Of a stretch of DNA of 64,000 nt, positions 1 through 64,000 are shown piece after piece; position 1 is the first letter of the stretch, and each line of letters opens with the position of its first letter. Origin of the DNA: Raillietiella orientalis (Eukaryota); contig JAYWIR010000002.1 of the NCBI GenBank assembly GCA_036172245.1, positions 3,224,001 through 3,288,000 on the forward strand, in the 5' to 3' direction. The notes beneath the pieces were generated by a model, which saw only the letters and a list, made by a program, of their open reading frames with translations, was not told where the DNA came from and searched no databases. A program made the position numbers and the translations under genes.

Positions 1-720
1 CCTGCGTAGGAAGCCCTTTGACCACGAGACGGGTGAGGTCTAGGCGCACTAGGGACCAAGGAGTCCTTGGCAGGGAGCGGGGGTGGAACGAAGGGGTCAA
101 ACTGATGACGGACGGTGCGGCCGCCCGACTCCTCGACGTGGCTCCAGGGCGCCGCCCGCTGCCGTCCGCGCCGGCTGCCTCCTTCCGCTCCTGGTTCGCT
201 CGAGTCTACCCGGTAGCACGCTAGATCCTCAGCGGCGGGGGTCAGCGCCGCAGCCGGAAGAAAACCCGACAGCGTCGTCCGCTCTCTTGGAACTTCCGGA
301 GGGATGACTTCGCGCACGCAGCCTTTGGCCGGAAGCGCCTGTGCGGCAGGAAGTTCTAGAGGCAGAGCAGGAGCCGATCTCCGCTGGCCCTCACCCCAAT
401 CTACTTTCGTCCCGCCCCCACTCCCTCTTCAGGGGGAGAAAAAGGAGGGAGAGGCTGTTTGGGCTTCGACGTTTCACTCTGAGGGCACTGATTCTTCCGG
501 AAATGCAGCTGATCGCACGAAGAACAGAGGGACCCACGCGCGAGGGATTTCCCTGTCGGTCCCTCCTCCCGTCCGCTTCTCCGCCGTCGGAAATCCTTTC
601 TGCCCTTGCAGCATCTCCGTGAAGAAGCTCTCGGACAGTAAGAAGGAGGAAGCGGAAAGGTCAAGCCGAGCTGGAAGCGCAGCCTCCGGTAGAGGCATCT
701 GGACCGCGTCGCCGCCTTAC

Positions 721-921
721 GGATGACGTCCAGAAGGAGCTGTGCAGAGGCCGGTATGGTGTGGTTGTTGTTCCTCGCCTGGCACTCCAGCTGGGAGTCC
801 GCATCGGACCTCCTAAGGTGTGTGATGACCAGCTCGTTCTCCACGGAGTCCTCCGTCTCCGTGGAGCTGTCATCGATGAGCACCTGCGCCTTCCACCACG
901 TCAGCTGGGGAAGAGGGTTCC
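721..921 (-). CDS. Sidestep-like gene exon 5 (second Ig domain, C-terminal half)
   Basis: GNPLPQLTWWKAQVLIDDS...NELVITHLRRSDADSQLECQARNN...LLLDVI; acceptor ttgtctag, donor gtaagg. Confidence 0.88.
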
Positions 922-3900
922 CTAGACAAGAAAGAGAGTGGGGGAGAGTGGCTCAAAGGATCCCACCCGTCTCGCGTCGCCGGAGCGCATGCATGCCATG
1001 CTCCCCGCCACGGAGGAGGAAAAGGAAAGAGGCGACTACTCCTTGGGATGGAGGAGGCGAGTTCCGGGAAAGGAGGCGAATCTTCGCCGTTTCTTTCTTG
1101 TCCACCTTTCCACCTTCTGCGCGTCCCGTTCCTCCAGTGGGAGTGGGCCGTCGCCGCCCATTTAGAAGTCTTCTCCTCTTCCTCCCCCTTCCTCCTCCTT
1201 GGGAAGGGAACTCATCGAGGTCACATGCTGCACCGCTGCCAGCAGCCCCACTAAAGGTCGGGAGGTAGTCCATCTGCGAGGATAGGAGGCAAAAAATAGA
1301 TCTGAGAAGGAAGAGGCTGCGTGAGAGCAGTGAGAAGGATGGCAAGAGTTCCGAGTTTTCGTTTCCCTCCCAAAGGGGAAATCATCGGGAGCGATGGTCT
1401 CACCGATCACGAGGAAGAGCGACTTTCAATCCCGGACGGGGTTTGGCAGCCGCAGCCGTAATCTCTTTCAGGCGCTCCGGTCCCCAAGTTCTCCCTTGGG
1501 GAGCAGGAGAACGCCGCCTCTCGAATTTCTCCGTGCTCTCCTTCCTTGGCATCGTTGAAAGTTGCCATGGGGTTTCCTCCGCACTAAAGTCCTGTCAATC
1601 CTCCCCATAAGAGGAAGGCATCCCAGGAAGCCGGAGCGCTCCCAGCTCGACGGCAGCTGAGCACTTCCTCCTTCTTGCTCCATCCCCCAGGATTTTCGAG
1701 GGTTCAGAAGGAAGAGGGACTCGGTGCATCAAATATCCATCTTCAAGGAGTCCCTTAGTCTTTCTCAGGGAAACCAGGAGACAGCATGCAGGGAGAAGAG
1801 GTGCCCTTCGTCCCCATGCAGTCGATCAGTACGAGACACGCTGAGCCGCCGCCCATCCTCCCGAGGCAGACGTCAGCGATGAACCCTCGCGAGCGGCTCT
1901 TCCGCGCTTCCTCGACTGTCCAGAGAGGAGGCAGCACTCTGTGAGAGTGGAAGAGGATGCTCCAGGCCGTGCGGATGGTAATCTGGGAGGAAGTGAAGAA
2001 CCGCGAAGTCACACGCGATGGGGACCCTGAGGCTCTCGGCGCGAACTTCGGTCACCTTCAGGTCGTCGTCGGCCACTTCAAGAAGTCACTCTTCCCGCGC
2101 TCAGAGCTGCGCTCTTCGGACGGGGGGTTCTGCGGGTCGGGCGCGCGGCTCAAGAGCTCCGATCGTCTTCTCCCATGTGCGTGAGATAGAAAGGGCCAGG
2201 TCTACATCCCACCCCGGATGGAAAGGGGGAAGGAGGGAGAGTCCCTAGGAGGAGGAAGAGGAAAGGAAAGGGAACGGGAGAGAAAGAAGACTGAAAAGGA
2301 GAAAGGATACTTTCCGAGATTCAGGAGGAGCGCTTCTTTCATGCACCCGCTGGAAATGTGATCGGGGACTTTCGGGATGCTTTCGGGAATCTCTAAACTG
2401 GGAGACCATTCGAATGATTTCCTTCCGAGAGACGAACCAGAGGTTCCTGCAGCAGGTAGCGTGGACTCGGACCTAAAGGACGTCCGGAACGCTTAACGCT
2501 TACCGGCGTTCTATGCCGCCAGTAGTTTCCTTGACGACGGCAACCACCAGCAGAAGCTCGCCATAGACGTCGAATTCTCAGCCGGACGGAGGTTTCCGGT
2601 TCTATGCGAAAGGGGGAATTCTCCTCTCTTCAGACATCCCAGATTTCGCCGGCTGATCGGGGAAGTGAACCTTCCTACAGGAATTCCATTCCCAGATGAC
2701 CTTCCCCGCGGGCCATCCCCTCTTCTTATTTTCTGATGCTTGAGGAGGAGGACCGCGTCCCAACTCGCCATGTCGGGAAAAGAATGGACTTCTAGATAAC
2801 ACGGCACCAGGAAGGACAGGACCGAAGGAAGAAGGAAGACGAGGGCGAAGGTCTCCGGACACGGCATGCCTGGTTGAGAAACCGCAAGGATTGCGAACCC
2901 GAGGACCCGTGACCCACTTCCTCTTCCTTTGCGACAGCACGCTTCCCGGTTCTTGGGCTTCCCGGGAACTCATGCTTCGCGTCCTACGTTCCTCTGACTC
3001 TTCGGGCATGCTGGTATGAGCGGAAGGGCGAAGACCTCCTGACGGAGGCCGAGGGATGGCGAATACTCGCGGGAGGACCCATCTGCACTCGCGGCGGCGG
3101 TCCGGAGGTGCCTTTCTTCGTCGTTGGCGCCTTCGTTCCTTCTCGAAGGTGCCTGGAACGGGGCAACTCTTGGGACGGTCTTATAAGGCCGCGAGTCTCT
3201 GCTGCGCTCTGTCGGGCTGCAAGGGAAACTTCAAAGTGCAACGAGGTGCGCGTCTGCCCCCCATTGACAGCCTTCACAAAAGGGATGAGTGGGGGAGGGG
3301 GGGAAGGATCACTTACTCCTCCTCCTGCTAGCTGGAGATACAGAATGACCTTTGTAGCACTTCGGAAAGAGGAAGGAGAGCACGGAGAGGGCGCAATCGC
3401 CTGCAGGCGTTCGGATGGCGAGGGAGGCTTGCGAGAGCGGGACCTGACAAGCTTTCCCCGCTGGGGAAGGAAGAGAAAGAGAAACTTGCCCCTCGGTGGG
3501 GAACAACCCACCCTTGTCGAGGGTCCGACGGGAAAGGAATTTCTGCAGCCGCAGGTTTCGAAGAAGGAACAGAGGGACGAGAGGGTCGTGGAGGGACAAG
3601 GAGGCTGCGGGTCCGCTAACGCCACCCTCTTCGGCAGGCGCCGACAGGAGACTGCGGTAGCGCGCGGATGAGGGGGAGAACGCTGCACAGACGACACGCC
3701 CAACGCCTCTCAGGAGCTGCCTGCTCTCCAGAAAAATCGATCCTGGCCACTCCGCTCCCGGCTTTCGAGGGAGGATGAGGGTGGGCTACGATGCTCCACC
3801 CGCCACTTCCGTAATGCTCATGCGAAGTTAGGGATGTCCCCTTCGTTGCTCTCGCAGTTGATCCGACTTGATTCGGGGAACAGCCTCTTTCCAGACAGAG

Positions 3901-6900
3901 TCACGGCCTTCGTGTCTGCCCATCTCGGGAAGGAGCGTAGGGCCAAATCCGCGGTGAGAGGGTCCAGTATCCCCCCCCCTCTGGATGAGCAGCACCAACA
4001 GCAGCGACTCCGTCAGGAAGGGAAAGGAGGGAAGGGGACATATCTTGGATATGCGAAAAGGAGAAAGTTCTCTTTCCTCTCATGGACCTCCGCCACCTGG
4101 AAAGACCTTCCGAGGTTTCGGAATCCCTCAGGGCCCGTCTACCCCCCTGGATAGACCGGAGCCCCTGTCCCTATCTGCCCTGCATGCTCGCGCACGGAAT
4201 CGCTCGTGCTTCTGCGACCACGAGCTGCGCACGGGCATACCTGAATTAGTCCAGCACTTCAGGACGACGTGGTCATCTTCTCGATACGGTCCCGCCTTGT
4301 CCTTGACGACCTGCCCCTTGCCGTCGTATATTATGGGCGTCTTGGGAGGCACTGAAATGCGACCTATTTCGGAGCGTGTTCTTGCACAGGGATGGACGAG
4401 AGGCCGGTTTCCTGCGGGTCGGGTTGTGCTCCAGGGCGCGAGGCTGGGCGGTCGCCGCATGAGCCGGGAGCATGCGGCAGATCGCCTCCCAAGCGCTTCC
4501 AGGTGGGAACCCCCCTCCATGCCAAACGGGCGCACGGGCGATGGTTCCTTCGGCAGTGCCTACCGCAGTCTCCAGCCGCAGGCTAGAAAGGAGGGAGCCA
4601 CATCCACCCTTCCTCCTCCGCACCCGCTTCCCACATTTCCAAGGCTGATAGCGCAAAGCAGCCTCCCTCTTCACCCCTCTCCACGGAAGCCTCTCAGTCC
4701 ACGTCCATTTGTTTGCTCGTTCAGCCAAGGCAAGAAGATCAGGGATTTCAGGGATGAAAACAGCAAGAAGCAGAAGATGATGACTAGTAATAAGTAGCAG
4801 CAGAAAAAGATGCAGAGGAAGCAGAAGCAAAAGTTCATCCGATTAATCTCTGCAACCGAGAAAGCTACGACGCGAAGTCCCGGAAAACGGGGGCTCTTCC
4901 GGAAACCCTCACGGACAGGGAGGGATTGTGCGCTCTGCAAGAACGAGCGAAGGAGTCCTTCAGAGGGCACGGCGGGCTACACGAGCGCCTCTCTGGGTCG
5001 GCGATCACCCCCTGCAGGGCTTTGGAGTTCCGTAGGGAGCGCAAGGCAGCAGAGGCGATTCCAGCTCTGTCCCGAGGGACTTCCTTCCGGCGCCCCTTCC
5101 TGGGCTCAAGCACTCTTCCTTTCTCAACGCTGCCCTCCCTACACCGTTTCGCCTCTGTCTGGGACTTCCTCAGCTAATGCCCTTCTGATGAGCGAGGAAT
5201 GGGGCCCCGTGGGAAGATCGCTCCCAAAGCCGAGTAACCTCTTTCCGCGACCGGGAACGCCTGCCCGCGACCCACGGGGGAGGACCGCATCGAGGAGGAA
5301 CGGTGCTATGATCCTCCGACTCCAGGATTCTTCGCCGCGCCCTTCTGTGGATCCAGGCTGTGTTTTCACAGGAGTGACACTGATTCACCCCGACCCCGCC
5401 TTATCCTGATCCGTCGTGTCTTCGAGGAGTCGGAGTCGGGCGAGGTGGGGGGGGGGGGGATGACACCCTCCGCCGTGTCGACGCGCACGCGGAACTGGAA
5501 AACGTGCCGCAGTCCTTCGCTCCCCGCATCTTCCCGCTGTGCTTGTCTCACCCTCTCCTCCCGGCTCGCAGCTGCTCCTTCCTACTTCGAGGCGGAGGTG
5601 CTTTCGCCGGACACTCTCTTTTTGTCCCGAGGCGCAGGAGAGCCAGGACCGAAGCTAGGGCTTCCCCGGAGGCACGACGCTGTCCTCAGTGGGGTCGAAT
5701 TGGCCCCGGAGTGGCTCCTGTGGACCCTCGGAGAATGATCAGGGTCCCTCTCGATGCTCCACTGCGTTGGGAAGGAGGAGGGAGGGGAGGAGACCGGGAA
5801 GAACTCCTTACTGACTTCGCGAACTCCTTACTGCAGCGGCAGCGAGTTATCCGTTCGGGCGAGTTCCCACGGCAACGGTTCGAGCCCAGAAGCAGGCGGC
5901 CCTTGCTATCTCCAACGCTATTTCTCCTCCCCCTCTACTCCCTTCCCTTCCCATTCTTTGTCTTTTTTAATTCCAAGCAGAAGGGATCTCGGGAGGCGGA
6001 GCGGCGTCTGCCTCGGTTGGTTCTTCCAGCCTCCCCCGTTTCAAAAGCGCCGACCCCAAGGGAGCTCTCCAGTCGGTCGCGAAGCTCCGTTTCGCCTCCT
6101 TCCTTGATTTCTTCCTTTCACTTCCCCCTTCTCTTCCCTCATCCAGAATGATTTTTTTTTTCCTTCCAGATGGTTTCAGAGAGGGAGAGGGGTTCCTGCG
6201 TTCCCACACGCTCAGGAAGGGGACAGGAAGGGTGGCGGCCTCGCAGACGGGGAGGTTGCTCGCGATGGACCCGCACACCTGTGCAGGAAACTTCCCTCCC
6301 CCCCTTTCCTTCCCGTCTCTCACCCCCCATTCACGCTCAGACGCCCCGGAAGATCCAATTCACCCGATTCGCAGCCACCTCCTCTGTGTCCCTCACCACC
6401 CACCCCCCACCCCATTGGCACTTCGAAGGTGAAAGATCGACTGTTTCTCGGAAGTGGACTCGCCCGGGGTCCGCGCTCTCGAGGAGCGAGGAAAGGTCTG
6501 ATTCCCCCGTGATTCTCGCCGGCAGGCATTGGGTCCGCTCCCAGGACCCCCAGAGCCCTCCAGGAAGCCCTGAAGGACCCTTCCGGTCGATGCCCTCCTT
6601 CGTTTTCACCCCCGTTTGCCGTGCGGTTGTCGACGGGACTTTTTCGAGAAGCAGAGGGCCAGAGGGAGGAACGATGGAGAGGAGTGGACGCCGGGACGCG
6701 CCTTCTTTCCCCGTCGGCCAGCAGCTTGAGTGACGTGACCCCTGCTCCCCGTCTCTCCCTCGTCGTTCGACCCCCCCTACCCGGCTCACCACCACCTCCC
6801 TCCCACGCCCCTCATCCTCTCCACGCCGTCCTCGCTTTCCCTGGCGGCGAGGAGGAAGCTGCGACGGCGTGTGGGATTCCTCGCAGGGCGAGGGGATGTC

Positions 6901-9900
6901 GCTCCCTTCTCTTTCTCCCCGTGCGACCCGATTCGCTCCTGAGTGGGGCGGCCAGAGCGTGCCGACTCCTCCCCCCTTCCTTCCCCGGGATGGGAGCTCC
7001 CACTAATTTGTGGGTCGGCGGCCTGGCGGCAGCTCCCGTACTTCGAGGGTTGCTCGCGGACGCCGCCTCTGGCGGTCCAGTGCTGCTTACCTATCACGAA
7101 GAGGGTGATCTTCGAGAACTGAGTAGGGGAGTGCAAGAAATCGACCCGACACAGATAGATTCCTTCGTCTGTTATCTGGCTGTTGGTGATGACCAATCTG
7201 GAAGGGTTTCTGTACTCCAAAACAAAGGAGCTCCTCACTTGTGGGGAGCCGGGCAGTTGTCTCTGGGAGGTCCTCCAGAGACTGGAGTTCCTAGCGTCGA
7301 ACCTTGAAGGAAAACAAGGAGAGCGCTCTGCTTCCTGGCAGGGACACCCCGTGGCCGGGACGCGAGGGGGAGGTGTCCCTGCCGGACCGTTGAGGCCGTG
7401 CCGCGGCCCGAAGGGGAGGAACGCCGCTTCGGGGACAGGCGGTCCGGCCGCGGGGCAGGAAAGTGCATGCGCTGGAAATGGCCCTCCGTCTCAGGCCCCG
7501 TCCAGCCTGTCCCTCTTCCCGGAAGTTCCGGGTCGCCCAGAAATTTCCATCTCAGGAGGCGTCCCCGGACCCCTCGATCTGCCGGAAGAGACGACGAGGT
7601 GAAGAAGATGGCCGGAAGGAGCTGAGCATGGGAGGAGGAGGAGAGGGAGGTGCCCCACGCGCACCGAAAGGTGTCCGCCCCCACTCGAGGGGGCGAGACA
7701 GCAGGCATGGCTGACGAAAGGCTGGGGATGAGGAGCGGCCGGGTCGCTGCGGCTCCTGCTAAAGCTCCCAAGGGCATCGCACCGCTTCCCCGCCGCCGCT
7801 TGCGCACTCGAGACCTGGAGCTGGGAACGGAAGTCCGAGGAGCCGTAGTGGCGGGAGTGAAGAGCGAGGACTCCCTCGTGGAGGGCTAGAGGCAGCGTCG
7901 TGGAAACCGGAAGCGAAGGCAGGGTGGGCGGGGGAGGAAGCTACCAAGGCTCCCGTCTTTCCTTTTTCCGTTCTCCTTGCAAGAAAAGAAAGGAAAAGAG
8001 TCATCCCTCTTCCCCCACGCTTCTTGCTGCCTGTGGCACTCTCCTTGGTCTTGGAGGTCATAGAAGGAAGACTTCCCGCCTCGCCCTGAGACGCTCGCGG
8101 GTGGACGGCAGGCGAAGCATTACATGGGATCCTCATCTGAGCGCGCCCACTGTCCTCGACAGTGGTAGGGGTGCAAGGGAGCTCTCCTGCTCTTCATCCT
8201 CGTCCTTACACTCTCCAAGAAAGGGGCCGAGGACGAAGCGCATCACGAGACTGCAGTCGGAGGAGCAAAGTAGAGGAGAAGGGAAAGGAGAAGAAGGGAG
8301 GAAGAGGGAGAGGAAAAGAGGAAGAGAAGGGGAGGGAGGAAAAGAGGAGGAGGAGGAAGAAAGAAAGACTGCAGTCTCAGTCTGACGGATCGAAGGCATT
8401 GCAGAGAGGGGACGGCGATGGTCTATCCTCGTTCCTATGGCTCCTTTTCCGTGCATCGATCGTACGGTCTGGAGTAAGCAGCGAGAACAGAAAGGTTCTG
8501 AGCAGATCCTCCTCTTCGGTAGCTTCCCTGCCCTTTGCGATCGATCGCCGGTAACGTCCCCAGCTCGGTGAATAAGAGGGAAAGAGCGGAAGAGAGTTTG
8601 TTTCTTCTTCGCGCCACATGCCCACTTCTCCCTCCCTCATGAGAGGTCGTCCCCAGCGAGAAAGAGGGAGAGCCTCCCTCTTCCCCGGAGTCATCGACAA
8701 GGGGGATCGCTCCGAGCGCATCATCTCTCCACTCCAGATGGAAAAACCCACCTGTAGATGGGAGTTCCCGAGTCCTTCTTGTACCACAGGACCAAGAGGA
8801 CGGGGTCCTTCCTCATGGGTGCAGACGTGTCGCAGGGCAGCTCGACGTTGCTTCCAGTCACCGTAGTGAGAGAGGTGGTCATGACAGCTGCATGGAAACA
8901 CTGCGTTAAAAAAGTCTCTGGAGGCGCACCAACGCGCCCCGCTAGGGTCGAGGAGTGTCGCGCGCCGGAAGAGTCGCTCCACCACCTGCTGACGACCAAA
9001 GGCGGAGCGACCTCTATTTTTTCTTTTTCTTGCTCTCAGAGAAAGGATCAGAAACACCAGTGAGCCGACTGGTTTTGATCGGACAGAGGGCTTACGGGTG
9101 AGAGAGGGACTGCACAAGAAGGGGTTTGACCCTCCAGTGCCTGACCACCTCCATGGAGACCGTATGATTCCGCTCATCAGGGCACTCCCCCCCCCCACAC
9201 GTCAGCATCCGTCAGATCTCCCTGCCGAGCCTCGTCGCCTCTCGGAGGATACGTTCCTCGCCTCCCCTCTATTCGTTTTCGCCCCCAAACTTTTTTCGAG
9301 TGCCACAACTTCAACAGCTTCCCGCCGCTCTCTTCCCGAATCCGGAAAGTCAGGAGCGGTCCCACTCAGCATTTATCGAGTTACTCCAGGCTTGGAGCTG
9401 ACGGCGTGCTTCTGCTTCTCCCGGGACCGCGGAAGCTCCCCATGTTCCCGCGCGCGCTCCCTCGGGATCATTGTTTTGGAGCCCTGCTTGGCCCCTGGAA
9501 ACCGGAATGTCCATCCCTCCTTTCCTCTTTACGGAAGACAAGGGGTGACTTCATCTCTTCTTCAAACTGTGAGACCCGCCTCGGGTCTCAGACCCTGGCT
9601 CCCTCTTTCAACAAAGATTCCTCCTCCACCCTTCCTTCTCTTCCTCCCTTCCTTCTCTTCTCCCTCTCCTCCCTCTCTTCTCCGCCTTTCCTCCTCCTCC
9701 TCCTCCTCTCCTTTCCCTTCTTCTCCTCTGCTTTGCTCCTCTGACTGCAGTCTCGTGATTTCGGCTCATCTAGCTAATTAATCTTCTCTCCGGCTCCTTT
9801 TTTTGTTTCCCGGCTCTTATCGGATCACTCGATGCGCGCTTCCACAGAAATGCGCAGCTTCCAAGATCGTTAACCCTCTCTCCGGAGCCTTGGGATCTTT

Positions 9901-12900
9901 TCCTTCCTTTCTACTTCATCCGGAGGTCCAGTTCTTCGACATCTAGATGGAACTCAGCCCAGTCTTCCTTCTGCCTCCTTCAAACCGGACGCGTACGGAG
10001 AGTCCGCCTTCCTTAAAGCTCTCCGGTCGTCCCAGACGAAGGGCGAATTTTCCCGGAGCGTCTGATGGTTGGGAATTCTCCTCTGGCTGTTGTTTTTCGA
10101 GAAAGGAGGAGGAGAAGTAAAGAATGTCCCCTCCTTCGAGCCCCTCTCCGGGAGAACGAGTGGAAACTAACGAAGAATTGATCGGCCCAGCAACGCCGCT
10201 GGGTCTTTTCAGAAACCCCGAAGCTGTCCCTCTTCCACGAACCTGAAGGCCGATGCTGAGAGCGCAGAGGAGCTCGAAGAGCAACAACGGAGGGAGGGGG
10301 GGGGGGGACGATGAAGAGGAGGGAATACAAAGGTGCCCTTGAAGCCAGGTCAGGCGCAAGAAAGTGAAACCTTTCAAAGGTTAGGGAACAAGACGGCAGG
10401 GACGCTTCCCCCGGGCCTCAGATCCAGAAACGACATCCCTCTGCAGAAGAACTGGGGAAAGGATCGCCCAGGCTTCCTCGCCAGCATCCCCTATGGAGGC
10501 AGCGGCGCTAGGGATACTTCGCAGCTCCCAGAGGATGACGCACCTACCTTGGTCATGTGCAGATGCGTCTCAGGGTCTACGGTGATTCTTTGTTCCCTAG
10601 AGAGCGAAGCGCCCCAGAGATTCCCCTCCCCTCTCCCCCCCCCCTCGCGTCCACGGATAACAACAGGACTATTTTCAGTTTTTCACATCTCCCTCCCCCA
10701 TAGGCGGCTGCGGACCGATCTCGTGCGGTTCCCCGATGCGATCGCTCGCATTCAGTTGCTGGTCAACGGGTATCTCTCAAAGTGGACGGTTAGAGGCTTC
10801 TTTCGAACAAAAATGAAAAAAAAAAAAAGACTGACCTTTGGACCAGTGCTCCTTTCTCGCCTCCCGGAGGACGCAGACTCCCGACGCTTTCCTACCTCCC
10901 GGCGCGAGGGAGGGTGGAGCTGCTCCCTGTGCGAACTTTCTGGTGGCGACCGGCCGGGACTGCCGGTTCTGCGGCCCCGTCGCGCTGGGTTACGCAGGCT
11001 CCCGGATCGCGCGTGCGAGCGTGCAGGAGCGGCATGAGGGGGGAGGGGAGAAGGCGGTGGACCTCCCGTGTTTCCCTTTCTCTTCCCGCCTTGGCTCTTC
11101 GACGCGCACTTCTCGGGAAAATGGGAACGCGCGGGTGGAGGGTAAGCCCTCCGGTTCGAGTCCCACGCGGCGGCGGGTGAGAGGACCCGTCCGAGCCTCC
11201 ACCGTCCTTCACGAGGCCCTGTGGGGGGTGCGCCCCCCATTCCTCCCGGAAGCCGCCGTCACCACCGATTGGACGGGACCGCGCGACCCTCCCAAGGGAG
11301 AGGCGCCTATCCGGTATGGCGACCATCCCGTGGAGGTTCAGGCTAGAGCGCTGCGGTGTCTGCCTCCGGCGGAAGACGCATTCCCGTCAGGTGGCGCGCG
11401 GCCGCGCTTTCCCTTTTTTTTGGGGGGGGGGAGGGAGGGAGGGGGGTTCCTCTGCTGCCCCATTTCGGGTTCTCATTACCGACAGTACGCTCAAAAAAAA
11501 AAAAAAAAAAAATAGCTACTGCTCGTGAAAGGGACGGCGACGCGAAAGAGGAGTTCACGCTCTCCCTTTTCCTCCGGAAACACCGAATCCGCATCCCTTC
11601 CAGGTTTCGAGATCGAGGGGAGGGAGGTGGCACGATCTCGAAAGTCGGGTCTGCTGCGGTGCAAATCGACCGCGAAGCCTCCAGGAGGAACGGCGGGAAA
11701 AGAGTGGGAACTCTTGGAATTGAGAGCGTCTCCGTCGGGACTTCGAGAGGCATCTGCTCGTGACGGAGGCGCTCTGGTGACTTGAAGGCCGAATCCTCGC
11801 CCAATCCTGGCTCCGGTTCCGTTCTTCGGCGGCCGGGAAGAGTTCCAGCTCGCTCTCGGTCGGTCAGGAAGACGCATTCCCCTCCCCCCTCGCCCCCCAT
11901 ACTGGATGAAATTTATTGCGGAAAGTCTCGAAAGAATTGATCTTCCATCCAGCAGCAGCTTCCACAACACTTCTTCCCCCCCCCCCCCTCCTCCCCTCCC
12001 TCGACACTACATCTCGCGACTGGCCCAAGAGTCGCTCAGTCCTGTTCAATCGGTGGTGACGGCGGCTTCCGGGAGGAAGGGGGGGCGCACCCCCCACAGG
12101 GCCTCGTGAAGGACGGTGGAGGCTCGGACGGGTCCTCTCACCCGCCGCCGCGTGGGACTCGAACCGGAGGGCTTACCCTCCACCCGCGCGTTCCCATTTT
12201 CCCGAGAAGTGCGCGTCGAAGAGCCAAGGCGGGAAGAGAAAGGGAAACACGGGAGGTCCACCGCCTTCTCCCCTCCCCCCTCATGCCGCTCCTGCACGCT
12301 CGCACGCGCGATCCGGGAGCCTGCGTAACCCAGCGCGACGGGGCCGCAGAACCGGCAGTCCCGGCCGGTCGCCACCAGAAAGTTCGCACAGGGAGCAGCT
12401 CCACCCTCCCTCGCGCCGGGAGGTAGGAAAGCGTCGGGAGTCTGCATCCTCCGGGAGGCGGGAAAGGAGCATTCGTCACCTCCTGATTGACGGCTCCCAG
12501 CACGCCATCCGGGCAAACGGGTGCAGCTGCCCACATCGACTTACCCCCCCATCTCCACCCACCCACTTCACTCTGCTTCGAAACTTCCCTCCCGAGTCAG
12601 GCAGCCGTTCCTGCCTACCGGTTCTGGAACCGCCGGGAGTTTCTCCAAGGGTGTCTTCCGCCTCCCCGGGCGTTTGCAGGGGCACTGCCTTCGGGGGAGG
12701 CATCGAGAAGGACGAATGACACCAAAGACCAGCGAGCAAGCCACGCGAGCGTCACCGGCGCGCCTCGGGTCGTCGTCGTCGGCCCCCGCCCGGCGCGGAT
12801 GAATGCCCGGTGGGATGTTTGCATCCCTGGAGAAAGTCCCACCCCCCTCCACGCACCCAGGGCGGTGCGTGCCTCCGCGATTCCCGATCGGATGGAGGCA

Positions 12901-13321
12901 CGCGACCTTGGTGACCGATCCGGCTCCCCCACGAAGGCGGGCGTGTCGGAACGGAAGCTGCCGGAACCAGGAAGGCCGTCGCGGCAGGGACACGTGGGGT
13001 CGCCGGCACGCCTCAGGCGCGGAGCCCCAAGAAGCACGTAGCTTTGGGGGTGGGGAAAAGGGAAGAGGAATTGGGCGATGGCGGTGGGGAGGGAAGGGGC
13101 TCCTAAGGAACGCTGGAAATCTCCCGACCCATCTCGCAGGGAATCGTCTAGAGCCTGCGAGGTGGGTCAGGAAGCTTCCTGGGACAGTGGAGCTCCCGGA
13201 AGCAGGCAGAGACCCCACGCGGACACACACACACACACAAACACTTACGCAACACATCGTTGCCTATCTGGCACGTGCAAGAGTGCAGCAGCAGCAGCAA
13301 CGCAGGTGCTCCTGTCAGCAT
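721..13321 (-). CDS. Sidestep/nephrin-like immunoglobulin-superfamily cell-surface protein, 5' part (spliced; continues beyond the left edge)
   Basis: Phase-compatible GT-AG exons 13249-13321 (signal peptide), 8752-8887, 7091-7302, 4241-4351 and 721-921. They join into signal peptide + V-set Ig (VELPC...LVLWYK...PIYR/FDAR...DEGIYLCRVDF) + second Ig (VPP...GPYRE...LKC...GGNPLPQLTWW...LECQARNN), the N-terminal pattern of arthropod Sidestep proteins. Confidence 0.85.
1690..2180 (+). mobile_element. Decayed LINE ORF2 C-terminal remnant
   Basis: Fragments such as RCPSSPC...DTL and LQAVRMVIWEEVKNR loosely resemble the C-terminal zinc-finger/tail of the intact ORF2. Confidence 0.3.
2480..3300 (+). 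mobile_element. Decayed LINE reverse-transcriptase remnant
   Basis: LPAFYAAS ~ LPESFYES; SLCCALSGCKGNFKVQRGAR ~ QYCRIKINGQETAAIRMERGVRQG of the intact ORF2. Many frameshifts. Confidence 0.45.
4241..4351 (-). CDS. Sidestep-like gene exon 4
   Basis: VPPKTPIIYDGKGQVVKDKAGPYREDDHVVLKCWTNS; acceptor catttcag, donor gtatgc. Confidence 0.88.
7091..7302 (-). CDS. Sidestep-like gene exon 3 (V-set Ig, C-terminal half)
   Basis: FDARNSS...RLVITNSQITDEGIYLCRVDFLHSPTQFSKITLFVI; acceptor ccttcaag, donor gtaagc. Confidence 0.9.
8243..9758. repeat. Inverted pair of GA-rich repeats (arms ~8243-8380 and ~9620-9758)
   Basis: atcacgagactgcagtcggaggagcaaagtagaggagaag on + at ~8242 matches the reverse complement of ~9720-9759, and both continue into GA/CT tracts. 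Confidence 0.75.
8752..8887 (-). CDS. Sidestep-like gene exon 2 (V-set Ig, N-terminal half)
   Basis: VMTTSLTTVTGSNVELPCDTSAPMRKDPVLLVLWYKKDSGTPIYR; acceptor ccatgcag, donor gtgggt. Confidence 0.9.
10847..12471. repeat. Near-perfect inverted duplication, arms ~10847-11270 and ~12047-12471
   Basis: Direct reverse-complement match. The ORF track gives identical peptides on opposite strands (e.g. 10990-11202 minus and 12116-12328 plus). Confidence 0.95.
13249..13321 (-). CDS. Sidestep-like gene putative exon 1 (signal peptide)
   Basis: MLTGAPALLLLLHSCTCQIGNDVL followed by a strong gtaagt donor. Phase 1 joins exon 2 to give ...NDVLPVMTT. An alternative in-frame ATG lies at 13348. Confidence 0.6.
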
Positions 13322-15018
13322 CCGGCTCGTCCCGCCAGAGGGTCGCATCTTCTCCTCCCGAGATCTGCAGCGGGGGACCACCAGACCGGTGCAAGGAAGG
13401 GGCGGTTCCCTCTCCCCCCTTCCTCCCGGGATTCGCTCCTTTCCTTCCCCGCCGAGTCCACAAGGGCCACGGTCTTCACCGTTCGGCGGGGGCGGGCTAT
13501 GCGGACAGGGGAGCGAGAGGGAGGGAGGGAGGGAGGGCAGAGCGGAGGCGAAGTCCGAGACTCTCCGGCGTCGTCTCCCGCAACACAACCCGGGGACCGA
13601 GCCGCTACGGCGGCTCCGGGCGACGAGAACAACGGGTCCCAGTGCCCCCGCGGCTCGCTCAGGGGCGGAACTGCGCGGTGCGGCGCTCGCGGCTGCCGTC
13701 GCGAGGCGTGCCGATTGCAGCGGCAGCGGCACGTCACGGGCACGATCCTTCGCCTGACTGAGACGCGTTCTTTGACAGTCGGCGCTTTCGTTCGGCGGAG
13801 GAGCCGCGAGCACGCGGGGAGGGGGAGGAGGAGGAGGAGGAGGAGGATGCCTTGCTTCTTGCGGGCGACTCCTCCTGGCGGCGGCGGGATGCTGCGGTCT
13901 CTCGCTCCTCCTCCCCCCTTCCTTCTGGCTTGGCTGTCAGCTCCAGAACCGTCAAGGCGGCGCGCCGAAGGACGGGAAAGAAGAAAAAACAAAACAAAAA
14001 AAAAGAACGAACGCTACACTCGCGGTCAGAGTTCCGACCACTCGAAAGATGCCCGGAGGCTCGTCACCGCTCTTCCCTTTTTTTTTTGCTTCCCTCCCCC
14101 CCCCCCCTCCCTCTCCCTTCTCCCCTCCCATTCTTCGTGCGAAGCCCTCCTGATGATGATGAAGTGGTTTTAAATTATCGATGACGATCCCCGATGACTT
14201 CTGGCATCCGGCGGATCTCGCGAGGTCACGCGCGCGCGCCTGGGAAGACCAAGAGCTTCCGGCGAACTCGGGGGAACCGCCGCGTTCGGAGCTGACCGCG
14301 GATTTGCTCTTGCCACCCTCCCTCCACGGCCGCCCAGGACCAGCGAGGAGGTCGAGAGAGGAGGCGACCTGGGGCCACGGACCCCATTTGTCCTCCTCGT
14401 TCCTCCTCAGCTCCGAGGCTCGTTCCTGCGTGCGGGGAGGGGAGGGAGGATGAAGGAAAAAGGGGTGACGAGGGAAGAAAGGAGTGGGAAGAAGACCTTC
14501 GATGCTCCATGTGAAGGGATGCTGCAGGGACTCTGCCGGCTCTCGAAGGAAGGACGGACGGGAGCTCTTCTTCCTTGGGGGCCGGCGATCAAGGCGCCCT
14601 ATTGGTGGGGAGCAGGGAAGAACGGGATGTATTTCGGATTTTCCTTTCTGAAATGACGCCGGGAAAGGTCGAGGAAAGAGCAGCCGCCACTCCAGGCACT
14701 CCAAGTGCCCGCGCTGCGACGGCGCTCCTCGTTCCAGGCCGGCCGGCCGTCTCCACAGGGCGCTAGATCGGTCACCCCCGAGGTCGTGAGCGGCCACGCG
14801 GTCCTGAATCGCTCGTCCCCCTTCCCCCCGGGAGAGGAACCGAAGGACTTGTGTCAGGGATGCAGAAGTCGGCATCTGATATCGAGGGCGAGAGAGACTG
14901 CTTTCTCCTTCCAGCTGACCAGAGCGAGGGAGATGGCGTCTAGCATTTGGCTCGTCCCTCCAGGGGATCGCATCTTCTCCCGAGATCTGCAGCGGCGCAT
15001 CATCAGACCATCCAAACG

Positions 15019-15199
15019 ACTCTGCGGAGAAGGAGAGGAGCGAATCCCGGGAGGAAGGAGGAGAGGGAACCGCTCCTTCCTTGCACCGGTCTGGTGGTCC
15101 GCCGCTGCAGATCTCGAGAGAAGATGCGACCCCCTGGCGGGACGAGCCGGATGCTGACAGGAGCACCTGCGTTGCTGCTGCTGCTGCACCCTTGCACGT
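15019..15199 (+). repeat. Inverted copy of Sidestep-like exon 1 and adjacent 5' sequence (source ~13273-13458)
   Basis: Reverse-complement match including atgctgacaggagcacctgcgttgctgctgctgctgcac (MLTGAPALLLLLH). A further partial direct copy lies at ~14950-14995. Confidence 0.9.
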
Positions 15200-15799
15200 A
15201 TGCTGCCGGAGGGAACCTTGATCGTCGACCCCCAGAGCAGAAAAGTTTCCGTCCGTCTCCCCTTCGAGTATTATCAAGGTTCCTGCAGCATCCATTTGCA
15301 TGGAACATTGAAAAGGCCTTCATCCCGTCGTCTTCCCGAAATCTTTCGTCCCTCTGCTTTCTTTTACTCTCCTGACGGAGGAAGGCAAATCCAGGAAACG
15401 CGGAGGCTCACCCGTAGGAAGGCCCTGCTGAGATCCCGAGCCGTGGGCTGCCCGAAAACAGGAAGCGGAAACTCCCGAAAGCTCTGATGCTCCCATTTCG
15501 CTCCCCCCTACGCCTCTCCTCGGCTGTCTCGTAGATCCATCCCGATCGCAGAGGGGAAATAAGGCGTTCTGCTCGGACCCCTGGCCCGCAGATTCTCTCT
15601 CTGTTTCCGCTCGCTGCGACACGGGGCGTCTTCTTCCACCTCTCTTTCCCCTTTCCCCTCCTTTTTCCCCCTGGCACCCTGAAGGTCACCGTGTCTGCGG
15701 GGCGCGCTTCCTCCGCTTCCGAGGGACCGATCTTTCTACTTCCGCTGTTCCCTCTCTCCGGGATCCCCTTCCGAAGGACTAAGCTCCCTGGCCCCACGG

Positions 15800-18000
15800 T
15801 GTCATCCGGAAAAGTCTAGAAGAGGTCAAACCCTCCGAGGCGACCGTACCCCGGCCTTTGCCACTGTTCTACGACTCCTTGGCGTCGCGCAGGTCGCTCC
15901 GAAGATTGGTTCCGGACTTCTTCCAGCGACTCCCCACGTGGGGTGCGCTCTTTGCCGTCCGGAGGGCGCGTCTGGGCTGGCACGTGCCAGCGGGCTCTCC
16001 AGCTTCCAAATGGATCCTCAGTGGCACCGTCACGTCGCACAAATGGTCAGCGAGCTTTCCAGAAATTTCGATCTCTCGCAAGGCATCTTCGTTCTCGGTC
16101 TTCCCGAGATCCTTGAGTGCCGGTCTCAGGAGCTCGCGAGCCGGCTCGGGGCTCCTCCTGCGGGAGGAGACGTAACAGACTTCCTCGGTTTCCCCCTCTC
16201 CCTCTCTCCTCTTTCACGATCCGTGTCGGAGCGCTGCCGCCGTGCCTCCGAACGGCAGCATCCGTCGAGACCCCATTTTTCCGGGGACTGGGAAAAGGGG
16301 TTTCTTTCTGCTAAATCTAGAACGCTCCCCTGCCCTCTCCCGAGGTGTTCGGAGGCTGCTGCTCTTATCAGTCTCTGCCCATTTCCTTCGTGTCCCGACT
16401 TCCGGATTTCGTGGACGGATGGCGCCGCAGCCGGCTGGGTGCCTCTGAGTCGAGGGTGGCTCGTGGCGGCGAGCGCTGCCTGCGCCCTCTGAGTGGGTTC
16501 CGCTGTTTCCAGTCGCATCCCACCGATCTGTGGCCCCTGGAGCGACGAAGCGAAAAGCCAAAGAGACGAGGAGGTCAGATCACGGCGGCAGCTCCACTAC
16601 GCGAGCGTGCCCCTCGGCTGCTGGACGCGATCCTCCGTCGAGTCGCCCGAGGCTCGCCGCGCATGCTGGTGCGGAGTCGATGGTGCTCCCGCGCAGTGAG
16701 CCTCTAGGAGGGGGATCTTTCCCCCCTAGAGGCCGTCTCTCTGGATGCACGGGGGATGAGGACTCCGCATCGTTGCCGCTACGCTCCCGCCATCGCCTCC
16801 GCCTCCCCGGTTTCCCAGATCCAGCTCTCGCCGGCAATTCCCTCCCGCCCGCGACGCTGCGGCACCGGGAGATTGCGGCCGTGGACTGCGCCGCTCCCGA
16901 GACCCGAGCCCTGACACCCGGGATCCCGGACTCCCTCGTCAGAGCCCGGCTGTTCCCTCGGGATGCGGGCCGCGGGGACGAGGGAGGGAACTTTTACAAC
17001 TGGTTTCCCTGCTGCCATAAATCTGCGGAGATGCGCACCTCCAGCTTCCCGGCATCAGTGGGACTCGCAGATTGCAGATTGAATATGAATGTCATGGAGA
17101 GCGGGGATTAATCTTGGCGTCTTGCGGATGCCGTCGCGCCCAAGTGTGCAGATGCATCAACGTCGTCAAATCCTCTCTGGAGTCGTGAGAATGATTTCGA
17201 TGAGTAATGGCCGCCGGTCCGGGAGCGACGGGATTGGATTCTCACACTCTCCCGTTCCTCCTCGACCCGATCCCCTCCTTCCAAGTCGCTCCTTCCTCCC
17301 CTCCCTTCCCCTTCCCCTTGCTGCTGCTCCGCGGGATAGAGGGCTCGCGTCGCGGCGGCGACAGCAGCAGCAGCGGCTGGGAAGCCAGGCGGTCGCACCC
17401 TTCCCTCGCCCCCCCTTCTCCGCCCCTTAGAAGACATCTTTTCCGGCAGAAGAACCCTCTGCAAGGCGCTTTTCCGGAATCTCGAGAAGGCAGGGACCAG
17501 AGGGGGGGGGGGCAGCAGTCCTGTGTTCAGGATCCGCCCTCGCTCCGTAGATGGCACTCGGTGGAGCTCTACAAGGAGGGTCCGATCTACTGCAGCACCG
17601 GTGAATGGACTCGCAGATCTGGAACGAAGCGGAGAGATCTCTTCCCCCACTTCTTCTCCGGATCCTCTGGGGGTCTTCAATTCCCTGGGGGTCAACAGCA
17701 GGTAGCTCTTTTACGCGCGCGGTCACTTCCTGGTTTTTGCACGGAGGACCAGGAGTGGAGCTGTCTGCTCCTGGATCGCCCGAGCTGCGACGTCCCTGCG
17801 GAAGGATCCTCTCGGCTTCGGAAAAGGAAAGCGGCGACCTCTCTCTGGTCGCTGACCTCCTTCCGTCTCTCTGGCCGATCTCAAGGGAGAGGCGGGCTCT
17901 TCCCCGGCGCGTTCGAGCAGTCGCCCGCCCTGGGGCTTCCGCGGCCTCCTTGGTATGCCTCAGATGCTGGCTGGGGATCTCAGTGATGCATGAGCGGTCC
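15800..18000 (-). mobile_element. Decayed LINE ORF2 (RT) remnant, same family as the intact element
   Basis: ILPQG ~ VLPKG; AVDRTLLVEL ~ SIDHGMLLKVL; KDLGKTENEDA...ADHLCDVTVPLRI ~ EILGKTANEAA...ANLWNGVLLPKI, in collinear order. Confidence 0.55.
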
Positions 18001-19399
18001 ATCGAGCATCAGCAGCTCTACTCTCTCCTGCGGAGGGGAGAAAGGTAGCGGGCAGCACTCGGAACGGGGGATCGAGGACAACGGTAACCCGGAGGGGCGG
18101 GTAGGCACACACGCGCACCCACCGAGGCCGAGTTGTGGAGGCAGGCGGATACAGGGAAAGATGCGATCGGCTTCTGCCTTCTCCAGCTTCCCCGACTGCA
18201 CTGCGCTTTGCGACGCCGCTTCCTGTGCAGAGCTCATCCCGCCTCGATGGTCGCAAGGAATGAGGTCGCTTTAGCTGCGCACGTGTCCCCTCCACTTCCT
18301 CTTCCTCCTCCTCCTCCTCTTTTTCTTCGCCCTCTGATTTTTTGTTTTTCGTCGAGCGAATTCTTGCAAAGTTCTGATGCCAGGAAGCAACGGTAAGTGA
18401 CACTGCCCCGAGGCTGAGTGCCCGTTGACCGATACCGCTCCCTTTCCAGATAAAATATGGGCGCGGCGAGTTGATTGAGTTGCCTGAAGAATAAGAAGGG
18501 GGGAGGGAACAAAAACAAAAACAAAAAAGCGGTGGAGGTTCCCAGCCTCCCGACGGAAGATGTCAAAGGTTGAGTTCTTCGTCTCCGTCGGCAAGGAACC
18601 GGAGCTTTTGAGATGGCCTCGGGGAGTCCACGCCGTCTGCCCGAGTGCAGAAAATCGGCGCGCAGAGGGATTCCCTGACGCGCTACTCAGCGGCTCACGG
18701 GTTCTGGGATACATTCGCGCGCCGCTTCGGAAGGATCAGAGACGCACGTGGCGATGGCATCGCATGGCTCCTCCCTCCTTCCGCAGAAGGAGAGGGAGTC
18801 GATCCGCTGACGACCGCTACAGACCCTCCTTTCACGGGCGGTGAGGTGCAGCATGCGGTTGCCAAGCGAAGCCAGCCCGGCACGCCGTTCCGGGCGTGAT
18901 GGGCCAGCTTCGCCATACTTCTATCCCCCACTTTACCCTGTACGTTCCTCGGAGCCAGAAGGAGTCCGCGAGGAGGGACGGTGTCTGGGGTCACCATCAG
19001 TCCCAAGGCGGAGGGATGACCGAGTTCCTCCTCTGGCTCTCTGGGGCGAGGGAGGAGCCCACGTAGGGCTCGTTCCCCAGGTCTGGTCTCCCTCTGCCCT
19101 CCCGGGAATGAAGGGACCCTTCCGTCGTAGTCCCGTCAGTTGCCCCCCTCTTAGTCGACCCAGGAAGAGGTGGAGGATGCCGGACGTTCTCCCGCCTCCT
19201 CGGTTCTTGCGAACCATTCAGGCCCTCATCCGGGTGAAGCCTTTACCGCCGATCCCCCTCGTCCTCGCTCGGCCTTGGTGCGATTGCCTTCGGGGAGATC
19301 CAGGGGGAACCGATGCGCCGTGGGATTCCTTGGACCCTGCGCTCCCTCTCCGCTCCCTGCTCCATGCCTCCGAGGCAATCCTGTGACCTCTTTCCTTCC

Positions 19400-21700
19400 T
19401 GAAGGAGTCCAGAGGTCGACCTCTCGTCGTTCCGAGAGTAGGCAGGGCGCTCCCAATGCTGGAAACCCTGACGGCTCTCGGAGGTGAGAAGGGAAAGCTC
19501 CTGGTTAGGGATGATGCGGAGAAAATTCCGAAGCTCCTTCCACTCCTTTCTGCAGATGAACAGTATCCCCGAGCACAGACGTCGTATCCTTGCGTGCACT
19601 CTTCTTGAGCTCAGCAACCCCTCCCCCCTTCCCCCCGAGAGGGCTGGCGCGCCTCCAGGAAAAGCAGAGCCTCTGCATCCCCCCTCTCCCCCAACATCCA
19701 CGGCCACGGGCTTCCAGGTGCGTTGAGAAGGAGCTCAAGGGAGATTCCGAAGCATCAACGGCTGAGTCCCCTCCCCCTCCTCTCTTTCCAGCTCAAGCCG
19801 AGGATGCACTCCCTTGCCACTAAGTGCACCATCCACCGGTGTGGGACCGAGATCCCAGAGAGCATTCTGTCTTTCAAAAGAAAGGCGTTCTTTTCCCCGA
19901 AGGGCCCCTCTTGTCTCCCGTGCGCCACCTCGGAGCACATTGGCGCGCGCGCGCGCTCCGTCGCCGCAACCCGCGCTTTGCGCGATGAAGGTGCGCCTGT
20001 TGACGGGGCACTCCCACACTTCCCGTCCTCTCCGCACCGGGTCCGGATAGGCTGGCTGCGCCCTTCCGTCCGCCGTCCGCTCCTTGATGCGAGGATGCAT
20101 CCGCAGCAGGCTCGGCCAGTCCTGGGGACGAACTGGGACACGCTCGAGGACTCGCCGCCTTAAACTACCGGAAACGAGAGGAGCAGCCTCTCCAGTCTCC
20201 TTTTCCCTTTCTCATTAGCTTCTGGGCTCGGTCTCCATTAGCGAAGAGCCCGCCGTTTGCGCCCGAGAGATTCCCGACGCCGCTCCTTCCTTCTCGAGGG
20301 TTCCTCTCCCCCCATCCCTCCCGTTCCACGACGGCGGTGACATTTGCGCCCTCCGCCCTCGAGGGAAAAAAGGGAACGGAGGGTGGTGGTGGGACTACCA
20401 CTGTGACCCTTGGACGGGTTGCAACTGGATCCGTCGCGCCACGCGTACATCGAGTCCGCCCCGGGAGGCGACTGGACCGCGGCAAAGACCGGACGCCCTT
20501 CCTTAGCCGTGCCTTCCCCAGCCGCCTCCCTGGGAGGAAGACGACGACATGAAGCGAGCCCTCCCTTTCTCTCGTCACGGGGATGAGGCAGCTGATGCCA
20601 TTCTCTGGGGAAGCTGGGAAGCTGCGAGGGTAGTGCTGTCCTGACCATACAGAGTGCGACCTGGCTGTCCAGGAGACCCATCCGGAAAGAACGGGATTTT
20701 CGAGGTCGTCTCCTGCAATTTTCCCTTTCTCTGCACCTCCTGTATCTTTCCTTCCCCATTATCCTCCTTTCTCCTTCCTAGAGGAACAGCGGCTGAGTTG
20801 TCCACTCTACCCGCGCGCTGGAAAGACGAGGACTCGCCCTCCAGCACGACGCGAAGGTGGCTGTCACACGCAGCTGCCCCAGCATCCACCATCCTCCACT
20901 CTTTCCCTACCTCACGGCCCGTTGCTATCGTCCATCGAATCCACGGTGAGTTGAGAGGTCAGCAAGAGACTCACTCCGTCCGCAACCTCCCGGCCGCGCA
21001 ACGTGGCTGCTGTGGACTTCACTTGCGCAAGAGACGCCGTCACCTCCATGCGCTCCTCCCGCGGCAGTCCAATCGGGGATGGGGGGGGGAAAGGGAGGAC
21101 GCCCAGAGTTCCTGCTCAAGGAGCTCCTTCCTGCCTCCCTATTTTCGTCCGCGTGAACAGACTACTCTGGTCTGCGGTGCCTTGGTCTCCTCCAATCGCG
21201 TACCGAAAGTCTGAAAGGACGTCAGCCGTTCCTAAGCCACCTCGTTCGCTTCCTCCGTGGGTCAGGATGCTGGGCAGGTGCAAGAGACCGCGTCGGCAGG
21301 GTTGCCACTGCCCGGGAGCTCCAGTTGCCAGGGGACTACAAATCCGAGAAGCCTTCCTGAGGCCCGATGACCCACGGCCTCACGCCCCTACTTTCCTCAT
21401 TCGGGGAATTTAGGAGCACTCCCGGACCTTTTCCTGCTCCGCGGAAGGAGGAGGCGGGTGCCTCCCCTCTCGTCCGGACGGGGGAGGAGTCCCCGAGTTC
21501 TCTCCTGATTTCTCCTTCTTCCTGGAGAGGGTGGCGAAGAATTTCCTGAGATTGGGGGCTCACGCGGCTCCAGAGAACGAAGTGTCCTCCAGTACACTTC
21601 GCATGACTAGAAACCCAGGAGATCTGATCCTCTCTCTCCCATCTCGCATCGACAGTTCGGGAAGAGTAAAGGAGAGGGAGGGGAAGGGAAGGAGCTCCCA
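19400..21700 (-). mobile_element. Decayed LINE ORF2 remnant
   Basis: PGQWQP ~ IAQWRP; SVHADE ~ LAYADD; ILFICRKEWKELRNFLRII ~ HILTCPTLLHDWLILKRII, collinear. Confidence 0.45.
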
Positions 21701-24499
21701 GTGATGGCTGCTCTCCCTTTGCCTGTCAGGTCTTCGGAAGACAAGGAAGAGGGTGGCATTGAGCCCCCTCCTTCCGCTCTCCTCCCAGCCTTTTCGGAAG
21801 CGCCCTGCAGTCATCCCCTTCGGAGTCAACAGTCTCCGGCGTGCACCGCCCTGGGGCGCATCCGCCTCAGTGGAACTTTCAGCAGTCTGCACTAGATGGA
21901 GGGCGTGGAGCATCCGCTCTCTTCTCCCGTCCCCTCCGTCCTCCTCCCCCTAGAGGCGAGACGCGAGGGACCCACCCTCCTCCACGCTCGTCTCCGCCCA
22001 AGGAACGATTGCCGTGCCCCTCCCCGACTCAGGACACCTCCTCCCCTCCTCTCCCTCCTGCGCACGGGAGTCCTCTCGGCTTACACCAGGGACTTCCGTC
22101 ATACCGGCAGCTGAGGTGACAACAGGAGAGGGAAAAAAGAAGATATAGAAGACAGGGAAGATGATCTCCCGGGGCAGGAAGCTCGCTGTCTACCGAACTC
22201 GCGCCGCAGGACCGCGTCGGCACATCCAGGTTCCCGTTGTCCGGCAATGGCAATGGGATCCGTCGCTTTCCCTGCACGCTCTTCGGGATTCTCCCCGGCA
22301 AGAGAGGGAGGGAGAGAGGCGCCGTTTCCTCCTTCCGCCTGATGCTGGCGTTCCCGCCCCTTCTTCTCGCCTTCCGCTTCCTTTTTCAAGAAGGAAAGGA
22401 ACGAGGGGATGGGGAAGCGCACCGATAGACCTTGGAAGAACACGAGGAACGATCCTCCACTACCGAGCACTCCCGAACAGGAAGGAAACTGAGACGGGCA
22501 GACCCGGACGCCCCAGGAGAAACGCAGACTTTCAGGAACTGAGCGCCCTGCTCGGATGGTGCAAGCGCGGCGGCAGCGCCGATGGGGCTGAGATGCCGCC
22601 GCTTTCCCAACTCTCTTTTTCCCCTCTTTCCCAAGGAGGGCGATCCTCCACCCTCCGGAATCAGGTCGGGAAACGCGGGACGGGAAAGAGTCTCTGCGGA
22701 GTCCCGCGGGAGGCGCTCGAGGGTCCTCGAAAAGGGAGAAGGAAGCATAATCCCCCCCTCGCGGCTGACAGCTAGACAATATGCGATTAGGAAAAAGAAG
22801 AGGAAGATTTGCGCGGGTGGAGTATATGGGAGAAAAGGGAGCTCTGTAAGGGAAACGGAAGGATAAGGGAGCAGAAAAAGATGTCCCGAAGGACGCAACG
22901 CGCTCTCCTGGAAACGAAGAGGTGGGACAGGATTGGCTGGTCTCGTAGCCAAGAGAGAGAAGGCGGGAGGAAAGAAGTTCCTGTCCCCTCTGAAAATGGT
23001 CTTCGAGGGAAGCGCGCGTCCGCGATTTCATTGCGAAGCTTTTGGGAACGATTGAGGGAGAAAACAAAAGGGAAGGCGACCGAATGACGGTGTGAGTGGG
23101 GAGGGGTGGAAAAGACAGAATGAGGGAAGAGGAAGGAAACGCAGACTCACGAGCTCCCGGAAGCGTCCTGCTCCAATTTTTCCTCCCCACGCGGGCAAAT
23201 CGCCGCCTACGGGAGATAGGCCGTCACCGCCGTCTCCTCCCCACGAAGCAGAGAGAGGTCTTCGCCCGTCCCACACCCGGCGCGCCCCGTTCCGGGCAGC
23301 AGCTCCATCGGTCACTCGGGGGTGTCCCGGAGGCACAGGAACGCCGCCCTGCCTCGCTCCCCTTTCCTTCACGAGGAACTGCCTCCCCGCCGAGGAGAAG
23401 AAGCGAGAAGGAGGGGAGGAAGAAGGGGAGTAGGGAGGGATTCCTCCGGAGACGCCCGTCTCCGCCCCGGACAAAGAAGTCCGCGCCTCCCGTAGCTTGC
23501 TGCGATGGAGCGCGCTTCCTGGAGTCTCCTTCCTTGTGCTCGCTTCCCGCCCTCGGACGAACGCTCCCGTTTTCTTCCTTCCTCCCGTGAGGGACGGGGG
23601 AAGACCTCCGGCTGGCCTTCCTCCTCCTTCCCGTGGGCAAGGCGGAGGTGACGGGAGGAGAAGACGAGGGACCAGGAGAGCGCCAAGGTACGCGGCTGCT
23701 CGAAAACGTCTCTACTCGGACAGGGCACCGCCCTGACCCCGATGAAAGGATGAATGAGGCGAAGTGGAAGAGCACGTCGTCTCGTCCTGTCCCCTCTGTC
23801 TCCACGCTCGTGTACCTATCGGGAGGAGCCCCGAGAGTCCGGCAGGTGAGGTGCCTCCGGAGGAAACGGGACGGACCGGATAGGAAGGGGCCATAGGAGG
23901 CAGGGAGGTGCGCTCCCTCCCCCTTTCTTCCCATATCGAGCGTGGGCAGGAACCCGGACAAAAGGGACCCGCGTCTCCGAGGAAACTTCGCCCTGGTTCG
24001 GACTCTCGCGACGGACACTTGGCACCCGCGCTCGCAAGGGACCACGGGGCGACCACGTCGGTGCCACTGCCCCGAGCCGCACGCGCTCTGAGGGCGAGGA
24101 GCACGCGTGTTACTCCCCGGAGACCGACACGTCCACCCCATCACCTCCGGGAGATGAGCTTTCCGGCGTCCCTGGGGAAAAAAGTGCGTCGCACGGAGGG
24201 CAAGTCTTCTACTCCTTCCTTCCGTCTCCCGTGAGCAATGCGGAGGGGGGGGGAACGGGGGGCTGTGCGTGCAACGGCAGTTCGCGCTTCGCCTCTTTGC
24301 TTCGTTCCATGGGCCTCGGCCGGACTTCCAGGACGAAACCCCCTGTTCCTGCTTCCCCCTTGTCCTCGGCAGCCTGTGACGCGAACTGGGAGCTCGCAAG
24401 CTTCTTATTTCCCGAACCGCATCCTCCTCTCTATGGTCCCCTCCCATCCCACCAATATCTCTTTCCGTACCAGCCGAATCTCCCGAACGCTCAGAGCCA

Positions 24500-27266
24500 A
24501 ACCCGGATTCTAAAGAAGGGATATTTCGGGACTCGCCAGGCGGCAACGACTCCCGACTCGCCTATGCGGCGCTCCCGTTCGACCTCCCCCCGTGGAGTCT
24601 CCGGGCCAGAAGGACAGCCAGAGGTTTCAGGGCTCCTCACCGGGACCCGCACATTCCGCTTGTGGCTGCTGTGTCGCAACCGATTGGACGCTCTCGCCGC
24701 ATCCATGCCGATGGCCACTGGACGACGCGAGGATGCGAGCACAGGAAGGTGCAAGGCCGTGAATGCCGGCAGCATCGGAGGGTCAGCGCTCTTATCGTCT
24801 GGTGTGGTGTGAAAGGTGACCATCCCCGGTCCTGAGAAAATAAGGGCGGGGACAGGGAATAGGTAGAGCAGCCCTCTCGATAGAGTTTCCCCTAATGGTC
24901 CAGGGGCCCACGATCCGAGATGCGGCAGCTTCCACCTACGCTCTTGCTGCAGCACCCTCGAGGGAGGAGGGGTTCGCTGAGAGGATGAGTGAAAGGAGCT
25001 CTGATAGGGATGCGAGGCTCCCGAGTGACTGGACAGTGGAGCCTCAAAGTCACTTCCTCTTCCTTAAAACCACAAGAGAAAGAAAATGGCAAAACAAAGG
25101 TTCCTCACTCCCCGCAAGGAACGAAAGAAGGCGGGAAATCTGAAGGGGGAAAAAAGTAATCCAGGAAGATGGTGACCGCGAAGGATTTCGCCAGGAATTT
25201 GGGGCGGAATGACGGCCCTTGATGGGACACGAAGAGGCGGAGAAGGCAGTTGCTGAGGAAGGGAGAGGCGCGTCGTGATTCCCCAAGTACGGCTGGCCTC
25301 TCGCTGATGCGTTTAAAATGCTTCTCTGATCTCCGGAGCAGGATGCAGCCAGGTGGGCATCCGGACCCCGACGCAGGAGTCTGGCGGTACCCAAGAGATC
25401 CGCTTTCCCCGTTTCATCTTTCTCCAGGGGGTGCAAGGATCATCCGAGGAAGGGGAAGGGGCAGAGGACCCACGGCCTTTTCCTCAGCGGAAATAGAGAG
25501 CTCGAGCAAGGACGAGAGTCTGCCTCCGCGCTGCGGGCGGCAAAACAACGGAACCAAAAGAACTGTCTCCAGGGATCCGCTTACGAGGCAGGGAGCAGTA
25601 GGTGGGCGGATCTCACCAATCCCTCCTCCCGTCTTCTGAAGGCATCGACTCTCTCCTTCCCGAAAAGGAGGAGTCCGTTTGCCTTCGGTCTCAGGAGCAT
25701 TCGAAGTTGACCCTCCTAGGAGTCGACTATCCTAGGAGTTCCCTAAGAGACTACGGATCACCCGGTAGCGCCTCAGAGCTCCTTTCAGCTGCAACGTCAT
25801 CGCTTCCTTCTCCTCCTCCAGGAAGGCGCATACGGCGAAGCAGCAGCTCTCCTCGCGGCCTCTCTCCCCCTCTCCATCTCCTCTCCATCTAGATGGAAAG
25901 CAGGGCGGTGCTGCCATCTCAGGTCCCGAAGATGTTGATCTTCCGGGCCTGAAATGGCTTTGAGGCGGGAGGCCCCCAGAGCAGAAGGGGCGTAAAGGTT
26001 CCGCCCCTCGGGTGCCGTTGAGAAAGCCTAACGGTGCTGACACCTACCGAGCGTTTTTCCTTCCGCTTCCGCGGGAGGCAGCACCTCAGCTGGATCTGAC
26101 CTTTCTGGCGACATGGAACACCAGGAAAACCGGCGGGAGCCGATTGGAAGAACGAGGAAATGCCTCAGGCGTGTGTTGAGGGTGGCCGCGAGTCGATTTC
26201 AGAAAAAGGGGAGAAATCCCTGGAGTTCTGAGGTTTGCACGTAAAGTCCAGAGAAGTGTTCCGGATCATCAGTAGGCAGGACATCACATACATGCGGAGG
26301 GCTCAAGTTCGAGAAGGGCGCACGGACAGGAGGGAATCTTTCTATGGGATGAGTCTGTACATTTGCGCTTTCCTGAGCAACGCGTTGAAAGAGGACGTTT
26401 CTCGGGGTGCTCCCGCGAAAGAGGCGGACGGGGTGGGTGCAATCCCGTTTTGCCTTCCACACAGTCCCCGAACCCGCATCATCCCTAACAGAGGAATGAC
26501 CTGCCCCTGCCCACCTGAACAGCCGTTCCTCTGAACCGAGTGTGACCTCCCCAGCATCCCCTCTAGCTGCTCACCTCTGAACCGGCTAACCGGTTCCCTT
26601 TCGGCGAAAGGGAAGAGGGAACATACCTGGCTCATCCGTTCCGCGAAGGACGAGTTCTCTTTCCTCCCTTGCATCTCCCGTTCGCCCTTCCTCACCTGCC
26701 TCGGAAAGTCTCCCCTTCCGGGAGCACAGCTTCCCTTGAACTTCCGCAGCTGAGGTTATGAGAAAGCTTTGCCCGGAAGACCCCCCTCCTCCTTCCTTCC
26801 TCCTCCCCTTCTTTTTCTTTCTGGATGAGGCACGCACTCCCTCTGTCGAGAGGTGCCAAGCACAAGTGTGGAGCTCCTCCCTTGGGAAGATCTGACACCG
26901 CCAGGGGACCTGTCCTCCCTTTTGCAGCGGCCCCACGTGCAGAATGGACCACACAGGCGGCAAGCTTTGCGATGGCACCTGACGGCTCCGCTGATGCGGT
27001 GGGGGTTCTTCCCTTCGGCAGGGCTCAACCCTTTCTTCGACTCTCAGTCTCGATGCGACCGCTTCTCGGAGAACACTCTGGAGCCGCAGAGCTAAAGCGT
27101 TCCTGCTGCAGCCTCTGGAGCATTCCAGCAGCACGGGAGGGATAAGAATTTTCGCCGTTCTGCAGTGGGGGTATTCTTTAGGGATTCTTTTGAATAAAGT
27201 TTTCAACTAGCAATAATCACGCCTCACTTTCGCTCCCAGACCGTGATATTGCCCGTGCACAAGGAA
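24500..27266 (-). mobile_element. Decayed LINE copy with U4-like head
   Basis: In order on the minus strand: U4-like head; knuckle remnant (RCHRKACRLCG); THPVRLF ~ SDHPLVRF; RRGPDA ~ AAGPDS; SILNASA ~ SILNSDA; IKGRHSAPN ~ VPGRHMSDN; HTTPDD ~ LAYADD. Confidence 0.6.
27140..27266 (-). ncRNA. U4 snRNA-like sequence (second copy; 5' half well preserved, 3' half decayed)
   Basis: tccttgtgcacgggcaatatcac...gaggcgtgattattgctagttgaaaacttta...aatacccc; gapless 55/71 identity to the 61693-61763 copy. Confidence 0.85.
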
Positions 27267-27329
27267 TTCTCTTGGGCGTGGTGGCGGCGTTCCTCGCTCC
27301 GAGGGAAGCCCCCGGCAAGATGGCGGAAA

Positions 27330-28460
27330 GATGGTAACGCAGATGGACGAAGCTGTCGATCAGGAAGCTCAGGATTTCAAAACTTTAGCGAGGAATCCTG
27401 GGAAAGACGATGATCCTCCCTCAGGAGCCCCGAACGAGGTCCTCGAGCGTGTCTTTGTTTGCCAGCCGCGGCGCCTCCCGTTAAGCTGTAGACTTGGATT
27501 CTGCAGGTTGCCTACCACTTCTCGGAAGAATCCAATTCTTTCTCTCTCCACGAATCTTTTGTTTTCGCGGGGCTGTAGTGCCACTTCCAAAAATCTTCTG
27601 CTTACATCCTCATCAGTTGACAATCGTTTCTTCTTTGGTTCTAGGAGATTCCTCCACTGTCTTCAACGGTTCCAGTGAATACCCCCGGATACGTTCGATG
27701 CTCGAGGGCTCCCTTATTTCTGTCGACGTGCAGTTCCTTTATCAGCTGTGGATCCCCTAGGAAGGTAACTGCTGAGACTCTGACGGCCTCACCAGGACAA
27801 CCATGGTCGACAGAGAGACATCGAGATCTGCGCGTTTTCGAGCACTTCTGAAACGCCTCAAACGTGCTCTCGAGGGGTTAGGGGGCATCGAGCACGATAT
27901 CTTTCTGTCCTCGAGCAGGACCAGATCCGGCAAGGCGAAGAAGGTCCTTTGGGGAGCTCTTTCGCTGGGGCTTTTGTCAGGTGCGGCGAAAACCCCTGCG
28001 GTATGCGCTGCCCTCCAGCTGACTCTTTGGCCACGACCCACGGTCCTAGCGAGGAGCTCCGCGGGACTCGCCAGTGCACTGAGACGCCTCTGGCGGGAGC
28101 ACTCCCTCATCCGGCAGGAGGAGGGAGGATAGAGCACCGCTGAACAGCAGCCTCGTGCTTCCAGAAGCCGTGTGGGAAAGGGAAGAAAGGGGTAGGGAAA
28201 CGGGGGAGACCATCCTGCCCAACCATCTTCCGAAGAACCTCGCCCAAGGAAGGCAAAATATCTTGGATCCATGAAGGGGATGAAGTCCGCTGTTACCCGA
28301 TCAGTCCCTGAGGCAGCTGAAGATGACCCTCAGCTGATGCCAAGGGGCCAGAAGGACAGCCATCAACTTCCCAGCCGGGTTTTTCCTGACGGCTTCCCAC
28401 TGCTCCAAGCACTTCCTTTTCCTGCTGCTAGCATCCGCGGCCTTGCACCTTCCTGCGCCT
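27330..28460 (-). mobile_element. Decayed LINE RT remnant
   Basis: VRKNPAG ~ LRKDVAAG; TYPGVFTG ~ KYPGVYIG; WILPR...ANKDT ~ VLLPK...MNKET. Confidence 0.55.
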
Positions 28461-31400
28461 TCTCTTCCACTTCGCTTCATCCCCATCTTTCATCGGGGTC
28501 AGGGCGGTGCCCTGTCCGAGTAGAGACGCTTTCGAGCAGCCGCGTACCTTGGCGCTCTCCTGGTCCCTCGTCTTCTCCTCCCGTCACCTCCGCCTTGCCC
28601 ACGGGAAGGAGGAGGAAGGCCAGCCGGAGGTCTTCCCCCGTCCCTCACGGGAGGAAGGAAGAAAACGGGAGCGTTCGTCCGAGGGCGGGAAGCGAGGACA
28701 AGGAAGGAGACTCCAGGAAGCGCGCTCCATCGCAGCAAGCTACGGGAGGCGCGGACTTCTTTGTCCGGGGCGGAGACGGGCGTCTCCGGAGGAATCCCTC
28801 CCTACTCCCCTTCTTCCTCCCCTCCTTCTCGCTTCTTCTCCTCGGCGGGGAGGCAGTTCCTCGTGAAGGAAAGGGGAGCGAGGCAGGGCGGCGTTCCTGT
28901 GCCTCCGGGACACCCCCGAGTGACCGATGGAGCTGCTGCCCGGAACGGGGCGCGCCGGGTGTGGGACGGGCGAAGACCTCTCTCTGCTTCGTGGGGAGGA
29001 GACGGCGGTGACGGTCCATCTCCCGTAGGCAGCGGTTAGCATGATCAGCGTCTCCCTTTTTGGCGAGCAGGAGATGCCTCCGCGGCTCCTCCTTGCCGGA
29101 ACGGGACGAGCGCCCCCGATTACCTCCGGGAGAAAAAGACCTCCCGGAAACGCGAGGGAGGGATCCGGGACTCCTGATATGCCCTCTGCTTCCTTCTGCT
29201 CTCCGTTCTCCACGAAGTGCCCCTTTTCTCGTATCTGTAGCAAGGGATGCTGCTTTCCTTCTTCCTCCTCTGCTCTCTCCTCCCTCTCTCGCTCTCGCTC
29301 TCCAAGGGAATCATCCGAAATGCAATTAGCGAGAGGTACCGGTGTCAGGAAGAGAGGGGGAGGAGAAGGAGGAGGAGGAGGAGAAGAAAAGAAAAAAAAA
29401 GACCTGACGTGCGGCATCAGCGGTCCTCTCGCCCGCAGCAACGGGGAAAGAAAGAGGAGCATCAATCTTCATGCTTCTTCCGACGTCGCGAGTGAACGGC
29501 GAGAACGGGGTAGGGAAAGGGGAGATCGAGGAGGAGATCGTTCTATAGTTCTTCCCTGGCAACCAGCACATCGTGTCTCCTGCTCTACGGAGACTCTGTC
29601 ATCGTTCGCCCTTTAATTAACTCTTGGATGGTTCCTCTGGAACCCAGGCCGCACGGCGTTCTCCCGGAGCCGAGCTGATCCCCCCCCCCCCTCCTACATC
29701 AAGACGAGATTACGGGGCAGAGGAGGAGGAAGGCCGCCTTCTCTCGCCTTCCCCCCTTCTGCCCCTGCCTCGAGGAGACGGGGGACTCCGAGAAAAATCT
29801 GCGATCGCCCTCTTCGCTTCCGATAGTCCCGATGCTTTCTGGGACGCGCGGGGACTTTCGAGAAAGGACGCGCGGCTCGTTGGTTTCCCCCCTTGCAGCC
29901 AACGCCACCCGGAGATCAGGAGGTGAGCGCTCAAGCGTCGCTCCGGGCGGATCGTCCCGCCGCTGGCGCCCCGGTTGTCGCGCGCGCGCGGAAAGGGTGG
30001 GGGACGGAGGAAAGGGACGTTCCTCTCTGGAGCACTTCCACATCCTCCTCCCGGGATGTGTCGGCCGTCTCGGGAAGAAAGTAGGGTCTGTCTCCAAAAG
30101 GAGGGGGACGTTTCATGAGCCAGGTCGACATCACCACGTGGGGGGTCCGACCTCTGACGGCTCGGATCGCCTCGCTGGTTCGCGGGTCCGCCCTCCTGCA
30201 GGAAAGGAGGCAAAGAAGAAGTGGAAAAAGGAGGGAAGAGCGCACTCTCGGGATGAGAGGGCCACGAAAGAACTTCGGACATTTTGGAAGCCTCGCGCGC
30301 CTCTAGACGCGCGAGGCTCCCGCGCCCGCCGCCTCCGGGAGGAAATGCTCGAAAGCCATCCTCCTCCACGGTCCCAGCGAAGCGAATGAGTCGTCTCCGT
30401 ACTCGTCGTGCGCAGCGTTAAGCCATGGGGGGTCGCAAGCGCACCAAAATCGGTTAGCGTCGGAGGTGCCAATTTTGGCCTCGCCTGTCCGCTCGAAGGC
30501 GCTCGTGTTGTGAGGGTGCGGTTTGGAGGTGGAAGAGGAGGGATGGACAGTGGGGCAATGGGGAAGGAGAGGGTATGGCGTGCGCTTGCACGAGCGCCTT
30601 CCCGTGCCGATGACGCAAGCGCCGCGTGGCGGACGCGCAGCTCCCATGTGGCCTCTGCACACGACGCATTGCTTCCAAGAGGAACGCAGGATTGCAAGTG
30701 CGAGCGAGAGCGTGCGTGTCAGGGCGTTCGTTCCGTTTCCGCCGCCTCGTCTCGCCTTCCTCCCAGTCATAATTTACTCAGGAACGGGTGGTTTGGTTTC
30801 TGGGAGTCGCTATCCGATGGCAAAGCTCCAGGACATCTTCAGGGGAGCAGCCCGCGCTGGAGACGTCATCTAGCAGTGTGGCGCGTTGCAGGATGAGGAG
30901 GATGGATGCGGTTGAGAAGAAACATCCAGAAGCAGCGCTTTGTAATGCGCCACACCACGAACGGTGAGGAACGTGGGAGGACTCCGGGAAACGTTTGTGG
31001 AGACCGCGCTGCTCTTAGTGGGAGCGCAGTGGGAGAGCCGAGGAACCACGGGTGCGATGGTGGCAAGGGAGGAGGGTGGAGGTGAGCGTGAGGAGAACAC
31101 CAGCCTAAATGAAGTGCCCTCCGGTAGTGTGGACGTGCGCGGAGCGCATCGTGCGCTGCTGAAGATGATCCTCAGGGACGCCATCCATCGAACGCCCTGG
31201 TACTCGCCGCACCTGAGATCGGAAGCCAGAAGCAAGCGAAGATTCAGATGCTGAGGCAAACGAAGTCTGCCGCGGTTTTTTCCGAGACGGCTTTCGCCAG
31301 AGGCTGCGTCGCCACTAAGCCGCTCGCTCCGTGCGGAACGGCATGAGGGTGGGCCTTCCATCGGATCTCCGTCTGCCCAGCTCCACGAGGGAGGCTATCA

Positions 31401-31899
31401 GGGAGGCGAAAGACTCGAGGAAGATGAAGTGCCGTCGAGGAAGTGAGGAAGATCTCCCATCCAGCTTCTCCTAGCGAGGGCTCCATTTGTTTCCAGGCAG
31501 GGCACCTGGAAACAAATGGGGAACATACACGAGAGCGAACGCTGGTGAATAGGGCCTGAACCATTCCTGCATGGGAATGTAACTCTTTGAAGATATTTTC
31601 TCCCTCTGGAAAGAATAGCCCTTCTCGACTACCCACGCAGTCCTAGCCGGCCAGCTCACTCCATACTCTCTGATCTTTTATGTGATGAATTTCGAGAGGG
31701 TGGCAGCTCCTCATTAGCAGGCTCTTGAGCGAGCGCTCTCGATTCTTCTGATGGCGCCCAAGCCTGGTTTAGAGCTCGCGTGCATTCGAGTCGGCATCGC
31801 GGAAATGGCTCCTCTTGATCAGGTGCTTACCACTCTTAGCTACATCGCCTGCTGCGCAATGATCCAGGCGAACTGAACCTCCCAAGAGGATACGCGAGC

Positions 31900-34800
31900 A
31901 GCCACCCCTAGGGCAACATAAAATATGGGTCCGATGGACCGTTCACGAGTGTTCTGCAAAGCAGGACACCGGCGCGGAGGCCCTCCATCCTTTCGAAACG
32001 CTTATGCACGCTCCATAAGTGCCGAAAGATGTGGCGGCAAGAACTGTTCCAGCGCGTTCAAGTGGCCGAGCCACTTGACTTTCAGCCGACCTTTCCCTCT
32101 TTTTTTTCGGTACGAAAGAGGAAAGGGAAAAAGACGCACCGTGCCTCAACACGTCCACTCTGTTCTCTGTTCCTCTCTCGCGGGTGTGGGTGAACGTTAG
32201 TCCACCCTCGTCCACTCGTTCCGCGGGAAGAGAATGTGCCGTTTGAAACGGGCACTTGATCTCAAAAAATACCTGAGATGCATGCCGCAAACCAAAGCGC
32301 TCTCGCAATACCTGCACGCTTCCCCCATTGCATCTCCTTGCAAAAATTTGTGGAATGCTGATTGTGGTATCCATGTCCCTATTTTCTCATGATATTGGAA
32401 GATGCTGTTCCGGTAAGCCTGCCTTGCCCGTTGCGAGAGGAATCGGAGTTTAATTTGTTCCCTGTCGTGAGGCATCAGTGTCAAGCTGCCAGTTGACAGC
32501 AACTGGTGTCTCGCTAGTGTTTCATACCCACATCTCGATGACACCACAGCACATACTCCGAACACTCGGATGGTACAGTATGGATTCACACGCTTCACAG
32601 CGTGCTGTAGCGGCGAACAAGAAGCTCAATCCATTAACAGCAGATGAAAGTTGTCGCTTTTCTTCTCTTCCCATTTCCAGATAAGGACTGTTAAGGACAG
32701 CAGGGAGTCGAAGATAAAAACATTCCCTTGCAGAGGCATTGCGTTGTTTGCGTCACGCACGCATCCAGCACTACGAATCAACTCTTCGGAAAACTCGCGA
32801 TGCGCATTCGTGGTTGCAAATTCGAAGCATCATGGCAACCTCCTCTAGCGCGATCACTGGTGTGATGCTGCAGTCACTGTTGCGTAGATACTGCTCCTCT
32901 CGATGCTGAATTTTCCATAGCATTTTCGCGAGATTCCTTATGTAAATCCAATCTTCCCTACGAGATTGACGATTGTTCGAGATTTGCGTGCTCTCGCACT
33001 TCAGCAGACGGCTTGTGCTGCTTTCACCCGCGGCGGCTTTTCGGGAAACGGAAGAGGCCCCATGGCTTCCTGAGAATTGCCAGTTTCCTCCCTGGAGTAT
33101 TCACTGCGAGCTCATTGGATGCAATGAATTCCGAAGCGATTGTTGTTTTCGAGACATTGTTGCTGCTATCCTATCAGTGCGTGCAAATAGGATTGCCTTG
33201 TTATGATATCCTCCTATTGTTGGCTGCGTTAGGCCCGTTCGTGTTATGATGGTTGCTTGCTCGATTCCTTTCGATCTCGATTTTCCTCAACCCTCTCTCG
33301 GTCTGGCACCGAGGGTTGGGTGCGCTCAAGAAACTCCCGCCCCCTACCGGCCTGATTCGCTTCCTGCAGCATGGAAAGCGCAGCAGGGAAGCCCTTGCGG
33401 GGTGCCTTCACGCGAGCGTTAAGGTTCCATGGAGTGGTTACTACACGCTCTTCTGCTCCCGCATCTCTCTGACCCCGCACAAAGCGGCAGCATGCGAACT
33501 GCGACCGGCATACTTGGATGCATACGCTCCTTTGTTTGTCCTCCTGCACGGAAGAGGAAGGCACGAGCATGCCATTCCCTCATCAGCGGTTCTGATTTCC
33601 TGGCCCGCCGCGCTCTCTCCTACCCAGTTTGTTCCCTGCCACCTTCCAGCTATCCGGCCTTCCATATAGGGAGAAGGTGACGTCACAATCCACATATCCC
33701 TCTTTGCGTGCTGAGGCCACTGGTCTCGAGACAATGACATCGCAAAGCGAAGGAGGGAAGCTCCCCTCTGTCGACTTTTCCTTTTCTCCCATGTCCGCGA
33801 AAGGCAGGGAGGAGAGAGAAGGTACAAAGGACTGCCACATTCGCGCATGCTCAGCTCCTCAAGAAACGGACCAGAGTTCTGTGCAGGGAAGCATCGCTAC
33901 CTCTCGTTCTTTGGTTTCTCTCGAAGGAGAGTCCCGTGTCGACGGCAGAACCCCCTGAAAGTCCACCGTTCCTAGTCTGCTCTGTGCAGAGCTCGTCTCG
34001 ATTCCGATCAGAGGAGGAAAGTTCCAGGACAGATGATGATCTTCGACACCACCAAGGATCCCAACCCTGCTTGCCGCCGTCAAGCAGTTACCATCCCTGC
34101 ACGAGTGGGAAGTAGCCGAAGGATTTAATGGGCTTCCCGAGACGCACAGTCTCTCATTCTCATCACGATCACACGTCCTCCGAGAGAATCCGAGGCAGCC
34201 GCTACGTGGAAGAGCTACGTGGAGTCTTCTTCGAGGAAAGCCACGGAAATGCTCACCTGGAAGCACGCAAGTGAGAGCGCGAGGCTGGGTATCTGCAAGT
34301 GGCCCGTAGGACGAGTGGGAAGGGATCGTTTCCTCTCAGTCCATCCTCGCGAATCAGAAGGGTTCATCTCCTGGAAAAGTTCCCCCGTAGCTCTCGTAGA
34401 AGCTCCACCACGTGGGAGAGCCTCCCTTAAAGCAGTAGTGCCCTCCCTGAGGGAACATATGAGCATCAGCCTTGCGGCTAGATGAGAGGTTGGTGCTGAA
34501 ATCTCCAACAGGAGAAGAGGACGAGTGAGTGGACGAAGGGGCCGGCTGCGACCCCGAGTGCTCCAACTCGTGGACTTTTACGCTGAAGAGAGCTACTGGG
34601 TATTCCGGAGGAAGGCCTACTGGCCTTCGGTGCTCTTGGACATCCACACCCTCCCATTAAAGTGGCGTTGATGCTGCTGCACTGGGGTCTCCCGTTCAAC
34701 GCCCGCCGGCATCACTAGACACGAGCGTGTGTGGACCCCAACTGTGTCAGGAGCTGTCGTGGAGCGTGAATCCCTCCGGCACCTGCTTGTGGATTGCGTT

Positions 34801-35140
34801 GCCCTTTCCGGCCCCTCTGGGAACACTTGGCCGAGACCCTAGGAGCCCCCGGCGGTTAGCTCCAGGGACGCTCCTACGCGACGCACTTCGGCCGGCAGCC
34901 TCGCTGGCAGCTCTCTGCTACCTACGCGGGATTGTAGCTGCCTGGAGAGATGCAAGAGGAGGATAGGAGTGGGACGCCATCCACTTCTCCGTCCGCTTTA
35001 TGAGGATCGCAAAAAGATGGCCTCACCTGAAGGACTGTATGCAGCAAGAGCTTGCCGGCATCCTCGAAAGAGATCCTCGAAAGGATGCAGAGGACCTCCC
35101 CTAGCATGACGTGATCCCTTCCCCCACCCCCCATTTATTT
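31900..35140 (+). mobile_element. Decayed near-full-length LINE (ORF1 tail + ORF2), same family
   Basis: VFCKAGHRRGGPPSFRNAY ~ SFCKQPGHAKWSCPEFANY; ATGVSLVF ~ TMGVAILI; AYLDAYAPLF ~ RYLHAYLRLF; GLLAFGA...LMLLHWG...RRHH ~ NLLAIGT...LLMFYHGG...RLQH; ESLRHLLVDC zinc finger; ends near a C-rich motif like the intact 3' end. Confidence 0.7.
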
Positions 35141-35899
35141 ATTTTTATTTTTGTTTCATCTTGCTTGCCCCCTCTCCTCTGCTGCCGTGACGGACCGCAC
35201 CGGTCTGAGAACCGGTAACCCAGCAAGCTCTCGTTAAATGGATGCGGCTGGACTACCGGTCCAACCACAAATTTTGTATATGTTATTTTTCACATTAAAT
35301 ATACGCACCGCCGTACGAAGGTGACAAACCAGCTTGGAGCCGTGTTCCCGAGGGAGACGACGGCCAAGAAGCCGCTGGTTTCCGTGGGTCGTCGCACCGA
35401 GCGCTTCGGCGCCTCTGGACTGGAACTCTGGGGTGGGGCTTATCCCTTCGAAGCCGGGAAGCAGCCAAGAAGGCTCTGTAGACCTATCTCTCCAATGCTC
35501 CTCTATGGGAGCCTGGACGTCTGAGAACGACCTGAACCTACAAGGGTTTGGAGCTGGATCTGCGGGATCCAAAAGAACAGCTGTTTGAGTCCAAGGTGCT
35601 TATGGACGACCTTAGAGCTCCTTGAAGTGCCCTGAGGCAGAAACGCCGTAGCAAGGAGCCGTCCCCGGACTTCAGGAACCGTTCAGGTCTAGGATCGGAT
35701 ACGAGGAGAGTTGCGTGAGGGTGAGTGCGTGGGTCCCACCCTCTGCGGAGGGAGTCTTCCTTGTTGTGAGAGTGGCAAAGGCTCCACCTCCGCCACGCTC
35801 ACAACAAGGAAGACTTTGAAGACCACAAAAGCCACAAAGTCAGAGACGAGGAGGAGGATGAAGACGCCAGAGACGCTCACCGGCAGGCGCTAGCGCGGA

Positions 35900-36800
35900 A
35901 GGCGAGTGGGGCACCGGCGCAACTTTTGACTCGGGCAAAAAGATGCGGGATGCTGCTGGAAGCAGTTTCCTGTTCAGGGAAGCTGCGTCTGATTGGATGC
36001 TTGTCCTGTGACGGCTTCTGTATCAGAAACCGGCGGTGAAAACAATCATAGACATAAGGTACACGGGTCTGCAATCCTCGTGTGCACGCTGCCCGTAAGA
36101 TGGCACATAAGTTTCTTGGCGTTGTCTGCCACAGCACCGTCAATGCATCGAAGCCATCGGCCTGCATACCGCGACCATCGCATCTCTTGAGGAAATCCGC
36201 TTTCCCTCTGCCGGAAAGCTGCAAACATCCTGCAGCCCCGCCACAGAACGTTCGCGCAAGGAAATCTGGGACGACGAGCGCCGGTGATCTCGTTCCTCTT
36301 TGACAATCTGATCAGCGTCATCTGCCACAGCGTGCGGTGCCAGGAGACTGGTCCGTTCTGCGATCACGCCACTCCTCCGAATGCTTCCTTCGATACGGGA
36401 GTTCTTAGGTTGGAGCCCTGCGACAGTCCGATCACTTTTTCACGATGGAGTCCCTCTGGGTGTTGCAGCCTTCTGGCGTCGTACGAGACGAATTGAGATT
36501 CAGTCGCAGGGAACTTAAATTTGGTTTCCCATGACCCTGCCAATCTTCTCATTGGTTCTTCTAGGTGATGGGTCGCCATACTGCCGAGACATTCCATGGC
36601 CTCCGCAGCAACAGATCCGATTCTGGAATCCCACCATTTTGGGGGACCTCTGGATATTTGGAGACACAGCAGTCTGCAAGGGAACTGCAAGACTCTCGGG
36701 AGTGAAGGCGGATTTTTCGTGGCTTCAGGTCTCGTTCCTAGATTCACAAACCTAAGCACAAGATCAAGAATTATGGGATTTTTCTCGATGCTCTAAGCTC
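35900..36800 (+). mobile_element. Decayed LINE RT remnant
   Basis: NLISVICH ~ RLISPVQT; TGVLRLEPCDSPITF ~ RGVRQGDSPSPMLF. Confidence 0.35.
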
Positions 36801-39304
36801 ACTTTGTTTGGCGATGATCCGGTTACCTTGTGTCTTGGTGAATGAAAGTGAAGCGGGTAGCATTCCCTCACGCGAAAGGACTCCTTGGGGTTCAACTAAC
36901 AGGTGAAAATCTCCTTCTATTTTTTTTGGTTCAGCTCTTCCCTCGTGAAAACCCATGTGCTCTGGAGGGAGGGCTTTTAGCCGACTGATGAATAAATACT
37001 CCTTGAAGTACGGGGCTCTTCACAGATTGCAGTCCCTAACAGGTCTTTGAGTTGCAACTTAGCTTTTCCGCCACCCTTCTTCACCTTTCCTTCACAAGAA
37101 GGACATTGCTATTCAGCAACAGACCTCGTTATTCCTTGTTAATCCATAGTATTACTGTACTTCAGGCGAGCGTTTTGAAATCCACTTTCTCTTTGGAAAT
37201 CCTGACATTCATCTCCACTGATCTTCGCTCCTCTTTGAGGACTCCTGTAGGATGAACCTCCGAAGTTCACGATGTGTTGATCTATCCTTTCGAGATCATC
37301 GCATCATATGGGCGCTGGCATTTAATTCATAATAAGTGTACACAATGCATCCTACTGGTGAGAACACAGCTATCGGTCACCGGCAGCATCAGACTATCCG
37401 AGATTCCATTGAAGCAAACACAAATTGGCTGTTTCCAGAATCAGTTCATCCAAAATTCAATTAGACATTTCTTGAATAAATCAAATCCGTGTGCCTGTCC
37501 TCCAACTCTTATGGGTCGCTTTATCCACGTCTTGCAGCAGCATTTATGGAACTTAAATTCGCTGCTTGCTTTCATCCGACGAGCATCGTAACAGCATTAA
37601 TATTTTTGGCAGCTACTCCCTCTTTTTCAGAGTTCTGATTCTGAAGTTGATGCAAGACCGAGCGGCCACCGCTGAGCTTGACGTCGAGCATCCACTGTAA
37701 TGCTTTCCAGAGTACCAAAGCAGTGGGATTTTCAAGTTAACACTGAAATCTTTTTAAAATTTGCTGTGGTTTCCTGGAAACGGGTAACGGAAACGAACAT
37801 GGGAGGTTCAGAAATTCGTCGCACATCCACGTGCTCTGAATTTATGCAAGTTGACGAACGCGCAAGAAACGAAGCATCTGTACTCCAAAGATTGTGGGTC
37901 GACACGCAAGGATCGACGGCACAACGAAGAGCGTCATGCTCTGTCTTAATTTGTTCCTTCGTATTGTCACCTCTTTTGCCTAACACCTTCAATTTCCAAG
38001 AGCTCAAAAACACGAAATGAAGTTCCTCTTAGAGGAATATGAAAACAAACCTGACACCCAAAAGAGAGAGAGAGAACGACAAAAGAAAAAAAAAAAAAAA
38101 GAACGAAAATTAATGCGGACAAGAAATGAGACTGCCATACTACTTGAGATGTATCCAGGAACAGCGGAGTTGAAAGCCATGATCTTCCATACACGGTGCA
38201 CACAGGATTCTATTCAAATCTATTAGAAGCTTGGGCAATTGTTGATTCTCTTTAGCAGCATGGGGATCCTCAATCTGCAATTCCTTGAGACTAGGTGGGT
38301 GGCAAAGAGTGGTTTGCAGTGATCGGAGTCTCTCGTTTCGGTAGGCAGTATTAGTGCGAATTCGTGAAAACCGTAAATCGTGGACCTCAAGTTCTGAGAA
38401 GCTACTCCATGAAATTAAAAAAACTAAAAAAACTCCTACAGAAATTAAACGCAGACAGACAACTTTTGGAAGCGAGCAGCAAACACTGAACGTTATCAGG
38501 CCGTTCGGAACAGCTACTCCAGCATCTGTTTCCCTGAAGCATAGCTCGAGGGAATCATTGGACAATCAGATAAAACTATGTTGAAATTGTAAATTAAAGC
38601 TCCCAAGCATAAACATGCACAGTTTTGGGGTTCAGTGTTTTCCGAAATCGAATCATCTCGGGAGAATTTTCAAAATTTCGGTTCTGGAAATGCTCGGTTG
38701 CGAATGTGTATCGTTTCACCCGGAATTATCCTTTTTCACGCTTGAATAAGAGTTTTAATGCATTCACAGGAGCATAGTCACGACGTCACGGAAGTACACT
38801 TAGCACCTAACGCGTACATATCAAAGTGCGATTGCCGAACATGCGGCGGCAGCGCTGGTCTCCAAAAGCAGCAGCTTCGACTCGAACATTCCAGACTTCC
38901 ACAGTGTTCCTATGGCATCGCCATTCCCTCAAAATAGCGGCCGCTCCCAGTCTCAGTTTACGTCGGCAACAGACGTCAAAACTTTGCGATGGCACCCCAG
39001 GACCGTCGTGGAATTGCAAGGTGATGTCCACGAGAACTGGCGTGTGCCACCCTTGACTACCATGAACTAAATAGACCGCCACCGTGCCATCACAAGCACG
39101 GAAACACTCATTTCGACACGCAATGTACTGTTTGAAACCATTCAGCAAATGCGAATCACTTGGAGCGACTGAAGTCGGTTTGGACAAAGTTTCGATTCAT
39201 ATTCGCTTCAATCCGACAAGCCAAAGAAAAGCCACCGGCACAATCCTCAACCTTGCGCACTGCTGATAATGCCATCCATGTATTCTCATTGGGATTAAAT
39301 TCAT

Positions 39305-39310
39305 TTTATT
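39305..39310 (-). terminator. Putative TPR polyadenylation signal AATAAA
   Basis: tttatt on +, about 95 nt downstream of the TPR stop codon. Confidence 0.5.
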
Positions 39311-39403
39311 AAAAAATAGTGTCTGTAATGAGCTAAACGTTCATATACGACGAAATCATGCTCTCCGAGGAAATCAACTGAGCAAAAATTCCATCAAGAA
39401 TGA

Positions 39404-42400
39404 TCAAAACAGTGGTCTCGGTGCTCCGCGATTGGGGACGCATGCTCTTCGATCTCTTGCTTGTTTGTAGGGAGGTTTCCTCAAATTGCGCAGAGAAACG
39501 CCTCGGGGATGGATGCCCATGCCTGGACTTCCAGCGCTCTGCCAGACAATTGGACGACGAAGGGAAGGGGTTCTCCCTATGGTGCGAAGATTTGACCTAT
39601 CTTCACCAAATAAGTCTCTCTGTTCTTCACCACCTGAAAGTACGTCTGAAAAAAATGCCTTTCGAAATCAAATGCCAACTACCTTGAGATTCTTCTTCTG
39701 TGGGCACCTCAGATGACGCCTGCTGGTCACAGGATTCGGTTTCCGAGCTCTGTTGCAGCTGCTGCTGCTGCTGCATCACGTAAGACGGATTGGGTGTGGA
39801 AGGAACACTACGTCCACTGTTTGCATCTTCTTGCTGGCATATATCACTGCGAGTATCGTGACTTTCAGAGCTGTGCAAGTCTCCCGAGTTCTCTCCAAAA
39901 AGGAAGCGCTGCGTCGGAGTCTGTGGGGAGCTCACAGCTTCAGCAAAGCCATCGTCGCGCCGATTCTGGATAAACAGGGTAGGAGTACTGGGCACCGCAC
40001 GATCATCGATTTCCTCGTATTGCGGCTGACTAGATCCTGTTAATCGAATGCCGTCTGCATGAGATCTTTGCACAGCTGATATCAATTGACGTGAACTGCA
40101 AAGGCTGGGGATTGGGGGTTCCAGATGGGTTGTTTCCGTTGCGGATATCCTGGGGCTTTCTACTTCTGAAATGGCATCACAACGCAGAAAAAAGAATCTT
40201 GCCTGTGACTTCATCGTCCTCATCTTCTGCATTGATCTGCAACTGCGCATCTTCCTTACCACTTTCTATGCTCTCCTCTTCTTCATCCAGATCTTCCCCC
40301 AATTCTCGATCCAAATCATTCTCACTTTCTTCCTCAACATTGCTACTTTCTTCATTTGAGTCATCGTTGTCCTCCTGAGTGATCTAGCACCAGAATTAAT
40401 TACACCATGCAAATAAACAACTTTGAAATTAGATATACCCTCATGTCTTCGTCATCTGTGTCAATGACAATAACATCATCATCATGTTCCTCAGTGTCTA
40501 CTTGAGTCTGGCTGGAAATAGGATCAATTGAATCGACTGTTTTCAATTTTTTGGGTATTGAACATCCGGTGGTTACACTTTCGTCTGTTTCTTCTTCAGT
40601 TCTAGTTCTTTTGGCATCATGAGGTTGGGGAGTAACCAATGCAATTGTTAAGGCAGCTTGGCTTTCATTGTCATCTGCATCTTGAGAGGCAGAAGAAAGT
40701 GGGGTGCACACAGGAATTTCTTCTTCTTTCCAGCGAGGTGCTAACGTAGGTTGTACAGCTGCTTGGGGAATTGATGAAGGACCAGGAAGAGGATCACTAC
40801 TATTCTGTACAATGTACGATACTGAAACATCTGTTATGCTAGGAGACTGCTGGGCAGTTGGCATCACAGTAGCTCTGCGGGACGTTTGCTGAACTGTTTG
40901 AGAAAGAGGTCGGATGCTTGCTGTGGGAGTGGATCGGGAGGGGACCACTATGCACGGTGTAGTGACGTGAGATGGCCTGGTGGCTGGGGAGGCGGGAGTA
41001 GCCATTGGTTTTATGTTTGCTCGAGGGGGAGGTTCCAGAGAACAGTTTGCCACAGTCAACTTTGCTCCCTGTATTTAAGAATCGGAAAGACTCAAAATCC
41101 CTTGGAGTGAATGCTTGTTACCTGTTGATGCTGCTGCTGCTTTTGCAAATTCTCCAGCTGTTTCTGCTGAATAGAAAGCTTTTGCTGCAAGCCATCTAAT
41201 TCTTTCCTCAACTGATCACGCTCGGACCGTATTTCATCATTCTCCATGATTACTTGCTCCCTTTCTTGCAACAGATCGGAACACTCCTTTTCTAAGTGTA
41301 CAATCCGGCTTCCAAAATTTTCTCTTGAATTCTTGACCTGATTAGTATCTGCATCATCGGGGGTGTCGAATGTAGAGAATCGGTTTTCCTGGATCTCTTT
41401 CAAAATCTTCTGTAAACGCTTGTTTTCTAAAGTAAGAGTGTTGCACTTGGAAGTGAGCTCCTGGATGCGATGCCGTGCATTCTGGAAGATCCTCCTCTTG
41501 CGATCTTCTTTTTCCCCTTCGCCGTTTACACCTGGAGAGCAAGTCTCATTACGCAGTTCGTCGTTCTCTGATTTCAAACGGATATTTTCGCTTTCTATTT
41601 GCTGAAACTATAAATGCGCTGCATTACGTGAAACAATATGACTCCTTTTACCTCCTGCAAAATTTCCTCCAGACGGGATTCTGTGGCTTTTAGTTTGGTT
41701 GCAACATCAATCTCTAAATGCTGCACTGCAGAAACTTTCGAAGATGTTGACTCACCGGCAAGAATTCTTTCGGATTCATTTGATGCAACTTTTCCTTCCT
41801 CAGTATGAGCTCCATCGTCAAAGTCATTCGTATGCAGCTGCTCTTTCAAATTAGCATGTAGGGAGTCCAGTTCATCATATTTGGCCTGTAATTGTTCATA
41901 CTGGCTCTTATACTTGCGGCCAATATTTTTAACTTGACGTACGTTCTTCTGCAGTTCAAGAATTTCATACTCTTTTTGCTGCAACAATTCCGTTTTTAAC
42001 TCAATCACATGATTGAGATCACTAATTTTTCTTTGTTCTTCTTCTAGTTTGCTAATCGTACTTTTCAGGTGCTCAATTTCTGCTTGCTTGGCATTCAGTT
42101 CTCTCAGCAGTTGCTGCTGCTGTTCCAAGTTGCGTTTCTTAACATCTTCGGTGGATTGGATGTTTTGATGTTTCAACTTCTGCATCTCTTGCTGCAAAGA
42201 CTTGTGCTCCTCCTGGAGATGCTGATGTTCATCATTTAATTGCTTCTGCTCATTTTGCATACGAGTATTCACTTCTTGCATACGCTTGTGTTCTTCCTGG
42301 AAATCGTTTATTTCAGTTTCCAACCGTGCTACTTCTTTCTCGTATGTTCTGCATTCTTCTTGAAGATGTTGCATCTGCGTTTCAAGATTTGTCTTCTCTT

Positions 42401-45400
42401 GGATGACTTTTTGAAGCTCTTCTTCAGCCTGCAACTTCTTGCCTGCTTGTTCGACTAGCTGCTGTGATCTCTGTTGCCAACGCAAAATTTCACTTTTTAG
42501 AATTTCATTTTCTGTTTCCAAAACTTCGATTTGGGCCGTTTGCTCTCCTAATTGACGCTCTATGGGTTCAAGTTTTCCCTCCATCTCCTTGATTTTCTGT
42601 TCTCCGATCTGGACCTGTTTCTGAAATTGGTCGCGTTCCTCACGCAGCATTCGATTACAGTCGGTGAGAGTGGCCATAAGTTCAACTTTTCGAAGAAGTT
42701 CAGAATGATGTGCAGCTGTTAACGAAGTAACCTGCGTGTCTTCCATTACTTTCTGAAGGGCTTTGTTCGCATCTTCAAGTTTCTTCTGGAGCATCTCATT
42801 TTGAATTTGTAAACGGTTTGCTTCTGCTTGTGATACTTCTAGTTTTGTACGAGCAATATCTTTATCCTTTCGCAGATACTTGATGATTTCCATTAACTGT
42901 TCGGAACTACGATTTGTTTCATCAACTGTCGCAAATTCTGCTGCAGATACAAGTCCACTACTATTCTGCCGTGAGTTCTCATCAGTTGATGAGTCCAAAA
43001 AGGATAATCTGCTATTCATCAATTCCAACTGACTATGCAAAGCTTGATTCTGTAAATCTAAGACTTCAAATCGCTCGTGCAACTCTTGCTGCTCATCCAT
43101 TAACAACTTCTCTCGTGCCATCCAAGCAACTTCTTTACTTTCTAGAGATTCCTCAGCCTTGATTTTCGCTATGTTAGCTTCCTCCAATTGCACATTATAT
43201 CCACTGATCTTTTCCTTTAATTCTGATAAATGCTGCATGTCTGCAGCATGCAACAGCAATTCACGTTCATATTTTTCTTGAGACTCGTGAGACATTTGCA
43301 AATATTTTTGTAGTTGCACACGAGACTCATCCTCCATTGATTCCAACACCTGCAAACGATTTTGTGTAACAATCAGCTTCTGCTGACAACTTTCTAATTG
43401 TTCTTGCAAGTTTCCACTGGACTGCTGCGTCTGCTCACGTAGCTGCTTGATTTCCTCCTCCAAATCATTTCTCTGGTGTTCTATGATTATGAACTTCTCT
43501 TCCAGCAATAAATAATGCTTGTGTTTTTCCTGTAAACTGCTTTCCATCTCTTCCCTCAACAGCTGCATTGCAGTGCTTGTTTCATGCAATTCTTTCTCCA
43601 ATGACTCAGCAATATTTTTATATTGCTGGATGTGTTGCTGAGAGTTGTCAAGTTGACTTGTCAAGGATTCGATGTTAGATTGTGCTTCAGTTAGGCGTGC
43701 TTCCAAATCCTTAATGTGTTCTCGTGTGCTATCGGAAGTCACACCACTCAAGAACTGTTTAGGAGTGAAGTTGTTCAAAGGAGCTTTAACAGTTGCTTCT
43801 TGAAGATCCTGTTGCAATTTCATTACAGCACTCTGAGATTCCTCCAGATCACTATGTGCTTTCTCTAGTAACGCCTTTGTGTTTCTCAGACTGGTCTCCA
43901 GCTCACGATTTTCCTTTTCCCAATTTTGGATTGTGTCCCTAAAGAATTCCTGATTGCTTTCCAACTTCTTCTGCAAAACAGTGTTCTCCTTTTGTAAAGT
44001 TTTTACTTGATCTTCAAGCCTCATTTTACTTTCACTGTCAGCTTTATCCAGATTGTTCTTGATAGCTTCCAGATTTGCTATCAGTAGCGTTTGATTGCGC
44101 TGCTCTCGATGAAGAGATTCGTTTTCCTGGCGCGTTCTTGCTTCTCGTAGCTTGCACATATTTATTTCGTCCTGCAGTGTTTGTGACTGCACTTCCAAAC
44201 GGGTACAACGCTGCTGTAAATTCAACAAGTCATCTTTTAAGTGCGCAATGGTTTCTTCATGACGTCCAACAAGTGTGCTGTATTGTTGTTTCTTATCCTC
44301 AGCAAGAGACAACTGCTGCTTGGTACTCTCCAAACTTCGCAAAGCTGCTTGAAGACGTTCATCATTGTATTCGAGTTTTGCCTCTAGTCTGCATTTATCC
44401 AACCTACATCACTTAGGTCACTGTCTGCTATCCCAAGTTTGCTACTTACTTGACCTGTTCCATTTCATCACGACACTGTTGCAAACTCTCTCTTAACATT
44501 TTCTCATTTTGTGATTTCTCCTTCTGGTAGTTCTCAAACTGTTCCTGCAGCTCTTTCATAGATGCTGATATTTCTGGAAGAGCAGTTGTGGTTGCAGGAG
44601 TTGCTGCAACTGTCGTTACAGTCGGAGATACTGGTATTGTGGAACTGTTGTGAACCAGAGCTTTGTACATATCCCGCTGCTGCACAATACTTTCGACAAT
44701 TTGAGTCTGGCAGTCACGTGTCTTTTTGAGCTCATCTATTTCCTTCCATGCTTGCTCTAAATCTTCCTACAGATTTTGCTACAACTAGGAAACATTTCCT
44801 ACTCTTTACCTTCAATGTCTTTGTTTTATCTGAGAGCATTTCCTTTTCCTGTTGTTCTTTTTCATCAGATAATGCCCTTAACGATATCAGAAGTTGTTGA
44901 TTTTGTTGATGCAATTCCTGAATATCACGGAATGTCACCAGATGTTTGCTGATAACCTAGAAAAATGGCTGCATAACGTGAAAATTGCCACTAAGAGTTT
45001 ATGCTTATATCAAATCGAGAGACGTGTTTACAAATAGTGGAATTTTTTTTGTTTACATGCCAATGATGATATGTGGAGAATAATATGAAGAACATAAAAC
45101 GGTAAATGATAGAAGCACTATGCAACCACTTCACCCACCATGCTATCATATGGCATGATGTGTGAACTGATTGCATAGCATGAAGCAACATAACTGAAAC
45201 AAATGTGAGCTGTACATTAAAGCAATTGCACGTTTCAAACATGAAAAAGGAAATCAACGAATTTCAATAAATTAACGTAAACGAGACTAAGATGCTTTAT
45301 AAGATAATGGGGCTTTTCGAAACAACCATACCTCATTTGCTGTGCTTATTTCCTCACTAGGAGTATCTTCTCCCTCAACTGGAACAGAATTTCCTCGATA

Positions 45401-48400
45401 TTCCTCAATTTGTTTTAGCAGAGTACACACTTGTAGGCTCAAATCTTTAATCTGAAGCTCAAGCCGCTCATTTTCTCTATTTGTTTGAGCAATTTCTCGC
45501 TTAGTTTCATGACCTTCAAATTTGAGATGATCATTTTCTTGCATAGCGGCATTCATCTGAGCAGTCAATGCTTCCAATTTATCAAGACATTCTTCGTATT
45601 CTTCTCTCTGTCTTCTTAACAAAGGTGCTCTCGCAGCTATATCTTGAAAAATACGATCCAGAAATTGCCTTAACTTCTGTGCCTCTGTACGCTCCAAACA
45701 CAACTGCTCCGTTACTTTCATATATTCAGAATAAATCTGCGTTAAACTCATACCAGACCGAAACATTTTGCTTGCAGTTGCTGCTGATGGTGAAATGATT
45801 TCAATGCCTTCTTCTATTAAACCTATAGAACAAGTGTACACAGAACTTAAAAGGACAGCGCTCTTACCTCGCTTTTTAGTAAGTTCCAATAATGTATTTG
45901 CATCTTGAAGCTCCCGGTTCAATTCAGAAATTACCTCATCCTTTTCAGCCAGCTTCTTGTCTTTTTCCTGTACAAGTTGTGTCATTTTGGTTTCCAATTC
46001 TCCATACATTGCAGAAGCTTCTTTTAACAAATGTTTCAATTCCTCATTCGCAGCAGCCAGATCGCAACATTTGGTTTCAGCATCTTCACTAGATTCTTTA
46101 TACAAATCTGCAAGTCGCATTTGGACAGTAAGTTGCTTTTGATAGCTTTCCTCCAAATGGAGCTCGGATTCTCGACTTTCTTTCAATTTTTCTATTAACT
46201 CTTCTTCTCTTTTGCGGAGACTTTCCACTTCCTTTTTCTGCAACTTCAGCTCTGATTCTGTCATTTCGAACTATTAGTAAGAAAAATTAATACAAGTAAA
46301 AGAAGAAAAGGGTCATTACTTCCTCAATTTTCTCAGTCAGCAATAGACGTGTTTCCATGTATCTTCTTGTGTTTTCTCGACTTTGTACAGTAAGCTGATT
46401 TTCTAACTGTGAAATCTGAGAATTAAGAAGATCGATTTTGCTTTGAAGAAGATCTTTTTCTTGCTCTATTCTACATTCCCTGTGGTCAAAAACATCAAAT
46501 GAAATTTACAACTCATTATTCACAACAAATTAACAGTTACTTTTCTTGCAGCTTTGTTTCCCTCTCCAAGATTTCCTCCATCCGCAGTAAAGACTCATAC
46601 TTGTGATTATTGGCAACAAGTAATTCCTTTGATAAGTTATTAATTTGTTCCGTGAGATTATTAATTTCAATATTCTTCCTATCAAGAGCTTCAGCAAATT
46701 CTTGACGTTGAGATGTTAGCAACTGATTTCCTTGTTTTAATGCGTGCATTTCAGCTTCTTCCCTATGAAATCATTACAGTCACATTACATGACGAGGAAA
46801 TTTTAACTGCAGCCTGCAAAGAAAATCTAATTGTTCTTTATCAAGAAAAATAAACGGTGTCCCATGAATTGAATCGTGTTCTTGATTTCGTATCAGGATA
46901 TGACCAAAATATTTCCCTGTATTTGAATATTCGATAATACTTCTATCACTACAACAGATTTGAATCCACGCTCACACAAGTGGCATGCATCTACGTATGT
47001 ACATACACTATCAGTATCATAGCGTACGTAATTCGACGAGTAAAATATTCACTCACGGAATTTAAAGATCCTAGAAGAAATTAAATATTGAAAAGTAGCA
47101 ATCCTAAATATTAGAAGAAATGCTCTTTTTTTTAACCAGTTGGTGTGCTTCCCTTTGCCATTTTGCAGAGAAGTCATTCAGCTAACGGATGTTAAGATAA
47201 AGAGGATGCACAAGTCATTAGGAACAATAAAAGTACTTCGTAGATAAAAAGGAAGAGGAACAACTGGGCAATATCTGGAACCGTAGCAAAATCCCCAAAA
47301 CTTTGGAGAGGCAATGTGCGATGCGAGGAAAGACGAAAACCAATGTCAAGTGCGTTATGCTAGCACCGGTTACGTTGAATTTGAAAATTCCGATAAACGT
47401 CGCTTACCAGGCTTTCGACCTTTCACAAACACCACATTCAGAATTAGGAAACATCGAGTGTGTACGTGCTTGGGTAATGAGAAACCCAACTCTCTGAAAT
47501 ATCGTTCGGTGATTGCTGTTAGCAGAAGGGAAAAAATCGCTGCCAAGTTTAAAGAACGGAAACTAAAATGTGCAACAGAGCAGACCTTTGTGCATAACTC
47601 AAAGGGAGATCTTGAAAAAAAAACTCCAAGATGAGCAATTTAGGAATTCCCACAAAACGACATGTTCTTAACAGTGCCAAAGTGTAGATCAACGTAAAAG
47701 CCCTGAAAAGGCGTTGGTCAATTGCATTTCCCCTAATTACAGCCACAAGAACTATTCGTCTTAGTTTCAAGCAGCTTGTCTCTCACGAAGTTTACCTCCT
47801 TACGATTAAGTTGGGGAAGCCAATGCAACTCATCGATACGAATGCAAAAACTAAGGAGAACACCAAAGTGTACTGTGATCAACGAATGAAAAAAACATAT
47901 ATATCTTATTTGAAAACTAGTTAAAGATCGAAGAATGCCAGGTACTTCATAGCACATACGAGGAGGAACAAAACTTCCACTTCGACAAAAATTCAGATAC
48001 AATCTTAAAATGCAGCTATTGTCAAAAAAAGGAATCACGGATCAAAATTGCCGCAAATAAGGTTTCCTAAAACACAGAAACAAAAACCCTAGTATGATGA
48101 GAATGTAGACACATGGGGGCCAAATCTAAAGGATTCATTTGGTTGGGCGAAATACTGATTAGAGGCCACGCGGAAAAAGCAAACTCTGCAAGATTTCAGC
48201 TATAGCATGCAACGAAGAAAACGACGATAGTTCTGGAAGCTGGAAAAACGAAGCAAAATTCGATACGAACGAGTATGTGTATCCTTACCTTCTCCCAAAA
48301 CGAACTGTCCTGGATCACGTATTCCCTACCTACCCACAAAACTATCCCAAATTTTTGCAAAGCCAAAACAGACCAATGGCACAGAAGTCTCAAAATCATT

Positions 48401-51400
48401 ATATATTACACATGTGGTCACTGCAACCGCGTAATGAGAACCTCAATCTTTGCATGAAAATGCATAATAAAAAAACAAAACAGAACATTCTCGATGAGAA
48501 CGGAGAAAATCAACCGTTAACTTCAAGGCATTTTGTAGAGCATGGACAAAGTAAAAACCAAAGTGAAATGAGAATTTTTTTTCAAATCATTCTACACTTG
48601 AGCAGTACGGATGAATACAGTATTTCACAAAATTCCCGTGTTCCTGAGTAGTTTGTACAAGTTTTGTACGTCTGAAACTCCTCTATGGATACCGTTCTGA
48701 CTCCGCGGTGGGCAGCGGAAGCGCGAAAGATATCAAACGTGAGGGTGCTCACTTTCACACAAACTGTGCATTTGAAATCGGCATCACTGGAAGTATATAA
48801 GAATACTCTCTAAAGAGAAAAAGAAAAAAGAAAAAGGGGAACCCCAAACCCTCGACAAGAAGTGTCACCTGAAATCGGGAGAACACTAGAAAACACGGAA
48901 AGAACTGGAAGGCGCTTGAGCCTGTAGAAAGCCGTAGATCGACCAACAGTCCAGTTCTTGGGGCATTCGTACGCAAACTCGGTTACAACCCATCAGAGAA
49001 TCACAGGTGAATTTGTCAAATTATTAAAATCACAGAAGCAATTTATAATTAATGATTCCATTTGTTTGTGGATGTCTTTAACTAGCTGTATATGACACAT
49101 ACACACATAATATGTAATGTGAATGAAACTATAAACAGTAACCATCAAAAGACCAAATGGGATTCCACGGTGGTTTAAAGACGGAGATGGAAGGGTTGCG
49201 TACAACATGGGAAGTCGGAAAACATTGCGCAACACTGTCACAGAATGTTAACTCTGACACGACCATCCTGCTACCGTACCATCATTTATAATGGTGATAT
49301 ACCTTGATCTATTAAGCACAGCTTGTGGAGGCATACAGACCGGGATGACACAGAGCGGCAAAGGAAGCCAAGGTGTCTGGAGCCCGATGCCAGCAATTAA
49401 GGACACGAAGGAATGAGATGGAAGCGCGACGACTCCTACGCTACTACCGGTTAAAGACTAAATGGCAAAGCACTAAAACTCCCTCCTTATCGATAGACGT
49501 GAAATTCGAAAAACCTGAACAAAATCAAAACACTCCTTCCGGTACAACTCTGCAGAGATGAGAAGCTTCACGTATGAAACTAGGCAATATTAAGATTATG
49601 CACCACAGAAACTGACTGTTCGACACTCAGATTCGCTCAAATGCTATAGATGGCAAGGCCACACTTATGGGCTCCCAGTTGCAACCCTAGCATTCGCGAT
49701 TCACCTACTGTGACAGGTGTGTAAATTCAAACTGCAAGAAAAAAAAGAAGCCCAAGGCTTGGAGGGGGGGAAGGATGGGATGAAACTTGAAATGAAGGAA
49801 GCAGGAGATTCGGAGGATTTATAGGGATGGGTGCAGAAAACACACTTACTAAAGAAACATCACAAAAAGAAAAACTAGGCTGGACCCGCGGAATATACAA
49901 AATGATGAACGCATACATAGACTGTTTCAAACTTCACATTCGATTGTTAATGATAAATAAATAAGGAAGTTGCGCACACATGATGGGAGGGAGAAAAAAA
50001 ATACGGGAAGGACATTACGGATGAATGGAAACCATCAAAACTCTAACGCAACAAATGCGAACAAAATTTACGATTTCCTCATCAAATGCCGAACAAATGC
50101 GTGCACATGGACCGACGATGCTGTTGAAAAGCCATTCATCACGAAATCGGAAGAACCTCCAGACAGGTTTTTCTCACAAGAGTTGCACTTCTAATCCTTA
50201 GAAGTGATCCAATAAAAGGTATCTAAACTCTGACTAACTACGCGTATCCAACATTTACGAGGTTATGAGTGAGATCGTGATATTCTTTCGTCCAACCGCA
50301 GGTGCACCAACAGAATACTGCTAAAATGTGTAAAGTCGCTCAAAAACCATAATTAAGACATCCAACTGAAACTTCACTCACTGAAAGTTAATGCATTTAC
50401 ATGAAAAAGGCACAAGATTCATTGGGCAACGTTTACTTGAAGTAATAGAGAAATTTCGAATTTCGACATGGATCTAGAGATCCTTGTCGGAATCTGTCTA
50501 AGCTAAAAAAAGACGTCAATGCAAAGGTGGGTTCACTGAATTTATCTTAAAGCGATGGATTTACAGAAAACGACCAAACTGTTTAAACAATCTTCAAGGC
50601 ATAATTTTCCCTTCCATGTTGGTGACCTGAAGCAGACCTTAGGAGCTCTAAAGTAGAAAACACATTGTATGGGTTTCAAGTGAACCCATATAATGTGTTT
50701 GAAACCCAATATCTGAGATCCACTATCTGAGATAATATCTGTGTTTGGACGGCACAGCAGTCTTTGTCAAGAATGACGTCTTTCAACATGTCGTTGCAGA
50801 AAACTAACTGAAATTGGTTCACAAGCTATATACTCGTATAGAGATAAATTGAGAGAACTCTAATCTAATCCTGTCTGTTCCCCAAGAAGCATGAGGTCCC
50901 TGGTGAGCAGTGAATGCTATGAATACTTAGAAATCGACACGAAAGATACTAAAAAATATCTTAAAAGTCAGTGACTTGAGAAAAGCGACGTAGTATGTCA
51001 AGTCAAATTTATGCAGCAATCATCGTACATAACTTGTCATATATCACGGATTTGTGAAGTTGCCAACAAAAACACGCCCCGCCCACAATTTGCTAATAAG
51101 GAAGTTTGTCTACAGGCGTTTCGATTAAGACGAAAATTAACCAACATTTACTCTCATGTGCTTTCTGAACTTCCTGGCTAAGTTTTAATATGAAATAGAA
51201 GAAAAGCTATCGCAATGGTCAAAGAAACATGTAAAACCGTTGCAACTGAAATCAAGGGATTTTTACATCAAGATGTACCGCACAACGCACGAGCTCATTA
51301 TTGCAAAAAGAAGTACGGCAAATAACTCTGCAACAAGGCAAAACAATTGATATTGCACCAAAAAAGTACTTAAGGAACAAAAAAATATATATCAATGGTG

Positions 51401-53888
51401 CAGATTCTTCTGCATGGCTAGTGGTTCTAAAATCCGGAAACCTTTTACAAGAAGGCAGAAACGTCCTCTGTCAACAACAAAGCAACCATAGCAGGCAAAA
51501 CCACACAGAAACCAGTGGGAAGATTTCACAATAAAATGTGTCAAATTAGTCCCTTTACAAAGAGTTCTATGGTCCATACACCTTTCAATAAAGGAGCATA
51601 TTTAAAAAAGCACATCATAAATTCAAAATGTAAGCACACATGACCACATTTGTTGAGAATGAACTGGCAACGATTAACAGTCAAACAAACTACGAGACAT
51701 CGTCATTCATGATGTGAAAAGAAATAAGACGTTCTTTGATGAAGTTTGGATGAGATACAAAATAATCCTTGCCCAACTGTATTACAAAAAGAAATTCCAG
51801 TATGCTCAAGAATGGCCCCAAAAATCCAGCACTATATGGCTAAAGTGATTTTTTTGTTCTAAGAAAAGAATCACGTCATTCCAAAATTTAAATGGATAAT
51901 TCCAGAAGGAGATAGGCACTGACAAGGATACAATTGTCTACATTCAACCTTTAGTCCTTAAAAAAAATCCCTTTAGACAGAGTTTTAACTTCACAACCTT
52001 TAGAAGCAAGCATCAATTCAGCAGAATTAACATGTTTCAGAAGGCAGTAGGAGTTTATGGTGAAGATAACAACTATATAAAGAACCTGAAGTGAACTAAA
52101 AAATGAAATAACAAAAAGCACCTTCACAGGAGAGGAACATTTCATGCAGGTATATATATTTTTAACCTCTTAAGATGTGATCTGCTGATGTGACATGCTG
52201 TTATGTATGAGCATATACTGCTTTGAATCTCATAAATAGAACAAATTATAATTTTGAACTTCCGCTATTTAATACTTAAGAAGTTCAAAAGTCTCTCAAG
52301 CAGGAAAGACACTATATGTTTTATTTTGGCTAAATAAGAATTTCCTTTCAAAAATCTCGATGCATTTAAACTAAGTTTGATAATTTAGAAATGAACTCTT
52401 GGGTTGGTCAGTAAAACTGAACACAAGAATAAACCTAATACATCACACAAACGATTTGATACCGATGTTTTCCTTGATTTAACAAATACGTAATACCTTT
52501 GGATGGATTTGGATATCTCATCCTTTAAAAATTTTACATGAAAGATGTAATCCACAAAGCAAAAAAAAAAATGAAAACAGGAGGAAACATCACTACAGGG
52601 GCAGTAGTAATTCTGTTGAAAGCACAATTGCATGCATACATAATCTCCAAAATATTTTCAGGAATGTAAAACTTTTGAAGACACTCAGAAGAGTGCTATA
52701 AAAATATGTACAATTCTTAGATGAACAATACAAAACTGTAATACTAGAAGGTCCAAGAGAACATCACCAAGAAAACATAACCAAACAAATCCGAAAACCC
52801 TTTCGGGATGGATTCTTCATACATTAGAAAAACAGAAATAAAAAACAAACAAGTAAACTACCAAAAAAGCACCAATACTCAAAGCTTCGAACTATCTGAA
52901 TCCTATATCACTCACCAATGTCATACATTTTGGGTGTTCCAAAAGTTTGTACTAGATTATACTGGATTTTTATGAATCTGCAAAGCAGCCCTCAAGATGT
53001 TTGAAGTTTATATTGTTAGTTTCCTATGAGAACCCCATCACCAACAAAAGAAGATTTTGTAACATTAATCTTCATAAACAGATTATAAAGAAGCACATCT
53101 GTCAAAATCCTTACAAAAAGAAACTCCACAATGAATTTGCTGTTGATTCTACTAATGATAAAACAATAACATAGCAATCATTTGATTTTAAATACTTTCT
53201 TAATATTTTACTGTTTCTAATAGTTACAAATGAGCATTTACCCAAGTCCTAATTGGAAACTTAACTGTGACTTACTTATTTACTTACTTTTGCATTTGGG
53301 TCAGTGCGTTGTTCAACTTTCCCTGAGTTTCTGAAAGTTTGAGCTCACATCCATTCAAGAGTTCTCTGTATTCATTAGCTGTTACAAGCTGAGAATTGAT
53401 TTTTGCTTGTGTCTCCAGTGCATATTTTTCAAATTCAAACGACTGTTGTTCTGAAACATCAATACAAACTGCAATGCAATGCAAACTTCTAAAACGCAAT
53501 GCAAAACGGCAATTCGAGTTTCTTAAACACAAGGCATACTTGAATTCGAACATGCTGTGAAATATTCAGGAATTAAAAATCATAAATACACAATACAGGA
53601 ATATCTTCATATTCATGCTTCCAAACACTGAGCTGATTGCACGCTAGAAATTTCTTTCAGAGAGAAACAAACGAAACATCACTTACACAGCTGCATTTTG
53701 TAGATTGCAGAAATATTAAAAAATGTCCACTTACCTAATGCAACCTTCAATTTATGGTTTTCATCTTTTAAACTGGATGTTTGGATTTGAGTTTTGATAA
53801 GAGTTTCAATTTTTTCCTTCATATGATCTGTTAACATACAAACCTCTGCTGCACTGAATTCACTCCAAGGATCAAATTTTTCTTCCAT
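39404..53888 (-). CDS. TPR: Nucleoprotein TPR (Megator/Mlp1-like nuclear basket coiled-coil protein), complete spliced gene
   Basis: Exons 53735-53888, 53288-53450, 46541-46762, 46320-46479, 45868-46270, 45332-45822, 44810-44956, 44450-44766, 41652-44403, 41122-41601, 40439-41068, 40203(or 40260)-40383, 39683-40165, 39404-39633; splice phases checked by eye. TPR motifs: SPSAATASK...GMSLTQIYSEY, LVTFRDIQELHQQNQQLL, QQRDMYK, KYERELLLHAAD, YLRKDKDIA, DDRAVPSTPTL, DGFAEAVSSPQ. Probable 5'UTR intron 53902-54069. Confidence 0.93.
41652..44403 (-). CDS. TPR: TPR largest coding exon (coiled coil, TPR_MLP1_2 region)
   Basis: Within the 935-aa coiled-coil ORF containing QEKYERELLLHAAD and QVKNIGRKYK; acceptor gatgtag, donor gtaaaa. 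Confidence 0.93.
47300..48500 (+). mobile_element. Decayed LINE RT remnant in the large TPR intron
   Basis: KVYCDQ ~ YADD; NARYF ~ AKYL; C-terminal TCGHCN...C, collinear but highly degenerate. Confidence 0.3.
51050..51650 (+). mobile_element. Decayed LINE RT remnant in the large TPR intron
   Basis: YLRNKKIYINGADSSAWLVVLKSG resembles the LINE RT segment YL.NR.Q.V.ING..S......SGV.QG. Confidence 0.45.
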
Positions 53889-55997
53889 GTTTCTAACACA
53901 GCTGCGTACGAAATTCACAAAAACGTATCACTCAATAGTTTTATCGTTTCGTTAGGAAACAAGACTTTAGTATAACCTTGTTTCCATTCAAATATTTTCA
54001 TGTACACTTGAGTGGAAATGACAAAATGGTCGATAATGTACAGCTATATACACGAAATCATACACTTACTTCCTGGGACAAAGGATAAACCGATTTTTTT
54101 TTAGTGACAGGTGTTCATATGTGCAGAAAATGGGTATACTAATTTCGGGAACAGTCCAAATGCATATTCTCGCTTATCAAAACACAGCAGATTCACGACA
54201 GACCCCACGACCGTGGACCAGAGCATACCACACTCTCGTACGCACATTCAAGTCCCTACGATCACGCCCTCACTGGACACTCGGCTAACAATCGAAAACA
54301 GAAGACACTCCTCAGCCCAAGGTATCCCACAGCCCTTTTAATTTAGGGGCTTTCTCTGCACAGACGAAGAGATGCAGACAAAATTTAAAGATACCAATCG
54401 ACGACGTTGGGCATCAAGAAAGGACTTTCTTTTTTCGGTTTTTAGATCAGCTTCCCACGCCTCACTCCTATCTGCTATATTCTTTTATTTATGAAATTTG
54501 CATTCGAATTTTGCAGTAAGTTCTCTATTTCACTAATCTATTGCGATCTATATTTTTAATTGTATTATTTTTAATTATATTTTTAATTTTATGAATAATG
54601 AAATACACTCCATTGTGACTGTCATCTCCTAGCGACATTCGTTGTAATTCTATTATTAGTGTATGAATAATTTTCACTTTTTTCCTGTCCACTATAATGC
54701 TTTTTAATAGGTTTCCAAGGTAGCGTTATAAATCATTCCTTGATGAGCTAAATTTCATGAATATTCAATGTAAAAAAACTCGATTTAGATACATTTTTCA
54801 AATAAACGTTCAGCAATATGTAACTGGTTTCAAAGATGCACACTTAGAATTAGATTGCATCGCGGGCTTCTGCATTCCATAAATTAGTAGGGATATTTGA
54901 ACCCAGCAAGAATTAAATGGGGTTTTATAAAGTATCTGTTAATTTGTAATCTATAGCCTCAAGTACAACAATGAAATTTTCAAGTCCAGAAAAGCAAAAA
55001 TGGAGAAAAATCTCTGTCTAATATGATTTTAGACATATCTCCAATGATGCTTTGCGATTTATGAGCTTGTTCGAAATATCTAAAAGAAACTCATCATAAA
55101 AATCAGAAGAAAAAAAAAAACACGTCATAAATTTTACTAATAAAATGGACTCCTATTCTCATTACAGTGAGTGTGTAATGTTAAAAAAACTAAATTTTGC
55201 ATTCTGCTTCAGGGTTGATTCTAGGATTCTAGGACGCTCGAGGAACATTTGCAAACTATGCTTGAAACATTTCAGAAATGCAGCAAAAAGTGCATAACAG
55301 TGCAAATTTATATATTTTACAAGAATAAAGAATTCATCCCCTAGACTTTTTCCATATTAACTTTTTTCATAAAGACATAAATCAATTAGAACTGTTATAT
55401 ATTGGTGCATTCATAGACTGAAAGCTAAAGAGAAAAAAGTCCAAATCAAACAAGTGTAAGTGATAAAGCCTGAATAAGTAATTCAGGAGGATCACTATCG
55501 GAAATTTAGTAATTTCATTATATATGATGACCACAACACAGTTAAAATAAATGCATTCATCTCACTGTATTTGTTCTTTGTCAAACTATTCGAATTAATT
55601 TCCATGAATTTTGAATTGAATTGAATTTCTTTAAAAAATAAGTGCTGAACCGAAGTCTATGTATGGAAAATCCACTAATAGTTTAATTACAATCTGGTTT
55701 AATACCTTTGTTGTCATGCATTTTTTAAAAAACAGAAATCCATCTCGATAAAGTAATCATTCATGAACAATTTAGAAATCAACTGCAGCAGTGAGGCAAT
55801 AATTATACTAGAAAGTTGCAATCAAAATCAATGCAATAATTTCTTTGATATGTGAAAACTGAGGAGAATAATGAAATCTAAAAATTCATGAAAAACGTAT
55901 CATTTTGATTTTCAGAAGCTAACAGCATTAAAGTATCCCGTCAGAAGATAAGTATGCAAAGATGATTTACGTATTAAAATGAAATATGATTTAATAA

Positions 55998-56013
55998 TGG
56001 AAGTCATCATTCT
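55998..56013. repeat. Target-site duplication, left copy (TGGAAGTCATCATTCT)
   Basis: Identical 16-mer at 61796-61811. Confidence 0.92.
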
Positions 56014-56162
56014 GATTTTCCCCAAGTCCCACAGGGGGTGGGGTGAATTTATTTTCTATAAAAATAGCATTCACACTACAATTTTCATTCACACTCTCAT
56101 TCACGCCACGTTTACCAACACTTGTTCACTTGGATGTCCTGGGTTTCACTCGAGTTCTGCTA

Positions 56163-59100
56163 TCAGGTTGGGGGTCCAGATGTTTGTTCCCGGGCGTCGT
56201 CCTCGATCCTCTTCAGGATGAATCTGTACGTCCAGGCTTGGATTCTTCCGCAGTTCCTGATGCCGATTTCCTTCTTCAGGAGTCCTTGGAGGATCTCCAT
56301 CGGAGGTGCGGCTCTCCTGGCTTTCCTCATCTTCCACCACCGCACAAGTATGGCGGTGATGAAGAGGGCGATGGTCGTCCTCACCATGGGATTGTAACAG
56401 GGAACATTACCATCTCCCTGAAACATCCCGGCGAGGATTTCCATTACGGAGCTGGTGGTGCGTCCGATGATCCTTTTCAGGATCAGCCAGTCGTGAAGCA
56501 GTGTGGGACACGTCAAGATGTGGAGTCTTGTGTCAGTGTCACCACACGCCGTGCAGTCTCTGTCGTCCCTCCTTCCCGTGAAGTGCTGTAGTCTGGACCC
56601 CGTCAGGATTCCTCCATGGTAGAACATCAGGAGGTTGTCCTGGGTGTCCGGCGGAAGGTCACTCCTCCAGAGCGTTGTGCCGATCGCCAACAAGTTGATG
56701 CGATCGCTCCCGTAGCGTTCGGCGGCTTCTTGGAGGGCACTGGTGTCCTTTTCCTCGTCTCTGATCATCTTCCGGAGGTTCATTTTGGTCACCCTCGACC
56801 ACGCGAAGTCGTTGTGGTTAATCCACACCTCGCGGGTCTGGTGGGTGAACCTCCCTAACATCATCTCTATGTACCGGAGTACACGAGAATGATGTAGGTA
56901 TCCTCCTCGGCGCCATTCCTGGATCCGTTGCAGGGTAACTCTGGGCCGCTGGTAGATCCAGCTTCTCGTGTCCGGAGGGACCGGAAGCAACCAGGGGATC
57001 ACCAGGATGGACTCGTCCTGCCAGAGTTCCCTGCTTCTTGGCACGATCTTCATCTTGTGCTTTCGCACAAGCCGCTGTTTTCTTCTCCAGGTAGGGTCGA
57101 TGGTGATCCATTCCCCTGCTCGGCCTAGCAGCGCAGTCATCAGGCCTTTCGAGTTGTTCAGCAACAACGCGTAGGCCCTGTGCGCCGCATACGGCCAGTC
57201 ATCCCAGTGAGTGGCTATGTCCAGGATGTGTCGCGTATCCATGATTTCCATGGAATGTGCAGGCGACTTCATCCCGGAACCGCCTTCTTCCCTGGGACGA
57301 CACAGAGGTTTGAGACAGACTCTTGGGCGATAATGGCCCCACAAAGTTTTCCTCTGCAGCTTTTCTACTTCTCTTGTGGTTTCTTTATTCATTCGTGCGA
57401 AGGCCGCCCCGAAGATTATCTTTGGTAGAAGTACTCCGTTCCACAGGTTGGCTCTTCGCTTCATGTTAAAGTCCACTCGAGTGTACTTCGCTGCTTCGTT
57501 GGCCGTTTTCCCCAGGATTTCCGTCCACAGCAGTTTCGACGCAGAGTCGTCGCCGATGTAGACTCCCGGGTACTTGGCCGTGTCCACCGTACGGAATCCA
57601 CTCCCCGTTAGAGTGGAGAGGTTCAGGATTCCGACGGGCAAAAGCTGGCTCTTTTGGGCATTGATTTTCAAGCCCAGTCCCTGTTCCATGAGGTCGACCA
57701 CATCCCGGAACGCTCGTTGATTCCTCTCTCCCTTGATGAAGAAGAGGAGATCATCTGCGTATGCCAGATGGGTCAGGTGCTGACCATCAATGGAAATCCC
57801 TGATAGACGACCGCTTCTCTCGATGTAAGAAGACAGCGCCTCCATGTATATGACGAACAGCATTGGACTTGGCGAGTCGCCCTGCCGGACTCCTCGTTCC
57901 ATCCTAATTGCTGCCGTCTCTTGGCCGTTGATTTTGATACGGCAGTACTGGTTTTGGAGTACCGCCCTTACGAAGTTGCTGAAGTGTTCCGGAAGCCCAA
58001 GCTTCTCCAGAACCTTCAGCAGCATCCCGTGGTCGATGGAGTCGAAGGCCTTCTCCATGTCGGTGAACGCCAGCACCAGGTTCTCGCCGACGTATCGGCT
58101 GAGACCGACGGTGGCCTGGGCACACTTAACATTGTCAGACATGTGTCGTCCTGGGACTGCACACGTCTGGACCGGAGAGATCAGCCTCGACATGACCCTG
58201 CCTAAGCGGTTGGACCAGATCTTCGCCAACCACTTGGCATCTGAGTTTAGAATCGAGATCGGCCTCCATTGAGCGATCTGCGTGAGATCGCCTCCTTTTG
58301 GCAGCACTCTCATCCTACTCTCGTAGAAGGATTCCGGAAGTCGTCCTTCTTCTCGGATGCAGAGTGTCAACTGGTGGAACAAACGCAGGTAGGCGTGCAG
58401 GTACCGCTGATAGTGCGAGATGGGTACACTATCAGGGCCTGCTGCCACATCCTTGCGAAGCTGCCCAAACGCAGTCTTCACTTCCTCTTCGGAGAAATCC
58501 TCCTCCAGTCTATTTCTTTGGAGGTCGTCCGTCCTTTTCTCGAGGTAACCCAGGAAGGCTTGCTGACTCGAGCGGCAGAGATCTTGTCGTCGGAAGTGTC
58601 TCGCGTAATGCCTGTGAAAGGCTTCCGCGATATCCTCCGACGTGTGCCGCTCTTTGCCGTCGTACTGGATGCAGAAGATATCTGTGGCCAGATTCCTCTT
58701 TTCCAGCACGCCGACCTCCCCTTTCGTGTTCTGGAAGACGTACCGACTCTCGTACTGATCGAAGTGCTTCGAGAGGGAGCGATCTTGGATGTTCAGCTCC
58801 CGGTACGCTTCCTGCCTCATGCGCTTACAGAAGTACTGCATATTGCAGAACAGATGGATTCTGTGCTTCAACCTGTCCCAGTCGGCGACTCTGCGGATGG
58901 TGGTGTCCCGCAGAATCGCCTCGATGACCTCCTGGTGACAGGGAAGCGTTTCGAACCAGGCGGGCATGCAGATGAGCGCCGCCCTGGTGGCCTTTTCCCT
59001 ACGGGGATTTTCAGTGCGGAGTGTAAACCGTACCAATGGGTGATCGGACAACAGGTGTGGAATGTCACGAAAACCCTGGATGCGGTTGTCTATCTCCGCA

Positions 59101-59681
59101 CTGTGGAGGACGTGATCGATCGGTTTGTGGCTAGCTGTTCGCCACAAAAGTCCGAACTCGTCGGACAGCCGCCGATACGCCGCTCTTCCCCTTGCATCCT
59201 GAGAATACTTGATTTCATCAAGGATGTTGAAATCCCCAGCGACGATGACGATGTCCTTCGGTGCCACTCGTTTGCGGAGTTCTTCTTGCAGTTTCTCCGC
59301 GCACCGATGCTTGATCTTGTGCGGTCCGTAGACGTTCACCAGGAAGAGGTGAACGTTACTGGACCAGGACAGTCGCACGCCGATTACTCTGCCCGGTACC
59401 GGACAGAAGGTTTCCAAAATGGTGTGGGCGAGCTCGTTCTTGATGAGGATCGCCACCCCCATGGTCTTCTTCTGTCCCTCGCTGGCGAACAGTTGTCCGT
59501 CGAATCGGCGTTCCATCTCCAGGGCGTTCTGTTGCCCGAGACGGTGGATTTCTTGTAGGCACACCACCTTAAATTTTGCGATGGTCCGCATGATGATCTT
59601 TCTCTTTCCCTGGTCCGTCAGTCCATTCACATTCCAGGAGGCGATGTTAATCCTCCTGGCACTGGACAGCGGCGAGGCCAT
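56163..59681 (-). CDS. LINE ORF2: AP endonuclease + reverse transcriptase + C-terminal CCHC finger (1172 aa, intact)
   Basis: APE motifs SWNVNGL, CLQE, GVAIL, NVYGP, GDFN, IDHVL, SDH; RT motifs GPDS, WRPISILN, DMEKAFD, GVRQGDSPSP, YADD; CTAC...H...C. Confidence 0.97.
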   Translation of the reverse strand: MASPLSSARRINIASWNVNGLTDQGKRKIIMRTIAKFKVVCLQEIHRLGQQNALEMERRFDGQLFASEGQKKTMGVAILIKNELAHTILETFCPVPGRVIGVRLSWSSNVHLFLVNVYGPHKIKHRCAEKLQEELRKRVAPKDIVIVAGDFNILDEIKYSQDARGRAAYRRLSDEFGLLWRTASHKPIDHVLHSAEIDNRIQGFRDIPHLLSDHPLVRFTLRTENPRREKATRAALICMPAWFETLPCHQEVIEAILRDTTIRRVADWDRLKHRIHLFCNMQYFCKRMRQEAYRELNIQDRSLSKHFDQYESRYVFQNTKGEVGVLEKRNLATDIFCIQYDGKERHTSEDIAEAFHRHYARHFRRQDLCRSSQQAFLGYLEKRTDDLQRNRLEEDFSEEEVKTAFGQLRKDVAAGPDSVPISHYQRYLHAYLRLFHQLTLCIREEGRLPESFYESRMRVLPKGGDLTQIAQWRPISILNSDAKWLAKIWSNRLGRVMSRLISPVQTCAVPGRHMSDNVKCAQATVGLSRYVGENLVLAFTDMEKAFDSIDHGMLLKVLEKLGLPEHFSNFVRAVLQNQYCRIKINGQETAAIRMERGVRQGDSPSPMLFVIYMEALSSYIERSGRLSGISIDGQHLTHLAYADDLLFFIKGERNQRAFRDVVDLMEQGLGLKINAQKSQLLPVGILNLSTLTGSGFRTVDTAKYPGVYIGDDSASKLLWTEILGKTANEAAKYTRVDFNMKRRANLWNGVLLPKIIFGAAFARMNKETTREVEKLQRKTLWGHYRPRVCLKPLCRPREEGGSGMKSPAHSMEIMDTRHILDIATHWDDWPYAAHRAYALLLNNSKGLMTALLGRAGEWITIDPTWRRKQRLVRKHKMKIVPRSRELWQDESILVIPWLLPVPPDTRSWIYQRPRVTLQRIQEWRRGGYLHHSRVLRYIEMMLGRFTHQTREVWINHNDFAWSRVTKMNLRKMIRDEEKDTSALQEAAERYGSDRINLLAIGTTLWRSDLPPDTQDNLLMFYHGGILTGSRLQHFTGRRDDRDCTACGDTDTRLHILTCPTLLHDWLILKRIIGRTTSSVMEILAGMFQGDGNVPCYNPMVRTTIALFITAILVRWWKMRKARRAAPPMEILQGLLKKEIGIRNCGRIQAWTYRFILKRIEDDAREQTSGPPT

Positions 59682-59697
59682 GAAAGGGGAGAGAGTC

Positions 59698-60170
59698 CTA
59701 CTTGTTTTTGCGCGCCTTCCTTAACTTCTTCTGCTGGGGAGACTTGTTAAGTTTCCCCGCTGAAGAAGTGGGTTTTTCGCTACCGGCATCGCTCTCGGTG
59801 CCGGTGTGGTCGGTCGACTCGGGATCTTCTCCGGAGCGTTCTGCCTTGGCGATCACCTTGCGCGGGAGGGTCTCCAGGGAGACCGTCGCGCAGTAGACCG
59901 CCTTGACTTCCGAGAGCTGGGCCTCCAGCTTCTCTCGCTCCGGCTCCACAACCATGCGGTTGACTTCGTCTTGAGCCTCGGAGATGCGGGTCAGGAGTTG
60001 CTCCTGTTGCGCCTCTGTCTGGCCTTGACGAACCTCCTCCGCTAGTTTGACCACCTCCTCGGTGAGTTGCAGGGCCTCCTGCGACTCCGGGGTGGGTTCC
60101 GGCATCTTCACCACTTCCTCTGTCACCTCCATCTTCTCGCCTTCCACTGCTGCAACCTCACGAGTAGGGG
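59698..60170 (-). CDS. LINE ORF1 C-terminal part (acidic/coiled coil), out of frame with the N-terminal part
   Basis: ORF 59698-60147 and its upstream open frame; adding one C to the C6 run at 60167-60172 fuses it to ORF1. Confidence 0.7.
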
Positions 60171-61457
60171 GGTTTGTTGCTCCCTCACGAGCATCTTCCT
60201 CTTCCCCTTTTTCCCTATCTCGACGAACCCGTCCGCCGAGACCGGAGCTGCCTCCCTCACCTTCTTCTGTTTGGCTAGCTGAGGTTTGATCACCTCAGCT
60301 AGCACCCTTTCCCTCACGGGGGATTCTCCACGGATTGTCCGGTAGTTAGCAAACTCCGGACAACTCCATTTCGCATGCCCGGGTTGTTTGCAGAACGAGC
60401 AAACTTCGGGCATGGTGCAATTTCGGACCACGTGGCCCATCTTTCCGCACCGGAAACAGCGCGACCTAGGGCACGCGCCCATCCGGTGGCCAAAATTTTT
60501 GCAGCCGGTGCAAAAGATCGGCTGCTGCCTGTATCGAATTGAGACGTCCTGCGACGCCTCGTCGATATGCACGTTACCGGGGATTTGCGCCCCCTCCTTT
60601 AATTTTATCTTGGCGATTAACTCGCCCGAGAAGATGTTTCCGGAGATGTTCTGGGTTTTCATCTCCAGAACCTCTCCGTATTGGGACAGGAAGTCCCACA
60701 CCGTTTGTCTCTCGGTGAGGATGCCAAGGCCATTCACGAAGACGGTCGTGTAAGGCATCTCACCGATGCCTTGCACCATCTTCCCCTGTATATTGATGCC
60801 CTTTTCGATAAGGGCCTCCCGCAGCTCCTCGCAGTCTGTATAAAGGATAAATCCCGCCGAGTTCGGGATTATCGCCTGCAGCCGGTCGAAATCAACATTC
60901 GTCTTATAGAGGGCGCAGTATACCTCCCTCACATTGTTGAACCGGATCAATCCGGTTTTGAAAATTATCGGCTTGGACGCCGGGCTGAGTCGAACCATCG
61001 GCTCCTTCGTTCGAGTGATGATTTCACTCGCCGGTTTGCCGAATGCTCTATTCGGTTGGGCAGAGGCCTGCCCCGCCGTCACCGCCGCATACGAAAACGG
61101 CGGTTTCGCCGCCGCCGCCGAGCAAGATGGCGTCGCACCTTGCCCTGTGTGCGCCGCGTGGACGCCCGCGGCTCCCGCCTGGGACGCCGCCGCCACCGCG
61201 GGCGCAACCCTCGTCGTCGCCGTCGTCGATGTCGCCGTAGGCGGGACCTTCGGCATCGCCGCCGCCGGCACGACCTTCCCCGCCGCGGGCGCGATCCTCG
61301 GCGTCGCCGCCGCGGGCACGACCTCCATCGCCGTCGCCGCGGGCACGACCCTCGGCATCGCCGCCGCAGGCGCAGCAAAGCCTGCCGCGGGCGCGACCCT
61401 CGGCGTCGCCGCTGCCTCCTCGCCACTGCCGCATATTACCTCCATGTGTTCTTCCAT
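60123..61457 (-). CDS. LINE ORF1 (gag-like; Ala-rich repeats, RRM-like region, three CCHC zinc knuckles)
   Basis: CTGCKNFGHRMGAC, CFRCGKMGHVVRNC, CSFCKQPGHAKWSC; TVFVNGL...FLSQYGEV; SYAAVT and DGFVEIGKK motifs. First ATG at 61457; the frame is open upstream to ~61640. Confidence 0.9.
   Translation of the reverse strand: MEEHMEVICGSGEEAAATPRVAPAAGFAAPAAAMPRVVPAATAMEVVPAAATPRIAPAAGKVVPAAAMPKVPPTATSTTATTRVAPAVAAASQAGAAGVHAAHTGQGATPSCSAAAAKPPFSYAAVTAGQASAQPNRAFGKPASEIITRTKEPMVRLSPASKPIIFKTGLIRFNNVREVYCALYKTNVDFDRLQAIIPNSAGFILYTDCEELREALIEKGINIQGKMVQGIGEMPYTTVFVNGLGILTERQTVWDFLSQYGEVLEMKTQNISGNIFSGELIAKIKLKEGAQIPGNVHIDEASQDVSIRYRQQPIFCTGCKNFGHRMGACPRSRCFRCGKMGHVVRNCTMPEVCSFCKQPGHAKWSCPEFANYRTIRGESPVRERVLAEVIKPQLAKQKKVREAAPVSADGFVEIGKKGKRKMLVREQQTPLLVRLQQWKARRWR
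61190..61415 (-). repeat. GC-rich imperfect tandem repeat encoding AAATPRVAP-like units in ORF1
   Basis: Repeated gccgcgggcacgacc / cggcgtcgccgcc units. Confidence 0.7.
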
Positions 61458-61624
61458 GGGGGTCGACGGCTGCTCCACTCCTTGGATGTGCCTCCTTGCG
61501 GCTGCCGTTGCTGCCGCACTTCCCGTTTGGAGGACTTCCACCTCGGGTCCTTCGGCGCTGCTGCTGCTGTCGGGTATTTCCCTCGGTGGCACAGTCACTT
61601 CCACACTAATCTTCGGCAGGCACT

Positions 61625-61764
61625 TGCCCTGTGAGGGCACACAAAAATTGCCGCGGCAGTGGTTTTACGCACTGCCTTGGCGGGGTATTGGGTAAAGTTT
61701 TCAACTAGCAATAATCGCGGCTCAGTCGCCTTCCTCGCCTACGATACTGCCCGTGCGCAAGGCA
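61625..61764 (-). ncRNA. Full-length U4 snRNA-like sequence forming the LINE 5' UTR
   Basis: gccttgcgcacgggcagtatcgtag...gagccgcgattattgctagttgaaaactttacccaataccccgcc...ggcaatttttg...gccctcacagggc follows the metazoan U4 layout: stem II arm, k-turn stem-loop, stem I arm, GAAAACUUU, CCAAUACCCCGCC, central hairpin, Sm site AAUUUUUG, 3' hairpin; ~140 nt. Confidence 0.93.
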
Positions 61765-61795
61765 GGTAGTAGAACTGCTACTACCTAGTTGTGTG

Positions 61796-61811
61796 TGGAA
61801 GTCATCATTCT
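61796..61811. repeat. Target-site duplication, right copy (TGGAAGTCATCATTCT)
   Basis: Identical 16-mer at 55998-56013. Confidence 0.92.
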
Positions 61812-64000
61812 ATTTTTTGTTTCATAAGGGTGAATAAAGTAAATTTACATTAGAAGTATTTATATATATTTTAATTCGTTAGGTGGATCTCTTTTGCATA
61901 CTGATTACTACTGAATTTATTGCCTGAAGTCACTTGAGTCAATGAAATCGCAGCTTATTATATGAAGGGATTAAAAGGGCCATGAGTGGAATAGCTCTTA
62001 AAAATGAAACCTGCAGAAGTATTGAGCTTCAGAAAAGAGAATAGGAAGAAAAAAAAGAATAATTTAAAGAGTTTTAATTATTCATTGTAACCACAGTCAT
62101 TCTCTAATAATCTTATGGTGGTTCTCATACTAACAGTCATGTCTTATTGTTTGATTTCACACTTCATAGATTCCTACTCACCACAAATCTATATTTAAAA
62201 AGAAATAATTGATTATCTGTGGAATCATCTGCATGATCTGCATTCAATCTCATTTCATAATTCATAGTAATGAAAAAAATACACTCCATTTCTTACAAGT
62301 CCTCTTCTACAAAGAGAGGAAATTTTGATGAGACTTTGTAGTGCTCGACGAATAAGAACTGGGCCACTTGTTGATTTCTTAGTGGAACAAGACATTTCAC
62401 ATGTGACTATCCTCTACAAACGACGAAACTACCAAGAGCCCATGCAGTCCTCACACTTCTCATGTGCGTAGAATCCCTGCTTTAGCTAGAGAGTCATCCA
62501 GTAAAAGTATTTCAAGTATTCCAGGACTTGAAGGTGTGTGGATTAATGCAAACAGAAAGCCCCTGTTCTCTCCAATATTAACTTCTCCTGATGTCATCTT
62601 TGTATGTCAAACCATAGAACTTTAGCTGGTACGCTGCAAGTTCTATCCCAGTGGAAACGGCGGAAGAATCAGCATTCACTCTGTTTATGTGTACAAGGAA
62701 AGAGAAGATAGTACTACAAGATAGTACTATGGACTGTTGCAGAACGATTTTTCCAGTCCTTGCAGTCGTGAAGCCTTAAGTGATGTCTTTCAGCTGCGGT
62801 TTGGCATACGTGTTTACCTGGTCGGACGTGTACATCCAGGGAGAAGCATGCAAGAGTTAGAAAATAACGGTCATGTAACAGAGACAAGGGATTCATTTTA
62901 TGCTCAATAAAACAATCATGCAGTTTCACAGGCTTCCTAATTTCGTTCCGATGCTTTTGTTGCAACCCTTGTGGTAACCTCAGTTGCATCTTCAGTGTGC
63001 CCTCCACTAAAACGATTCATTCACGATGTTCTTTCCGATAATGCATTTTGCAGGGTTTTTTTTTCTCTCCAAGGCCCGTTTTTCTTTAAAAAAAAGAATC
63101 ATTAAGACGTGTTGCGATAGTAGTACCACTCAGCAATAAGCAAAAACAAGCTAGCGAAAGGGAGCACAGAATGGTGGAATCGGTTTCCTGAACACGAATG
63201 TATTAGCAGATTTAGAGCCTAGTATCATAATTAATCAGTAGATAAGTAAGATGTAGTTGGGGACTTTTTTTGGTAACTTGCCACATGTCTAAATACTTGT
63301 CTTCTACTTTGATTTAGTTTTTTTTTTTTTTTAGACTTTAACAACAAAACATGCTTAATAGCTTCCTTGTTTGAACAGTTTAAGAAAGTTGAATTGTATT
63401 TTGTCGAATGTTTGCAATCCAAATCGTGTGATCAGTTCTCCAAATTCATGCAATGGCAAAGTCTGCTCATGTCAAACACAAGAAAGATTCTGGTGGCCCA
63501 GAAAACACAAGAAAAACTTGGAAACGATCAGCTAAAGTTCAAAGGAAAGAACTTCGACTATATATTCTTTTCGCAGTACCCTTGCTTTCCATTGCAGCTT
63601 ATATGACTTTCAAGGGATATCTAGAAACACGAGTAAATACATCACACAAGTCTCCGAAGGTATAATTTGTCATTAAAGAAAGTTTCCATTTTTCTGTGCC
63701 CAAGTAATGTCCTTCAGAAAATAAATGGTTTCTATGAACTGTTGTAAGTAACCAGACTTTATTTTCTGGAAAATTTTCCATTTCTTTATGACCAAAAGTA
63801 TAAAAGCGAATCATTGTGCTTCTAAAAAGCAGTTCTAAACTTTCATGAGCTACTTGGTGACCAAACAAGATTTTGGATTACAGATATCTGTTTTCTAGGT
63901 TGTACATAAGTCTGGACATGATGTGCCTAATAAATTTTGGGGTAGTTATCGACCAGGCTGTTATTTTGGTTTAAAGACCCGCACTGAGCAGTCATTGTTG

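Follow-up and report, generated by a model that had tools for sequence, protein, structure and literature searches.

Retroposons that carry an snRNA at their 5′ end pose a puzzle: given that snRNA genes use external Pol II promoters, how would such elements be transcribed and inherited? The published headed cases are, to our knowledge, old ones with degraded U1- or U2-derived heads in crocodilians. A cleaner case is found in the window analyzed here, a stretch of 64,000 nucleotides from Raillietiella orientalis. It contains a young LINE copy with perfect target-site duplications (TSDs), in which the U4 is complete and ORF2 intact, and contigs at least 99% alike are present in reads of the same organism. 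The question raised by this locus is how a U4 snRNA came to precede a LINE.

A LINE and a complete U4 snRNA within one target-site duplication

The element is a non-LTR retrotransposon of 5,782 bp (56014-61795, minus strand) lying between perfect 16-bp TSDs. The 5′ TSD (61796-61811) and the 3′ TSD (55998-56013), to which no strand is assigned, carry the same 16-mer; read on the minus strand (61811-61796 and 56013-55998) they matched at 16 of 16 positions, and these were the only two occurrences in the whole window. From its 5′ end, the element comprises 31 nt, a complete U4 snRNA, a 163-nt spacer, ORF1, ORF2 and a 149-nt 3′ UTR. Since a single perfect TSD pair encloses both the U4 and the LINE, the two integrated in one event. 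The insertion site is AT-rich DNA and not U4, and the TSD is of ordinary length.

The U4 (61621-61764) lies on the minus strand, with the same orientation as the ORFs. It was matched by Rfam model RF00015 at 61764-61627 (cmscan, 96.7 bits vs. a gathering score of 46, E 1.4e-20), with model positions 1-138 of 138 covered, and its 3′ end was placed at 61621 because a contig joint from sequencing run X1 falls there. The computed positions 61649-61642 and 61715-61696 hold what we take to be the Sm site and the conserved central single-stranded block, respectively; both of them, as well as the 5′ stem-loop, align to the U4 model. The TSD and RF00015 results confirmed the anatomy proposed in the initial annotation, in which one TSD pair encloses a coding LINE whose 5′ end is a complete U4. 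The same annotation had the U4 running directly into ORF1, which is right as to order (U4 lies 5′ of ORF1) but not as to contact, with 163 nt (61620-61458) between them.

Upstream of U4 position 1 there is a 31-nt leader (61765-61795, minus strand) that forms a 10-bp hairpin in the minimum-free-energy fold, its first nucleotides pairing with bases adjoining the Sm site. The leader had no word of at least 11 nt in common with the rest of the window, and its 9- and 10-nt matches within the window were below chance expectation. Downstream of U4, the spacer (61458-61620, minus strand) is the LINE's own 5′ UTR and precedes the ORF1 ATG. The whole 338-nt 5′ region contained no ATG (shuffles: mean of 4.1, with 1.2% of them free of any ATG) and folded more stably than shuffles (-66.3 kcal/mol, z -3.3). 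The absence of ATG is a hint that the element has retained this whole region, together with the U4, to serve as an mRNA leader, which would make the head an inherited one.

The U4 does not have the external promoter of a functional U4 gene. The proximal sequence element of a Pol II snRNA promoter is described as lying about 55-60 bp upstream (PMC4494074), and just 31 nt are available from the TSD to U4 nt 1. The claim that the element leaves no room for an external snRNA promoter was therefore correct. As the head brings no promoter, transcription of the window copy would depend on its surroundings.

Coding capacity and classification of the element

ORF1 (444 aa, 60123-61457, minus strand) has an Ala/Pro-rich repetitive N-terminus (27/21-nt repeats at 61226-61415) as well as three CCHC zinc knuckles (Pfam zf-CCHC, 3.1e-5). 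A 144-aa ORF in another frame (59698-60132, minus strand) gave no Pfam matches and is probably the displaced C-terminal part of ORF1. This second frame has no stop between about 60290 and 59698 and ends 17 nt ahead of the ORF2 ATG; with the ORF1 stop at 60123, the two frames overlap over about 60290-60123. Judging from the reading frames, ORF1 of the window copy is probably broken by a one-base frameshift, or employs a frameshift.

ORF2 (1172 aa, 56163-59681, minus strand) encodes an APE-type endonuclease (Exo_endo_phos, 3.5e-15), a reverse transcriptase (RVT_1, 3.7e-31) and a C-terminal CCHC motif. It contains SDH at residue 212, YADD at residue 641 and CX2CX8HX4C at residue 1043. The coding capacity ascribed to the element stands for ORF2, which is open throughout; ORF1 of this copy probably carries a frameshift. 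The 3′ UTR (149 nt, 56014-56162, minus strand) carries AATAAA at 56053-56048, 35-40 nt upstream of the element end, and no poly(A) tail was found at that end.

The combination of APE and RT in one ORF2 with a C-terminal CCHC identifies the element, at the level of predicted domains, as an L1-type non-LTR retrotransposon. The solved structure closest to ORF2 was human L1 ORF2p (1.1e-51), R2 scoring 5.2e-25. Three protein searches with ORF2 returned 38 matches (top identity of 29%), 379 matches (top identity of 36%, across a third of the query) and 64,168 matches at E<=0.001 (top match 8.8e-83, 28% identity). No close relative was found in these searches, and the relatives looked up by name, 20 among the 150 matches listed, belong to an alga, plants, a turtle and a pseudoscorpion. 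With the best relatives at 28-36% identity, the classification stops at "L1-type." Scanning metagenome_contigs with ORF2 gave 45 pattern matches, 0 of them confirmed; relatives were not found in viral_contigs, and the 26-nt U4/spacer junction had 0 matches in metagenome_contigs.

Two other features of the window were recorded. A TPR-like ORF (41595-44408) had Logan-derived proteins as its top matches (30-31%), its named matches being mainly animal TPR proteins from fish and firefly (26-30%), and fell in a protein atlas among generic coiled-coil clusters only. The weak miRNA-like candidates at 29255-29389, which coincide with a purine/pyrimidine-rich inverted repeat, scored far under the gathering scores and were rejected.

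The family and its U4 joints in reads of the same organism

No further copy of ORF1 or ORF2 was found in the window (blastn, tblastn). We have compared the stretch that holds the element with contigs assembled from run X1, which holds reads of the same organism. A total of 195 contigs fell on the stretch, 28 of them at least 99% alike, 28 at 95-99%, 40 at 90-95% and 99 below 90%. This spread of identities supported that the family is multi-copy and diverged. The summed word depth was about 14-20 in the ORF1 bins and about 45-130 in most ORF2 bins, depth being distinct from copy number; this excess of ORF2 over ORF1 depth was taken as the sign of 5′-truncated copies, which, together with the 16-bp TSD, fits an L1-type element. 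The flanks were covered by X1 at a low level in the right-flank bins and not at all in the two leftmost bins (55400-55867), which is too thin to place the window locus in X1 or to calibrate copy number. Runs X2 and X3 contained almost none of the words, and their matches were just 32-42-nt pieces less than 90% alike. A search for sequencing runs containing the stretch retrieved no RNA run.

Among the joints listed, at least three further ones connect U4 and the LINE, each in one contig of the single run X1. In the first, the exact family 3′ end (56014) continues at 61742, which is U4 nt 23 (side 122, depth 25.9); the 3 letters shared at this joint are an overlap of the LINE end with U4 nt 20-22. 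In the second, 19 letters of other sequence separate the same 3′ end (56014) from 61723, or U4 nt 42 (side 42, depth 11.8). The third leads from 61621, the U4 3′ end, to 61136 inside ORF1 (side 30, depth 7.88). A repeat warning applies to the joint with side 30 and to all joints at 80% likeness. Both of the listed joints that go back fall inside the 144-nt U4 and not elsewhere in the 5.8-kb element, and in three other X1 contigs the 3′ end is left at 56017 for non-U4 sequence. Given the three further joints, the link of U4 with the family is a recurrent one. X1 shows U4 joined to the LINE at these joints, and continuity from head through spacer to ORF1 was seen in the window copy only.

Origin of the U4 head

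The reading that we favor, tentatively and at somewhat below an even chance, is that a cellular U4 was captured, its joint with the LINE having arisen through template switch or RNA ligation. The insert would stem from one retrotransposition of a multi-copy L1-type LINE, with an RNA template in which 31 nt and a complete host-type U4 snRNA preceded the LINE's own leader. Such a U4 would be a captured cellular snRNA and not a look-alike evolved by the LINE, joined through the element's own retrotransposition machinery. Either the reverse transcriptase would switch template from the 5′ end of the LINE RNA to the 3′ end of the U4 snRNA, or the two RNAs would be ligated ahead of reverse transcription. 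Such joining to U4 is recurrent in this LINE family. We infer that the head is a passenger, and headed copies may have left progeny.

Several observations support capture. The U4 is full length, in sense and 5′ of the LINE, the layout reported for snRNA/L1 chimeras (PMC11838501). A fixed U4 3′ end with varied partners, together with double joints, is the pattern expected from repeated template jumps, and double jumps have been reported to give tripartite chimeras (PMC2104539). Joining by template switch or RNA ligation is the route known for U6/L1 chimeras, and it has also been suggested for Tx1-Mar LINEs and SINEU with their U1/U2 heads. In addition, a second U4-derived piece lies elsewhere in the window apart from any LINE (27266-27185, 54.8 bits, 5′ half of the model, 77-79% identical to the head), which suggests that U4 RNA may undergo reverse transcription in this genome. 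Three observations speak against capture. A mature capped U4 predicts that nt 1 adjoins the TSD, and 31 nt intervene; the confinement to U4 of the listed joints that go back also fits an endonuclease preference for U4 sequence; and the ATG-free 338-nt region hints at an inherited head.

That endonuclease preference is central to the next explanation, which we consider unlikely. A Keno-like LINE would nick U4 DNA near nt 19-23, so that its copies sit in U4 genes and are co-transcribed with U4 from an external promoter, and with the window copy such a co-transcript would have been inserted off target. On this view there would be no promoter puzzle. The exact family 3′ terminus does adjoin internal U4 positions in two contigs, in one of them with the 3-nt overlap, and both of the listed joints that go back are within U4. 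Precise 3′ and variable 5′ junctions are a published hallmark of LINEs that target snRNA genes (PMC4640811), and the 61621-to-61136 joint would be a 5′-truncated insertion meeting U4 at the fixed site. APE-type Tx1 families are also reported to hit U2 and U5 snRNA and 5S rRNA genes (PMC4494074). However, the window copy sits outside U4, in AT-rich DNA with an ordinary TSD, the three contigs that exit at 56017 lead into non-U4 sequence, and the use of different positions (nt 23, and nt 42 plus filler) indicates that the site is not strict. Moreover, a simple insertion at nt 22/23 would put just U4 nt 1-22 upstream of the LINE; to have the whole U4 there requires a target duplication of roughly 120 bp or a headed RNA. 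Finally, a transcript from the U4 promoter would begin at U4 nt 1 and not 31 nt upstream.

In the initial annotation, the head was seen as a module that the family's master copies inherit and selection maintains, with a putative role in recruiting Sm proteins, Snu13/Prp31 or U6; we regard this as quite improbable. An Sm core and a Snu13 K-turn complex would form on such a head in the LINE RNA, or it would pair with U6, and the LINE would supposedly gain a hypermethylated cap, nuclear import, stability or a way around silencing. This proposal agrees with the presence of all model-scored U4 elements (full length at 96.7 bits), the zero ATG count across the 5′ region, its folding beyond shuffles and the several arrangements in which X1 joins the U4 head sequence to the LINE. 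Yet an intact U4 is equally predicted by recent capture, without any such function. With external snRNA promoters, as described for these genes (PMC4494074), the head cannot transmit its own transcription, and the 31 nt before U4 mean that the RNA start is not at U4 nt 1, unlike in an snRNA. The fold that pairs the first leader nucleotides beside the Sm site, as well as the apparent frameshift in ORF1 of the window copy, also argue against it. Less probable again is the specific form in which a predicted Sm ring and Snu13 K-turn complex on the LINE mRNA leader would provide a snRNA-type cap, nuclear import by the snRNP route or U6 titration, the nt 23 and nt 42 joints then being reverse transcriptase stops at the RNP. 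Least probable is a single chance chimera or 5′ transduction, with the other X1 joints as duplicated or rearranged remains of one locus, which would fit the one copy in the window and the one contig and one run behind each joint, but has to face three structurally distinct joints in addition to that of the window copy, one at U4 nt 23, one at nt 42 and one at the 3′ end of U4.

Relation to known snRNA-LINE associations

Coding LINEs with snRNA heads have been published. Kojima (2015) reported crocodilian Tx1-Mar LINE families with heads derived from U1 (Tx1-2_Crp, Tx1-2B_Crp and Tx1-4_AMi) or U2 (Tx1-11_Crp) (PMC4494074). Like these, the element described here is APE-type and coding, and has a Pol II snRNA-derived 5′ end with no known internal promoter; the template switch proposed here is also discussed there as the origin of the heads. 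In contrast to them, the snRNA is U4 and complete (1-138 of 138), the host is non-crocodilian and the headed copy was seen at one locus. The comparison with these Tx1 families is one of anatomy, the best ORF2 relatives being just 28-36% identical.

L1 chimeras with U1-U6 snRNAs have been reported, U6/L1 being the best known (PMC11838501, PMC4476161, PMC6789731). The window copy resembles such retrocopies in having a full-length sense snRNA 5′ of a LINE, one TSD pair and, presumably, an origin through the LINE machinery. It differs in that its LINE part is full length (both ORFs and the 163-nt leader) and coding rather than 5′-truncated, in the 31 extra nt between TSD and snRNA and in the absent poly(A) tail, and reverse-order joints (LINE 3′ end, then U4) are present in X1. 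SINEU, the U1/U2-headed crocodilian SINEs, are likewise retroposons headed by a Pol II snRNA, and the transcription question is common to both; SINEU are short and non-coding, whereas here the head belongs to a 5.8-kb coding LINE.

Keno (APE-type, Tx1) and Utopia (restriction-like endonuclease) both insert into U2 snRNA genes, and one Tx1 family targets U5 snRNA genes. As with Keno and Utopia, the LINE adjoins an snRNA at a defined internal position, and a reliance on target-gene transcription is possible. Unlike them, the window copy lies outside an snRNA gene, the whole U4 is upstream of the LINE and two U4 positions are used. The snRNA targets named in a 2015 account were U2, U1 and U6, with U4 absent from those it names (PMC4640811).

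We found no U4-headed or U4-targeting LINE family in the literature searched; closer precedents may exist among published junction alignments. The novelty initially claimed for the locus accordingly may hold for U4, a U4-headed family not having been found in that literature, but does not hold for snRNA-headed coding LINEs as such (PMC4494074). The element is a rarer relative of known snRNA-LINE fusions and not a wholly new kind.

Significance

Besides the clean copy in the window, the reads show the family 3′ end abutting internal U4 positions. What this means differs with the origin of the head. If the joints are sporadic chimeras, they would be what template switching ordinarily yields, seen here in an animal lineage that has been sampled little. 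If the LINE targets U4 genes, U4 would be added to the short list of snRNA-gene safe havens. If the head is inherited, no U4-headed LINE would have preceded this one, and it would offer a tractable system in which to ask if snRNP assembly aids a retrotransposon.

A LINE with a complete U4 snRNA at its 5' end

The element, a non-LTR retrotransposon (LINE) on the minus strand, spans 5,782 bp (61795-56014) and is bounded by an identical 16-mer (61811-61796 and 56013-55998; 16/16 match), a TSD whose two copies are the only occurrences of this word in the window. Its G+C content is 56.7%, vs. 32-36% in the surrounding DNA. Read along the minus strand, it contains a 31-nt leader (61795-61765), a U4 snRNA (61764-61627, Rfam RF00015), a 163-nt spacer, ORF1 (444 aa, 61457-60123), a 144-aa ORF in a different frame (60132-59698), ORF2 (1172 aa, 59681-56163) and a 149-nt 3' UTR with an AATAAA and no A tail.

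The U4 head matched RF00015 over model positions 1-138 of 138, with 96.7 bits (gathering score 46) and an E value of 1.4e-20. The alignment to the model takes in both the 5' and the 3' stem-loop as well as the Sm site and the conserved block at the centre and, judged by sequence, the U4 identity of the head is solid. The 176-nt 5' end has a predicted folding energy of -66.3 kcal/mol (z = -3.3 vs. 200 shuffles), and the leader forms a 10-bp hairpin in this predicted fold. The 338-nt 5' region comprising leader, U4 and spacer (61458-61795) contains no ATG; mononucleotide shuffles averaged 4.1, and 1.2% of 20,000 lacked ATGs altogether.

ORF2 matched the Pfam families Exo_endo_phos (3.5e-15) and RVT_1 (3.7e-31), and carries SDH and YADD motifs and a CCHC motif at its C-terminal end. 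The closest solved structure was human L1 ORF2p (1.1e-51), with R2 at 5.2e-25. ORF1 encodes three CCHC knuckles; its N-terminus is repetitive and rich in Ala and Pro, being made up of 27/21-nt tandem repeats (61226-61415) that encode an Ala/Pro/Val-rich stretch. Since ORF1 stops at 60123 and an overlapping second frame is open from ~60290 to 59698, ending shortly ahead of ORF2, ORF1 of this copy is probably frameshifted. A contig from X1, a sequencing run of the same organism, is near-identical to the window over 59656-60827, the difference being one gap within that span. With this qualifier, the U4-headed LINE described in the initial annotation was borne out by the perfect 16-bp TSD enclosing the leader, the full-model U4 and the ORFs.

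No close protein relative was found in the collections searched; top identities were 28-36%, and the named sources among 20 of the best matches were an alga, plants, a turtle and a pseudoscorpion. Because close relatives are absent from these collections, we would label the element L1-type, with no finer clade, such as Tx1, assigned.

Surroundings of the element

The window has a composition break near 36 kb, with ~56-67% G+C in 1-36000 and 32-48% in 36000-64000, the LINE excepted. Purine/pyrimidine-rich tracts are numerous in the first 36 kb, where none of five long ORFs tested (17 are ≥250 aa) had a Pfam match. An inverted GA-rich/TC-rich repeat at 29255-29389 gave weak miRNA-family matches (best 38.7 bits, gathering score 96); the repeat is most likely a low-complexity hairpin and not a gene. 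Two long minus-strand frames (41595-44408 and 45287-46270) matched nucleoprotein TPR/MLP domains (PF07926, 2e-16; PF25785, 4.2e-9); their top matches are unnamed, and the named relatives are mostly animal TPR proteins at 26-30% identity, which makes a sparsely sampled animal the probable host.

A second U4-derived piece lies on the minus strand at 27185-27266 (RF00015, 54.8 bits, 5' half of the model only). It shares 77-79% identity with the LINE head, has no LINE sequence alongside and is flanked on both sides by similar words of ~11 nt. These may be a TSD, in which case the piece would be a 3'-truncated U4 retropseudogene.

U4 is joined to the LINE family in several arrangements

The window contains no further copy of the element. 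In X1, where a fraction of 0.60 of the sampled words was present, 195 contigs fitted at 80% likeness (28 at ≥99%, 28 at 95-99%, 40 at 90-95% and 99 below 90%), a spread showing that the LINE family is multi-copy and diverged. The summed word depth, which does not equal copy number, was ~14-20 over ORF1 and ~45-130 across the greater part of ORF2, as expected of copies truncated at the 5' end.

Three joints involving U4, that is, two element positions adjoining in one contig, were listed in X1, each from one contig. In the first, the contig runs in element sense from the exact LINE 3' end (56014) to 61742, U4 nucleotide 23 (shorter side 122; three letters fit either side, and intervening letters are possible). 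In the second, 56014 is followed by 19 other letters and then 61723, U4 nucleotide 42 (side 42). Among the joints listed, both of those going back from the LINE 3' end fall inside the 144-nt U4 rather than in another part of the 5.8 kb; three contigs leave the LINE at its 3' end (56017) and continue in other sequence. The third joint, flagged weak (side 30), connects 61621, a few nucleotides beyond the U4 3' stem-loop, to 61136 within ORF1, skipping 484 nt. This other copy lacks 61137-61620, including the ORF1 repeat region and start codon. U4 and the LINE family are therefore joined in at least four different arrangements, the window's own included, which makes a one-off accident an unlikely origin of the link.

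Origin of the U4 head

We tentatively favor a cellular U4 snRNA captured by the LINE's own machinery, which would have joined it by a template switch at the 5' end of the LINE RNA or by ligation beforehand, in an event recurring within the family. This reading is suggested by the single TSD, indicating one integration event, by the full-length, sense-oriented U4, by a fixed U4 3' boundary that meets the LINE at different positions, 61620 in the window and 61136 in X1, by the double joints and by the separate U4 fragment without LINE at 27266-27185. Against it stand the 31-nt leader, which it does not account for, the concentration of joints within U4 and the ATG-free 5' region.

The main alternative, a rather doubtful one, is a Keno-like LINE that targets U4 genes and is transcribed off the U4 promoter. 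Such an element would explain the joints of the LINE 3' end to U4 and solve the promoter puzzle, but the window copy is not inserted in U4, and neither the two differing U4 positions at the joints nor the whole U4 upstream of the LINE is accounted for. Kojima 2015 (PMC4494074) states that snRNA genes have no known internal promoter; template switch, flanking-promoter transcription and co-transcription with the target are weighed there, and the Fig. 3 legend names Tx1 families with U2, U5 and 5S genes as targets. Kojima and Jurka (PMC4640811) give, as of 2015, only Keno and Utopia (U2), Dada-U1 and Dada-U6 as targeting snRNA genes.

The initial annotation took the head for a functional mimic of U4, which we regard as improbable. 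Its interpretation was supported in part, in that U4 is joined to the family in at least four ways. Its claim to novelty is narrowed by PMC4494074, which describes Tx1-Mar LINE families with U1-derived (Tx1-2_Crp, Tx1-2B_Crp, Tx1-4_AMi) and U2-derived heads (Tx1-11_Crp). A single chance event joining U4 and LINE is very improbable given those different junctions.

Both snRNA-LINE fusions and snRNA-headed LINEs are already known, and the present element is a variant of these. Searches of the article literature turned up neither a U4-headed nor a U4-targeting LINE. According to one published passage, near-full-length L1s may remain competent after gaining 5' sequence.

Follow-up and report, generated by a model that had tools for sequence, protein, structure and literature searches.

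The window, by which is meant the whole stretch of 64,000 nucleotides that was analysed, contains two sequences that are related to U4 snRNA. Both were found in an Rfam scan with the U4 model RF00015, both lie on the minus strand and both score above the gathering threshold of the model, which is 46 bits. The first of these, referred to as copy 1, is located at the 5' end of a LINE, a non-LTR retrotransposon, and the interval 61708-61750 covers its 5' stem-loop. The second, copy 2, is only a partial match and is found within a GC-rich block of ~36 kb (~60% GC) that runs from position 1 of the window to about position 36000. A third U4 copy was not found in the window, either with a permissive Rfam scan or with motif searches allowing up to 3 mismatches. 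The coordinates of the features are collected in Table 1.

Table 1. Positions of the retrotransposon, its component parts and the two U4 copies, numbered along the window.
Feature	Position	Strand	Description
Whole non-LTR retrotransposon	56014..61795	-	5,782 bp; 56.7% GC in 34% GC flanks
5' target-site duplication	61796..61811		AGAATGATGACTTCCA, read on minus strand
3' target-site duplication	55998..56013		Same 16 nt, perfect match
5' leader	61765..61795	-	31 nt; perfect 8-bp hairpin GGUAGUAG/CUACUACC
Complete U4 snRNA, copy 1	61621..61764	-	144 nt
U4 match, copy 1	61627-61764	-	RF00015, 96.7 bits, model 1-138
U4 5' stem-loop, copy 1	61745..61714	-	AUCGUAGGCGAGGAAGGCGACUGAGCCGCGAU
ORF1	60123..61457	-	444 aa from first ATG; CCHC zinc knuckles
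ORF2	56163..59681	-	1,172 aa from first ATG; AP-endonuclease and reverse transcriptase domains
U4 match, copy 2	27185-27266	-	RF00015, 54.8 bits, partial, model ~1-79
U4 5' stem-loop, copy 2	27247..27216	-	AUCACGGUCUGGGAGCGAAAGUGAGGCGUGAU; bulge UGG, loop GAAA

A single 16-bp target-site duplication encloses the leader, the U4 sequence and both open reading frames, and hence U4 copy 1 is a part of the element and not a neighbouring gene. Read from 5' to 3', the LINE is composed of the leader hairpin, U4, a further ~165 nt of 5' untranslated region, ORF1 and finally ORF2. The leader hairpin has a folding z-score of -3.66, and none of 200 shuffled sequences folded as well. Three Pfam families are matched within the LINE, PF03372 (3.6e-15), PF00078 (3.7e-31) and PF00098 (3.7e-05), and a zf-RVT match in ORF2 is weak (E = 0.032, 15.3 bits against a cut-off of 27.5 bits). 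The 3' end has no poly(A) and terminates in ...GGGACTTGGGGAAAATC, with an AATAAA some 35 nt upstream of the end. The closest database relatives of ORF2 are L1-like proteins, several of which have a zf-RVT domain. The carrier of copy 1 is an intact and evidently young LINE that would be described as L1/Tx1-like from its architecture, the clade assignment being limited by an ORF2 identity of only ~25% to these relatives. No further copies of the LINE were detected in the window with blastn and tblastn. The N-terminus of ORF1 is rich in Ala and Pro and repetitive, the segment being encoded by imperfect 27/48-nt tandem repeats at 61233-61416.

The stretch containing the LINE was also found in one public sequencing run, X1, the contigs of which were aligned to window positions 55900-62000. 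A total of 191 contigs aligned, with 28 that are at least 99% alike, 28 at 95-99%, 40 at 90-95% and 95 at less than 90%, and ORF2 is covered by more contigs than the 5' part. The LINE family is multi-copy and diverged, although the contigs give no copy numbers. One contig joins 61136 to 61621 and thereby provides another route between the 3' end of U4 and the body of ORF1, which suggests that several members of the family have the U4 head and that it is inherited within the family. Two contigs join the exact 3' end of the LINE, at 56014, to the inside of U4, one at 61742 (U4 nt 23) with the 3-nt microhomology ATC and the other at 61723 (U4 nt 42) via 19 filler nt. In at least three other contigs the LINE 3' end is found beside unlike AT-rich flanks, with loose ends at 56017. 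The junctions between the 3' end and U4 could be head-to-tail tandems, template switches, circular products or insertions into U4, and circular LINE products are described in a portion of PMC3510499. One X1 contig is without 61137-61620, or has that span replaced. Two further runs with the same organism label, X2 and X3, one of which derives from the X1 sample, returned 2 and 3 pieces of 18-39 nt respectively and hold next to none of 55900-62000, the unique flanks included.

The U4 of copy 1 has an Sm site, AAUUUUUG, and a 3' stem-loop. Two other X1 contigs have joints at 61621, about 6 nt beyond this 3' stem-loop; one of these is a skip joint that lands there and the other was deduced from a shorter side of 122 nt. 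The joints point to a U4 unit of mature length, ~144 nt, and suggest that the unit in copy 1 behaves like the mature RNA. The 5' stem-loop of copy 1 starts with a 5-bp outer stem and continues through a bulged A, a 3-bp C-stem, the bulge GAG and the tandem G.A/A.G pairs to a 2-bp stem that is capped by a GCGA loop. The signature of a kink-turn, a 3-nt bulge followed by tandem sheared G.A pairs, can be recognised in the sequence of both copies. As isolated hairpins neither copy folds significantly better than expected (MFE z = -1.1 and -1.2), and the MFE structure of the whole LINE 5' UTR fails to reproduce the U4 5' stem-loop.

Copy 2 is without the Sm site and the 3' stem-loop in its Rfam match, and the local alignment of copy 2 to the Rfam model stops near nt 79. 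Beyond ~nt 79 there is a weak likeness to the 3' half of U4; local alignment scores as high were obtained with 21 of 500 shuffles and with 2 of 107 other windows. The two copies are homologous from U4 nt 1 onwards but not in either flank; blastn detected no similarity between the flanks outside U4, and no upstream motif is common to both copies. A homology that is confined to U4 and starts from nt 1 is compatible with U4 RNA having been captured on two separate occasions. Copy 2 also appears to have no LINE around it. A relaxed tblastn of positions 1-36500 with ORF1, ORF2 and 36 distant reverse transcriptase homologues gave no RT or ORF1 similarity below E = 0.08, and the 3' tail motif of the LINE was found at the end of the LINE itself but nowhere downstream of copy 2. 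A candidate direct repeat around copy 2, identified by eye, is imperfect (8/9).

The GC-rich block in which copy 2 sits has a CpG observed/expected ratio of 0.86, as compared with 0.63 in the adjoining AT-rich, gene-bearing DNA (32-46% GC), and it contains long ORFs in all frames. No Pfam family was matched in 17 long ORFs of the block (20 ORFs were scanned from the 48 of at least 200 aa in the window). Three inverted-repeat pairs are found within it, at 23201-23772/28462-29034 (98%), 10847-11290/12028-12471 (98%) and 13273-13458/15018-15199 (94%), the first of which brackets a 4.7-kb segment that holds copy 2. A long near-palindromic hairpin at 29255-29396 gives sub-threshold matches to several miRNA precursor models on both strands, the best at 38.7 bits against a gathering threshold of 96; it probably arose by chance in the GC-rich sequence.

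Between the 5' stem-loops of the two copies there are 13 differences in 32 positions, the count given in the sequence-only reading, yet all 10 pairs are standard in both. Eight of the differences fall in paired positions and none of them breaks a pair. The same reading had drawn attention to three pairs that are changed on both sides, and these were found again on recounting: from copy 1 to copy 2, G-C becomes A-U, G-C becomes U-G and G-C becomes C-G. Two more pairs are changed on a single side (U-G to C-G and A-U to G-U). The tandem G.A pairs, said to be invariant, are indeed GA/GA in both hairpins, with 3-nt bulges of GAG in copy 1 and UGG in copy 2. When 13 random substitutions were applied in neutral trials, all 10 pairs survived in 162 of 300,000, and the pairs together with GA/GA and a GNRA loop survived in 2 of 300,000. 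With 8 substitutions placed only among the 20 paired positions, no pair was broken in 114 of 300,000 trials, a figure that rose to 1,047 of 300,000 with a transition bias. From these counts the pair-keeping divergence is not a matter of chance, and a pair of neutral pseudogenes is ruled out by the simulation.

The divergence is also unevenly distributed along U4. The flanking segments differ at only 3 of 39 positions, as against 13 of 32 in the hairpin (Fisher p = 0.0014), and both of these segments pair with U6, the stem II segment having 3 differences in 18 positions and the stem I segment none in 21. A bona fide U4 (L006) has one of these three changes as well, namely the C>U in UUGCGCA. 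Within the hairpin there are 6 sites that are free of pairing, G.A or GNRA constraint; 5 of these have changed, and the sole unchanged one is L3, the third nucleotide of the bulge. Free sites that are close to saturation next to static U6-pairing segments represent the constraint profile that is to be expected of a working U4.

For comparison with the U4 genes of other eukaryotes, a 22-mer common to both copies was used to retrieve 44 U4 loci from metagenome contigs, and 18 distinct U4 5' domains from these loci were aligned with the two window copies (alignment A2). The same helix is formed throughout, with 99.5% of cells paired and double-sided changes in 8 of the 10 pairs; none of 500 shuffles reaches the observed covariation values, and slid controls collapse. 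As the same covariation is seen in bona fide U4 genes, covariation of the hairpin is a general property of U4. In the hairpin, copy 1 is no closer to copy 2, from which it differs at 13 of 32 positions, than to unrelated U4 genes, from which it differs at 10-22 of 33-34. A strict U4 pattern gave no matches in the metagenome contigs. A copy-specific 20-mer had 11 matches in genome contigs, which were rejected as chance matches in bacterial coding sequence without a U4 continuation, and none in viral contigs. No LINE proteins were detected by tblastn within 2 kb of the 44 metagenome loci. In one metagenome contig from another eukaryote (L012:1135-1303) a U4 is cut at ~nt 76 and has a perfect 11-nt direct repeat, AACACGAAATT, which demonstrates that 3'-truncated U4 retro-copies shaped like copy 2 do occur.

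The window copies share with the known U4 snRNA (RF00015), and its SNU13/15.5K and PRP31 kink-turn, the same helix, bulged nucleotide, 3-nt bulge, tandem G.A pairs and covariation, but differ from it by a G at L3 and by a 4-nt GNRA loop on a 2-bp stem. These two traits are common to both copies, as is CACGGGCA in stem II. It had been noted previously that the bulge is without the usual U at position 3, and this holds: L3 is G in both copies, as against U in 18 of 18 distinct domains in alignment A2 and, by eye, in 44 of 44 metagenome loci. The claim that both loops are GNRA tetraloops also stands as far as the copies themselves are concerned, with GCGA in one and GAAA in the other, but the cap is not unique to them, as a GUAA tetraloop can also be formed by one of the 18 aligned domains (L003). 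In human U4 the bulge is numbered A29-A30-U31, as given in a section of PMC2952850, and the bulged U is reported to fit into a pocket of SNU13, according to passages of a review (PMC7277114). For this reason a working U4 with a G at L3 would be unusual. The retention of G, at a position that SNU13 normally reads as U, in a pair of copies whose other free sites are close to saturation bears on the strictness of that contact.

It is considered here, at about even confidence, that the selection acted on the U4 RNAs themselves, before two separate captures took place, with copy 1 captured into the LINE and copy 2 as a retro-fragment. Two different U4 RNAs would have been copied into DNA on separate occasions. 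Copy 1 would most likely have been joined to the LINE at the RNA level: on reaching the 5' end of a full-length LINE RNA, the reverse transcriptase may have changed template to a U4 snRNA, or the U4 and LINE RNAs may have been ligated, as in the U6/L1 chimeras. A chimera in which both ORFs were kept would then be able to pass U4 on as its head, and copy 2 would be a separate U4 retro-fragment. The 13 differences would date from a time when the source RNAs still functioned as U4 snRNAs, with selection maintaining the U6-pairing flanks as well as the stem and its tandem G.A pairs whilst the remaining positions drifted, and would later have been frozen by the two independent captures. The covariation is thus most simply seen as ordinary U4 biology that has been frozen in two retro-copies, and if the U4 genes of the host carry the same features then ordinary U4 biology is what the covariation represents.

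On this account the G at L3, the GNRA loop on a 2-bp stem and CACGGGCA would be traits of the source U4 family, belonging to the host lineage or to a donor. Both the capture mechanism and the presence of G at L3 in the source genes are what we infer. A source family with a G at L3 would be a notable lineage trait, one that plausibly fits a fast-evolving metazoan. A weaker variant has the real U4 of the host carrying G at L3 together with a co-adapted SNU13 pocket. Alternatively, the shared G is possibly explained if both copies come from a U4-derived lineage that is out of spliceosomal service. Several points count against the capture reading. The leader of 31 nt that precedes U4 is not explained by a single template switch, the candidate direct repeat around copy 2 is imperfect, and the capture reading needs a source family with G at L3, which is found in 0 of the 44 other U4 loci. 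Moreover, should the 3' half of copy 2 truly be U4, an intact 5' domain would lie beside a decayed 3' domain, contrary to the expectation for a retro-copy that decays neutrally; if copy 2 were homologous to U4 throughout, the reading with a lineage outside the spliceosome would gain weight.

The joining of snRNA and LINE sequences has precedents. Chimeras of snRNAs with L1 arise by template switching or ligation, as set out in parts of PMC4494074 and of bioRxiv 10.1101/2025.02.02.635956. Such chimeras of the U6/L1 type, as far as they are described in the corresponding parts of these two sources, resemble the window element in that a full-length sense snRNA is located 5' of a LINE within one target-site duplication. 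They are distinguished by the LINE part, which is here full length, with both ORFs and no 5' truncation, by the identity of the snRNA, which is U4, by the 31-nt leader that here precedes the snRNA and by the seeming inheritance of the chimera within a family. A second precedent is provided by SINEU, a group of SINEs with heads derived from U1 and U2 snRNA, for which the addition of the 5' head by template switching has been proposed (sections of Kojima 2015, PMC4494074). These SINEs are like the present element in that the 5' head of the retroposon is a pol II snRNA, for which no internal promoter is known. Here, however, it is an autonomous LINE that carries the head, the head derives from U4, and an invertebrate-like metazoan takes the place of a crocodilian as the host. 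Known, therefore, are snRNA/LINE chimeras and snRNA-headed SINEs; in the open-access literature searched, no description was found of a full-length, coding-competent LINE that has a whole U4 in its 5' UTR and seems to transmit it.

The alternative that survives best, and which is held only tentatively, places the selection within the elements. Here, after one capture, a U4-derived head lineage would have come under selection of its own for a non-spliceosomal role, with copy 2 as the relic of a sister head. Nuclear import, retention or stability of the RNP could possibly be served in this way, either by a bound protein, of the L7Ae family or of the Sm type, or by base-pairing to U6. The change of U to G at L3 and the GNRA cap would then be innovations of that lineage. 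The sequence-only reading had likewise pointed to the element lineage as the place where RNA structure was under selection. What stands of this view is the divergence that keeps the structure, the non-U bulge position and the position of copy 1, which truly is the head of an element. Selection within the element lineage is not shown: there is no flank homology, the homology starts from U4 nt 1, the same covariation is present in U4 genes and the U6-pairing segments differ at just 3/18 and 0/21 positions.

Several observations nonetheless favour a head lineage. The LINE family is multi-copy and diverged, and the joint 61136>61621 makes the head seem inherited; the U4 of copy 1 is flawless (96.7 bits) despite the divergence of the family that carries it. 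G is found at L3 in both copies, as against 44 of 44 with U, at the only free site of six that has not changed, and copy 2 may represent an intact 5' domain beside a degenerate 3' half that is without an Sm site. Against this, copy 2 is tied to no element by flank homology, and ordinary U4 genes covary alike. Copy 1 is, moreover, the sole head sequence that was read, and two sequences cannot separate selection within elements from selection before capture. Conservation of the U6-pairing segments also counts against the head lineage, as we know of no rationale for it in a transposon.

If a head lineage does exist, then this would be an autonomous LINE family with a heritable and complete U4 as its 5' module, the 5' domain of which is under structural selection of its own, with the kink-turn fold and the U6-pairing segments retained, the SNU13-specific U replaced by G and the stem capped by GNRA, a proposition to which rather low confidence is attached. 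Were it true, the LINE RNA would owe its stability or its targeting to the nucleus to an assembly of the snRNP type, involving an Sm ring, a protein of the L7Ae family or pairing with U6. A U4-carrying LINE would naturally test whether an snRNP assembly module serves a transposon, and would also illustrate how the 5' UTRs of LINEs are renewed.

It is improbable that the element is a U4-targeting LINE, in which the U4 at the 5' end would be a co-transcribed or transduced piece of the target and the copy in the window an off-target insertion. Elements that are specific for rRNA genes, or that are of the Keno/Utopia type, carry target sequence. The two X1 contigs that join 56014 to internal U4, at 61742 with the ATC microhomology and at 61723 via 19 filler nt, could be understood in these terms, as the 3' end of the window LINE family abuts U4 in both. 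LINEs of the Tx1 clade that are aimed at snRNA genes are known, such as Keno, which inserts in U2 (PMC4494074), and Utopia (PMC4640811). The window element resembles this group in its L1/Tx1-like architecture, with CCHC knuckles in ORF1 and APE and RT domains, and in its association with an snRNA sequence. The window copy, however, is not inserted in U4: its target-site duplication is AT-rich and is not U4 sequence, and the upstream U4 is complete and not one half of a target. The junctions in the two contigs fall at different positions of U4 (nt 23 and nt 42), one of them with filler, which is better fitted by template switching, tandems or circles than by a site-specific nick, and at least three other contigs have the LINE 3' end beside unlike AT-rich flanks.

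It is very unlikely indeed that copy 1 represents a functional U4 gene of the host located beside a LINE, with copy 2 as a paralogue: whilst copy 1 is a full-length, high-scoring U4 with its Sm site and 3' stem-loop intact, an adjacent gene is made unlikely by the position of the target-site duplication, inside which U4 lies with only 31 nt upstream, the two copies have no upstream motif in common, the 5' UTR and the ORF1 frame follow U4 directly, and copy 2 is without the Sm site and 3' stem-loop. Compared with U4 genes in general, copy 1 differs in having no external promoter, being located inside a transposon, and copy 2 in having neither an Sm site nor a 3' stem-loop.

The AT-rich part of the window contains a homologue of the nucleoprotein TPR/Mlp on the minus strand, formed of two large exons at 41595-44408 and 45290-46270 with open frames of 937 and 327 aa. 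This homologue is only ~30% identical to any animal TPR in the database, a divergence which, at the level of sequence comparison, suggests that the host is a poorly sampled and fast-evolving metazoan with few introns.
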